IMG/VR virus record: IMGVR_UViG_3300046059_000016
Location: 1-46,493 of that record
Origin: a virus
Taxonomy: Duplodnaviria; Caudoviricetes
Length of the DNA stretch: 46,493 nucleotides
Direction: 5' to 3' (one strand)
The notes below the pieces were generated by a model. It was not told the DNA's origin, searched no databases, and saw nothing but the letters and a program-made list of their open reading frames with translations. How positions within the stretch are numbered: the stretch's first letter is position 1; each line of letters starts with the position of its first letter. This document shows, in pieces, positions 1 through 46,493 of this stretch. The translations under genes and the position numbers were made by a program.

Positions 1-51
1 GGCGGCGCGTATCCCCGCCCTAAAGGACGGGGCTTTGCGCCTGTCTTTCAC
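1..51 (-). mobile_element. IS200/IS605-family left end (IS body absent from window)
   Basis: Minus strand: target TTAC (52-55), then GTGAAAGACAGGCGC-AAAG-CCCCGTCC TTTA GGGCGGGG hairpin; AAAG guide at hairpin foot with TTAC target, as in IS608. Confidence 0.9.
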
Positions 52-90
52 GTAATCGCACCCCACCACTTCCAGCGTTTCACGCCCCAT
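52..90 (-). pseudogene. 5' part (MGRETLEVVGCDY) of IS-interrupted 62-aa Zn-finger gene
   Basis: ATG at 90 after GGTGAT SD; joins in frame to 46438-46289 once the IS is removed. Confidence 0.85.
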
Positions 91-328
91 CTTGATCACC
101 CTGGCCCACTGCCTCGGGGTTCGACAGCCGATTCACCACCATGTAGCAAGCAGCCATCCCCGCGTGCTTCGAAAGTCCCCGTTCCTGGCAGGCTTCCCGA
201 ACGACGGGTTCCAGTTCAGCGCACACTTCGGCCAGCGCATCCAGATCTTCTTCATCGGCCACCTTTTCCACCAGTTGTGGGGCTACCCGCTGCTGCTGTA
301 GCATCTGGATGTGATCAGCGACGTTCAC
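80..328 (-). CDS. hypothetical protein
   Basis: Acidic ORF, GTGA overlap with upstream gene. Confidence 0.75.
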   Translation of the reverse strand: MNVADHIQMLQQQRVAPQLVEKVADEEDLDALAEVCAELEPVVREACQERGLSKHAGMAACYMVVNRLSNPEAVGQGDQDGA

Positions 329-723
329 GCCCCATCACCTTCCTCGGGGTTCTGCAGTTCGAACGTGGCTTCACTGCCCAGTTCCAGTTCCTCGGGATCC
401 AGTTCGGCCAGATCCTTCCTGGCCGCTGCCATCACGGGTTCATCTGCATCGAAGAACGTATCCACGAATTCGTTCACGCTGTCGAACCCGTGCTGTTCCA
501 GTGCGAACTGCAGCACGCGCTGATCTGCCTCGATGTCGCTGGCTTCCATTTCCTTCAGCCAGCGGATCAGCGCACCGTTCGCTGCAGCCCGCATCGGGGC
601 CTGATCCGCATCTTCACGGTTATACGCCACCGTTCGAACGATGTCCGTAAGCGTTTCTTCCGGCTTGATACTACCCTGTTCACCGCTGATTCTGTCGTTT
701 TCGTTTTCCATCTGTAGAGTCAC
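325..723 (-). CDS. hypothetical acidic protein
   Basis: Acidic ORF coupled to both neighbours. Confidence 0.8.
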   Translation of the reverse strand: MTLQMENENDRISGEQGSIKPEETLTDIVRTVAYNREDADQAPMRAAANGALIRWLKEMEASDIEADQRVLQFALEQHGFDSVNEFVDTFFDADEPVMAAARKDLAELDPEELELGSEATFELQNPEEGDGA

Positions 724-1370
724 ACCCTGGGTTCCAGGGTATCAGATCGCTGTTCCACTTCCCGCATCAGTTCGTTCGGGAAGTTCTCGATACGCTGCTG
801 CACTGGCGGTGGAAGATCCCCGCCATGCGTGGGTTCGAACCGAATAAGATCACGTTCGGCCATCCGAACATGCTGCCGGTATTCCGTGGCCGGATCCTCG
901 ATCAGATACTTCCGGTTCACGCCGTTTTCGGTGGTGAAGTGATTCAGTTCGATCCTGGCGTGGATCTGATCGGCTGCTTCCTGCTGGACTTCCCGGTATT
1001 GATCGAACAGGAAGCGGCTGATTACCCGTTCCGCATCGGGCTGCAGCACCATCTGGTGCTTCAGTTCCGTTTCCCACCGATCCAGTAGGTGGTGAAGGGC
1101 ATACCATCGCCGTTCTGCCTCGGATGAACGCACCAGGATGGCCGTGATCGGATCATCAGCATCGGCTGGGTGATCCCACGACTGGGTGCTTACCATCCCC
1201 GGATCGAAATCCGGGATCCGGTAATCCTTCCCCTGGGCAGCCAGCCACATCAGATTCAGCCGCTTCCGAACTTCCCCGCCATCACGCTGCCAGATGTGGT
1301 TCCCGAGGATCAGCAGGCCCACCAGGATTAGGTAGGACAAAAGCACGAACAGGGTGGGTTCCCAGTTCAT
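720..1370 (-). CDS. membrane-anchored hypothetical protein
   Basis: N-terminal hydrophobic segment LFVLLSYLILVGLLILG; coupled ORF. Confidence 0.8.
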   Translation of the reverse strand: MNWEPTLFVLLSYLILVGLLILGNHIWQRDGGEVRKRLNLMWLAAQGKDYRIPDFDPGMVSTQSWDHPADADDPITAILVRSSEAERRWYALHHLLDRWETELKHQMVLQPDAERVISRFLFDQYREVQQEAADQIHARIELNHFTTENGVNRKYLIEDPATEYRQHVRMAERDLIRFEPTHGGDLPPPVQQRIENFPNELMREVEQRSDTLEPRV

Positions 1371-1669
1371 AGCCTCGGATCCCCGTAATCTGCCTGCACG
1401 TTATGTCGCCACCAGATCGCCCCACACGTCTTACACTGCATCAGATCCCATTTGTCGTGGCCGCTGATGATGGTGGGTTCCCGGATGTCGGGATCCTCGG
1501 GAACGTGATCCGGGCAGTCGGGATCGGTATCCCACGGCTTCGGGGCTGGTAGTTCCATACGATCAGTGCAGGGGCAGTCTGTCCGAAGTTCATCCACATC
1601 CACGGCCAGTACCACGTTCAGATCCTCGATGGGAAGGCCATCGAGGCTGAAGGGTGGGTTCACTGTCAC
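1367..1669 (-). CDS. Cys-rich (Zn-finger) hypothetical protein
   Basis: CPC, CPDH and CKTC motifs; coupled. Confidence 0.75.
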   Translation of the reverse strand: MTVNPPFSLDGLPIEDLNVVLAVDVDELRTDCPCTDRMELPAPKPWDTDPDCPDHVPEDPDIREPTIISGHDKWDLMQCKTCGAIWWRHNVQADYGDPRL

Positions 1670-1872
1670 TGTGGATCACCGAACAGCATCTGGAAGCCCA
1701 GCCGGATCTGCTTCTTCCGGTGCTGTTCCAGGGCTTTTCTGGCACGGGCTTCTTCGGCTTTCTGTTCTGCCTTCAGCCGACGTTCCCGTTCACGTTCCGC
1801 ATCAGTGGGTTCGTAGTAGGGTGATCGGGGATCCCTTCGGCCAGGATCGAGGCTTACGGGAACTACCATCAC
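1666..1872 (-). CDS. small helical hypothetical protein
   Basis: Overlapping start/stop with both neighbours. Confidence 0.65.
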   Translation of the reverse strand: MMVVPVSLDPGRRDPRSPYYEPTDAERERERRLKAEQKAEEARARKALEQHRKKQIRLGFQMLFGDPQ

Positions 1873-2102
1873 TGATCACCATCCAGTTCCTGCATCTGGC
1901 CGATTCCACACTCGGGGCAGGTTTGCTTCAGTTCCTCGGTGGTATGATCGCACACGTCGCACTGGAACGGCTTACGGGGGTGTTCGATCCCCATTTCATC
2001 GAGGGTTTCGTGAAGCAGTTTCCGATCACCTTCCCCGGATTCAGTGGCCAGTGCAGCCGTTTCCCCGGTGCTGTTCACCAGGTAGATCCCAGGATCAGGC
2101 AT
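1869..2102 (-). CDS. CPxCG-type Zn-ribbon protein
   Basis: CDVC...CPECG. Confidence 0.8.
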   Translation of the reverse strand: MPDPGIYLVNSTGETAALATESGEGDRKLLHETLDEMGIEHPRKPFQCDVCDHTTEELKQTCPECGIGQMQELDGDQ

Positions 2103-2260
2103 TACTGATCACCATCCCAGTCGGTTAGATCCTCGGTGTTCCTGTATCGTTCTTCAGCATCCTGGTGGGCCACTCGCTGCATGGCGAACCCTACGAACAT
2201 GCCCAGCATGAACACACCCAGGAACGCCAGCCACAGCAGGAACGCCATCTGGGAAACCAT
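2102..2260 (-). CDS. 52-aa single-pass membrane protein (not in ORF track)
   Basis: MVSQMAFLLWLAFLGVFMLGMFVGFAMQR...GDQ; fills the gap with TGATG/TAATG overlaps. Confidence 0.75.
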   Translation of the reverse strand: MVSQMAFLLWLAFLGVFMLGMFVGFAMQRVAHQDAEERYRNTEDLTDWDGDQ

Positions 2261-2673
2261 CAGCGATTCACCTGATCCCGTTCGTAGATCCGCTGCTGCA
2301 CTTCCTGGCGAACTTCAGCCGGATCGGGGCTGCCAGGATCGGCCAGCAGCACCTTCCCCAGTAGTGCATCCACTGCCTCGGATTCCACCATATCTGGGTG
2401 TTCATCGAACACTTCATCCACGGTATCGAACCAGTCGGGGATGTCGGCTTCATCCAGGCCATCGGCCAAAGCACGCCGAACCCTGGATTCTGGAACCTGA
2501 AGATCGGTGGCTACCTCGGGGATGTCTATTTCAGGCTGATGCACCTGCACTTCACCCCGAACCAGCATTTCGTTCGTCCCCAGATCAGAACGACTCGGTT
2601 TCGTTTTCCTGGCACGCACCTTTTCTTTCTTGTAATCCACCACCATCCAGTATTTGATGGTGCTTTCAGGCAC
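2260..2673 (-). CDS. hypothetical protein (likely start GTG 2673, MPESTIKYW)
   Basis: GGTGAT SD before GTG; the longer track ORF overlaps the upstream gene. Confidence 0.75.
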   Translation of the reverse strand: MPESTIKYWMVVDYKKEKVRARKTKPSRSDLGTNEMLVRGEVQVHQPEIDIPEVATDLQVPESRVRRALADGLDEADIPDWFDTVDEVFDEHPDMVESEAVDALLGKVLLADPGSPDPAEVRQEVQQRIYERDQVNR

Positions 2674-3337
2674 TGTGATCACCACCAGTGGCCGCTTCAG
2701 CCAGTTCGAACGCTTTCTGTGATTTCTTTTCCCCGAACGCTGAACTGATCGCATCGAATAGCGTGGCTGCTTCATCTTCACGGGCCTGGAAGTTCGGGAA
2801 CTGCCGAACCAGCCGTTCCAGAACCTGCATCTGGATGTGATCCTGAAAGCGACCGTTCGGGTAGCCATCCGTATCCTCGTAGGCGTATCGGCAGATCCTC
2901 GATTCCGGGAAATCGTAGGGGCCTGAACGCCCACCGGCCAGCGTGTTATTCTGGTTCAGGTAGAAGCACGCCCACACCGCATCATCTTCAGTGGCCCCCA
3001 CGCCTATGCTGCCTTCATACGACAGCAGCGACTGTTTCGTTTCCGGCTGCTGCTGATCGTATTCAGTCACCGTATCGGCCTTCTTCTTCACAGCGATCAG
3101 CCAGGCACCACCCCACAGATCACGAACGGGATCACCCGCCCGGATCTGGCGATCATGTGCTGATCGAGTATCCCGCAGTTCGGGAACGCCACGGCCAGGG
3201 GTTCGACTGCCCACCAGTTCCCGTTCTTCGCCCGGCTGGGGTGGGTGGGGCAGGCTATCTGCATCTGCATTGGTTTGTTCCTCGGTTCCGCTGTCGTTCT
3301 GGGGATCGAAATCCCCCAGTTCAGATTCATCTGTCAT
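2666..3337 (-). CDS. hypothetical protein
   Basis: 223-aa acidic ORF, ATGA-coupled. Confidence 0.8.
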   Translation of the reverse strand: MTDESELGDFDPQNDSGTEEQTNADADSLPHPPQPGEERELVGSRTPGRGVPELRDTRSAHDRQIRAGDPVRDLWGGAWLIAVKKKADTVTEYDQQQPETKQSLLSYEGSIGVGATEDDAVWACFYLNQNNTLAGGRSGPYDFPESRICRYAYEDTDGYPNGRFQDHIQMQVLERLVRQFPNFQAREDEAATLFDAISSAFGEKKSQKAFELAEAATGGDHSA

Positions 3338-3570
3338 GGTAACACCTTCAGTTCGAACCAGTCACCATCGGGGCCTTCCCTGATCTGGGTGTTGAAGCCT
3401 GCTTCTTCGAACGCTTTCTGCACCGCATCGGGATCCAGTTCAGCCACCTTCACTTCCGCACCATCGAGGATCGGGCTGATCTGCACTACCTGATCGGTCC
3501 CGAATTCCTCGGTGAAGGTTTCGAACACCGCATCCCGGTGTTCCAGTGCTTCTTCTTTGCCGCTGAACAT
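3334..3570 (-). CDS. hypothetical protein
   Basis: 78-aa acidic ORF, first gene after hairpin element A. Confidence 0.75.
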   Translation of the reverse strand: MFSGKEEALEHRDAVFETFTEEFGTDQVVQISPILDGAEVKVAELDPDAVQKAFEEAGFNTQIREGPDGDWFELKVLP

Positions 3571-3639
3571 CGTGTGATCCAGCCAGATGCGGTGGCCAGC
3601 CGAACACCGGGTTTCCGCTTAACTGCCGGTGTTAGACAG

Positions 3640-3727
3640 CACCGTTCCACCAGCCGCTGGCCCCAGATTCGCTGATAAGAAAATTTATCAGCGAATTTGG
3701 TTCACAGCACCCGGTGGAAATCCGGTG
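3640..3727 (-). promoter_or_regulatory. Conserved hairpin element, copy A
   Basis: CACCGGATTTCCACCGG...CTGGTGGAACGGTG enclosing a long stem. Confidence 0.7.
3663..3700. repeat. Inverted repeat with dif-like core
   Basis: CCAGATTCGCTGATAA-GAAAAT-TTATCAGCGAATTTGG (15/16 arms, 6-bp spacer); function is inference. Confidence 0.8.
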
Positions 3728-3767
3728 AATAAACCATATGTCGCTATACGGAACTGCAGGCTGGCCC

Positions 3768-4571
3768 CTATTTCGTGGAATCGATTCGGGGGGCCAGCAT
3801 GTAATCGAACAGTTCAGTTTCGATCATCACCGGCATATCCTGGCCGGATCGGATCTTCACTTCATCGTAGCCCTTCAGCACCTTCGACAGATCGGCCAGG
3901 TAATCCAGGCTGAACATGGATTCCACACGCCCATCTGGGTGCTTTCCATCGAGGAATTCCAGTTCCCCTTCACCTTCTTCCAGGCTGTAGGTGCCACTGT
4001 CGGTGTCACCCGAGGCTACTACCTTCACCTGATGATCTTCCACCACGATGGTGGCGTGATCGCTGAACATGTCGTTCAGATCCACTGCATCCTTCAGGGT
4101 GCTGCCTTCCATCCGGTAGAAGGCAGGCAGTTCATCTTCCAGGCCAGGGTGATCGGGTTCCTGCCGGATGGAATCTGAAGCGATTCCGCCCAGATCCACA
4201 TCCACGCCCGGCATGGTGATGTTAAAGCACCAGTTGTGCTTTTGGCCGAATTCGATCTGTAGCAGATCACCAGCATCGGCGTAGCCCAGCAGATCATCGA
4301 GTTTCCCGAGGTTCAGCCCCATCCTGAACCCATCGGGATCGGTGCTGTAGTGCTGGATCTGATCCCGCTGATCGGGGTGAATATCGATGTAGCAGCCAGC
4401 CACGTTCGCCGGATCGATCACCCACACCCGTAGCAGGCCATGGAGGAACTGGAACGTGGCTTCCTGAACCAGCGCATCCAGCGCATCCACCACATCCTGT
4501 AGGAAATCCGCTTCCAGGATGATCTTCATCTGCAGTTCTTCTTCCTCGGGTTCGGATAGTTCCGGTGTCAT
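3768..4571 (-). CDS. pcn: PCNA sliding clamp
   Basis: DALDALVQEATF, IDPANVA, GLNLGKL, FSLDYL and C-terminal YMLAPRI motifs of archaeal PCNA. Confidence 0.93.
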   Translation of the reverse strand: MTPELSEPEEEELQMKIILEADFLQDVVDALDALVQEATFQFLHGLLRVWVIDPANVAGCYIDIHPDQRDQIQHYSTDPDGFRMGLNLGKLDDLLGYADAGDLLQIEFGQKHNWCFNITMPGVDVDLGGIASDSIRQEPDHPGLEDELPAFYRMEGSTLKDAVDLNDMFSDHATIVVEDHQVKVVASGDTDSGTYSLEEGEGELEFLDGKHPDGRVESMFSLDYLADLSKVLKGYDEVKIRSGQDMPVMIETELFDYMLAPRIDSTK

Positions 4572-4696
4572 GTGTCTACTGCATCAGGATCGATTCCCAG
4601 ATCCCTTAACTGGCGTTCACGCTGATATGCCCATGCCTGATCGGATAGCCGTTCACGTTCTTCCTCGGGGGCGGCTGCATCCAGATCCCGTCCCAT
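4568..4696 (-). CDS. 42-aa hypothetical protein (not in ORF track)
   Basis: MGRDLDAAAPEEERERLSDQAWAY...; TGATG and ATGA overlaps on both sides. Confidence 0.65.
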   Translation of the reverse strand: MGRDLDAAAPEEERERLSDQAWAYQRERQLRDLGIDPDAVDT

Positions 4697-5058
4697 CAGC
4701 CGTTTACCCCGATCAGTTCGCCATCCACTTCTTCCAGCCTGCCATCATCCATCGGAACATCGATGTTCAGCACCTGTCCCCAGGGAACCAGTCGTGTGGG
4801 TATCAGGTGGGATACCCCTTCAGCACGGATGGCTTCCTTTCCGATCACCACAGTCGAACCACCGATGTCCATTACCTGGATCTGATCGAACTGTTCAGTT
4901 CGAACCGTTTCCTGATGAACACCTGCACGGGTAGTGATCGATACAGTGGCCGAACCCAGTTCCTCGGTGGTTTCAGCGCCCAGATGGATTTCATCCAGGC
5001 TGCCGGGTGCATCATCCCCCAGGAAATCGTTCAGTTCCTCGGGTTCATCATCGGACAT
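4696..5058 (-). CDS. hypothetical protein
   Basis: Acidic, coupled ORF. Confidence 0.75.
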   Translation of the reverse strand: MSDDEPEELNDFLGDDAPGSLDEIHLGAETTEELGSATVSITTRAGVHQETVRTEQFDQIQVMDIGGSTVVIGKEAIRAEGVSHLIPTRLVPWGQVLNIDVPMDDGRLEEVDGELIGVNG

Positions 5059-5387
5059 CAGTGATCACCATTCGTGTGTTGGAATTCGCTTACTTTCGCC
5101 ACCCACTGCACGAGTTCCGACGTTTCGACATCGGCCACATCTGAATAGTCGTGCTGTTCCCCGGCGGGGGTGATCCGTATCGAACTGTCGCTGCCGACTG
5201 CTTCGGTGGTGATCTTCCAGATCCCATCCTGGTTATACTCGATCTGCAGAACGGTTCCATCCGACAGCACCACCAGGGTGGGTTCATCGTAGTTCGCATA
5301 CAGTTCTCCCCGGATCTGGCCTTCCAGCGTGATTATATCATCGCTGTGGCCACTGATCTGCACCGTTTCCAGTTGAACGGCGTTCAT
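5058..5387 (-). CDS. hypothetical protein
   Basis: Acidic, coupled ORF. Confidence 0.75.
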   Translation of the reverse strand: MNAVQLETVQISGHSDDIITLEGQIRGELYANYDEPTLVVLSDGTVLQIEYNQDGIWKITTEAVGSDSSIRITPAGEQHDYSDVADVETSELVQWVAKVSEFQHTNGDH

Positions 5388-6634
5388 TTTTCCACCAGGA
5401 TCATCCGATCACCGTTCTTCTTCCGAACTTCCACACTGTAGGGGCCTACCACGCTGCTGCCGTGGCCTTCCTCGGAATCCCAGGTGAAGTTATTCGATGC
5501 AGTCACCTTCCGAATTGATCCACCCTGCTGCACCAGGCCGATAATCCCGCCATCGCCATCCACCGCATCGTGTTCGGCAGGCGGATCATCAGCACTGATC
5601 CAGTTCTCGCCAGCCAGTTCGGACAGTTCCGCTTTCTGCAGTTCCTCGATCTGCTGGGGCGGGATCACGTCACCTCGGGTGGTGACATCCTCGATTTCTG
5701 CATCCCCTTCGATGTCCACAGTGGGTTCGGCTGCCGGTTCCGAGAAATCGAATTCATCCAGCCCACGGTGGGCTTCAGCGACATCTTCCCCGTCCCGTTC
5801 TTCATCTTCTTCCCTGGCTTCCGGTTCCCCGATGTCCACCACATCGAGTTTATCAGCAGCAGCGTAATCTTCAGCGTAGGATGGAACGTTCCCATCCAGA
5901 TCACGGGTGTATATCGTTCGGGTTAGGTAGGCGAAGCCCACCACGCCGGGCATATCTTCACCACATGCGTGGGGGTGGATGATCCAGCAGCGCGTTCGGC
6001 CAGGCTGGATGGTGGGCGGGGATTTGTTACTGTGAACGCTGATCCCCTTGTTCAGCCCCAGTTCCAGCACTTCATCGATGAAATCCCACGGGTGATCGTA
6101 GTAGGATTTCCCAGCCCGCATCATCAGATCCTTCGAATTCGCTGCCGTGATCGTTCCCCAGTGTTCGCCATCGAACCCATCGATGGCCATCCGATCCGTA
6201 TGCCTGGCCAGTTCGGATTTCGGGGCTGCAGCCACCGAGGGATACACCCCGTGATCCACCATGTTTTCCAGGGCTGCTTCATGGGCTTCCTGGTGGGATT
6301 CTTCCGCATCCGCATCGCCAGGATACAGCGGGGTGAAGTTCCGTTCCACTTCCGCTGCAGCCATGAAGTTCGATCCGTTCAGCGTTTCGTAGCCTCGGGG
6401 CAGGGATTCTTTGTAGGGAATCGGGTGCAGATCACCCTGATCATCTGTTAGAACCACGAACCCCGGCAGCACGCCATCTTCACTGCTGAACGCCTGGGGA
6501 TCCAGCCGGATGTAGGCGTTCCCGGCCTTCAGGTATCCGCATCCGCGTTCTTTGTTCTGAATCGTTTCCACATCGCCATCTGCCTGGGTATAGTCGCCCC
6601 AGGAATCGGGTTTGATTTCCTTCGATTCTGCCAT
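5384..6634 (-). CDS. conserved-looking viral hypothetical protein (likely start MAESKE)
   Basis: Long acidic ORF with RGCGY and AGKSYY..PWDF..E motifs. Confidence 0.8.
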   Translation of the reverse strand: MAESKEIKPDSWGDYTQADGDVETIQNKERGCGYLKAGNAYIRLDPQAFSSEDGVLPGFVVLTDDQGDLHPIPYKESLPRGYETLNGSNFMAAAEVERNFTPLYPGDADAEESHQEAHEAALENMVDHGVYPSVAAAPKSELARHTDRMAIDGFDGEHWGTITAANSKDLMMRAGKSYYDHPWDFIDEVLELGLNKGISVHSNKSPPTIQPGRTRCWIIHPHACGEDMPGVVGFAYLTRTIYTRDLDGNVPSYAEDYAAADKLDVVDIGEPEAREEDEERDGEDVAEAHRGLDEFDFSEPAAEPTVDIEGDAEIEDVTTRGDVIPPQQIEELQKAELSELAGENWISADDPPAEHDAVDGDGGIIGLVQQGGSIRKVTASNNFTWDSEEGHGSSVVGPYSVEVRKKNGDRMILVEK

Positions 6635-6728
6635 AGTTGGCACCGAAAAGCGGGCTGATACCGGCCAGCCCATCCGTGTTCACTTCCACTGTGCGCTTTG
6701 GATCCTGGATGCGGCCAGGATCAGGCCG

Positions 6729-6788
6729 AACCGTTCCACCAGGAATCCCCGCACACGGGGTGTTCCTCGGTGGAAATCCGATGAAAAA
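6729..6788 (-). promoter_or_regulatory. Conserved hairpin element, copy B
   Basis: TTTTTCATCGGATTTCCACCGAGGAA...TTCCTGGTGGAACGGTT. Confidence 0.7.
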
Positions 6789-6815
6789 GCGTGGGTTCGA
6801 AGCCGGGGGATGGGT

Positions 6816-7193
6816 TCAGGCGTTCGCTGAACCTTCGAACCGTGGATCTTTTTCGGCCATGCGTTCCCAGTCAGATTTCCACTGATCGAACTTCTTCCGA
6901 TCAGCCCCGGCGTAATCTTCCCGGAAATCAGCCCACTGTTCAGCGGGAACGGTGGCACGCGGCTGCCCCCGAAGGATGTCCGACATCATCCGTTCGATCT
7001 TCGAACTGTTCGTGATCACGTCGCCAGTTCTGGGATCTTCGAACCGTTCCCAGTCGTCGTGATCCTGGGGTGACTGGAATTCATAGAACTGGCCGGATTT
7101 CGCATCGAAAAGCACACCGGCCACTTCCACGCCATCCACTTCCTCGGTGTGGAAGGGATGCATCAGTTCACCGTGATGATCCGGCATCCACAC
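6816..7193 (-). CDS. hypothetical protein
   Basis: Acidic ORF; exact start uncertain (possibly 7163). Confidence 0.75.
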   Translation of the reverse strand: MWMPDHHGELMHPFHTEEVDGVEVAGVLFDAKSGQFYEFQSPQDHDDWERFEDPRTGDVITNSSKIERMMSDILRGQPRATVPAEQWADFREDYAGADRKKFDQWKSDWERMAEKDPRFEGSANA

Positions 7194-7366
7194 GGCAGTT
7201 CTACCTGGTAGGCGTGGCCCGACATTTCCAGCAGGCTGGTGATGTCGCCACTGAAGCCCGTGGATCGCCTGGCCACTGTCGTATCAGGATCCTCGATGCG
7301 TTCCTCGGATCCACACTGATGTTCTTCCCCACAGTCGGGGCAGGTGAACGTTCGATCCGACATCAC
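7163..7366 (-). CDS. CPxCG Zn-finger microprotein
   Basis: CPDCG...CGC. Confidence 0.75.
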   Translation of the reverse strand: MMSDRTFTCPDCGEEHQCGSEERIEDPDTTVARRSTGFSGDITSLLEMSGHAYQVELPCGCRIITVN

Positions 7367-7578
7367 GCATCACCCGGTTCATCGGTGACAGTGTAACCAG
7401 CCAGTTCAGCGATCTGCTGGATTTCTTCATCTTCCAGGCTGATGGCTTCCCCTTCGGCTTCATCCTTCACCCGGAACTGGCAACTGTGGGCTTTCGCACC
7501 GCGAACCACCCGAACGCCAGTATCCAGATCGATGTGTTCCCGTTCGGCCAGCGGTTCCAGATCAGACATCCAGATCAC
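7363..7578 (-). CDS. hypothetical protein
   Basis: Acidic coupled ORF; start probably MSDLEP. Confidence 0.7.
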   Translation of the reverse strand: MIWMSDLEPLAEREHIDLDTGVRVVRGAKAHSCQFRVKDEAEGEAISLEDEEIQQIAELAGYTVTDEPGDA

Positions 7579-7951
7579 CTTCCCTGGCTTCCTCGGGATC
7601 CACTGGGTCCGGCTTTACGTTCCGTTCGATGTCGAACTGGGGGAACACCAGCCGCGTTTCGGTGTCATTGGTATCGATCAGATCTAACTGCACCTGCATA
7701 TCCAGATCATCGATGTGATCTTCGGGAACGCTTTCCGGGATATTGTGGGTTCTGCCGCTTTTGCATCCATCCTGGATGCGATCCACGGCCACGGCCACCA
7801 CACGAACCAGGCAGAAGTTCATCCTGATCTGCTTCCACACCACCCGGATAGATTCTGCTGCCCGATCATCTGGATCCTGATTCAGATCCTCGGTGATCCA
7901 CACATCTGGGGAACCGCTTTTGTCGATCACCTTATCAGCGAACACCATCAC
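7562..7951 (-). CDS. hypothetical protein
   Basis: Acidic coupled ORF. Confidence 0.7.
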   Translation of the reverse strand: MMVFADKVIDKSGSPDVWITEDLNQDPDDRAAESIRVVWKQIRMNFCLVRVVAVAVDRIQDGCKSGRTHNIPESVPEDHIDDLDMQVQLDLIDTNDTETRLVFPQFDIERNVKPDPVDPEEAREGDLDV

Positions 7952-8058
7952 GCATCACCTTCCGCTGCCTGCTGAAGATCTGAAAGGCAGCCACTGCAGG
8001 TGTTCGTTCGTTTCTCGATTCCATCCGACAGTTCTGAACCGCATCCGGTACATTTCAT
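7948..8058 (-). CDS. 36-aa Zn-finger microprotein (not in ORF track)
   Basis: MKCTGCGSELSDGIEKRTNTCSGCLSDLQQAAEGDA; two CxxC, coupled to next gene. Confidence 0.75.
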   Translation of the reverse strand: MKCTGCGSELSDGIEKRTNTCSGCLSDLQQAAEGDA

Positions 8059-8059
8059 A

Positions 8060-8600
8060 GTTCGATTTCAGGCGTTTCGTGCCTGGCACCGGATCCCGAA
8101 CCGCCTGGCGGGATCAGCCAGCACCGTTCCACCAGGCACGCACACGCACCTGATGGAATTCCGGTGAAAAGCCAGTGCGTAATCCCCGCTGCCGGTGATC
8201 CATACCTAAGCGGGTTTCCGTAGCACTGCCGACTGATCAAAGCGTAATGCCTTCAGCCAGCAGTAAGGGTGTGATGTTCCCGTTCTACCCCCGAACCTCG
8301 GTTCTATGATCGGATCATCACGCCCGCGCTGCATCGATGCGTTCACCTAATCCCTCGATCCGGGTGGTTTCTGCTACCCAGCACCACCGTTCGCCTGGGT
8401 GGTGGCTGTCGTGGAATCCGGGTGCCTGGCACGCCAGGCCAGTGTGTCCGTGTGCTGCCGCCTGTAGGCCCACCGGGTGATCTGGCCGTTCAGGCCAGGG
8501 CAGCGCACCCGAACCGCGTGTGGGGGAAACCAGCATTGTGGCCCCTGGTTCCCAGTGGGGGGCGAACGCGCATCAGGTTCGTTCCTACCTCGGTGTATGT
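8060..8600 (-). ncRNA. Candidate long structured leader/ncRNA
   Basis: No halophile-like ORF; many local hairpins; downstream of a TATA-like CTTAAG. Confidence 0.4.
8122..8170 (-). promoter_or_regulatory. Conserved hairpin element, copy C
   Basis: TTTTCACCGGAATTCCATCAGG...CCTGGTGGAACGGTG. Confidence 0.7.
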
Positions 8601-8614
8601 AGGTCTATCACGTA

Positions 8615-8680
8615 CCCACTTAAGTCTGTCCCTAACACCCTGCCACCCTAACCAGACACTAACAGAATCCTAACAGTCTG
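8615..8680. promoter_or_regulatory. Candidate (possibly divergent) promoter with CTAAC repeats
   Basis: ACTTAAGT palindrome near 8618-8625, followed by four CTAAC copies including CTAACAGAATCCTAACAGTC. Confidence 0.5.
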
Positions 8681-8738
8681 CCTGATCGCACAGAAGCCGC
8701 TGTGCAGCCGCTGAAGCGGATCGAGGATAGACAGGCCC

Positions 8739-8849
8739 CATCGGACATCCACCCGGCCAGCGTGCAGCAGCGCAAAGCGTGGGCTGTCGTGGATGGGCTG
8801 CAGTGAAACGGGATCCCTGGGGTGAACCGATCACCCTGGTGGAACGGTG
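8739..8849 (+). promoter_or_regulatory. Conserved hairpin element, copy D
   Basis: CATCGGACATCCACC...CCCTGGTGGAACGGTG, followed by two further hairpins. Confidence 0.6.
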
Positions 8850-9276
8850 TGTTTCCCAGCGGATCCCTGGGATGTGGGAAAACGGATCACCGTGTGCTGT
8901 GATCCGGGGGATCCCTGGGCAGTTCAAAGTAGTGTGTCGGGTGGTGTAAACGTTCGGGAACTGGTTTCCGTGGGGGTGATTTGCCGTTCCTCGGGAACTA
9001 TGCTATGAATCCCGACAGGAACAGGCCCAGATCTGATTTGCTTCAGATCGCTTCAGATTGCGTTCTAAGCGCATCCCTACAGGGTGGGATACATACCACC
9101 CAGAAAGAAATCAAACGGATTTGGGTGTCTCGGGTTCTTTACCTTCCGATAGTAGGCGTTTCAGGGTTTCGTGGGGGTACTTAAAGGGCGAAGCCGTTTT
9201 GGGGCTGTATCAGTATTCTTAGGGATGGCACCATACCACCATAGAACCTGTTTGTGGTTCGGTTCGGATGGATGTA

Positions 9277-11016
9277 TCAGATTACCCGAACATTATCGAA
9301 TGTCTCGCCAGTCTCGGTTTCCACCTGCCAGGTTCCATCATCGTTCTGGGAAACCAGGGTTCCCACGATGGGGAAATCATCCTGGCTGGTAGATTCATCA
9401 TCCTGCACCTGGCGGGTGGTGGTTACGCTGGTGGCATATTGGGCCACGTTGTTACTGATGTCGTTCCTGATCATCGAGGATCCAGCCCCGATCTGATCAG
9501 CCAGATTCGGTTTCGATGAACCGAAATCGATCAGCGTTTTCGCTTCCTCGGGCGTCACCCGCGTTTCCACTTTCTCGATGGTGTATGTGTTGTCAACCAC
9601 CTTTTGCGGGATCCCCCTGCTGGGATAGAACACTTCAGCCAGATCACCAGGCGTTGCGGGGTGCAGCCCAGATGTCGGGGCCTGCCCAGTAACCGGGGTT
9701 CGGTAGAATTCCCGAAGGGCCTTCTTCCCAATTTCGATGGCCTGGAACCAGGATGTGAACTGATTCGAAGCCAGTTTTTCGCCTCGGATATTGATCTGAT
9801 CGATGTCATTCTGGCCATTTCCTGGGCTGCTGTCGTAGATCACGCCTGCATTTGGATATTCCCCGGTTTCGAACGGGTTATCCAGCGACCACTGGAAATC
9901 GCCATCGTAGGCCCAGGCCCACATGTTCACCCCTTTTGACCCTACCACTTTGATGAAGTTCCGAACGCCATCCAGATCCCTGGATGCGACCGGCTTCAGC
10001 ACGTTATCCCCTTCACGGAACACGTAGGTGTCCGGGTTCGCTTCTTCCTCGGGTTGCACGATCAGTTCATCAGCCGCATCATCCACGTAAAATTCCCAGT
10101 CGCGGGCTGAATCCAGCCCACTTATATACTGCACGATGCGGCTGATCGCCTGGCGAACCGAAGTGAGACTGTCCAACTGCAGCCGCCAGTCTGTCTTTAC
10201 GTAGTTGAAAATGTTCGCACCGAACCAAATGCCATCATCGGGATCACCACTGCTGAAGTCCGGGATGTCGGTGCTGATTGAAGTAACTTCATCCCACAGT
10301 TCATTCCCACCCGACAGTGCCAGTTTGAATATATCATCACCGAACGCTTCCTGGGGATCATCACCAGGGGGAAGATCGATGCTGGCTTTCACCGTGCTAC
10401 CATCATCATCGTTTCCGGTGATGTCCATCGTATAGGTGTTCCCGGTCCCGTTGTAGTAGTTATCAAATCGGATTTCCGCTTCCTTCCCCTGATCCGTTGT
10501 TTCGTGCTGTTCGAAATCTTCACTGTTTACACCGAATCCGGGGACGTGGGCCACACTAATCTTCCCGAAATCGGTGGATCCAGCGAACGTTCCGTATGTG
10601 GATTCCAGATCCGAGGGATCGAACGTGATTTCCCGAACTTTCCCTGCAGATTGATCCAGGATCGCATCGATCACCCGGAACAGGTTCGATTCGCTGATTA
10701 CGCCCACTGCAGTCGCATCATCCATCACGCCGATGGGTGTGCGTGCATCCACCGTAACGACTGGGCGGGTTTCATCATCAGATACGCTATCAGTGAAGCC
10801 ATCGAACCGCTTCACCGTATTCCCATCATCCAGTCGGATCGAAATATCCCGCTGTTCTTCCAGGGCATGTGGCCGCTTCGATGTATCGAGTTTTACCGTG
10901 GCTGAATCCACCCCCTGTTCCTCGATGATGCTTATTTGGGCCACATCTTCGGATACATCCCCTTCAGGCTGGATGGTGACTGTCCAATCTACAGCGAACG
11001 CCTGGGTGTCTGGCAT
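9277..11016 (-). CDS. tail tip/baseplate hub protein (putative)
   Basis: 579 aa, last gene of tail module, hub-like layout (WEFYVD, FREGDNV, RNFIKVVG). Confidence 0.65.
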   Translation of the reverse strand: MPDTQAFAVDWTVTIQPEGDVSEDVAQISIIEEQGVDSATVKLDTSKRPHALEEQRDISIRLDDGNTVKRFDGFTDSVSDDETRPVVTVDARTPIGVMDDATAVGVISESNLFRVIDAILDQSAGKVREITFDPSDLESTYGTFAGSTDFGKISVAHVPGFGVNSEDFEQHETTDQGKEAEIRFDNYYNGTGNTYTMDITGNDDDGSTVKASIDLPPGDDPQEAFGDDIFKLALSGGNELWDEVTSISTDIPDFSSGDPDDGIWFGANIFNYVKTDWRLQLDSLTSVRQAISRIVQYISGLDSARDWEFYVDDAADELIVQPEEEANPDTYVFREGDNVLKPVASRDLDGVRNFIKVVGSKGVNMWAWAYDGDFQWSLDNPFETGEYPNAGVIYDSSPGNGQNDIDQINIRGEKLASNQFTSWFQAIEIGKKALREFYRTPVTGQAPTSGLHPATPGDLAEVFYPSRGIPQKVVDNTYTIEKVETRVTPEEAKTLIDFGSSKPNLADQIGAGSSMIRNDISNNVAQYATSVTTTRQVQDDESTSQDDFPIVGTLVSQNDDGTWQVETETGETFDNVRVI

Positions 11017-11041
11017 GGTAGAAGTGGATCAAATCAGGATT

Positions 11042-11860
11042 TCACATCGAAAGCGTCCATGTCACCTTCAGTTCCTGGCTGCTGGTTTTATCGATGGTGG
11101 GGGATACGACAGTCCGGTTCAGCATCGTATCATCGCCGGATCCCTGGGCTGCAGCACTGGCAGGCAGGCCGAATAGCCCCGCTTCAGCGATGGATATGTT
11201 CGCCTGGCCAGTTCCGAACAGCCAGGTGCCAGTTATTTCCACAGCGGAAGCATCCTGGGTGTATTCCCCGTTGTTCGTGCCTGAATCCAGTTCGATCCGT
11301 TCTGATTCGGATCCGAGGCTGGTGTCGGAATCGGCCACGCTGCTACCATCTGTTCCGACAGCCAGCCACCTGAAGGGGTGCTGCACGTATTCCACATCCA
11401 GGGAAACGTTATCAGTTCCCGATGAAGGTGCGCCGCTGAAGTAGATGATCCCGTTCCAGTAATCCAGTGCGAAATCAGTGTTCGATTCCGACTTGCTGGC
11501 CCCATCAACCGTTACGTTTGATACGTTTTCCACGGGATAGTAGGGGTATGGCAGTTGGAACTGGGTGGTGGATCCATCCCCGCTGAAGGTTTGGGTGACT
11601 GGCCCACGCGGTAGGCCAGCCAGCCACCGAAGGATTTCGTTTTCCCCTTCATCTACCACCGTGTTCAGCACCTGGCGTTCCTCGATGTCGCCAGTGTCTG
11701 CATCGATCAGTTCGAAGGTGAACTGCCCCTTCGGTTTTACTTCATCCAGGAAGCGGCCACGCACCAGATCGCTGGCACGCCCCGTGATCTGACCCAGGAT
11801 GTTCTTTGCATCAGCCAGTTCGATTTCTCGGATGTCGGGTTCATCGTTCATCGTGATCAC
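11042..11860 (-). CDS. minor tail protein
   Basis: TFSGDGSTTQFQL insert, LAVGTD...LGSE and IAEAGLF segments typical of tail proteins. Confidence 0.65.
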   Translation of the reverse strand: MITMNDEPDIREIELADAKNILGQITGRASDLVRGRFLDEVKPKGQFTFELIDADTGDIEERQVLNTVVDEGENEILRWLAGLPRGPVTQTFSGDGSTTQFQLPYPYYPVENVSNVTVDGASKSESNTDFALDYWNGIIYFSGAPSSGTDNVSLDVEYVQHPFRWLAVGTDGSSVADSDTSLGSESERIELDSGTNNGEYTQDASAVEITGTWLFGTGQANISIAEAGLFGLPASAAAQGSGDDTMLNRTVVSPTIDKTSSQELKVTWTLSM

Positions 11861-12597
11861 TTCCCGTATGCTTCCCAGTCGAAATCAGCCGTGGATCCGC
11901 TGGCCCCGGCTGCTGTAACCTTTGCCTCGATGGTGAACCCCGTGGTGCTGATCGATGTGGGATCCACCCGAATGAAGCCGAATTCCGCTGCCGTATCCCC
12001 CAGCGCGTTCAGCCAGGCGTTCGCCTGATCCACCGCGTTCTGATACGGGTTCGTGAAGGATACTGAAGCAGTTTTCACGCCAGTGGTATCGATGGCGATG
12101 GTGCCAGATGTGCCTGCTTTCCGGCCAGTGATCGAGGCAGCCACCGCATCTTCCCGAAACGGAACGTATTCCCGGAAATCCGTGGTGCCAGTCACCCCGG
12201 AACTGTCCGTGGTGGCTTCCCAGATCTTCATCACGTACTGGCCGGATGGCGTGGATCCATCGCTGGTGTAAACCACTTCAGCGTTCCCGCTGGCAGAATC
12301 ACGCACCACCAGGAAAATTTCGTTCGTGCTGGATGCATCCAGGGATAGGGTAATGGTGGTATCATTCACCACCAGATGGCCCCCGAGGAACGCTTTGCCA
12401 GATGCGCCCGTATCGATGTCTATATCCAGCGAACTTCCGCTATGGGATTCATCGAAGTGGCCCCCAGCGAACGGATTAGCGATGTGATCCGACATCCGCC
12501 CACCGTGCTGCTGCACCAGCCGATCCCGTTCGGAATCGATGGCTGATTCCTCGGAAAAGCCGGAATTTGAACCGACTGGATACGCTTCGATGGCCAT
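11857..12597 (-). CDS. tail fibre/minor tail protein
   Basis: S/T/G-rich beta protein; C-terminal VSF..PY...STTGFTI...WEAYG fibre-like domain; own late promoter. Confidence 0.6.
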   Translation of the reverse strand: MAIEAYPVGSNSGFSEESAIDSERDRLVQQHGGRMSDHIANPFAGGHFDESHSGSSLDIDIDTGASGKAFLGGHLVVNDTTITLSLDASSTNEIFLVVRDSASGNAEVVYTSDGSTPSGQYVMKIWEATTDSSGVTGTTDFREYVPFREDAVAASITGRKAGTSGTIAIDTTGVKTASVSFTNPYQNAVDQANAWLNALGDTAAEFGFIRVDPTSISTTGFTIEAKVTAAGASGSTADFDWEAYGK

Positions 12598-12607
12598 TAT
12601 CTGACGA

Positions 12608-12647
12608 AACGGCAGTTCAGCCCATAAACCAGCATCACGCTGGATTC
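12608..12647 (-). promoter_or_regulatory. Late-type promoter (CCAGCGTGATGC-TGG-TTTATG)
   Basis: TATA 12623-12628, 25 nt from ATG; 38/40 identical to 19363-19402. Confidence 0.8.
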
Positions 12648-12660
12648 AGGCTGGGTGGGA

Positions 12661-13737
12661 TTACTTCAGGTTCGTCCCCTGGAAGATGTCATTTACTACA
12701 TCAATAGGAATCGATGACAGCGAGCTGTCCCAGGTGTCTGTGGCCGGATCGAAAGCCTGGAAAGATCCATTATATGTGGCATAGATCCTTCCATCAGATC
12801 CAGATGCGATTTCAACACCAGAACCACTACTGAAAGGAAGTGGGGAAAAGTTCGTATTCCAAGTATTGGTGGATGGATCGTACCTTCGAACTTCATCATC
12901 CCCACCATCTTCATTCCCACCCATAGACCACACGTACCCCTGGTGGCTGGTGTTCCCCTGGACTTCATACTTGTTTGGAGTGTCATTATCCAATTCCACG
13001 TAACTATCATCAGCAGGGTCATATCGCCAGATGGTTCCAGCAGTTACCCCATATTTATCCGCCAGTGATGTTCCTGGTTGAATGTCGCCGGAACAGATAT
13101 AGATTTTCCCACCGATCACGGCTGTTCCGTGGCCTTCCCAGTTCCTCGGGGGATCGGTGGGAGTCTGTTCCCAGGAACCAGATCCGGGGACGTATTTATG
13201 CACATATTCCTGGTTTTCGTCGTCCCCGCCGATGGAATAGACAGCCCCACCCGCTGCTGCACCAGCGGGATAATCTTTATCGATAGGTATGTCAGGTAAC
13301 TGTTCCCAGGTGTCTGAACCAGGATCATACTTCCAGGTGGGTTCTGAACCAGATGTTCCACTGGCACCCCCACCACAGTAATAGATAATATCATTCAGGG
13401 TGGCCCCAGTGGGATACGTCGATGTATGGGGTGGGTTTGCCCGGATTTCCCAGGTATCCTGAGAAATATCATACAGTGCGGTCGTATTCCCATCTGAAGC
13501 CACGATGTAATCGAAGGGGCCTTCACCGCTTCCAGTTCCTGCCGCTGCAGATGGGGAAACCTGGGCCAGATCAGTACCCACCATGATGGCACTATCGCTG
13601 GCAGATGGTGAACTGGATGGGCCACGCGCCATCCCGTCGCTATACAAGATGGCCAGATTATCCGAGGATAGGTTAGTGACATCCGAGGCTGCCAGAACAT
13701 CTTCCAGGATCAGAGCTTCATCCCCAGGTTCAGACAT
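12661..13737 (-). CDS. Kelch-repeat beta-propeller protein, putative receptor-binding/tail protein
   Basis: Repeated (IY/VY)xxGG...YDPxxxxW units. Confidence 0.85.
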   Translation of the reverse strand: MSEPGDEALILEDVLAASDVTNLSSDNLAILYSDGMARGPSSSPSASDSAIMVGTDLAQVSPSAAAGTGSGEGPFDYIVASDGNTTALYDISQDTWEIRANPPHTSTYPTGATLNDIIYYCGGGASGTSGSEPTWKYDPGSDTWEQLPDIPIDKDYPAGAAAGGAVYSIGGDDENQEYVHKYVPGSGSWEQTPTDPPRNWEGHGTAVIGGKIYICSGDIQPGTSLADKYGVTAGTIWRYDPADDSYVELDNDTPNKYEVQGNTSHQGYVWSMGGNEDGGDDEVRRYDPSTNTWNTNFSPLPFSSGSGVEIASGSDGRIYATYNGSFQAFDPATDTWDSSLSSIPIDVVNDIFQGTNLK

Positions 13738-13739
13738 AA

Positions 13740-16112
13740 TTATCCCCCGTATCTGGCGGTGATCCCGCCACCTTCATATTCGTTCCCGCCAGTGTCGTAT
13801 TTCGCCCCCAGTATTTCCCACTGGGTGTTCGGATTCTGATCTTCATCGTTAGATGAAAAAATAGCCAGCGGAAGGCTGTCAACTGTGGGCGTGTTCGAAC
13901 CCCCCGAACTAAGATTGATCTTGATGCGGAAATCAGTGTGCGAACTATTCCAGGCGATAGTGTATGATGTGGCACCATCGAGCGTAATAGACTGGATTTC
14001 TTCCCCAGCCAGTGTGGGGCTTCCGATCACATCCAGCGTGGCCGATTCCCCATTCAGTGAATAAACCAGGCTATCCAGATCAGGTTCGAACGGTTGGCTG
14101 AAGGATTTCGTGGCCGTGGTGAGTGATCCCGACGAAACGTAACTGGAACCCCCAGATGTTTCCAGTTCGAGAGCAAAGGGGCTGGAATATTCAGTCCATG
14201 AACCACCACCGTCATTACTGTAATAGAAATTTTCATTCGTAGATGTGGTTTCGGTGGAAAGCCCCACATTTGAATAGCCTGTCCCACCGTTCTGGTATCC
14301 ATCAATCACGACGTGATACCGCTTTCCGTCCGTTAACGTCACCCCGGGGATGTCCCTGTAAAACCACTGCCCAGTGGATCCCGGATCAATCAGGCTGCTT
14401 TCCCATAACGGGTTCAGTGCATCAGCACGCCCGCCGCCATCATCTGGGCAAATGGCCACCCGAACTTCCCCTTCGGAGTTGCCTTCTTCCAACCATACAC
14501 CCACCCGCGAAGCATCACTGCCATTCCCCACAAATGACATACTATAAAAGTCAGAAGAACTATTTCCGATATTTCCAACCTGGCCATCGTCATGCGCGAG
14601 ATCAATATACGTGCTGTTTGATGTGGCCAGTTCTACCACATCCGAAGGGTGTACCACATCGGTTTCAGACACTGCCGAATCCCAGTCCGTTTCAGTTTCC
14701 CACGCCACGGTTTCAGAAACGCCGGATCCAGTGGATCCCCCATCCACTACAGCCACAGAATCAGACAGCGTGGAAATCCCCCGGAAAGTTAGTGTGCCGT
14801 CGCCCAGGGAAAGGCTGTCTGTTAGACCGGCTAACCCCATCCACGGAAGCGTGGAGCCAGAGACTGCCATCTGATCAGATATGGCCAGTAGCCGTTCGAA
14901 ACTGAACTGCTGATCCGAGACAGCCAGATCAGACCGAAAGTTCAGATCGCCCAGTTCATCATCTGAAAAACGGGTTCCGGTAAGGCAGGATCGCGTATCA
15001 CGGATGTCGTTCACGCTGCTGGTTCCAGTGTCCACTTCGAACAGCGGAACGGTGTTCCCAGGGAACCCGGATGTCCCTCGATTCACCTGGCCGTAGCCAT
15101 CGCCATCACCATCTTCCGCCCAGATGTAATTCGTGGCGTTCTGATCGAGGGTTCCGAAATCTTCCGGCCATTCGATGTAGTCCCCATCCAGTTTCCCCGT
15201 GCCACCGGACACCCGGTAATCCAGGGCATCGGGATAATCCTCGGTATCATCGCCCAGCCGTTCGAATATCCCATCTTCATCGCAGTTGGAAACGTAGGTG
15301 CTGGAATCCTGCACGTCCCGATCCACGTATTTCGACACTTCACCGATCCCGGATCCCGGATCCATCACCACCAGCAGATCCAGATCATACTGGAACATCC
15401 CCGTAAGGTAATCCGGTGCCTCGGGGCTGTTCCTGATTGAAAGGGAATCAACCAGCACCCAGCCGTTCTGGAATTCAGCGGATAGGTAGGCCAGCGTATT
15501 TGATCTGGCAGTTTTCCACAGGTTGGCCTGGCCACCACCATCAATCATCCCGCTGATCTTCACCTTCGGGATTAGCCCCTCGGTGTCCACCGATCTGGCG
15601 ATTCCCTGCAGCCGCTTCACCTTTTCAGTCTGCCGTTCGTAGTTCTGCTGCACTTGGTTCGGATCGTAACCCAGATCCAGATCCCCAAATTCGAACGTGT
15701 TCCCGGTGTCGGGTGCGCTGTGGGCTGGGTAAGCAGAATCATCCGTAGATTCCGAATTCACGGTGAAGGTAAATTTATAGGAAGATTCGCCGGATTCCTG
15801 CCGGAACGGATCATCCTCGATCACGCACTTCCCGGTGAAGAACGGATCAAATTCCACCTGCACTTCACCACCCTCGATGGCGATTTGCTGTAGTTTTTCC
15901 AGTTCGGCCAGATCATCGGTGCCACCCAGGGTGGGATCCAGCGCCAGCGTGCCATCCACCTGAAACTGCAGATCCTGGCTATCCGACTGGTAGAAGGCAG
16001 TGGATTTCCGATTAAACGCTGTCTGTGGACTGTTCGATAGGCGTGCCAGTTTCCGGTATTCCTCGGGTGGGTTTTCGAAGGTGTAACCACCCACGGTAAG
16101 TTCATATGCCAT
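13740..16112 (-). CDS. distal tail-like protein with C-terminal beta domains
   Basis: Immediately downstream of tape measure; 790 aa. Confidence 0.65.
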   Translation of the reverse strand: MAYELTVGGYTFENPPEEYRKLARLSNSPQTAFNRKSTAFYQSDSQDLQFQVDGTLALDPTLGGTDDLAELEKLQQIAIEGGEVQVEFDPFFTGKCVIEDDPFRQESGESSYKFTFTVNSESTDDSAYPAHSAPDTGNTFEFGDLDLGYDPNQVQQNYERQTEKVKRLQGIARSVDTEGLIPKVKISGMIDGGGQANLWKTARSNTLAYLSAEFQNGWVLVDSLSIRNSPEAPDYLTGMFQYDLDLLVVMDPGSGIGEVSKYVDRDVQDSSTYVSNCDEDGIFERLGDDTEDYPDALDYRVSGGTGKLDGDYIEWPEDFGTLDQNATNYIWAEDGDGDGYGQVNRGTSGFPGNTVPLFEVDTGTSSVNDIRDTRSCLTGTRFSDDELGDLNFRSDLAVSDQQFSFERLLAISDQMAVSGSTLPWMGLAGLTDSLSLGDGTLTFRGISTLSDSVAVVDGGSTGSGVSETVAWETETDWDSAVSETDVVHPSDVVELATSNSTYIDLAHDDGQVGNIGNSSSDFYSMSFVGNGSDASRVGVWLEEGNSEGEVRVAICPDDGGGRADALNPLWESSLIDPGSTGQWFYRDIPGVTLTDGKRYHVVIDGYQNGGTGYSNVGLSTETTSTNENFYYSNDGGGSWTEYSSPFALELETSGGSSYVSSGSLTTATKSFSQPFEPDLDSLVYSLNGESATLDVIGSPTLAGEEIQSITLDGATSYTIAWNSSHTDFRIKINLSSGGSNTPTVDSLPLAIFSSNDEDQNPNTQWEILGAKYDTGGNEYEGGGITARYGG

Positions 16113-16117
16113 CTGTA

Positions 16118-18430
16118 TCAGGTTCCGTTATTAGATCGCTTTTCTCGGTTTACCTGCCCGGCCATATTCCGGCTGAAACTGTAGGGATCAGACTGCAGAT
16201 CCCCACCCACATCCACGTTCACTTCCGTGTTATTAACCTGCTGCTGGATCCCCTGGGCCTGTTCTCGGTTCTGCTGCTGTGCCTGGCTGAAATCGGTGTT
16301 CCGCTGCTGCAGGTTCAGATCTTCAGCGATCCCCGAGGTATCCACTTGATCCAGGGTTTCCACTTCCCCAATGTCCCTACCGATCACATCAGATACCGCA
16401 TCGGCCACTTCATCGATTCCTTCCAGGAAGCCGTTCACGATTTCGATCACGCCGTTTATCGCTGTATCGATGGCGGTGCTGATCAGTTCGATAATGCCGT
16501 TAAACGCCCCAGCGAACAGGTTAAACAGGGTGTTCAGTTGCACTTCGGCTGCCGAAACCAGGAAGATCAGCCCTTCCATCACCAGGCTGGGCAGCGTATC
16601 GAGGAAGAACCCCACGAACGCATCGGCCAGCCCGCTGATGAATCCGATCACGAACGATCCGATTCCGGTGAAGATGTTCACGAACCACTGGCCCAGGCCC
16701 ATCAGCCCCTGGATCACCATGTTCCCGACGTTTTCGAACGCCGAACCGAAGATGTCCCAGATCTGCATGAAGTTATCTACAGCCCCCTGGATGTCGCCAC
16801 GCACCAGTTCCACGATGGCTGCACCGATGGCAGCGATCAGCGGGAACAGGCCCAGGGTAAGCACCGACAGCAGTACCAGGATGGAATCCACCACATCTTC
16901 CCCGAGGATTTTACCCATCATCTGGCCTGCATCACCTACCAGTTCGAACACGCCCAGCATATCGAGGATCTTCACGCCCACCAGCCCGACAGCAGCACCG
17001 ACGGCTGCCAGGGCAGCGGTGGATCCGGCGATGGCGCTGATCAGGGCAGATCCGGCTTCCACGATGAACTGGAACGCCATCCCCAACTGGAACGCGCTGG
17101 GCAGCAGGCTAACCAGATACCCACCCATCGAGGAAAGCAAGCCGGTTAGCCCGCTGAACCCCAGCACGCCAGCCAGCGTGGATGCGATACCCGCCAGTTT
17201 CACCAGCACGGGAAGCAGCAGCAGGGTTCCGATCACCAGGTTCTGCATCCCTTCATCCATCCCGTTCACGGTTTCCATGAAGCCATCCAGCGCACGCACC
17301 AGCCCCGTGATCGCCGGGATCAGCACTTCACCCACGTTCGTTCCGAATTCCAGCAGCGTGGGGGCCATATCGATCAGCGCATCCAGCAGTTCGTTCAGTT
17401 CGGGGGCCAGTTCCTGCACCGAGGCTTTCATATCTTCCAGGGCAGCCCCGCCGTTATCCTGCAGGAAGCCGATCAGATCCCGAAGCACCGGCAGGGCAGC
17501 CCTGGCCAGATCGAACATCAGGCCGATTAGGGTGGGTAGCACATCGGCAGCGATGCCCCCGAAATCCCGAAGCGCCTGCTTGAACGAATCGGTGCCACCC
17601 ACCGCGTTCAGCATTTCTTCTACCACCGAGGGGATCGCATCCACCGCTTCTTCGATCAGCGGGATAAGTTCCCTGCCGAATTCCACCAGCAGCGGCTTCA
17701 GTTCTTCCTTCAGATCCTGCACCACACCGGCCAGCGCACCCGTGGCTGTCTGCTGATCTTCCAGTTCCTTCTTCTTCTTTCGTAACTGCCGAAGCCGTTT
17801 CTGCTGCTGTTTCGTAAGCGCACCCTCGGTGCGCTTCATCGTTTCATACTGGGCGATCAGGCGTTCCGTTTGGGCCAGTTCTTCCTGGTTCTGCTGGGCT
17901 TTCTGTTCCCCGAACGCCAATATCCCCGATCCGATGATCAGGCCGAACGCACCGGCCACAGCAGCCGCACCAGCGGCCAGCGCACCCAGCACCACCACCA
18001 GCGGGGCCAGCACCGTGATCGCTGTCAGCACAGCCGGGATCAGCGACAGCGTGAACGCGGTGGACAGCGATCCGATGGATAGACTGGCCCCCTGGCTGCT
18101 GATCGAGAGACTGGAAAACGCACCAGATGCAGACTGGCTTTTGACGGCTGCCTGCATCGCTTCATCGCCCACTTCATCCAGGGCAGACTGCAGGAATTCT
18201 GCCTGCACCCCGGTGGATAGGGCTTCATCGCCCACTTCATCCAGGGCAGACTGCAGGATCATGGCGGTTCGGGTGGCTTCCGACATTTCATCACTCGATG
18301 CATCCAGCCCTTCGGCTGCAGCGTGGCCATCGGCCTGCAGGTTCAGCATTTCATTCCCGACATCATCCAGGGATTCTTCGGCTGCCTCGGTTAGTGCTGA
18401 AACCAGCACCCGGACGTTCGCGTTAGCCAT
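16118..18430 (-). CDS. tape measure protein
   Basis: 770-aa A/L/G-rich helical protein with hydrophobic segments, follows the chaperone pair; internal QSALDEVGDEA repeat. Confidence 0.88.
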   Translation of the reverse strand: MANANVRVLVSALTEAAEESLDDVGNEMLNLQADGHAAAEGLDASSDEMSEATRTAMILQSALDEVGDEALSTGVQAEFLQSALDEVGDEAMQAAVKSQSASGAFSSLSISSQGASLSIGSLSTAFTLSLIPAVLTAITVLAPLVVVLGALAAGAAAVAGAFGLIIGSGILAFGEQKAQQNQEELAQTERLIAQYETMKRTEGALTKQQQKRLRQLRKKKKELEDQQTATGALAGVVQDLKEELKPLLVEFGRELIPLIEEAVDAIPSVVEEMLNAVGGTDSFKQALRDFGGIAADVLPTLIGLMFDLARAALPVLRDLIGFLQDNGGAALEDMKASVQELAPELNELLDALIDMAPTLLEFGTNVGEVLIPAITGLVRALDGFMETVNGMDEGMQNLVIGTLLLLPVLVKLAGIASTLAGVLGFSGLTGLLSSMGGYLVSLLPSAFQLGMAFQFIVEAGSALISAIAGSTAALAAVGAAVGLVGVKILDMLGVFELVGDAGQMMGKILGEDVVDSILVLLSVLTLGLFPLIAAIGAAIVELVRGDIQGAVDNFMQIWDIFGSAFENVGNMVIQGLMGLGQWFVNIFTGIGSFVIGFISGLADAFVGFFLDTLPSLVMEGLIFLVSAAEVQLNTLFNLFAGAFNGIIELISTAIDTAINGVIEIVNGFLEGIDEVADAVSDVIGRDIGEVETLDQVDTSGIAEDLNLQQRNTDFSQAQQQNREQAQGIQQQVNNTEVNVDVGGDLQSDPYSFSRNMAGQVNREKRSNNGT

Positions 18431-18818
18431 CCGGGTTCACCCGTTTTGGTGCATCATCCCCCGGCTGTTGCTGCATCTGTTTGGCTTCATCACGCTGCTG
18501 CATGATTTCATCCAACTGGGATAGTTGACCCTCGGGGGATGGGGCGTTCATCCCGGCCTGTTCCATCGATTCACGCTGTTCGGCGCGTTCGTGCTGATCG
18601 TGAATCATGTTCTGTCGTTCCTGGGGGGCTGCCACCCGGCTGCTGCTGGGATCCATCTGTTCACGCCGCTGTTCCCGCTGATCCTCGATGTGCCTGGATG
18701 TGGCCGCGTAGATGTCGTAATCCAGGTGGAACCGCTTTCCAGTCGGCAGGTGGTTCACGCCCAGGATTTCAGTCGGTGTGTATCCGTATTCCCTGGCCAT
18801 CAGCCCCGCTTTCAGCAT
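18423..18818 (-). CDS. tail assembly chaperone extension (GT-like, probably reached by frameshift)
   Basis: Lies between chaperone and tape measure; frame is open back to TTTC at 18834-18837. Confidence 0.7.
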   Translation of the reverse strand: MLKAGLMAREYGYTPTEILGVNHLPTGKRFHLDYDIYAATSRHIEDQREQRREQMDPSSSRVAAPQERQNMIHDQHERAEQRESMEQAGMNAPSPEGQLSQLDEIMQQRDEAKQMQQQPGDDAPKRVNPDG

Positions 18819-18825
18819 TACGGGG

Positions 18826-19353
18826 TTATCCTGGAAACTGATCTACTCGATCCTGGGCGTTTTCCAGCAGTTGATCTGGATCCTGGCCGGTGACTGCCCC
18901 GATCAGGAAGGTGCGATCCCGATCAGTCAGATCGGCCAGATCGAACCAGGCGGAATCCCCGATGTGATCCGGGTTCGCCCAGTGGACTTTCTCGGGTTTC
19001 ACCACCTGGGGCATGATCACGTCCCGGAAGAACAGGATCACCCGGAACTTTTCATCCAGTTCTTCCAGATCCTCGGGTTCCACTTCATCCAAATTTACAT
19101 CGCCAGTGTCGCTGATGTCGGCCTGGGTATCCACATCACCCAGTTCATCGGCCATGTCGGTGATCCCGTATTCATCGATCAGGCTGGCGAACTTCGCGGG
19201 CTGCATGATGGCGATCTTCATCTTCATCTGGCCATCCGGCAGCACCACGACATCCGTTTCAGCAGTCTGTTCCTGGTATCCCTGCTGGCTGGCCCACTGC
19301 ACATCTTCCTGGGTTTCAGTCTCGGGTTCAGAACCGCTGGATTCAGTCGCCAT
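18826..19353 (-). CDS. tail assembly chaperone (G-like)
   Basis: Position upstream of tape measure; acidic 175 aa. Confidence 0.7.
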   Translation of the reverse strand: MATESSGSEPETETQEDVQWASQQGYQEQTAETDVVVLPDGQMKMKIAIMQPAKFASLIDEYGITDMADELGDVDTQADISDTGDVNLDEVEPEDLEELDEKFRVILFFRDVIMPQVVKPEKVHWANPDHIGDSAWFDLADLTDRDRTFLIGAVTGQDPDQLLENAQDRVDQFPG

Positions 19354-19362
19354 ACACCGAGG

Positions 19363-19402
19363 AACGGCAGTTCACCGCATAAACCAGCATCACGCTGGAT
19401 TC
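19363..19402 (-). promoter_or_regulatory. Late-type promoter
   Basis: CCAGCGTGATGC (19387-19398), TTTATG (19378-19383), ATG at 19353. Confidence 0.8.
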
Positions 19403-19414
19403 CCGAGGGGTTCC

Positions 19415-19519
19415 CTAACAGGAATCTAACAGTCCCCGAACCTATATCACACGCGAGAACACACGTATCAGAATACCAGCAGCCCCACTGGTGGAACGGT
19501 GCCTGCTGGAACGGTGATA
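19415..19519 (+). promoter_or_regulatory. Promoter/leader of plus-strand island (CTAACAG tandem, TATA, hairpin copy E)
   Basis: CTAACAGGAATCTAACAGTC, CCTATATC at 19441, two TGGAACGGTG copies. Confidence 0.55.
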
Positions 19520-19523
19520 GCCT

Positions 19524-20123
19524 ATGGCTACAAGATCGAAAGACGGGATCGGGAAAGATCCCGAAGAAGTGGAAGCAGCACTGCCTTCAGATGATGCGGT
19601 TCTGGAACACCTGGAATCCCAAGCCGAAGCCACAGCAGATCCGGCTTCGGAACCCGAGCCACCCAGCCGGGAAGAACTGTGGCAGGTGATCCAGGATCAG
19701 AACGAACAGATGGAACAGATGGCCCAGCGCATCGATCAACTGGAACAGCAGGTGGAAGATGTCGAATTCGAAGCCACCACTGTGGAAGAAGTGGCCGATC
19801 AGTTGGAATCCGGGAAGATCGGGGGTGAAGCCGGTGCAGATTTCATCCAGCAGTTCATCGAGGTTCCCAGCCACGGCAGTAAAATCGATGCACGCACCAC
19901 CCAACTGTTCCTTACGATCATCCGCGAAAACCGGGTGGGAACACCCGTTACATCCTCGGATGTCGTGAACTGGTTCCCTGCACTGCAGGATTCAGCGAAC
20001 CCATCCGTGCAGTCGAAACGGATGATGGAACGCCTGGTGGAACATCGTGAAGATGGCTTCTATCTCGGGGAGATCGAACTGAAGAAGCATCGAGGGAAGA
20101 ACGCGATCTGGCTGGCCGAATAG
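19524..20123 (+). CDS. coiled-coil plus putative winged-helix DNA-binding protein
   Basis: QIQDQNEQMEQMAQRIDQLEQQVE-type heptads; C-terminal VTSSDV...SKRMMERL...wing; T-tract after stop. Confidence 0.75.
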   Translation: MATRSKDGIGKDPEEVEAALPSDDAVLEHLESQAEATADPASEPEPPSREELWQVIQDQNEQMEQMAQRIDQLEQQVEDVEFEATTVEEVADQLESGKIGGEAGADFIQQFIEVPSHGSKIDARTTQLFLTIIRENRVGTPVTSSDVVNWFPALQDSANPSVQSKRMMERLVEHREDGFYLGEIELKKHRGKNAIWLAE

Positions 20124-20149
20124 ACGGCCACCAGAAAGCGGCTTTTTTC

Positions 20150-20462
20150 GCTGTTAGTTCACGGTTATCAGTTACCCCAGAAAATCGGTGTGTCGGTTAG
20201 ATTCTTCGGCCTAAGTCGCTGAACGCTTTGTTAGGCCGAAGGGCTTCCCCAGTGTCGCCACTATCTAACACTACCTCATGGCGGAGCGGTAGCAAAAGGT
20301 GTTGAGGAAGGGTGAAGCGTTTGCTGTTACATTCTGGTTAGGCTGCTGTTCGTGGCCGGTATCTGCCTAACCCCCCGCCGATTTTGAAAGATAACTTCTA
20401 ACTAACAACTACCGGCAAATGTTTCCCTTACACCTATCGGAATGTGTTAGGATGTGTTACCC
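20150..20462. repeat. Non-coding region with clustered GTTA(G/C) repeats and an 11-bp inverted repeat; candidate origin/operator
   Basis: About a dozen GTTAG/GTTAC/CTAAC words; CTTCGGCCTAA (20204-20214) / TTAGGCCGAAG (20231-20241); lower GC. Confidence 0.5.
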
Positions 20463-20470
20463 ATCGGCGT

Positions 20471-20944
20471 ATGGGAACTGGCGATCAGTTACCGAACGAC
20501 TGGGAACAGCGACGTGAAAAAGCGTTCATCAAGTGTAACAACCGATGCGTGAACTGTGGTGCTGAAGGTGGGATAGATGGTGAATCCGTCTTAGAGGTTC
20601 ATCACGTCGTTCCGGTTCACGACGGTGGATCACACCGGGTTAGTAACTTAGTCACACTGTGCTTAGACTGCCACCCGAAGGCCGATCAGTGGGCGGATCC
20701 ATCCACCAGCATCGAGGATTACGACGACTGGAAGGAACAGGCACGATTCCTGCAGCAAACCACCTGGCTTAGTGAATCTGAATCGAAGGTGTATGTGCTT
20801 CGATCACGCGGGTGGAATCCTGGCGATATAGCCGATGAAATCGGATCCACGAAAAATTCCATTTCAGCACTTCAGCCACGGGTGAAGAAGAAAATCGAGC
20901 GTTCAAAGCACACCATCGCCGTCGTGGAAGAAGAATTCTACTAA
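20471..20944 (+). CDS. HNH endonuclease with C-terminal HTH
   Basis: W...R...CVNCG...LEVHHVVP...GGSH..SNLVTLCLDCH; LSESESKVYVL...DIADEIG HTH. Confidence 0.88.
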   Translation: MGTGDQLPNDWEQRREKAFIKCNNRCVNCGAEGGIDGESVLEVHHVVPVHDGGSHRVSNLVTLCLDCHPKADQWADPSTSIEDYDDWKEQARFLQQTTWLSESESKVYVLRSRGWNPGDIADEIGSTKNSISALQPRVKKKIERSKHTIAVVEEEFY

Positions 20945-21213
20945 CAGCGAACTAACCCGGTTCTACAGCAGCCATCAGAACGGCGTGAACGGCTGCTGAA
21001 GGACATCGAGTGTAGGCCGATGCGTGGCACCTGGAACGGGAACGACGTTCAGCACACACATGGCACGCCTACAGGTGGCCCAGTTCTTCCAGGTATCGGT
21101 TCCGATCAAGATTCTACAGCAGCGGCTGGTGTGGATACAGTCGAATCGAAGAAGCCGTGTTCGGAAGCCAGCCCATCGAGGCAGGTGATCCCCACTGTCA
21201 TGTGACAGCGGGA

Positions 21214-22221
21214 TCAGTAGGCCGACGTTTGGCTGTTCACCAGCGTGGCCTGCACATCGTAGGTGGAAGCCTGATCTTCGGCTTCCCATTCGATGTTCTC
21301 GATGATCGCATCCTGTTCGTTCAGTTGGGCTTCATGGGTGGACAGGATGATGCTGGGCAGATCCAGTTCCAGGCTGTAGTTTTTCGTGCCAGCCGTAACC
21401 TCGGGTGATGTCCACTTCGCGTTCATCGAGGCTTTATACAGTTGATCCTCGGGCTGGGTGGCCCCGGCGGAACCCAGGAACAGTTCCAGCGCGTTCGTGT
21501 TTTCGAAATCGAGGTTCAGGGTGCCACTGATGGCCCGTTCCCCGACATGGCACTTATCGGGGGTTCGGCTGCCCCGGATCTTTTCATCCAGATCGTTTTC
21601 GATGGATGCACTGAATTCGGCCACATCCACGCTTCGATCCGTGCCATCCAGCGTGATTACGCCATCGTGCCACACGAAAGGCCGAAGATCGCTGTAGGTT
21701 GGGCTGGCCTGGCTACCCTGTAGTTGGAATTCCTTTGCTGTCATGTCGGTGGACAGCATCAGGTATTCCTCGGGGGTGTGGCTGATTTCCAGGGAATCGA
21801 TCCCGACACCGACATGGCGGGCTGCATCGATGGCCCCCAGGCCCAGTTCGACTGCCCAGGAAGGCAGTTTTTTGCTCGCGTCGAACGTGTGGGTGCCTGT
21901 ATCGTTCGTGCTGTCACCATCTTCATCAGATGCAGTTACGCTGGCCGTTCCCAGCGCACCTTTCAGCAGATACCCCGTTCCGTTTTCGGGGCCAGCGACC
22001 ATTTCCACGCTGCCATCATCTTCGAACACACCCGTGGCAGCCTGGAACCTGGATCTGCCCCGGATGTTCGAATCGAACAGCGGGCTGTTTTCTGCACTGA
22101 ACCCATCCGACTGGATGGGCAGATATACGCTGGGGGCAGCGCCCCCACCGTAACTGGCTTCTTCGGCCAGGCCACAGTAGCCCTGGAACGACTGGCCATC
22201 AGTTCCGATGTTCTGGGTCAT
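21214..22221 (-). CDS. major tail tube protein
   Basis: GLAEEASYG start, 335 aa, beta-rich, position after neck genes. Confidence 0.8.
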   Translation of the reverse strand: MTQNIGTDGQSFQGYCGLAEEASYGGGAAPSVYLPIQSDGFSAENSPLFDSNIRGRSRFQAATGVFEDDGSVEMVAGPENGTGYLLKGALGTASVTASDEDGDSTNDTGTHTFDASKKLPSWAVELGLGAIDAARHVGVGIDSLEISHTPEEYLMLSTDMTAKEFQLQGSQASPTYSDLRPFVWHDGVITLDGTDRSVDVAEFSASIENDLDEKIRGSRTPDKCHVGERAISGTLNLDFENTNALELFLGSAGATQPEDQLYKASMNAKWTSPEVTAGTKNYSLELDLPSIILSTHEAQLNEQDAIIENIEWEAEDQASTYDVQATLVNSQTSAY

Positions 22222-22679
22222 GCCTGATCACCTGTTTCTTCCTCGGATTCCGAACCAGATGAACCTGCATCACGCTGGTTTTCTGATTCGCCGCTGTAGT
22301 GGGTGGACATGTGGCCGTTCAGCGATTTCGGGCTGGGGAACACCTTCCCACAGACACCGCCATCTTCAGTGGGGTGTTCGCACACCACACCGTAGCAGAT
22401 CAGCGGGTTCGACAGTTCCCCGTTCGTGATCTGTTCGGCCACGGGTTCGGCCACCGCGTTCGCTGGTGCTTCACCTTCCCGGATCGCTTCCTCGGAAGCG
22501 ACTGGAAGGGGTTCGTGCATCTGGAACCCCGCTTCAGGGGTTTCCTTCACTGTCATTTCAAACCGAATCCCGAAATCATCCAGCACCACGGATGTCTGCC
22601 TGCCTCGGAACTGGATGTATTCGGTGATGGGATCGCCGCCATCATCTTCCGGTTCATCTTTCGGTAGTTCTCGTGCCAT
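22218..22679 (-). CDS. hypothetical protein with C2H2 Zn finger
   Basis: CEH...CGKVFPSPKSLNGHMSTH. Confidence 0.75.
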   Translation of the reverse strand: MARELPKDEPEDDGGDPITEYIQFRGRQTSVVLDDFGIRFEMTVKETPEAGFQMHEPLPVASEEAIREGEAPANAVAEPVAEQITNGELSNPLICYGVVCEHPTEDGGVCGKVFPSPKSLNGHMSTHYSGESENQRDAGSSGSESEEETGDQA

Positions 22680-22692
22680 GTGTGTGCTTAGA

Positions 22693-23238
22693 TCATGGTT
22701 TTCGACGTTTCGTTTCCACCGTGAAATCGGCAGTTCCGTATTTCAGGTGGGTGTTCTCGGTGCCGACGTTCAGCGCGAAATCGAACGATACTGCATCAGA
22801 TCCAGCCAGGTGTGCATTCCTGGCGATGGGATCTGTGCCACCGGATTTCTGCAGCGTTCGGTTGTTCTCGATGTTATTCACCACGTTCCCGATGATCACC
22901 TGGGCCAGTTCCAGGCCATACTGCTGATCGTAATCGGCCACCCACGCCGAAACGCTGAACCCATATGTGGTATCGTTCGCCTGCACGTTCCTGGGTTCAT
23001 CATCCAGCCCGGTGGGAACCGACATCACCACGGGAAGTTTGTAGTGGTTCAACAGTTGATCGGCTGAAACCACCCCTTTGATGTGGTGTTCCACATCCGG
23101 GTTTGATCCAGATCCATCGAGATTCCCGCTGGATAGGTGGTTATCCACGGCCACATCCCGGAACCGTTCCAGGATCTGCAGATGGGCTTCGGTGAACCCA
23201 TCGAAATCCGAGGGATTGAATCCTGCCTCGGTGGGCAT
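22693..23238 (-). CDS. tail completion/terminator protein (putative)
   Basis: Size and synteny. Confidence 0.55.
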   Translation of the reverse strand: MPTEAGFNPSDFDGFTEAHLQILERFRDVAVDNHLSSGNLDGSGSNPDVEHHIKGVVSADQLLNHYKLPVVMSVPTGLDDEPRNVQANDTTYGFSVSAWVADYDQQYGLELAQVIIGNVVNNIENNRTLQKSGGTDPIARNAHLAGSDAVSFDFALNVGTENTHLKYGTADFTVETKRRKP

Positions 23239-23240
23239 GG

Positions 23241-23759
23241 CTACAGGCCACCCCCACGGAACGCATCATCCACCGCATCCTGGGCGATCTGATCAGCCCT
23301 GGCCTGCCACTTCCGAAGGGACCGATCCACGAATTCGTTCGGGAAGGAATCGTGGCCTTCATGGAAGATGTTCCAGCGGATCGCCTGGGCTGCTTCCCGG
23401 ATGCTGGTGGTGGTTACGATCTTTGCCCTGGCCCACTGCAGGATCGGATCCAGCGGTGGGGGGATGGTGGTGTAACTGGTTCCCTCGATGATGGCGTGGT
23501 GCAGCGGCCAGCCTTCCTGGGTTTTCTTCCGGGGGGCGATGGATTTCCGGTAGGGATCCCTGCTTTCCACCCTCGGTTTGATGGTGGTTCGCATGTTCAC
23601 GTTCGGGATCCCCACACCCTCTGGGGCTTCTTCCTTCATGTGGCGTTCCGCCAGGATCGATAGTTGATCCACTGCATCCTGGCTGCCGTCCCCGAGGATT
23701 TCCTTCCAGCGATCAGCATCACGCCGATCCACATCCACTTCGATGTTCAGATCAGACAT
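23241..23759 (-). CDS. neck protein, HK97 gp10-like (putative)
   Basis: MKEEAP...MRTTI...IIEGT...PNEFVDRS pattern; synteny. Confidence 0.6.
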   Translation of the reverse strand: MSDLNIEVDVDRRDADRWKEILGDGSQDAVDQLSILAERHMKEEAPEGVGIPNVNMRTTIKPRVESRDPYRKSIAPRKKTQEGWPLHHAIIEGTSYTTIPPPLDPILQWARAKIVTTTSIREAAQAIRWNIFHEGHDSFPNEFVDRSLRKWQARADQIAQDAVDDAFRGGGL

Positions 23760-23765
23760 GGATGA

Positions 23766-24227
23766 TCACCCCAGATCCACCAGGCTGGATGTACGGCCAC
23801 CGCTGGGGGAACTGGATCCCTGGGATTCCACGGTGTCGGTGGTTCCGTAGCCTTTCCGCATCACCCAATCATCGAACTTCGAAGAAGCCCGATGTTCCAG
23901 GAATACATGGCGTTTCTGCCCTTCATCTTCCTCGGATCGGAAGTTCTGGGCGTGGCGTTCATGTGCCTCGGATGCGGCCTGCAGTTCGACTGCTTTCACC
24001 AGCAGCGGGTGATCATCCTCGATGGTGCTGGGATCCGGCAGATCACCGGGTATGTCGCCATCGGTGGCTTCCTTCCACCACGCCTGCACCGACTGGGTGG
24101 CGCTTACGATGTCCGTTTCTACATCTTTCTGGCTTCCCTGAACGGGAATATCGATGTATTTACGCACACCATCGCTGGTGGCCCAGTGATCATCATCCAG
24201 TTCGCTGCTGGTGATTTCTGCCATCAA
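23766..24227 (-). CDS. head-tail adaptor (putative)
   Basis: WATSDGVRKY start, helical, position after capsid gene. Confidence 0.6.
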   Translation of the reverse strand: MMAEITSSELDDDHWATSDGVRKYIDIPVQGSQKDVETDIVSATQSVQAWWKEATDGDIPGDLPDPSTIEDDHPLLVKAVELQAASEAHERHAQNFRSEEDEGQKRHVFLEHRASSKFDDWVMRKGYGTTDTVESQGSSSPSGGRTSSLVDLG

Positions 24228-24586
24228 TCATCACCCCGATCTGATGGTGGCCCACGGTGGAAATCATCCCGGCTGTCGTGGCGTTCATCCAGCCTGGCTG
24301 TTTCTTCCCGTAGTTCCTGGATTTCCTGTTCGTTCATGCCCATCCGTTCCAGCATCATTTCCTGCCTCGATACGATGTGATCCTGTTTCTGATCCACCCG
24401 CTGCAGATCATCCTGCACCTTTTCGTGATCCTCGGCCAGTGCCTCGATGTCTGCACCGTTATCCTGGATGTCGGAATCCAGCAGCCGGTAGCCTATCGCT
24501 GCAGCGACCCACAGCATGGCCACCATAATCCCGGTGTATTGATTCGCCACATCCACCAGGCCCGACAGTCCCGACATGGGGATCAC
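24224..24586 (-). CDS. membrane protein with coiled coil
   Basis: GIMVAMLWVAAAIGY hydrophobic segment, then heptads. Confidence 0.7.
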   Translation of the reverse strand: MIPMSGLSGLVDVANQYTGIMVAMLWVAAAIGYRLLDSDIQDNGADIEALAEDHEKVQDDLQRVDQKQDHIVSRQEMMLERMGMNEQEIQELREETARLDERHDSRDDFHRGPPSDRGDD

Positions 24587-25011
24587 CGCCGATCTTCGAT
24601 GGCTTCGATCACCGAGGAACGCGGTTCGCCATCCCGATCCCGTTCAGCGGCTTCCACCGCATCCAGATGTTCATCAGCTGCCCCATCCTCGATCTGGCTG
24701 GTGACAGACTGCCAGGAATCATCCACGAACCCAGCAGCATCGAATTCCTCGGAACCATCTTCCTCGGAACTGTCGGCTTCCTCGGAACCGGCAGATTCGG
24801 TATCTGCATCAGGTTCGGGATCTTCCGGGGCGGGTGGGGCTTCTTCGACACCGGCTTCCTCGGGGTGCTGCCAGCCTCGGTTCAGGTACTGATCCACCTT
24901 CCCATCAGGCACGTCGAACGTGCCTGGCCCGGTGTAGTAGGTTTCTTCCCCATCTTCACCACGGGGATCGTGGAAGGTGCTTTCTCGCGGCCAGTGAAGT
25001 TCTGTGGACAT
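24583..25011 (-). CDS. acidic hypothetical protein following capsid gene
   Basis: C-terminal LDAVEAAE...PRSSVIEAIE motif. Confidence 0.75.
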   Translation of the reverse strand: MSTELHWPRESTFHDPRGEDGEETYYTGPGTFDVPDGKVDQYLNRGWQHPEEAGVEEAPPAPEDPEPDADTESAGSEEADSSEEDGSEEFDAAGFVDDSWQSVTSQIEDGAADEHLDAVEAAERDRDGEPRSSVIEAIEDRR

Positions 25012-25024
25012 CGATGATCACCGA

Positions 25025-26131
25025 TCAGACATCCTGGATCACTGCCCAGTTATCGGGGCGATGCAGGTGGAACCCGATTTCCTGGGCGATCTTGAACCAG
25101 GTGACGAGCGGATCGTTTTCGGTCCACATCTGGGTGAGGAACCCGTTCTGCATGTCCACAGCGAAATCCCCGCCGGGCGGGGCCTGTTCGCCGTGTTCGG
25201 CCAGGCGATCACCGAACCACGGGATGAACGCCGAAACCTGGCCAGGCGCACCGATAACGACGTTCCGAACGGTGCTGCCAGCAGATGCATCGTAGGGTTC
25301 CAGGATGTTATCCTTCACCGCGTTCCCCGGATCCGAAACCACGTTCCCGGATCCATCGATGGGTTCGCCGTTCGCGTTCGTTCGAACCACCTGGGTGCGA
25401 ACAGTCTGGATGTTTTCGACCGGCAGGATGTTCGCCACCTGATCTTCAGTCAGGCCCTGGGTGTCCACGCCGCTGAACCGGGATTCCAGATCATCGTTCT
25501 TCTTCAGATCCCGAAGCAGCGATGGCGACATGTAGGCAGTAACCTGGCCTGCCTGATCCAGCATGTCGCCATCGTTACTGATCTGGAATTCAGCATCGAT
25601 GAACGTGTTCTGGGGGTTGCTGTTCGCCGTATCGCTGAACGCGGTGGCCGGGGTGAAAACGTGGGACGTATCGATGTCCGGGTGGGCAGTCCCGCCCTCG
25701 GAACCGATCATCCCATCAATCCCACCGTAGCCACGCCACGCCACCATCGAGCGGGCGATGTCCAGGCGAAGCCGTAGGGTGCTGGAAGCGGCTTCGAACA
25801 GGTTCAGGATTTCCTGATCCGTGTTCAGTTCCGTATCAGCGCCTTTCTCGGGGCTGATCTTCGCTTTGAACGTTTCGACATCGATGGTGGATTCATCGAT
25901 GTCGTCCATGTCCACCACAGTGGATTCCGACGCCAGATCCCCACGGGGAAGGGGCATTTCGCCCCCATCCATCGTGAAGTACGTTTCCTCGGAATCGGAC
26001 AGTTCCACCAGCGGGAACACTTCCGGGGCGATCAGTGCGTTCTGGCGGTTCTGGTTATCCAGATCCCGAACGATTTCGTTCCGCAGCGTTTTCGGGCTGA
26101 TCGTATCAGCCTTTGAAAGTGTAAATGCCAT
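25025..26131 (-). CDS. major capsid protein (HK97 fold)
   Basis: 368 aa after protease and decoration genes; LIAPEVFPLV and YMSPSLLRDL features. Confidence 0.82.
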   Translation of the reverse strand: MAFTLSKADTISPKTLRNEIVRDLDNQNRQNALIAPEVFPLVELSDSEETYFTMDGGEMPLPRGDLASESTVVDMDDIDESTIDVETFKAKISPEKGADTELNTDQEILNLFEAASSTLRLRLDIARSMVAWRGYGGIDGMIGSEGGTAHPDIDTSHVFTPATAFSDTANSNPQNTFIDAEFQISNDGDMLDQAGQVTAYMSPSLLRDLKKNDDLESRFSGVDTQGLTEDQVANILPVENIQTVRTQVVRTNANGEPIDGSGNVVSDPGNAVKDNILEPYDASAGSTVRNVVIGAPGQVSAFIPWFGDRLAEHGEQAPPGGDFAVDMQNGFLTQMWTENDPLVTWFKIAQEIGFHLHRPDNWAVIQDV

Positions 26132-26137
26132 GATTGA

Positions 26138-26551
26138 TTACCTCCAGGCAGCCACAGCCACCCGATCACCGACGTGCAGGCTTCGGACGTTCGTGGTGAT
26201 CACCTGGCCGTAGGCGTTCGTTTTATCGATGGCAGCAGCCCCTGAATCCGTATCAGAAACTGTGCCACCAGCGCGTTCCGCCACCAGATCACCGGCAGTC
26301 GGGGCGTAACTACCTTCGGGGGAAAGGTAGAACACGGGCTTCGAAACCCGAACCGCATCATCGGTGGTATCATCCGAGGGGTCCGTGATCAGCATCCCCA
26401 GGGCAGCCGCATCATCGGTGGCCTGCTGCACCTGGGTGAAGTTCGAACCTTCCCCGGTCACTTCCACCAGATCGCCTGGTTCGGACGTTCCCGCATCCGT
26501 TACTTCCACGGGGATTTCATCCCCAGGTTCGTAGGCGACGTATCGAGTCAT
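26138..26551 (-). CDS. head decoration/cement protein (putative)
   Basis: 137 aa between scaffold and MCP; PGDLV repeats. Confidence 0.6.
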   Translation of the reverse strand: MTRYVAYEPGDEIPVEVTDAGTSEPGDLVEVTGEGSNFTQVQQATDDAAALGMLITDPSDDTTDDAVRVSKPVFYLSPEGSYAPTAGDLVAERAGGTVSDTDSGAAAIDKTNAYGQVITTNVRSLHVGDRVAVAAWR

Positions 26552-26553
26552 GT

Positions 26554-28314
26554 TCAGTTAGCACCCCCGGACATCTTCGCCTGCAGTTCGCGTTCGGAAT
26601 CGTATTCCGAAGCCTCGATCCCGTAGTTCGAATCCACGTATTCGGCAGGCGACTGGCCCGCATCCGAGGCTTCCGCCAGTTCCCTGGCCCGAAGCACACC
26701 CTTTGCGGCCTGATCCGCATCTTCCTGGCTTCCGCCAGAACCAGCGGATTCCACGCTGCCCACCGATTCATCGGCAGCGACAGCAGCGGAAAGTTCATCC
26801 CGCTTTGCCTTCGACCGCCCGAACTGCCGCCACCGTTCACCGGCCATCGCTTCCAGTTCGCTGATCGGCTTCCCGGCCAGATCTTCCTGGCGGGATTCCC
26901 GATCCTCGGTATCGAACTTCGGAAGGGCTGCTTCCAGATCAGCGATTTCAGCCCGAAGATCCTCGGTGAACGCATCCACCACATCCTGGGCTTCGAAATC
27001 ATCGCTGTCGGGATCCACACCCTGGGAAGCAGCGATCTGCCGGAAGTGATCTGCCTGATCCTGAAGATCGGAAACATCCGCTTCCAGATCCTCGATCTGT
27101 TCCTGTTTCGCTTCCACGGTGTCCGAAGCCTGGTTCAGTGCAGCCTTCGCCGCATCCAGATCCTCGGGATCCGTGGGAAAGTCACCATCTGTCATGTGTG
27201 AAGTGTTCGCTTCAGCCTGATCCGTATCTGCCTCGATGGATCCAGCAGCAGCCCGAAGGGTGCGAACGAACCCATCGGATGCCTGATTCGGGGAACTGGC
27301 TGCCATCCGGCCCGCTGCCTCGGCAGCAGCGGCCAGTTCCGGCAGGTTCCCGTTCTTTGCCCCGTCCACAGCCTGATCAGGAACGACATCCACGCGATGG
27401 ATTTCAGTGGCTGCTACCTGCAGCGCACCATCATCACGCTTCTTCGGCTGGCCATCTGATCCAGTGGCCAGCGCGATGTTCCCCACGATGCTGAACCCGA
27501 CATCTTCGAACGAACCCGCTTCAGCCGCTTCCACGGCCTTCGAATTCGTGAATTCGGATTCCCGCATCGTGATCGCTTCACGGCCTTCCACGGAATCCTG
27601 GCTGAATTCCTGGGCCACCCCGATTTCACCCAGTGCTGTCTGTGCAGCCACTGAATCATCATCGGGGTGATCGAAGCCGATCTTCACCTCGGATCCTTCG
27701 GCCTGCATCCGTGCCTGCAGGCGGTCGAAGGTGTCCGAAATGGTATCATCGGGAACGTGAACTGATGTGGGTTCGCCGTTCACCCATAGATCGTGCTGGC
27801 CCGACGCCCACACGATCCCCTTCAGCCCATCGGCTGAAGCACCAGCGGGATCAGCAGCCTCGATCTGTGCAGTGAACGACCGGGTTCCTTCCATCGAGGA
27901 AGGCAGTTCAGCGATGCTGGATTCCGAGACATCCCAGGAATCCACCGAAGATTCCTGGTGGGCTGGCCTGGCCTGCCCAGGCACCCAGCCATCATCCCGT
28001 TCCTGCATCACCTGGATCAGATACGCCGGATCATCCTCGGTGCCTTCCACCGACTGATCGGCCTGTTCGCCTGATCCATCACGGATGCGTTCGCTGAACG
28101 TGCCATCCGTGGTTACATCGATCACTACACCTCGCCAGGTGCCACCTGAACTGCTGCCCTGCACGAAATCACCCACATCGAACTGGGTTCCTTCGGCAGC
28201 AGCCAGTGACCCACTGAATTCCGGGGCATGGATCATCATCCCAGTCGCTGTATCTGCAGCAGACTGAAGATCATCGATCAGGCTGTGGATGGCCTGAATC
28301 TGTTCTGCATCCAT
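26554..28314 (-). CDS. prohead protease/scaffold
   Basis: IGFDH, GFSI and VDVVPDQAV protease-like motifs plus C-terminal acidic coiled coil. Confidence 0.72.
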   Translation of the reverse strand: MDAEQIQAIHSLIDDLQSAADTATGMMIHAPEFSGSLAAAEGTQFDVGDFVQGSSSGGTWRGVVIDVTTDGTFSERIRDGSGEQADQSVEGTEDDPAYLIQVMQERDDGWVPGQARPAHQESSVDSWDVSESSIAELPSSMEGTRSFTAQIEAADPAGASADGLKGIVWASGQHDLWVNGEPTSVHVPDDTISDTFDRLQARMQAEGSEVKIGFDHPDDDSVAAQTALGEIGVAQEFSQDSVEGREAITMRESEFTNSKAVEAAEAGSFEDVGFSIVGNIALATGSDGQPKKRDDGALQVAATEIHRVDVVPDQAVDGAKNGNLPELAAAAEAAGRMAASSPNQASDGFVRTLRAAAGSIEADTDQAEANTSHMTDGDFPTDPEDLDAAKAALNQASDTVEAKQEQIEDLEADVSDLQDQADHFRQIAASQGVDPDSDDFEAQDVVDAFTEDLRAEIADLEAALPKFDTEDRESRQEDLAGKPISELEAMAGERWRQFGRSKAKRDELSAAVAADESVGSVESAGSGGSQEDADQAAKGVLRARELAEASDAGQSPAEYVDSNYGIEASEYDSERELQAKMSGGAN

Positions 28315-28344
28315 GCTTCAACAAAACCAGATGCAGCATCGCAT

Positions 28345-28378
28345 CATAAGGCAGCATCACGCTGGTTTCGAAACCAGC
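28345..28378 (-). promoter_or_regulatory. Late-type promoter
   Basis: CCAGCGTGATGC-TGC-CTTATG; overlaps perfect palindrome GCTGGTTTCGAAACCAGC (28361-28378). Confidence 0.75.
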
Positions 28379-28388
28379 AGGATGTGCG

Positions 28389-28532
28389 TTACTGATCCTC
28401 GATGTTACTGGTGAAGATCGAACCAGCCATCCAGCCGAAGATCAGGCCGACAGCGAATCCGGCCACCAGGTAGTGGAATTCTTTGAACGTGGATGCGAAC
28501 TGCCCCAGCGCACGCCGGGGGGTGAACTTCAC
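28389..28532 (-). CDS. 47-aa membrane protein (not in ORF track)
   Basis: MKFTPRR...YLVAGFAVGLIFGWMAGSIF...; GTGA overlap. Confidence 0.7.
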   Translation of the reverse strand: MKFTPRRALGQFASTFKEFHYLVAGFAVGLIFGWMAGSIFTSNIEDQ

Positions 28533-28906
28533 TGCTGATCACTTTCGTCCGATTCTTCCTGTAGCCGCTGTTCGCCGGGTAGTTCGTAGTTATCAGCGAT
28601 CCTGGCGATGGCACGGATCAGCCCCTTGATGAATCCGATCCCCGTGATTCGAACCACCTGCACGAACGTGAATAGTGCGAACGTCGCCACGATGATCCCG
28701 GCCAGATAATCGATTACCCAGCCCAGGTTCGCCTGGAAGGTGAACGTGGCCTGTAGATCGATGATACCCAGCCAGATCGAGACAGCGAACCCCCCGATCA
28801 CCAGTGCCAGCAGCCCCACGAAATACGCATAGGCGAACGATACCTGCCAGGGCTTTCCCGGCTTCAGGGGCTGCAGGTTACTGCCGGGATCCTCGGATTC
28901 AGACAT
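28529..28906 (-). CDS. two-TM membrane protein (holin-like, speculative)
   Basis: Two long hydrophobic segments. Confidence 0.75.
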   Translation of the reverse strand: MSESEDPGSNLQPLKPGKPWQVSFAYAYFVGLLALVIGGFAVSIWLGIIDLQATFTFQANLGWVIDYLAGIIVATFALFTFVQVVRITGIGFIKGLIRAIARIADNYELPGEQRLQEESDESDQQ

Positions 28907-29363
28907 CCACGTTTACCCCCAGTTTCATCGCTGCTGAACGGATGCGGCTTTTGATGTTCCGCACCGCCTGATCATCCACGCCCGAACGTCCCGGATGGGA
29001 TTTCCCTTCATGGGCGTAGAAGATTTCCCTCGGTTCCAGTTCGCTGTGCTGCCACAGAATCCACACGATGGCTTCCTGGGCTGTAAGGCCCTTCCCCAGC
29101 AGATCGATGATGATCCCCGTATCGGTGAAGCCAGCGTCCCCCCGCTGCAGTTGGGTTAGGCAGTCGGACGTGCTGGGATCCTCGGGATCATCTATCCAGT
29201 CGGGCTGTTCCCGAATTATTTTCCTGGCTGCCCGATTCAGCACTTCCCGGCCACGCTTATCGAGGTACGGTTTCGTTCCAAACTTCTTCGCTGATCCAGG
29301 CGAAGAATCTGTTCCACCAGTTTCGGTTTCACCGTTCCGTTCCTGATCCATAGTGGACATCAT
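28899..29363 (-). CDS. putative HTH transcription regulator
   Basis: LTAQEAIVWIL...EPREI...QAVRNIKSRIRSAAMKL resembles a sigma-4/LuxR-like HTH; AT-rich upstream region. Confidence 0.6.
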   Translation of the reverse strand: MMSTMDQERNGETETGGTDSSPGSAKKFGTKPYLDKRGREVLNRAARKIIREQPDWIDDPEDPSTSDCLTQLQRGDAGFTDTGIIIDLLGKGLTAQEAIVWILWQHSELEPREIFYAHEGKSHPGRSGVDDQAVRNIKSRIRSAAMKLGVNVDV

Positions 29364-29469
29364 CGTATATGTCCGATTAAGCCACCATTAACCTTCGGGA
29401 AACCATAACGTATCCATTGCTTAACCATCACACATCCATTCCATAGGATTCTAATCGCATCTGGATACG

Positions 29470-30468
29470 TTACACACCAGCGCGTTCCAGGCGTTCGTTC
29501 AGCACCGTGGGATTGAATTCCTGATCTGCATCCAGCACCTTCGGCCTGAACCCGTTCGTTCCCCAGATGCGGTTCAGGTGATCTTCCCCGATTTCTTCCT
29601 CGGTGATCACGGATTCCCCGTCCGGCAGTTGTAGCAGTGGCCGAAGATCCGATCTGCACCACGGGTGATTCGGTGGCACCAGCCAGGGCTGTTCCACCAG
29701 ATCCACTGTTACTTCATTCAGCCGCCTGCATACGGTGCTGGTTTTCCGATCCACCACCGCATCGTAGGTGGCGTATCTGAACCCGTTATTCAGATACCTT
29801 CGGTGCGTGGCTGTAACGTATGCATCCTGCACCGAATCGTGGCTGATCAGTTCGGCCTTCGATTTCGCTGTTTGGCCACTGATCCCGTTCTGTTCCCTGG
29901 TATCTGCATCCGCATCCAGCAGCACCTGTTCCACCCGTGTGGACAGATCCATCTGATCATCCCGGTTCGAAACCACGGGTTCGTTCTTACTGAACCCGAT
30001 CTGGATCTGGCGGGTGGCCCGATCCCCGATTTCGCTGGCCAGGGAATCATCGTTTTCATACAGCAGTGCAGCATCGATGTTCCGAAGTTCGGCGTTCAAA
30101 GCCCGATCAGCGTGATCGAGGTTCGGGGATCCGATCAGATCCGATTCATCGAACTGGCCCGGAAGCGTTCGCTGCACCCTGCTGAAAGAAGCCCGTGCAG
30201 CCCGTGCCATCGTGGTTTTGTGGCGTTCTTCCAGCCAGTTCACCAGTTTCACCCGAAGTTCACGCGCTGCCAGGCGGGTGATCTGTTCGTTAATGCGCCT
30301 GGCCTTCGATCTGGGGCTGGCCGTGTTCCGCTGCAGGATCTGGATTCCCTCGCCCCGTAGGAAATCCTCGATCATTGACTGAAGATCACGAACCACCTGC
30401 CTGGAACGCTGCCTGGCACGCCGAAGATCCGTTCCGTTACTCGATGCTGGATCCCTGGCCGACATCAC
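29470..30468 (-). CDS. MuF / SPP1 gp7-like head morphogenesis protein
   Basis: AELISHD...YDAVVDRKTSTVCRRLN...PPNHPWCRS. Confidence 0.88.
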   Translation of the reverse strand: MMSARDPASSNGTDLRRARQRSRQVVRDLQSMIEDFLRGEGIQILQRNTASPRSKARRINEQITRLAARELRVKLVNWLEERHKTTMARAARASFSRVQRTLPGQFDESDLIGSPNLDHADRALNAELRNIDAALLYENDDSLASEIGDRATRQIQIGFSKNEPVVSNRDDQMDLSTRVEQVLLDADADTREQNGISGQTAKSKAELISHDSVQDAYVTATHRRYLNNGFRYATYDAVVDRKTSTVCRRLNEVTVDLVEQPWLVPPNHPWCRSDLRPLLQLPDGESVITEEEIGEDHLNRIWGTNGFRPKVLDADQEFNPTVLNERLERAGV

Positions 30469-30590
30469 TATTCACCAGCATCTTCCCCTTGTTCAGAACC
30501 GGCTTTTTTCCACAGTTCTCGCGTGGTTCTGGCGTTATCCTGTATGATCTGTTCAGCCTGTTCCGTGGGATCGAAATCTTCGCCGTTCAT
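30468..30590 (-). CDS. 40-aa acidic microprotein (not in ORF track)
   Basis: MNGEDFDPTEQAEQIIQDNARTTRELWKK...; coupled on both sides. Confidence 0.55.
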   Translation of the reverse strand: MNGEDFDPTEQAEQIIQDNARTTRELWKKAGSEQGEDAGE

Positions 30591-33500
30591 AGTTCTGGCC
30601 CGTCGTATTTCTGATAAACCTGTTCCACATCTTCGGGGATTTCATCACCCCGTAGTTTCATCGCCCCGATTTCAGCCACCGCTTCCAGCGGATTCGATGC
30701 TGCATACCTGCTTACCTGTTCTTCCATCAGTTCCTGTTCACCCCCGGTAAGTTCCGAAGCAGCCAGGCGTTCAGCCCGCCCAGTACCCGCCTGCCGGTAG
30801 TGTTCAGCATGAATTGTTTCGTGCCTGATCAGCGTGGCTAAATCGCCAGATACCCACTGGCCGCTGGATCGCATCGCCGTGGTATTTTCATCGGTATATC
30901 GCTGATCAAGCCACATCACGCCGGGACCGGGATCATATGTGGCAGCCGATGAATCGCCCGGATCCTGGCCAACACTGCCAGTGAACCTATCCACGTTTTC
31001 CAGCAGCCCCCGTTCTTCCAGTTCCTGAAAGGTAGACTGAATGGATTCAGACTGTGATTCATCGAACTGTTCCAGATCCATATCTGTGGATGGAGTGGTT
31101 CCCCCATCTTCATCCCCACCCGCCTCGGGTTTCTCGATGGCTTCCCTGGCCACTTCCATCAGATCATCTTCCATATCTATCTGAAGCCCCTGGGCTTTCT
31201 CGGTGAAATCAGGATCATCCTGGGCCACTTCACGAACTATATCTGCTGTATCCATCCCAGTAATTTCATCTGGAATTTCAAATGGCCGTTCCACGAATCT
31301 TCCATCAGGCCCCCGTGGATGGGCTGCTGGATTCCAGTCTGCCTGGATTTCCAGCAGGGTTTCGCTGCTGGATACGCCCCGGAACACAAGTTCACGCCAT
31401 AAGTTCTTCAGGCGTTCGTTAGGTGCCTCGGGGATGGTGGGGAGTTCTATCTGTTCGGCTGCACGAATGGGGTTAGATGCGGATCCCTTCCGCCAGCCTT
31501 CCCAGCCACCCAGCACCCGATCCTTCATGCTGGCACAGAATCGGTTCGCTGCCTGTTCGGACATACCCGAGGAAAGCATTTCACCCTTACAGCAGTCGCC
31601 CCCACAGTCGAACTGGCCGTTCATCCCCGCCCAGGCTTTCAGCAGGATCAGCCTGGCCGGTGTATCGCTTTCTTCCCAGGATTCAGGGTAACTGAATCGG
31701 CCATCACCACGGGCTGCCTCGATTAGTGCAGATGCGGCTTCATCGCCATCGCTGCCCAGTTCCCCTTCCGGGTTATCCACATCCGCATCGATCTGCCCCG
31801 ATCCCAGTTCATCTTCCCGATACACCCGAACGCCATCTTCCACGCCCACCACGTATGCTGGGTTATTGCTGGTGGCTTCCTCGGTGCCATCAGGCCCGTC
31901 GAATTCCTCGGTTCGAACTTCCACCACCACGCCCATCCCGCTGGGGGTGTCCACTTCCTGGCCTTCACTGAAGGAACCGGCAGCCTCGATGTCGGCCTGG
32001 CCGATGGGAACGTGGTTCGGTGAAAGACCGTGGTAGTCACAAGTGAATTCGTGGGGCGGGGTTTCGTTCACCAGTTCAGCACCTTCACCACACACCCAGC
32101 AGATCGGATCCCCATCCTGGCCTGCACGGATGGCACCCTGATCCGACAAATCAGCAGCGGCTTCCTCGATCCGCTGCCCATCAAGATCCACATCGCCATC
32201 CGAATCGAGGCTGGCCAGCACTTCCCGCCTGCTGATCCCGCTGGCTTCGGCTGAACCCTGGGGTTCATCCCCGCCATCACCCGCTTCAGGCCCCTGATCT
32301 GGCCGCATTTCCATCATATCCTGCATCGAGGCTTCCCGTTCCTCGGGATCCTCGGGGCCACCCTCGGGGGGCATGTTCTGGGTTTGATCCGTTTCCAGAT
32401 CCACCCCTTCCAGCACGTTCGCCAGTTCCCGGCTTTCGGCTTCGGACAGCCCCAGCAGCCCCGCAAAGTTCATTAGTTGGATGATTTCGGCTTCATCCTG
32501 GGCTTCGATGGCGGGCAGTTCGTGTTCCACTTCCCCGCTGATCCCGTGAATGTCGGCCTGGATAGCGCCGAACTGATCGAAGGTATCCGTTACCTGCCCC
32601 TGCCAGCCAGCCACCATATCCAGGAACATCTGCATCATGGTGTTCCTCGATAGTTCTGGGCCTTCTTTCAGTTCGATCAGATCCAGGGGCAGCAGCAGCC
32701 GCCTGCTGATCGCTTCATTATAGTCCCTGATCATCGAGGACATCGATTCATCCATTTCCGGCAGTTCGATGGTTTCCGTTTCCCAGTTCTCGGGGATGGA
32801 CATCACCGTAGCAGTCTGATAATCTTCCAGCGTTTCCAGGGCTGCATCGATCTGCTGGGCCATCACCAGTTCCAGCATCCGGCCAGAATCATCACCGAAA
32901 TCATCATCCTCGGATCGGACGTAATTCCCGTAATCTTCTTCATCCAGCCAGGCCGGGGGGTTCACTTTGATGATCACGCCACCGATACTGGCCAGTTCAG
33001 CCTTCCTGCCCTGTAGTCGCTTCAACTGCATCTTGTTCACGACATCATCAGCGACCGCCTGCAGCGGTGGGGTTCGATACAGCCGAACATCCACCACTTC
33101 CGTCCCGATTTCCAGGGCAGTGGAATCTTCCTTATGTTCCAGTTCCACCGAGGGTTCCCCGGTTTCTTCATCGATGTCGAAGGTGGTGTAGGATGTCGCA
33201 TCCTGGATGTAGATTTCATCACCCGTTTCGCCATCCTTCACGTAAGACAGATCAGCCACATCCAGGTGCTGCAGATCGGTGGATCGCCCCACGAACACCG
33301 CGTTCATCACGTTCTGTTCCAGGATCCGATCCATCACCTTCCCCGGATCCACATGCGTATCCAGATCAGCATCCCCGCCATACACCCGTTCCAGGTGATC
33401 GGCCAGTCGCTGATCCGCATCGGAATCTGGATCAGATGGCTTCACATCCAGCCCGTTCTGCCCCAGCATCAGCGATTTCAGCCGGATCAGGATCCCAGGG

Positions 33501-33901
33501 ATCAGATCATCGTTCGCCAGGATCCACTGGCCAGTTTGCTGGTTGTAATCCACCCGATTTTCCATCAGGTTCACTATCTGATCATCGAGGTAGGCTTTGT
33601 ATTCCCAGTTCGATAGATCGAAGGCAGAATCCGTGATGTGTATGTCGGTGCCACTGGCCACCGGGGTTACGGTGGTATCGCCACCGGCCTGGCCACGGAC
33701 ATCGATGCTGGATGCGTTTCCGTTCAGGGCTGCCTCGATCTGGGATGCATCCACATCCGTATCATCGGGCAGATCGATGGCGATCTGTTCCTGGCCTTCC
33801 ACCACTACCTGGCCACCATCCAGCCTGGTGGCTCGTTCCTCGGGATCAGTCGAACCGCTGCTGGAACCCAGCAGCGAACGGACAGACTCGGGGAGATCCA
33901 T
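30587..33901 (-). CDS. portal protein with multi-domain C-terminal extension ending in an HExxH peptidase-like domain
   Basis: N-terminal ~500 aa portal by synteny (between TerL and MuF); HETIH...VSRYA...EAVAE at C-terminus. Confidence 0.78.
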   Translation of the reverse strand: MDLPESVRSLLGSSSGSTDPEERATRLDGGQVVVEGQEQIAIDLPDDTDVDASQIEAALNGNASSIDVRGQAGGDTTVTPVASGTDIHITDSAFDLSNWEYKAYLDDQIVNLMENRVDYNQQTGQWILANDDLIPGILIRLKSLMLGQNGLDVKPSDPDSDADQRLADHLERVYGGDADLDTHVDPGKVMDRILEQNVMNAVFVGRSTDLQHLDVADLSYVKDGETGDEIYIQDATSYTTFDIDEETGEPSVELEHKEDSTALEIGTEVVDVRLYRTPPLQAVADDVVNKMQLKRLQGRKAELASIGGVIIKVNPPAWLDEEDYGNYVRSEDDDFGDDSGRMLELVMAQQIDAALETLEDYQTATVMSIPENWETETIELPEMDESMSSMIRDYNEAISRRLLLPLDLIELKEGPELSRNTMMQMFLDMVAGWQGQVTDTFDQFGAIQADIHGISGEVEHELPAIEAQDEAEIIQLMNFAGLLGLSEAESRELANVLEGVDLETDQTQNMPPEGGPEDPEEREASMQDMMEMRPDQGPEAGDGGDEPQGSAEASGISRREVLASLDSDGDVDLDGQRIEEAAADLSDQGAIRAGQDGDPICWVCGEGAELVNETPPHEFTCDYHGLSPNHVPIGQADIEAAGSFSEGQEVDTPSGMGVVVEVRTEEFDGPDGTEEATSNNPAYVVGVEDGVRVYREDELGSGQIDADVDNPEGELGSDGDEAASALIEAARGDGRFSYPESWEESDTPARLILLKAWAGMNGQFDCGGDCCKGEMLSSGMSEQAANRFCASMKDRVLGGWEGWRKGSASNPIRAAEQIELPTIPEAPNERLKNLWRELVFRGVSSSETLLEIQADWNPAAHPRGPDGRFVERPFEIPDEITGMDTADIVREVAQDDPDFTEKAQGLQIDMEDDLMEVAREAIEKPEAGGDEDGGTTPSTDMDLEQFDESQSESIQSTFQELEERGLLENVDRFTGSVGQDPGDSSAATYDPGPGVMWLDQRYTDENTTAMRSSGQWVSGDLATLIRHETIHAEHYRQAGTGRAERLAASELTGGEQELMEEQVSRYAASNPLEAVAEIGAMKLRGDEIPEDVEQVYQKYDGPEL

Positions 33902-33925
33902 ACCGCATACCTGCCTTCAAAACGG

Positions 33926-33946
33926 CTTAAACACGCATCCCGCTGG
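33926..33946 (-). promoter_or_regulatory. Late-type promoter
   Basis: CCAGCGGGATGC-GTG-TTTAAG, 24 nt from portal ATG. Confidence 0.78.
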
Positions 33947-33948
33947 AT

Positions 33949-34134
33949 TCAGTCGGGCTGATCCCCGGAACCCGCATCAGCATCACCATCGAACCCCGCC
34001 ACTTCCACCCAGTAGGTAGACCGAATCCAGCGGCCATCCGGCTGCTGTCCATCAAAAATGATGAACGTGAACCCATGCCAGTAGCCTTCATATCGGTCGT
34101 AATCCCTATCAGCCAGATCATCAGTATCGGCCAC
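33949..34134 (-). CDS. small acidic hypothetical protein
   Basis: 61 aa, halophile-like composition. Confidence 0.6.
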   Translation of the reverse strand: MADTDDLADRDYDRYEGYWHGFTFIIFDGQQPDGRWIRSTYWVEVAGFDGDADAGSGDQPD

Positions 34135-34224
34135 ATGTATCTAAAAGGGAACACATGGGAAGTACCATCCACCCGCTGGATCCCCCGGTGGCCAGCATCC
34201 AGATCAGCCTTTCCGTGTGGTAGA

Positions 34225-35562
34225 TTAGCGGTCCACGGCCATCCCGTAATCCAGCACGTTCAGGCTGATGTTATCCGTGTTCGAAGCCTGGGCGAACAGC
34301 ACCAGGTAATCCAGATCTGCTAACTGCACGTTCGCATCCAGCCCCGTGGCTTCACCAGCCGCGTTCACACCCGATCCACCCAGCAGGGAACGGCCAGCGA
34401 TCTTCCGACCCACCGGGTATCCCTCGGTTCCCACATGTGGATCATTATTCCCGGTCCCCGCTGCATCGAAGCGGGTTACGCTGCTGATGTTCTGCCAGGT
34501 GGTATCTTCGAAGAACGCTTCCCTGGTATCCAGGCCAGGCGGTGGCCCCATATCCACATCTGGCCCATTAACGAACGTCACATCCGATTTCCGCATCATG
34601 TAGGCTGTAACCTGAACATCATCGGCAGATGGCGTGGCCGTGATGCTTTCCAGCGTCATGGGAACATCCCGATCCGTGGTGCGAACAGCGATCAGGGGGT
34701 ACGGCTGGGCCTGGGTGATGTTCCCGCCACCGATGCTGCCGGTGCGTTCCACATCCTTATACCGGGGTTCGGAATCGTTTTGGCCCAGGATATTGTAATG
34801 AACGTTCCCGAAGCGAAGCGTGTTCGCACTGGCGTTCGGCCCGATGTTTTCCAGTTCGCACCGCATCCTGAAGTTCACGTTATTCGTGGCTGTCTCGGAA
34901 ACCGGCGAAAGACGGTTCAGCGATAGGGTTTCCTTCGAAACATCTGGATCAGGGTTCTGAGATAGATCGATGATGCTGTTCGCATCATCCAGCAGATCAG
35001 GCACCTGTATTTCCGGCTTCCATTCACCAAAATCGTACCAGCCCAGTTCGTTCCGAACGATGGCCCCCACCGTTTCATCCCAGCCGATGGATCGAGGATC
35101 CCCATTCCAGGAATCCCAGTGAACTTCTATGTTCTTCGATCCGCCTTTGATGATCTGAAGGTAGTGATCTGAATCGCCATCACCTGCCGTTCCCAGGATT
35201 TCCCACCGATACGAATCCTGCCAGGTGGGATCTGTAGTTACACCCATCCGAAGCCGCTGATCCTCGGATAGCAGATTATCGGCCAGAAACGCCCACCCGA
35301 ACAGGCAGGCCATCGAAGGGACGTACCCCGACCGATCCGCTGTGCGAAGCACGGCCAGATCCCCATCCGAGGCACCCACGGACAGTTCGTATAACCCGCC
35401 ATTCCCAGGATCCACGCTTCCCCCGCCGGATTCAGTCACATCCCAGTTCGTTTTATCGATGTTTCCCCAGCCCGTGCTGATCGAATACCAGGGATCAGCC
35501 TGCACTACTTCCTGCTGTCGGAACTGGGTGGTTCGAAAGCGTTTGTTCGATGATCGCGCCAT
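34225..35562 (-). CDS. putative virion protein (beta-rich)
   Basis: 445 aa, between TerL and portal, has own late promoter. Confidence 0.75.
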   Translation of the reverse strand: MARSSNKRFRTTQFRQQEVVQADPWYSISTGWGNIDKTNWDVTESGGGSVDPGNGGLYELSVGASDGDLAVLRTADRSGYVPSMACLFGWAFLADNLLSEDQRLRMGVTTDPTWQDSYRWEILGTAGDGDSDHYLQIIKGGSKNIEVHWDSWNGDPRSIGWDETVGAIVRNELGWYDFGEWKPEIQVPDLLDDANSIIDLSQNPDPDVSKETLSLNRLSPVSETATNNVNFRMRCELENIGPNASANTLRFGNVHYNILGQNDSEPRYKDVERTGSIGGGNITQAQPYPLIAVRTTDRDVPMTLESITATPSADDVQVTAYMMRKSDVTFVNGPDVDMGPPPGLDTREAFFEDTTWQNISSVTRFDAAGTGNNDPHVGTEGYPVGRKIAGRSLLGGSGVNAAGEATGLDANVQLADLDYLVLFAQASNTDNISLNVLDYGMAVDR

Positions 35563-35585
35563 ACCGCATTATCTGAATCAGGCCA

Positions 35586-35606
35586 GATAAGGAAGCATCC
35601 CGCTGG
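35586..35606 (-). promoter_or_regulatory. Late-type promoter
   Basis: CCAGCGGGATGC-TTC-CTTATC, 23 nt from ATG 35562. Confidence 0.75.
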
Positions 35607-35607
35607 T

Positions 35608-37473
35608 TCAGGCGGTGCCACCCCGGATGTTCATTGGCTCGTAGCCACCCCGCTTCCCACCGAGGCAGGCGGCAGTGTAGGCATACAGCAGCGCGTAGAA
35701 TCCATCATCTTTCTGGTTCGACTGGAACGTGGTGATTCGTTCCTTCCGGTTCCCTGATTTCAGTTCCTCGAATTTACGCTTAATCGAGGTTAGGTGATCG
35801 AACCAGTAGTTCATTGTATCCCGCGTTTCCACTTCATCCTGATACGGGATGCGAATCCGCTTATCTGGCGTTCTGGATAGATCGTAGCCCCCTTCCACGC
35901 TGTCCGGCGTTTCATCGTAGCCCTGCACCTCGGGGAACAGATCGAACACCCGGTTCGCCCACGGTGCCTGGGCAGCGTGAACCGTCTTTCCATCCCGCTT
36001 CAGGAACGGCCACTTCCCATCGGTATCGTTCGTGGCCGACAGATCGAACCGATGGCCGGAAACGTGGCTGCCCCAGCCGCGTTCCGGGATCGGGTTATCC
36101 CGCTTATCGCCGTTCTGTAATGCATCCACATGTGCAGTTCCATAGCCCAGATCTGCCATCCCCCGGCCATCCCGACCGATCTGGAAGCGATCCAGCACCT
36201 GGGCTGCCTTCCGTAGTTCCTCGGTTCGGTGTTCATACTCGATGCGTTCGACGTTCCTGATGGTGATCCCCTTCGGCCAGTGGTCCTTATTCCGTTCATC
36301 CACGGTGCAGATCACCACGATGGTATCAGCCGACTCGCCACCGCCCCAGTCGATCCCGGCGTAATATGGCCCGTAGCCTTCCACAGCCCGGGCCTGCAGT
36401 CCGATTTGATCATCACACACGCTGTAAATGGCTGCCTCGGGGATCGGCTTCGCCCCACCGCTGTAGAACTGGGCCAGTTTGAATCGGTAGAATTCCCCCT
36501 TCGACGTGCTGGCCAGTTCCCTGGATCGCATCACTTCATCCAGCGGGTGGCGGGGGCTGATCAACTGGTTCAGCGTATAGCCTCGATGCACACCCTCGGG
36601 GTTCGTCGCCCGCCAGAACCCATCCAGTCGGATCCGTTCCTGATCCAGTTCGGCCTGGCACTGTCGGCAGAACAGCCCCCACCGCTTCGGGTTCGTATCG
36701 ATCACCTGTACGGAATCCAGCGTGATGGTTTGATCCGTGCTACAGTCGGGGCAGGTGTGGTGCCACATGTGCTGGGTGGATTCCTGCCAGTGTTCGTGAT
36801 ACACCGTTCCTTCATAATCCGGGGTTCCGGTAAGCAGCACCCTGGCCAGCCCCGAATCGATGGCTTCCTTCAGGTTCGACAGGGCTGCAGTTGTCCAATT
36901 CTGGGCTTCATCTGCCGTTCCGAACTGGCCGTGGAATCCCTGAATCGAGCGGCCATCACCCCAGGCTGATCGGCCTTCCAGGAACGATCCCGTTCTGAAC
37001 TTGTTCCGCTTCACGGCCACCCGGTTATCTTCCAGCATCGCTTCCAGGATCGGGGGATCCCCTCGGGATGTCTCTATCATCCGGGCCATCGTTCGCTTCA
37101 TGTAGGAATTCAGTTGATCCGAACGTGGCACCGTGTGGATGATGTCGTGCATCTGCCGGGTGGTGGGGATATGCGCTTCCACGATGCTGCTTTGCACCGT
37201 TTTCCCCTGGCCACGCGCCATCTTCCAGATGTGGATGCGTTCCGTATCGGGATCCACGACAGCCCGAAGCGGTTCCTTCCAGTATCGGTAATCCCCCTGG
37301 TAATCCACCCGCGTTCCGTTAATCTTCACCAGCGATTCAGCCCACTGGATTATATCATCCCGTGCCTGTTCCAGTTCCTCGGTCGGGATCGCACCTTCAC
37401 TTTCACTTTCAGTCCGGGGGCTACCGGCTGAATCTTCCTCGATGAAACTGGTATCGATACCGCCCGACATCAT
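35608..37473 (-). CDS. terL: terminase large subunit (GpA-like, with Zn-finger insert)
   Basis: Walker A ARGQGKT, Walker B TADEA, LTGTP, CPDC/CRQC, nuclease AGIDWG and DDGFYA. Confidence 0.92.
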   Translation of the reverse strand: MMSGGIDTSFIEEDSAGSPRTESESEGAIPTEELEQARDDIIQWAESLVKINGTRVDYQGDYRYWKEPLRAVVDPDTERIHIWKMARGQGKTVQSSIVEAHIPTTRQMHDIIHTVPRSDQLNSYMKRTMARMIETSRGDPPILEAMLEDNRVAVKRNKFRTGSFLEGRSAWGDGRSIQGFHGQFGTADEAQNWTTAALSNLKEAIDSGLARVLLTGTPDYEGTVYHEHWQESTQHMWHHTCPDCSTDQTITLDSVQVIDTNPKRWGLFCRQCQAELDQERIRLDGFWRATNPEGVHRGYTLNQLISPRHPLDEVMRSRELASTSKGEFYRFKLAQFYSGGAKPIPEAAIYSVCDDQIGLQARAVEGYGPYYAGIDWGGGESADTIVVICTVDERNKDHWPKGITIRNVERIEYEHRTEELRKAAQVLDRFQIGRDGRGMADLGYGTAHVDALQNGDKRDNPIPERGWGSHVSGHRFDLSATNDTDGKWPFLKRDGKTVHAAQAPWANRVFDLFPEVQGYDETPDSVEGGYDLSRTPDKRIRIPYQDEVETRDTMNYWFDHLTSIKRKFEELKSGNRKERITTFQSNQKDDGFYALLYAYTAACLGGKRGGYEPMNIRGGTA

Positions 37474-37853
37474 GGCACCCCACGATGGTGTTCACACCCG
37501 CTGGTGTCGGTGCTACATCCAGCCAGATCACAGCCGTAGCACAGCCCCTGGCGGGTGGTGTTGCCGACATCCGACCCACAGCACCCACACGTCCCCGAAC
37601 CGAAATCCACGGCCTTCACTGGCCTGGAATCGGGTGCTGTAGATGGTTCGGGAAGGGTGGCAGCCTCGGGGTCGGGATCCGGTGCCTGCTGCAGCCGCTG
37701 ATCCTGATCATCCATGTCTGCTGTCTCGGAATCTGCATCCGCTTCGGCTTCCTCGATTACCTGGGGGCAGGTGGCTTCATGGCGATCCCGATCACCCCGC
37801 TGTAGGAACGGCTTCCCACAGCCACGGCAGGGCCAGGTGTTTCGATCACCCAT
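37470..37853 (-). CDS. Zn-finger protein (start MGDRNTW)
   Basis: CRGC...HEATC and C-terminal CGCC/CYGC. Confidence 0.7.
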   Translation of the reverse strand: MGDRNTWPCRGCGKPFLQRGDRDRHEATCPQVIEEAEADADSETADMDDQDQRLQQAPDPDPEAATLPEPSTAPDSRPVKAVDFGSGTCGCCGSDVGNTTRQGLCYGCDLAGCSTDTSGCEHHRGVP

Positions 37854-38532
37854 CCCCGCCATCCGGCTGCAGTGGTTCAGAAACGCCCATCCCTTCAGCG
37901 ACATCCCGAAGCCGGGTGCTGCCATCGATCAGCGAATCATGGGCCTGGTGCAGCCCAGCACTGTGCAGCAGCCCCTGCACCGCCCCCACAGCCGATTCCG
38001 GGATGATCATCGGTTCCTCGGATGCGGGCTGGCCTTCCTCGGGGTAGCCCGCATCCAGGCCGAATTCGATCAGGCGATAGCCACGGGGGGCTTCTTCCAG
38101 GATGTAGATCCGGCTGCTTTCTGAATCAGGATCGGCTGCCGTGATCGCTGCATCCAGATCCACATCATGGACATCTGCCGCTGCCTCGATCAGTTCCTGG
38201 GTGGTGTGTCCCTCGGGATCTGCATCAGCCTCGGGATCTGGCCCCACTTCATCCAGCCGCTGATCGGTGTCTTCCCAGGTGAACTGGGTTACATCGAAGT
38301 AATCCTGGCAGGATGCACAGAACGTTTTCCCATACTGATGTGGATTCCTGGCGAACGATTCAGCCAGATCAGCACCCATCGTGGTGGATTCACCGCACCC
38401 ATCCGTGTGGATATAGGTGGATCGCACCGGCTGCACGAATTCACCCTGATCCGTGGTAGGGTGTCGTTCGAGCTGGCCATCTTCACGCCGATCCCCGTAA
38501 TCGAAATCCTCGGGGGGCGGGCTGTCGGACAT
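37846..38532 (-). CDS. hypothetical Zn-binding protein (start MSDSPP)
   Basis: YIHTDGCG...TFCASC. Confidence 0.75.
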   Translation of the reverse strand: MSDSPPPEDFDYGDRREDGQLERHPTTDQGEFVQPVRSTYIHTDGCGESTTMGADLAESFARNPHQYGKTFCASCQDYFDVTQFTWEDTDQRLDEVGPDPEADADPEGHTTQELIEAAADVHDVDLDAAITAADPDSESSRIYILEEAPRGYRLIEFGLDAGYPEEGQPASEEPMIIPESAVGAVQGLLHSAGLHQAHDSLIDGSTRLRDVAEGMGVSEPLQPDGGDG

Positions 38533-38693
38533 CACGCACCCCCCAGTTCCTTCAGGCACAGCCCCGTGCTGGGATCGCATCCCTCGGTTTCACAGTCGCT
38601 GCACAGCCTCGATCCTTTCCGCTGCATCCGGTCGCCACAGCAGCGGCAGTCCGTTGCTTTCGCATCCACATCCGCTTCTACTGTTTTGTTCAT
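38532..38693 (-). CDS. 53-aa Cys-rich microprotein (not in ORF track)
   Basis: CRCC...CSDC...C...C; TGATG overlap. Confidence 0.7.
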   Translation of the reverse strand: MNKTVEADVDAKATDCRCCGDRMQRKGSRLCSDCETEGCDPSTGLCLKELGGA

Positions 38694-38781
38694 TTCTGTA
38701 GTGTATCGATTACCGTTCGTTCACCAGCGATCCGTTTTCTAACGATCCACGTTCCCGTTAGATTACCTTCCGTATTTCTGT

Positions 38782-39129
38782 TCATGTGTTCTGTTCCACC
38801 TGGCGGTGACAGGGGGCACACAGTGCCTGCAGATTATCCAGGCTGTTTGCTGCCTGCCTCGATTCGAATTCCTTAGCCTTCACCTGGTGATGAACGTGAA
38901 GCCCGCCATCTGGTGGGAACAGATCATCACGTTCCTGGTGTTCCTGGTGACTGATCCCGCACCGCTGGCACTGGTTATCATCCCGTTCCAGCACCCGCTG
39001 CCGGATTGATTCCCAGTCGGTTCCGTAGTAACCCGTATATCGGTCTTTGTGGCCACTGTATTCTGGATCAGGATCGGCTTCCTGATCCTCGGGTTCCTCG
39101 GTGGCGTAGTAATCTGTAGGCAGTGGCAT
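38782..39129 (-). CDS. HNH endonuclease (packaging-associated position)
   Basis: W..IRQRVLERD..CQRCG...LHVHH...NLQALCAPCH, next to TerS. Confidence 0.9.
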   Translation of the reverse strand: MPLPTDYYATEEPEDQEADPDPEYSGHKDRYTGYYGTDWESIRQRVLERDDNQCQRCGISHQEHQERDDLFPPDGGLHVHHQVKAKEFESRQAANSLDNLQALCAPCHRQVEQNT

Positions 39130-39134
39130 GGGGG

Positions 39135-39833
39135 TCAGTCACCCTGAACCAGTGCATCCAGATTATCGTGGCCGGATCCGCCACCGCCGTGCTGGGCTGA
39201 ATTCCCTTCGTAGTGCAGCCCCAGCCGGATTTCTCGGAAGAACCCCTGCAGCGCCTGCAGATCTTCCTTCTTGAACTGCTGATACGGATCACCCTGATCC
39301 GTATATACGGTGCGTTCCAGCCCATCTTCGAACAGATCGGCCAGAATATCGATCCGAAGCACGGCTGCAGCGGCCATCGCCATCGCCTGGCTTTCGTTCA
39401 TCGTTCCGTCCCGGTATTCCAGAAAGCGGTGTTTGAATTCATCCTGCTGCCGTTCGTTCATCACTTCCAGCAGCCGTTCAGCCGTCATGTGCAGCCCGTG
39501 CTTCATCGCGTTCGTATTCCCCTCGGGTGGCCCACCGCCTGGGTTCCCTTCAGCGAACGAATTCCCTTCAGGCGCACCCCTCGATTCCGGGATGTTCCCT
39601 TCCTCGGGTGGATGCTGGTAGCAGTATGATCCCGGTTCTTCCTGGGAAACCACCTGCAGGCACGGATCGCCATCTTCCTTCAGGTAGCCACACCGGGGGC
39701 GTTCCTCGGAATCCTCGGGTGGGTGGTGGTGGCACAGATCCCCTGGTTCGCCCACCCGCTGCTGGCAGGGGTGATCCATCGATTCCGTGAAATACCCGCA
39801 TCTGGCGGTTTCATCGCCTGATTCCGTTCCCAT
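39135..39833 (-). CDS. terS: terminase small subunit
   Basis: GAPEGN...GNTNAMKHGL motif, two N-terminal RCGY..C..C..H repeats, first gene of packaging module. Confidence 0.78.
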   Translation of the reverse strand: MGTESGDETARCGYFTESMDHPCQQRVGEPGDLCHHHPPEDSEERPRCGYLKEDGDPCLQVVSQEEPGSYCYQHPPEEGNIPESRGAPEGNSFAEGNPGGGPPEGNTNAMKHGLHMTAERLLEVMNERQQDEFKHRFLEYRDGTMNESQAMAMAAAAVLRIDILADLFEDGLERTVYTDQGDPYQQFKKEDLQALQGFFREIRLGLHYEGNSAQHGGGGSGHDNLDALVQGD

Positions 39834-39855
39834 ATGCTGCTAAGTGTTCGTGCCA

Positions 39856-39880
39856 GATATATAGGAACGCATCACGCTGG
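39856..39880 (-). promoter_or_regulatory. Late-type promoter
   Basis: CCAGCGTGATGC-GTT-CCTATATA upstream of TerS ATG. Confidence 0.78.
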
Positions 39881-40385
39881 TTTCGAAACGGGAAGGAAAT
39901 CCACTGGGTGTGGGGTTCGTGTTGTTTGTGGTGCTGCTGGAAGCGTGCAGCGGCGTGTGGTCGTGATCGAGACTGTCCGGGTGATGGGGCCTGTAGAAGT
40001 GGATCGGCTTCAGCGGCTGCACAGCGGTTGCTGTGGTGTCTGGAAAACCTGGGCAGGGTGGATCATGCCCCACCTAGTGGAACGGTTCTGGAAAGTGGAT
40101 CAGGCTGTGTGGCTTCCCAGTGGAACGGTGCTGCCTGGATCTGGATGCAGCGGTGGGTTCAAAGTCGGGCTGCTTCTTTGTTATGTGCCTGCTAAGGATT
40201 CGTAGTGGGTAATTACTCGGGGTTTAATCGCTGCTTCAGGTGGTGGGTGGGCGTTCCGCTGGCTGTCGGTATCGGTGTTTGGGTGCTGCCTGAAATGCAA
40301 AGTAGCCCCCAGCGGCCTTTCCAGGGGGTGAAGCCTGGATCAGCCGCTGGGGGCAGTGTGTGCGTGTTCCTCGATGGAACGGTGT

Positions 40386-40667
40386 TCAGGTTGTGGTGAT
40401 GGCCTGGATGTCGGCTTCGATGTGTTCCCGCTGTTCCGTGATGATCACCATCAGTGTCTGCTGGCCGGTGATCAGGCAGTCTTTGCTGCAGTATAGGTTC
40501 CCGAAGGGATCGGATTCCCTCGGTGATCCGGTGGGGATGTCGGTTTCGCACATGCAGCAGGCTGCCTTCATCCAGTCGGCTTCCCCGTGCAAATCCAGTG
40601 GGCAGTGCCACGGGTGGATGTGGCGAACCTGCCCACACGAACTGCATCTGGGGGCGTTTTCGAACAT
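40386..40667 (-). CDS. Cys-rich Zn-finger protein
   Basis: CSSC, CCMC, YCSKDC. Confidence 0.7.
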   Translation of the reverse strand: MFENAPRCSSCGQVRHIHPWHCPLDLHGEADWMKAACCMCETDIPTGSPRESDPFGNLYCSKDCLITGQQTLMVIITEQREHIEADIQAITTT

Positions 40668-40668
40668 C

Positions 40669-40983
40669 CTACCAGCCGATCACCACCACTGGCGTGTTCG
40701 GGGTGATGTCGGTGTCTGGGTAGTATTCGGCCAGTTCTTCCTGCAGTCGGTGAAACGTGGCGTATTCTCGGTGGCCTTCGAACTGCCACGATGGGATGAA
40801 CCCTGCAGGCACTGTGGCGTTCAGCCGGGTGGTGGCCGTGGTGATCTGTTCTCGATCATCATCTACCAGTTCCAGTGGATCGCCAGGTTCGGGATCGTAT
40901 CCTGGATTCAGCCGGATAGTGAACTGTTTCCGGCCTGCCTCGATTTCTTCGGTGAACCTCGGGTGAAATGGGATCTGTATCAC
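40669..40983 (-). CDS. ASCH-domain protein
   Basis: IPF...EEIEAGRKQFTIR...PGD signature. Confidence 0.85.
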   Translation of the reverse strand: MIQIPFHPRFTEEIEAGRKQFTIRLNPGYDPEPGDPLELVDDDREQITTATTRLNATVPAGFIPSWQFEGHREYATFHRLQEELAEYYPDTDITPNTPVVVIGW

Positions 40984-41150
40984 CGTTTCACCATCGCACC
41001 TTCCTTCAAATCGGATTCACTGATCAGTTCCATTTCCACCGCATCATCCCCGTGGATGCAGTGCAGTTGGGGCGGAACCTGGAACGCACCAGCAGTGGTG
41101 CTGTTCGTGCCTATTTCCTTCCCACATCTGGGGCATTTGTGAAGGGACAT
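40980..41150 (-). CDS. 56-aa CPxCG microprotein (not in ORF track)
   Basis: MSLHKCPRCGKEIG...HCIH; coupled to ASCH gene. Confidence 0.7.
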   Translation of the reverse strand: MSLHKCPRCGKEIGTNSTTAGAFQVPPQLHCIHGDDAVEMELISESDLKEGAMVKR

Positions 41151-41153
41151 GGT

Positions 41154-41961
41154 TCATGTCACCCGGTAGGCACCATCACGGGGCATGTAGATTTCACCGC
41201 GTTTCTTCAGTTTCTCGATCTGGGATTCCACCTGTTCGGGGCTGCCTGCCCCCATCTTCACGGCTTCCTGAACGACTGAACCGTGGGGTGCCATCTGTTC
41301 ATCGTGCTGTTCCTCGATCCGTTCCACTGCTTCTTTCGTTTGTATCATGCGTTCGCGCTGGGGTGGATCCTGATCCGCTTCAGAATCCGCTGTGCTGCTG
41401 CCTGATCCGTTCTTCTTCGATTCGATGCGTTCCACCTGGATGTTCGAAAACACCAGCGACTGGCCCAGGCTGGTGCGCTGTGCTGTATCTGGCCGAAGGG
41501 TGTGATCGATGGCGTGCCAGTTCCCGATTAGTGCATCCACGGCTGCAGCCGACAGTGGCCGGTGGAAGTAAACGTGGAATTCCTCGGTTCGCGGTTCGTG
41601 AACCACGAATATGTAACCGCCATCGTGATCCAGTAGTTCCTGGTGTGCGTAATCCCAGATCTGGAAGCGGCCACGGGATCCGTTCCCGTTATAGTAGATC
41701 TGGCAGGATTTGATTTCGATGGGCGTTCCCGTTATAGTAGATCTGGCAGGATTTGATTTCGATGGGCGTTCCCGTTCGGGGATCCACCGCATCGTGGGCT
41801 GATTCCGGGCAGATGGCTGAATCCTGGGGATCCAGATCGTAATGATCACGAACCCACTGTTCAGCGTCGTTCCCGTTCTGTTTCGATCCGGTGGACAGTT
41901 CGCCTGGGTATTCCTCGGGATCGAAGCCGGTGGCTTGTTCGGCTTCAGAATCAGAACCCAT
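41154..41961 (-). pseudogene. PD-(D/E)xK nuclease with C-terminal MCM-type winged helix, frameshifted by a 43-bp duplication
   Basis: Removing one repeat copy gives a 254-aa ORF with E..HDA..EIK core and IEKLKKRGEIYMPRDG tail. Confidence 0.8.
41681..41776. repeat. 43-bp tandem duplication with 10-bp CGTTCCCGTT microhomology
   Basis: Exact copies at 41681-41723 and 41724-41766, plus a partial third copy. Confidence 0.95.
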
Positions 41962-41964
41962 GCA

Positions 41965-42243
41965 GATCACCGTGTGCGTTCGGAAGCCGGGGCATGGCCA
42001 GGAACACCCTGGCTGCCTCGGATTCCCCTACGTGATAGGCCCTACAACCAGATGCGTTTCCGCACCTGCCCAGGCAGGCCGTTCCCGTGGGGATCAGACA
42101 CTGATCCCGCTGGGCGTTCGCCGTGGGTTCGACGTATCGATACCTTCCCGCGTTCCGACAGCCGAAGTGGATCCTGGCGTTAGAGTCTCGATCACCCCCG
42201 TTCAGTCGCGTGGGTATGGTAACATCGTTCGCCACACGATACA
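41965..42243 (-). ncRNA. Candidate structured RNA / 5' leader of nuclease gene
   Basis: Multiple hairpins, GAAA tetraloop, 5'/3' closing stem, promoter-like motif at 42267-42287. Confidence 0.55.
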
Positions 42244-42295
42244 CCCTGGTAGTAGTTGGCATGTATCTTGAAGCATCATCACGCTGGTTTATCTA

Positions 42296-42529
42296 TCACT
42301 GATCACCGGAATGAATACCCAGTGTCTGTGCTTCCTCGGGGGTGATCACTGGATCACTGTCGGGGAGCGGTTCCCCATCGGCAGCGGGGAACTGTCCGGG
42401 TGGCAGATGATCGGGGCAGCCGAACACCTTCCGATCTATTCCACCACCGAATTCGATGTCCACCAGGGCCACTGCATCCCTGGTATCGTAGGCTGCACCA
42501 CACCAGTCGCACTGAAACAGTCTACCCAT
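42296..42529 (-). CDS. Zn-finger microprotein
   Basis: CDWC...CPDH. Confidence 0.72.
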   Translation of the reverse strand: MGRLFQCDWCGAAYDTRDAVALVDIEFGGGIDRKVFGCPDHLPPGQFPAADGEPLPDSDPVITPEEAQTLGIHSGDQ

Positions 42530-42535
42530 CGAGGA

Positions 42536-43060
42536 TCACCGTAGCCCTTCGAGGAACTGCAGCAGTGCTTCGCGCTGTTCGGAATCCCGAGGCAGATCCA
42601 CGGTGAATTCCAGTTCCAGCGTGGCTTCTTCGCGGTGGGGTTCGAAATCATCCACCGACTGGGCGTGATCGTTCGGCTTCCAGGTTAAATCGAAATCCTG
42701 GATGTGGATCCGATCACCGGCCACCTGCACGTATGGCCTGCTGTCGGCTGCCCCGATGTAGGCCGTGAACCCTGGCGGGAACGTGATTTCATCATCTTCC
42801 TGGATGAACGCACCGTTCGAAGCCAGGTGATGTTCGACATCCATCCAGGCGGTGCGTTCCTCGGAACTGTCGGCTTCCATCGAACGCTTCCTGGCCCACG
42901 CCAGTAGGCCCTGCACCAGTTCACCTTCCCGGTATCCGTTCCGATAGCCCAGCAGGAACGCCTGTTCCTGGATGTTCTGGGTTAGTTCCTGCAGGCGATC
43001 ATCGAACTGTTCCTGTTCCGGCGTGGCCGGGGGCAGCCCGTCGCCTGGCAGTTCGGACAT
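42536..43060 (-). CDS. hypothetical protein
   Basis: Acidic 174-aa ORF. Confidence 0.78.
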   Translation of the reverse strand: MSELPGDGLPPATPEQEQFDDRLQELTQNIQEQAFLLGYRNGYREGELVQGLLAWARKRSMEADSSEERTAWMDVEHHLASNGAFIQEDDEITFPPGFTAYIGAADSRPYVQVAGDRIHIQDFDLTWKPNDHAQSVDDFEPHREEATLELEFTVDLPRDSEQREALLQFLEGLR

Positions 43061-43644
43061 CAGAATAGCACCTCGATTTCTTCGGCTGGTTCATCGCTGA
43101 AGATGTCGTTCACCAGGTGGAACAGCATGTGCATCTGGTTCAGACAGCGGCCTTTACCACCCTGGATGGTGGTATCGAGGATCAGCAGGGGAACGTATCC
43201 CCCTTCCCTCGGAACGCCGAACATCTGGCCGATGATCACGGGATCCTGTTCGATCTGGGCCAGTAGATCCAGCGGGATCATCGCCAGGCCCACGCTTTCG
43301 AACGTCATGGGGTGCAGCCGTTCAGCGAACCGCTTCACTGTCGCTGGCTGCACCTGCCGGATGTAGGAATCCTGCAGGCTGTCGGGGCCACCGATGCTGC
43401 CACCCTCGGGAACAGCCTGCTGGCCCAGTTCAGCCCACACTGATCTGGCCTTTCGGTAGATGTCTGCCTCGATGGTGCTGTTTTCCAGGATCCACTGATC
43501 CACGGGTTCTTTGATGTAATCCACCAGTTCAGTGTTCGGCTGGCTGTGGGGATCACACGGTTCATACGATTCATCTGCCACTTCGAAGGGGTTCTTTGCG
43601 TTCATGCCTGATCCGTTAGTAGTAATCCGCTGGGTTCGCTTCAC
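43060..43644 (-). CDS. hypothetical protein
   Basis: Acidic ORF; start uncertain. Confidence 0.75.
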   Translation of the reverse strand: MKRTQRITTNGSGMNAKNPFEVADESYEPCDPHSQPNTELVDYIKEPVDQWILENSTIEADIYRKARSVWAELGQQAVPEGGSIGGPDSLQDSYIRQVQPATVKRFAERLHPMTFESVGLAMIPLDLLAQIEQDPVIIGQMFGVPREGGYVPLLILDTTIQGGKGRCLNQMHMLFHLVNDIFSDEPAEEIEVLF

Positions 43645-44134
43645 CGTTCGACAGTAGGTGATCGATGCGTTTCTGGATCCTCGATCTGATCTGTTCGCCT
43701 GCAGCCTCGGGATCCATCCCGGCGTGCAGGCGATACACCAGATACAGACTGATCACATGGCCGTGGCACAGTTTCGGAAGGCACCAGCAGGCGATGGGCT
43801 TCCCGTAGCAGGAAAGCACCGTATCCTGGATTCCTTCATCTTCCTGCACAGCCTCGATCAGCGTATCAGTGTATTTCAGCAGGCTGTCCTTCCTGGCGTG
43901 TTCCGATACCGGATGTGGGTTCGCCAGCCGGGATCGATCCATTCCGTAATGGCTGTTTTCCCTGCCGATGTAGATGGCTGGGCCTTCTTTCACATCCTGG
44001 AAGCCCGTGGGTTTCCCGTTCAGCAGCACCACGGATTCCGTTTCCTGGCGGTGTTCCTCGGATGCGGCCAGATCCCAGCCATCGATCCGGTGCTTCCAGT
44101 TCTGAATCAGATCCGGTTCTGGTGTGGTGGACAT
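43616..44134 (-). CDS. DUF4326-domain protein
   Basis: YIGR...S.LANP...GKPIACWC.P..CHGHVI. Confidence 0.85.
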   Translation of the reverse strand: MSTTPEPDLIQNWKHRIDGWDLAASEEHRQETESVVLLNGKPTGFQDVKEGPAIYIGRENSHYGMDRSRLANPHPVSEHARKDSLLKYTDTLIEAVQEDEGIQDTVLSCYGKPIACWCLPKLCHGHVISLYLVYRLHAGMDPEAAGEQIRSRIQKRIDHLLSNGEANPADYY

Positions 44135-44136
44135 GA

Positions 44137-44358
44137 TTACGGCCATTTCCCCAGCCCGTAAGCGGCCAGAATGATGCTGATACTGCCGATCAGTATCAGA
44201 ACCCACACGCCGATCATCACGATGAAGAAGCCCTGGGGATCTGGCGTATGCCACCCGAGGATGATCAGCAGTGCTGCCACCAGCATCGTGATGATCAGGT
44301 ATGCTGCTTTCAGAATGTCGGTGATGAACGCCATGCCACCGATTTCAGGATATGACAT
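44137..44358 (-). CDS. two-TM membrane protein
   Basis: Two hydrophobic segments. Confidence 0.72.
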   Translation of the reverse strand: MSYPEIGGMAFITDILKAAYLIITMLVAALLIILGWHTPDPQGFFIVMIGVWVLILIGSISIILAAYGLGKWP

Positions 44359-44770
44359 CTTCTAACACCATCCCGCTGGTTTCCTCGGTGATCTTCCAGT
44401 GCTTCCCCGTATCGATCAGATCCTGAATGTGGAAGAATTCGTGATCACCCTGCTGGTGCTTCCACTTCACAGCGATCAGGCCGGTTCCACCCGTGATTTC
44501 CTCAATGCGTTTCAGCATCTGCCGTTCTTCATCGAGGATCTGGCAGGTGGCTGGCTGAACGTGTTTTTCCTCGATCAGCAGCACCTGGCTGATGTGGCCT
44601 TCATACTGGCTAATCAGGGGATCAGCACGGATAGCCACGATGTCGGCCTGATCGATGTATTCCTCGGTTTTCGGATCCAGAATACCGTGGCCGCTGCTGG
44701 GGGCTTTCTGGGTGTAGAATTCGGCCTGGTGCAGCGCCTGCTGCAGTTTCCGTTCGCTGTAGTTAGACAT
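44345..44770 (-). CDS. hjc: Holliday junction resolvase, Hjc-like
   Basis: ERKL...APSSG...ADIVA...LIEEK archaeal Hjc motifs. Confidence 0.8.
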   Translation of the reverse strand: MSNYSERKLQQALHQAEFYTQKAPSSGHGILDPKTEEYIDQADIVAIRADPLISQYEGHISQVLLIEEKHVQPATCQILDEERQMLKRIEEITGGTGLIAVKWKHQQGDHEFFHIQDLIDTGKHWKITEETSGMVLEDVIS

Positions 44771-45266
44771 GCCCATCACCACCGAAATACCGATCTGCAG
44801 CCTGCTGGCCGGTGGGATCCGGCGGTTCCACCCTGGGGGTAGCCTCGCCATCAGCGTATCCCCGAAGGCTGCAGGCGTATTCCCTCGGTAGGTTCAGCCA
44901 GCGTTCACCGCGTGCCTGGCGTTCTTCCTCTTTTGCCTCGGATTCACCGTGATCCAGGAACGCCTGGGGGTGGAACACCATCGCTTCCTTCAGTGGCCGA
45001 TCATCGAAATACACCAGGATCAGCCTCGATTCCCCGTCACCGATCCGGGGGATCTTCTTCATCACCCCGATGGTTTCCGGTTCATCCGGCAGGTAACTGA
45101 AGCCCGTAAGCACGAACTTCACCCGATCTTCGGGATTCACCTGCAGGATGGCACGGTATCCGATCTGCTTTCCCGTGCCAGTTTTATCGATCACTGAACC
45201 CTGGATTCTGCATCCGGGGCGATTCTTTACCAGTCGCTTTAGGTTCGACAGAACCGTTCCAGTCAT
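44763..45266 (-). CDS. hypothetical protein
   Basis: 167-aa ORF coupled to hjc; overlaps upstream gene by 83 nt. Confidence 0.7.
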   Translation of the reverse strand: MTGTVLSNLKRLVKNRPGCRIQGSVIDKTGTGKQIGYRAILQVNPEDRVKFVLTGFSYLPDEPETIGVMKKIPRIGDGESRLILVYFDDRPLKEAMVFHPQAFLDHGESEAKEEERQARGERWLNLPREYACSLRGYADGEATPRVEPPDPTGQQAADRYFGGDGHV

Positions 45267-46296
45267 GTGTATTATCTGTATCCTCGATCTTCTTCGGCAG
45301 CCTGGTTTCCCCGGCGTTCACCCGTAGGTTCATCAGCGGGCCTTCCCCCAGGGTATCCAGATCTTCTTCCATGTCCCTGCCTTCCAGCACCGCTTCCACG
45401 GCTTCATCGATCTGTTCAGAAAGCGCATCCTGCAGTGCTGAAACCAGTGCAGCACGCACCCTGCCCCGAGGATCGGGAACTGGTTTCGGGGTGATCGGGA
45501 TTTCCAGATGCAGCATCTTCGCCACCACATACGACAGCAGCGGCGTTTCGATGCTTTCCCGTTCCTTCAGCACTGTCAGTGCGTTCAGTTCGGTTCGCCA
45601 CTTATCGGGTGACTGGGTAGGATCTCGTTCCCGAGGCAGATCCAGTCCATCTGCATCATCCTGGGTTAGTCCGATCCCACGCACCCGGTGTTCCAGGTTC
45701 TGGGCCAGGTTCAGGTGTTCGGTTCGGTCACTGTGGCCCTGCAGACTTTCGGTGATCCCGCCACCGTAGAAATCTGCATCTGTCACCACCAGCACGGGGC
45801 GATCCGTATCATCGCCCGCCACCGCTTCCCGGAAGGTTCGGGTGGATTCACCCTGGGCTGCTACGATCAGCCAGCCGTGATGTGACAGCGGGGATAGATC
45901 AGCGGCCATCCCCGATTTTTCCACGAACAGGAAGCCCCTGGCACGTTCCCATGCCTTTGGGATCCATGCCTCGGTGTGTTCTTCACCGTTTTCGATCACC
46001 ACCGTGGGGGGTTTCGTTTCCGGCCTTCGGATTCCGTGCTTTTTCTCGATGCGGGGCCAGAACCCATCCCGGTAGTATTCGTATTGTTCCACGAAATAAT
46101 CGAATTCCGCATCCTGGATGCGGCCAGATTCCCGAAGGGGTTCCAGCCATTCGCGTAGCAGGTAGTAGGAATCACGCATCCGTTCATCCTGGATCCGTTC
46201 GTATCGATCCAGCACCAGATCTTCCACCACGCCCCAGATCCGGTATGAACGGCCATCCTTCGGCAGATCTACTTCCCTGCCGTTCACTTCAGCCAT
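45184..46296 (-). CDS. TopoVI-A/Spo11-like protein (catalytic-Tyr region plus TOPRIM)
   Basis: RDSYY, FVEK, QG and VVTDADFYG motifs. Confidence 0.8.
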   Translation of the reverse strand: MAEVNGREVDLPKDGRSYRIWGVVEDLVLDRYERIQDERMRDSYYLLREWLEPLRESGRIQDAEFDYFVEQYEYYRDGFWPRIEKKHGIRRPETKPPTVVIENGEEHTEAWIPKAWERARGFLFVEKSGMAADLSPLSHHGWLIVAAQGESTRTFREAVAGDDTDRPVLVVTDADFYGGGITESLQGHSDRTEHLNLAQNLEHRVRGIGLTQDDADGLDLPRERDPTQSPDKWRTELNALTVLKERESIETPLLSYVVAKMLHLEIPITPKPVPDPRGRVRAALVSALQDALSEQIDEAVEAVLEGRDMEEDLDTLGEGPLMNLRVNAGETRLPKKIEDTDNTHDWNGSVEPKATGKESPRMQNPGFSDR

Positions 46297-46438
46297 CCTG
46301 ATCACCCTCGATCAGTTCCTGCACTTCTTCACGGTGTTCTGGGCATAGATCCAGGGAAGATTCCCGATTTGCGACATCGCCCAGCAGCCATCCGGTGGGG
46401 TTCAGGCGTGCAGGGGTACAGGTGGAATCACAGCCACC
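46289..46438 (-). pseudogene. 3' part (GGCDSTCTP...LCPEHREEVQELIEGDQDG) of IS-interrupted Zn-finger gene
   Basis: Open frame with no own start, begins right after IS TCAA, stop overlaps start of next gene. Confidence 0.85.
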
Positions 46439-46493
46439 TTGACATCCTCCCCGCTCTGAAGGGCGAGGATTCCTCCGCTTGGGGTCGGGCCGT
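46439..46493 (-). mobile_element. IS200/IS605-family right end
   Basis: Minus strand: GAAT guide, CCTCGCCC TTCA GAGCGGGG hairpin, ending AGGATG-TCAA, the typical right-end cleavage tetranucleotide. Confidence 0.9.

Follow-up and report, generated by a model that had tools for sequence, protein, structure and literature searches.

The described systems closest in their workings to the locus reported here are the leader-ORF couplings of plasmid Rep genes and their like, such as the repY/repZ pseudoknot of ColIb-P9, tap/repA of R1 and hok/mok. In these systems the leader is structured, an upstream ORF probably matters through its translation and not through its product, and the stop of that ORF adjoins the controlled gene. 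PMC4288162 treats repY, which lies upstream of repZ, as a small regulator (see also references cited in PMC4705826). The present locus differs from the Rep leaders in that it belongs to an archaeal virus, has a frame of 95-115 codons and precedes a nuclease as the gene presumed to be controlled. In addition, the switch proposed below would be an internal promoter that drops the ATG of the upstream frame, and no antisense RNA was found at this locus.

Other systems resemble the locus in layout. In RCd22/AbiF, according to PMC12373285, a conserved ncRNA lies directly upstream of a putatively toxic viral nuclease and acts both in cis and by binding the toxin. The RNA described here is laid out in the same way, yet it falls outside the type III toxin-antitoxin systems, the RNA-guided systems and all Rfam families. 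Unlike in AbiF/RCd22 and the type III systems, neither tandem repeats (none occur in the RNA alignment) nor a ToxN/AbiF-type protein were found, and the adjoining protein has a PD-(D/E)xK DNase fold and is not Cas13-related; as to RNA-guided nucleases, there is no RuvC/HNH effector, the modelled protein having a PD-(D/E)xK restriction fold. As with the lambda pR' 6S and StxS RNAs (PMC7547250), the locus has a late promoter in front of late genes from which an RNA some hundreds of bases long would be made. In contrast to these, no terminator or antiterminator was found here, each late block has a promoter of its own, and the RNA has a covarying, multi-helix fold.

On the protein side, the nuclease domain matches the BisI family (NhoI, Eco15I) at 12-18% identity, and the order of a PD-(D/E)xK domain followed by a C-terminal winged helix is common to DpnI and the viral nuclease. 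Here, however, the winged helix is an archaeal MCM-type one, and the putative likeness to methylation-dependent enzymes is one of modelled fold. The literature consulted describes no RNA like this one for BisI-family or DpnI enzymes. Homologous nuclease domains are also found in the PDDEXK_16 proteins of pleolipoviruses, SNJ2 and HHIV-2, most of which are 120-170 aa long and lack a winged helix; in the proviral copies a TATA precedes the ATG by about 25 nt, and nothing matches the RNA. Pleolipovirus-like proviruses (L080, L083-L086, L089-L095; ~1215-1400) carry, between an ATPase-like gene and the PDDEXK_16 gene, a conserved 160-nt gap containing an inverted repeat with GCCCA and then a TATA. 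This tract is possibly an origin or nick site; the GCCCA is presumably linked to HRPV-3.

The window, that is, the whole stretch of 46,493 nucleotides analysed, encodes acidic proteins, has terminase, tail tube, PCNA and Hjc matches, and matches HHTV-1 at 65% (protein) and 71% (DNA), which by sequence places it among the HHTV-1-like haloviruses (Madisaviridae). The locus consists of the HHTV-1 gene 72 orthologue together with the DNA preceding it, where the HHTV-1 annotation has gene 71, a 53-aa hypothetical in a frame differing from that of the ORF discussed below. Thirty-two close nuclease proteins were collected; the DNA alignment was restricted to five loci, namely the window, HHTV-1 (L006) and viral loci L001, L003 and L004. 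In the window and all four relatives the RNA element directly precedes the same gene for a PD-(D/E)xK nuclease with an MCM-type winged helix. A sixth locus (P0022/P0185) is compatible with the element, as judged from a back-translated, mis-called N-terminal extension (p 0.005-0.01 for the core block, no significance for the P6 block). The genes flanking the RNA-nuclease unit are often swapped between loci: methyltransferase genes flank it at L006 3576-4175 (HHTV-1 annotation) and L004 1-250 (by eye), and are not found beside it in the window and L001. The coordinates of the features in the window are given in Table 1.

Table 1. Features of the RNA-nuclease locus, in coordinates of the window
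Feature	Position	Strand	Remarks
Viral promoter box and TATA-like hexamer	42267..42290	-	kept in 5/5 loci; late class inferred
Open frame, 94-115 codons	41951..42262	-	invariant ATG 20 nt upstream of RNA start
Inferred transcription start	42242	-	G at box+45 in 5/5 loci, no start codon
Conserved non-coding RNA element	41962..42242	-	272-309 nt in five loci; no Rfam match
5' segment	42165..42242	-	conserved sequence blocks; conserved fold not significant
P3 stem	42130..42164	-	14-nt loop invariant in 4/5; weak support (78% of cells paired, 2 double changes)
P4 domain	42069..42127	-	outer stem, internal loop, inner stem with CAGUGU loop
P5 hairpin	42049..42068	-	hairpin in 5/5 loci at 40% mean identity
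Conserved linker	42038..42048	-	invariant unpaired motif after P5
P6 two-part hairpin	41987..42021	-	last conserved helix
SD-like GGUGAU	41966..41971	-	GGUG(A/G)U 4-12 nt before nuclease ATG in 5/5
PDDEXK_16 (PF25941) nuclease, acidic linker and haloarchaeal-MCM-type winged helix	41154..41961	-	orthologue of HHTV-1 gene 72
43-nt tandem duplication	41681..41776	-	frameshifts the window's nuclease copy

Some further features of the genome were seen outside this locus. The window has an extreme word bias (GATC 774 against 172 expected, AGCT 4, CTAG 1), and its relatives are similar. Both contig ends (1-50 and 46440-46493) carry GC-rich hairpins that recall what we take to be IS200/IS605 ends, so the record may have been broken at an IS200/IS605-like element. 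Two plus-strand ORFs are inserted into the tail module, at 19524-20123 (conserved in three relatives) and 20444-20944 (HNH-like by eye); the gap at 19400-21200 was ruled out as a second ncRNA, its conserved part matching a plus-strand ORF. One contig of RNA run X17 skips 1023 nt where the portal gene ends (window 30466-31490), and probably comes from a relative with a shorter gene.

The first-pass annotation had proposed that a structured RNA with a promoter-like motif of its own lies directly ahead of the nuclease gene, and this proposal is supported by the presence of the element in all five loci, by covariation and by the spacing of the promoter box. The strings it quoted were found where it had put them: the box at 42287-42267, hairpins at 42108-42090, 42068-42049 and 42013-41997, the 5' octamer at 42240-42233, its partner at 41976-41969 and the SD at 41971-41966. 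The five RNAs have a mean identity of 64%. Taken alone, the RNA of the window has a fold barely better than that expected by chance (z -1.95, equalled by 10 of 200 shuffles), and support for the fold comes from comparison among loci. The consensus fold of the 3' half (~140 nt) has a z of -3.49, with none of 100 column shuffles as good, against -0.45 for the 5' half (122 columns) and -1.55 for the full alignment (7/100 shuffles). Taken one sequence at a time, z ranges from -2.4 to -6.0 for P5, -2.3 to -3.2 for P6 and -1.2 to -2.3 for P4, with nothing for P3. In the named structure 87% of cells are paired and 15 of 43 pairs are changed on both sides (0/500 shuffles; 1-3 in slid controls), a test that leans in favour, since the structure was drawn from the same five sequences, with helix limits set after inspection of the alignment and the window's P5 misaligned in the named-pair test. 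Compensatory base changes thus go beyond the controls, as is characteristic of a structured ncRNA, among five sequences. By energy, the reverse strand folds equally well (-65.0 vs -61.5).

All four pairs of the P4 inner stem are changed on both sides, and the CAGUGU loop that caps it, at 42103-42098, is invariant. The GAAA loop of P5 occurs in the window only among the five loci. The 3' end of the linker may pair with 42081-42077, in the P4 junction, as a pseudoknot, for which there are one-sided changes only and a competing pairing. Between the RNA and the nuclease ATG the alignment holds no conserved terminator. Rfam 15 gave no match in the window at gathering score, and with E allowed to reach 10 the matches in this region and in three homolog loci stayed at chance level; apparent likenesses to cobalamin, ZTP, pistol, HDV and tRNA T-arm motifs had no Rfam or ARAGORN support. 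We regard the element as a real, new, conserved and predicted-folded viral RNA motif. A second folded region, at ~8085-8562 on the minus strand (~480 nt, with stops in six frames and hairpins of variable sequence), is shared with HHTV-1 and two relatives, has consensus-fold z of -1.9 to -8.6 in six windows and no Rfam match, and is a strong candidate for a separate ornate ncRNA.

The box at 42287-42267 is a degenerate copy of a motif that occurs nine times in the window (12643, 19398, 22278, 28365, 33946, 35606, 39880 and 44379 on the minus strand, 36717 on the plus strand), with 31 occurrences across five genomes or contigs. Throughout the family it has a partly palindromic core followed by a TATA-like hexamer, mostly with leaderless genes at +44 to +47, and it implies a putative viral activator. 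Since the other copies mostly precede structural (portal, scaffold/capsid, tail) and packaging genes, the class is presumed to be late. An ATG lies 44-47 nt downstream of the box in 18 of 26 copies elsewhere, against none of the five copies at the RNA locus. This spacing agrees with the start without a start codon predicted by the first-pass annotation, and would put it at 42242 (box+45) instead of 42243. P6 was considered as a promoter-box lookalike and dropped; three-mismatch matches also occur inside genes, and no TATA follows P6.

A 260-nt contig from an RNA library (run X3) spans 42242-41986, with three unmatched letters at the 42242 end, and stops one base past the last conserved helix. 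The contigs of run X4 are identical, and the two runs were counted as one data set. Another of the seven X3 contigs on 24900-44899 ends at 28319, at box+46 of the 28365 copy, again with three unmatched letters. Because these are contigs of low depth (about 3-6), from which start and strand are unprovable, the end at 42242 is a hint that agrees with the box spacing rule and weakly suggests a transcript start there. Another RNA contig, which like that on 42242-41986 has a depth under 4, begins 2 nt ahead of the nuclease ATG; none bridges RNA and nuclease and none covers the ATG of the overlapping frame, gaps that prove nothing.

That overlapping frame, an ORF of 103 aa in the window, had been set aside as basic and unlike the other proteins. 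It is indeed basic (pI 9.3; D+E 0.08, against mostly 0.13-0.31 in the acidic genes) and not conserved as a protein. Its pN/pS is 0.81-1.46 (55 codons), compared with 0.32-0.51 for the nuclease; its variation by codon position is flat (0.67/0.67/0.65, against 0.37/0.25/0.59 in the nuclease), and its last quarter is read in differing frames at different loci. No called homolog was present among 237 candidates, the structure atlas gave no match, and the protein-likeness score was low. The frame is kept open, however, which the first-pass annotation did not foresee. Up to P6 it has no stops in five sequences where 6.4 are expected (P=0.0012 by column permutation; 6e-4 under a star-tree null), while the remaining five frames have the expected stop counts (P 0.43-0.89). 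It is thus open in all five loci without protein-level selection, as in leader-ORF coupling, and we refer to it as a filler frame. Its stop lies at -10, +5, +5, +8 and +16 relative to the nuclease ATG in the five loci. This position is partly automatic, the SD itself containing TGA; for each of the other frames, 24-28% of 25 window genes show a stop within 17 nt. The 19-nt overlap of filler frame and nuclease in L004 is long.

The window's nuclease copy is frameshifted, and without the duplication its frame would have 254 aa, the repaired length given by the first-pass annotation. A DNA contig of 98-99% identity lacks the duplication, as do three cluster members whose proteins are intact at 254 aa; it is thus an assembly slip or a private lesion. 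PF25941 was found in 31 of 32 homologs, and the E..D..ExK catalytic-type set (E33, D56, E67, K69) is invariant in 28. The model of the L001 orthologue (pLDDT 80) has a restriction-type PD-(D/E)xK fold; its nuclease domain best matches Eco15I/NhoI (Foldseek E 8e-4; for NhoI, Z 11.4, rmsd 2.8, 112 aligned) and its winged helix archaeal MCM (Z 11.9, rmsd 1.7). Winged-helix profile matches occur in 400 of 401 Halobacteria genomes, those inspected being MCM. The winged helices of archaeal MCM may bind Orc1, for which a literature search gave no confirmation. The viral nuclease is acidic (pI 4.6-5.2), and the model contains no extra RNA-binding domain. We infer an active DNase whose target would be host or rival DNA. 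The literature search found no paper on PF25941, PDDEXK_16 or HHTV1_72.

The reading that we favour, and to which we give somewhat less than an even chance, is that the RNA is a two-start switch for the downstream nuclease gene. On long transcripts, supplied for example by read-through from the box at 44379, ribosomes would translate the filler frame through the RNA, unfolding it, stop beside the SD and then reinitiate at the nuclease. The promoter at 42287 would instead start a transcript 20 nt past the filler ATG and so give a folded, untranslated RNA; lacking this ATG, the short RNA would be unable to translate the frame, and it would yield little or no nuclease. Translation of leadered mRNAs in haloarchaea can dispense with an SD, which counts against such a switch, and the invariant loops and ornate fold exceed the needs of a passive one. 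In Haloferax volcanii, according to PMC6728339, SD sequences are non-functional for de novo initiation in 5' UTRs and are used in termination-reinitiation. A comparable case (PMC12542753) is halovirus HFTV1, in which an internal promoter leaves an overlapped ORF untranslatable. No route by which the filler frame would itself be initiated was found at the locus. In four loci the filler ATG lies about 26-33 nt beyond the stop of the upstream gene, and in L001 3 nt beyond it; a gap of ~20 nt nearly abolishes translational coupling (PMC10666635), and no convincing TATA lies 27 nt upstream of the filler ATG, all of which argues against filler-frame initiation.

The switch differs from the repression originally envisaged, in which the 5' end of the RNA would pair with the SD. 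This pairing is present in the minimum-energy fold of the window and is not conserved among the relatives: the duplex has -12.5 kcal/mol in the window as against -3.6 to -5.6 in the four others. Predicted partners of the SD differ among loci, none being conserved, and in four of five loci the nuclease start is no more occluded than with shuffled leaders. Occlusion of the SD by the leader is therefore unsupported.

Further copies of the RNA were sought in several searches. Two scans of viral contigs with RNA-body motifs and one with the promoter pattern returned the four known loci only as real copies; in the viral-contig scans, chance accounted for 4 of 7 and for 87 of 89 stretches. Among metagenome contigs the motif turned up in 11 stretches, not one of which carried the nuclease or the complete element, and nuclease scans made with the close alignment confirmed none of 173 metagenome and none of 224 genome-contig stretches. 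The RNA model was absent from 151 Halobacteria genomes (with no positive control among them), from five further whole-genome scans, from 23 cellular or proviral homolog loci and from the HRPV-11, SNJ2 and HHIV-2 loci. Matches to a 58-nt model in L024-L027 were rejected as an echo of the search pattern. Within the genomes and contigs scanned, the RNA thus appears to have no copy outside the five loci.

That the RNA was never seen apart from the nuclease gene in these scans, even though the flanking genes are swapped, tells against its being an independent late viral ncRNA of ~257 nt that acts in trans, on host machinery, packaging or transcription, with the nuclease a mere neighbour and the frame open only to keep that gene translatable. 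The absence of a conserved terminator before the ATG is likewise against it. We nevertheless allow this reading a minor but real share, because the RNA has its own promoter, one RNA contig extends from that promoter's predicted start as far as 41986 and the next begins near the nuclease ATG, the same viruses keep the second, larger conserved folded region (~8562-8085) without a nuclease, the invariant loops suggest a binding partner, and relatives of the nuclease work without the RNA.

Two readings join the RNA and the protein physically. According to the first, which we think unlikely, they form a ribonucleoprotein: a pseudoknotted late-start RNA with invariant loops would hold the restriction-fold DNase inactive or aim it, the MCM-type winged helix would dock on host replication machinery, and the long transcript would give the enzyme and the short one its RNA partner. 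Slightly less likely again is a short RNA that binds and neutralises the nuclease as an RNA antitoxin, by type III or AbiF-like logic. The constant linkage of RNA and nuclease fits such an antitoxin, as does the order of ncRNA and nuclease in RCd22/AbiF (PMC12373285), but the RNA motif is not repeated, the protein is an acidic DNase of restriction fold with no added RNA-binding domain, and nuclease relatives lacking the RNA exist.

A further, doubtful reading takes the ORF for a genuine gene of a basic peptide (an inhibitor, for instance) that evolves fast and is coupled to the nuclease, with the fold a secondary structure of its mRNA. A pN/pS near 1, the tail in differing frames, the lack of a called protein among the 237 candidates and the low protein-likeness score oppose it, and the strong covariation would need a separate cause; its invariant ATG, its open state in 5/5 loci and its coupled stop are as a peptide would have them, and small basic proteins do occur in haloarchaeal elements (PMC5974055).

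The two remaining readings are very improbable. That the hairpins act as DNA, be it as a cruciform, as an origin or as the place where the neighbouring nuclease with its MCM-type winged helix cuts, would suit the equally good fold of the reverse strand and the different inverted-repeat tract that pleolipovirus proviruses carry upstream of their nuclease gene, and is opposed by the fixed promoter spacing, the RNA contig from the predicted start and one-sided changes that keep G-U on the transcribed strand. Equally improbable is guidance of the nuclease to DNA targets in an OMEGA/HEARO-like manner, which had been raised at first: the RNA adjoins a nuclease and has, between conserved blocks, a poorly conserved 17-20-nt segment of near-constant length (35% identity), yet the variable segments are alignable homologues and not swapped spacers, self-genome matches reach 14 nt against shuffled maxima of 9-16 with inconsistent strand and place, and the protein is small, acidic and of restriction fold. 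The expected covarying RNA upstream of nuclease homologs was thus present in five loci, and the swapped variable segment was not; neither was a spacer-like segment with a target in the viruses' own genomes, and the nuclease relatives of pleolipovirus proviruses have no such RNA.

The passages and abstracts consulted of PMC5974055, PMC10599561, PMC3950731, PMC8651126, PMC11037411, PMC12542753, PMC4288162, PMC6728339, PMC10666635, PMC12373285, PMC4705826, PMC11347163, PMC10101028 and PMC7547250 do not describe the element. The contig identifiers were unmatched in six of the nine supplementary files of the IMG/VR candidate-RNA catalogue (PMC10690425), and the element may be listed in files 1, 2 or 4.

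Since HHTV-1 carries the RNA and is in culture as a virus of Haloarcula hispanica, direct testing is feasible. To our knowledge, the structured RNAs of archaeal viruses are barely characterised. If the nuclease does bind the RNA, the locus would represent a new RNA-nuclease pairing. If the two-start switch is correct, these haloviruses would time a dangerous enzyme by moving the start of transcription past the ATG of a filler frame, and would thereby exploit the fact that haloarchaea reserve internal SD sites for reinitiation.
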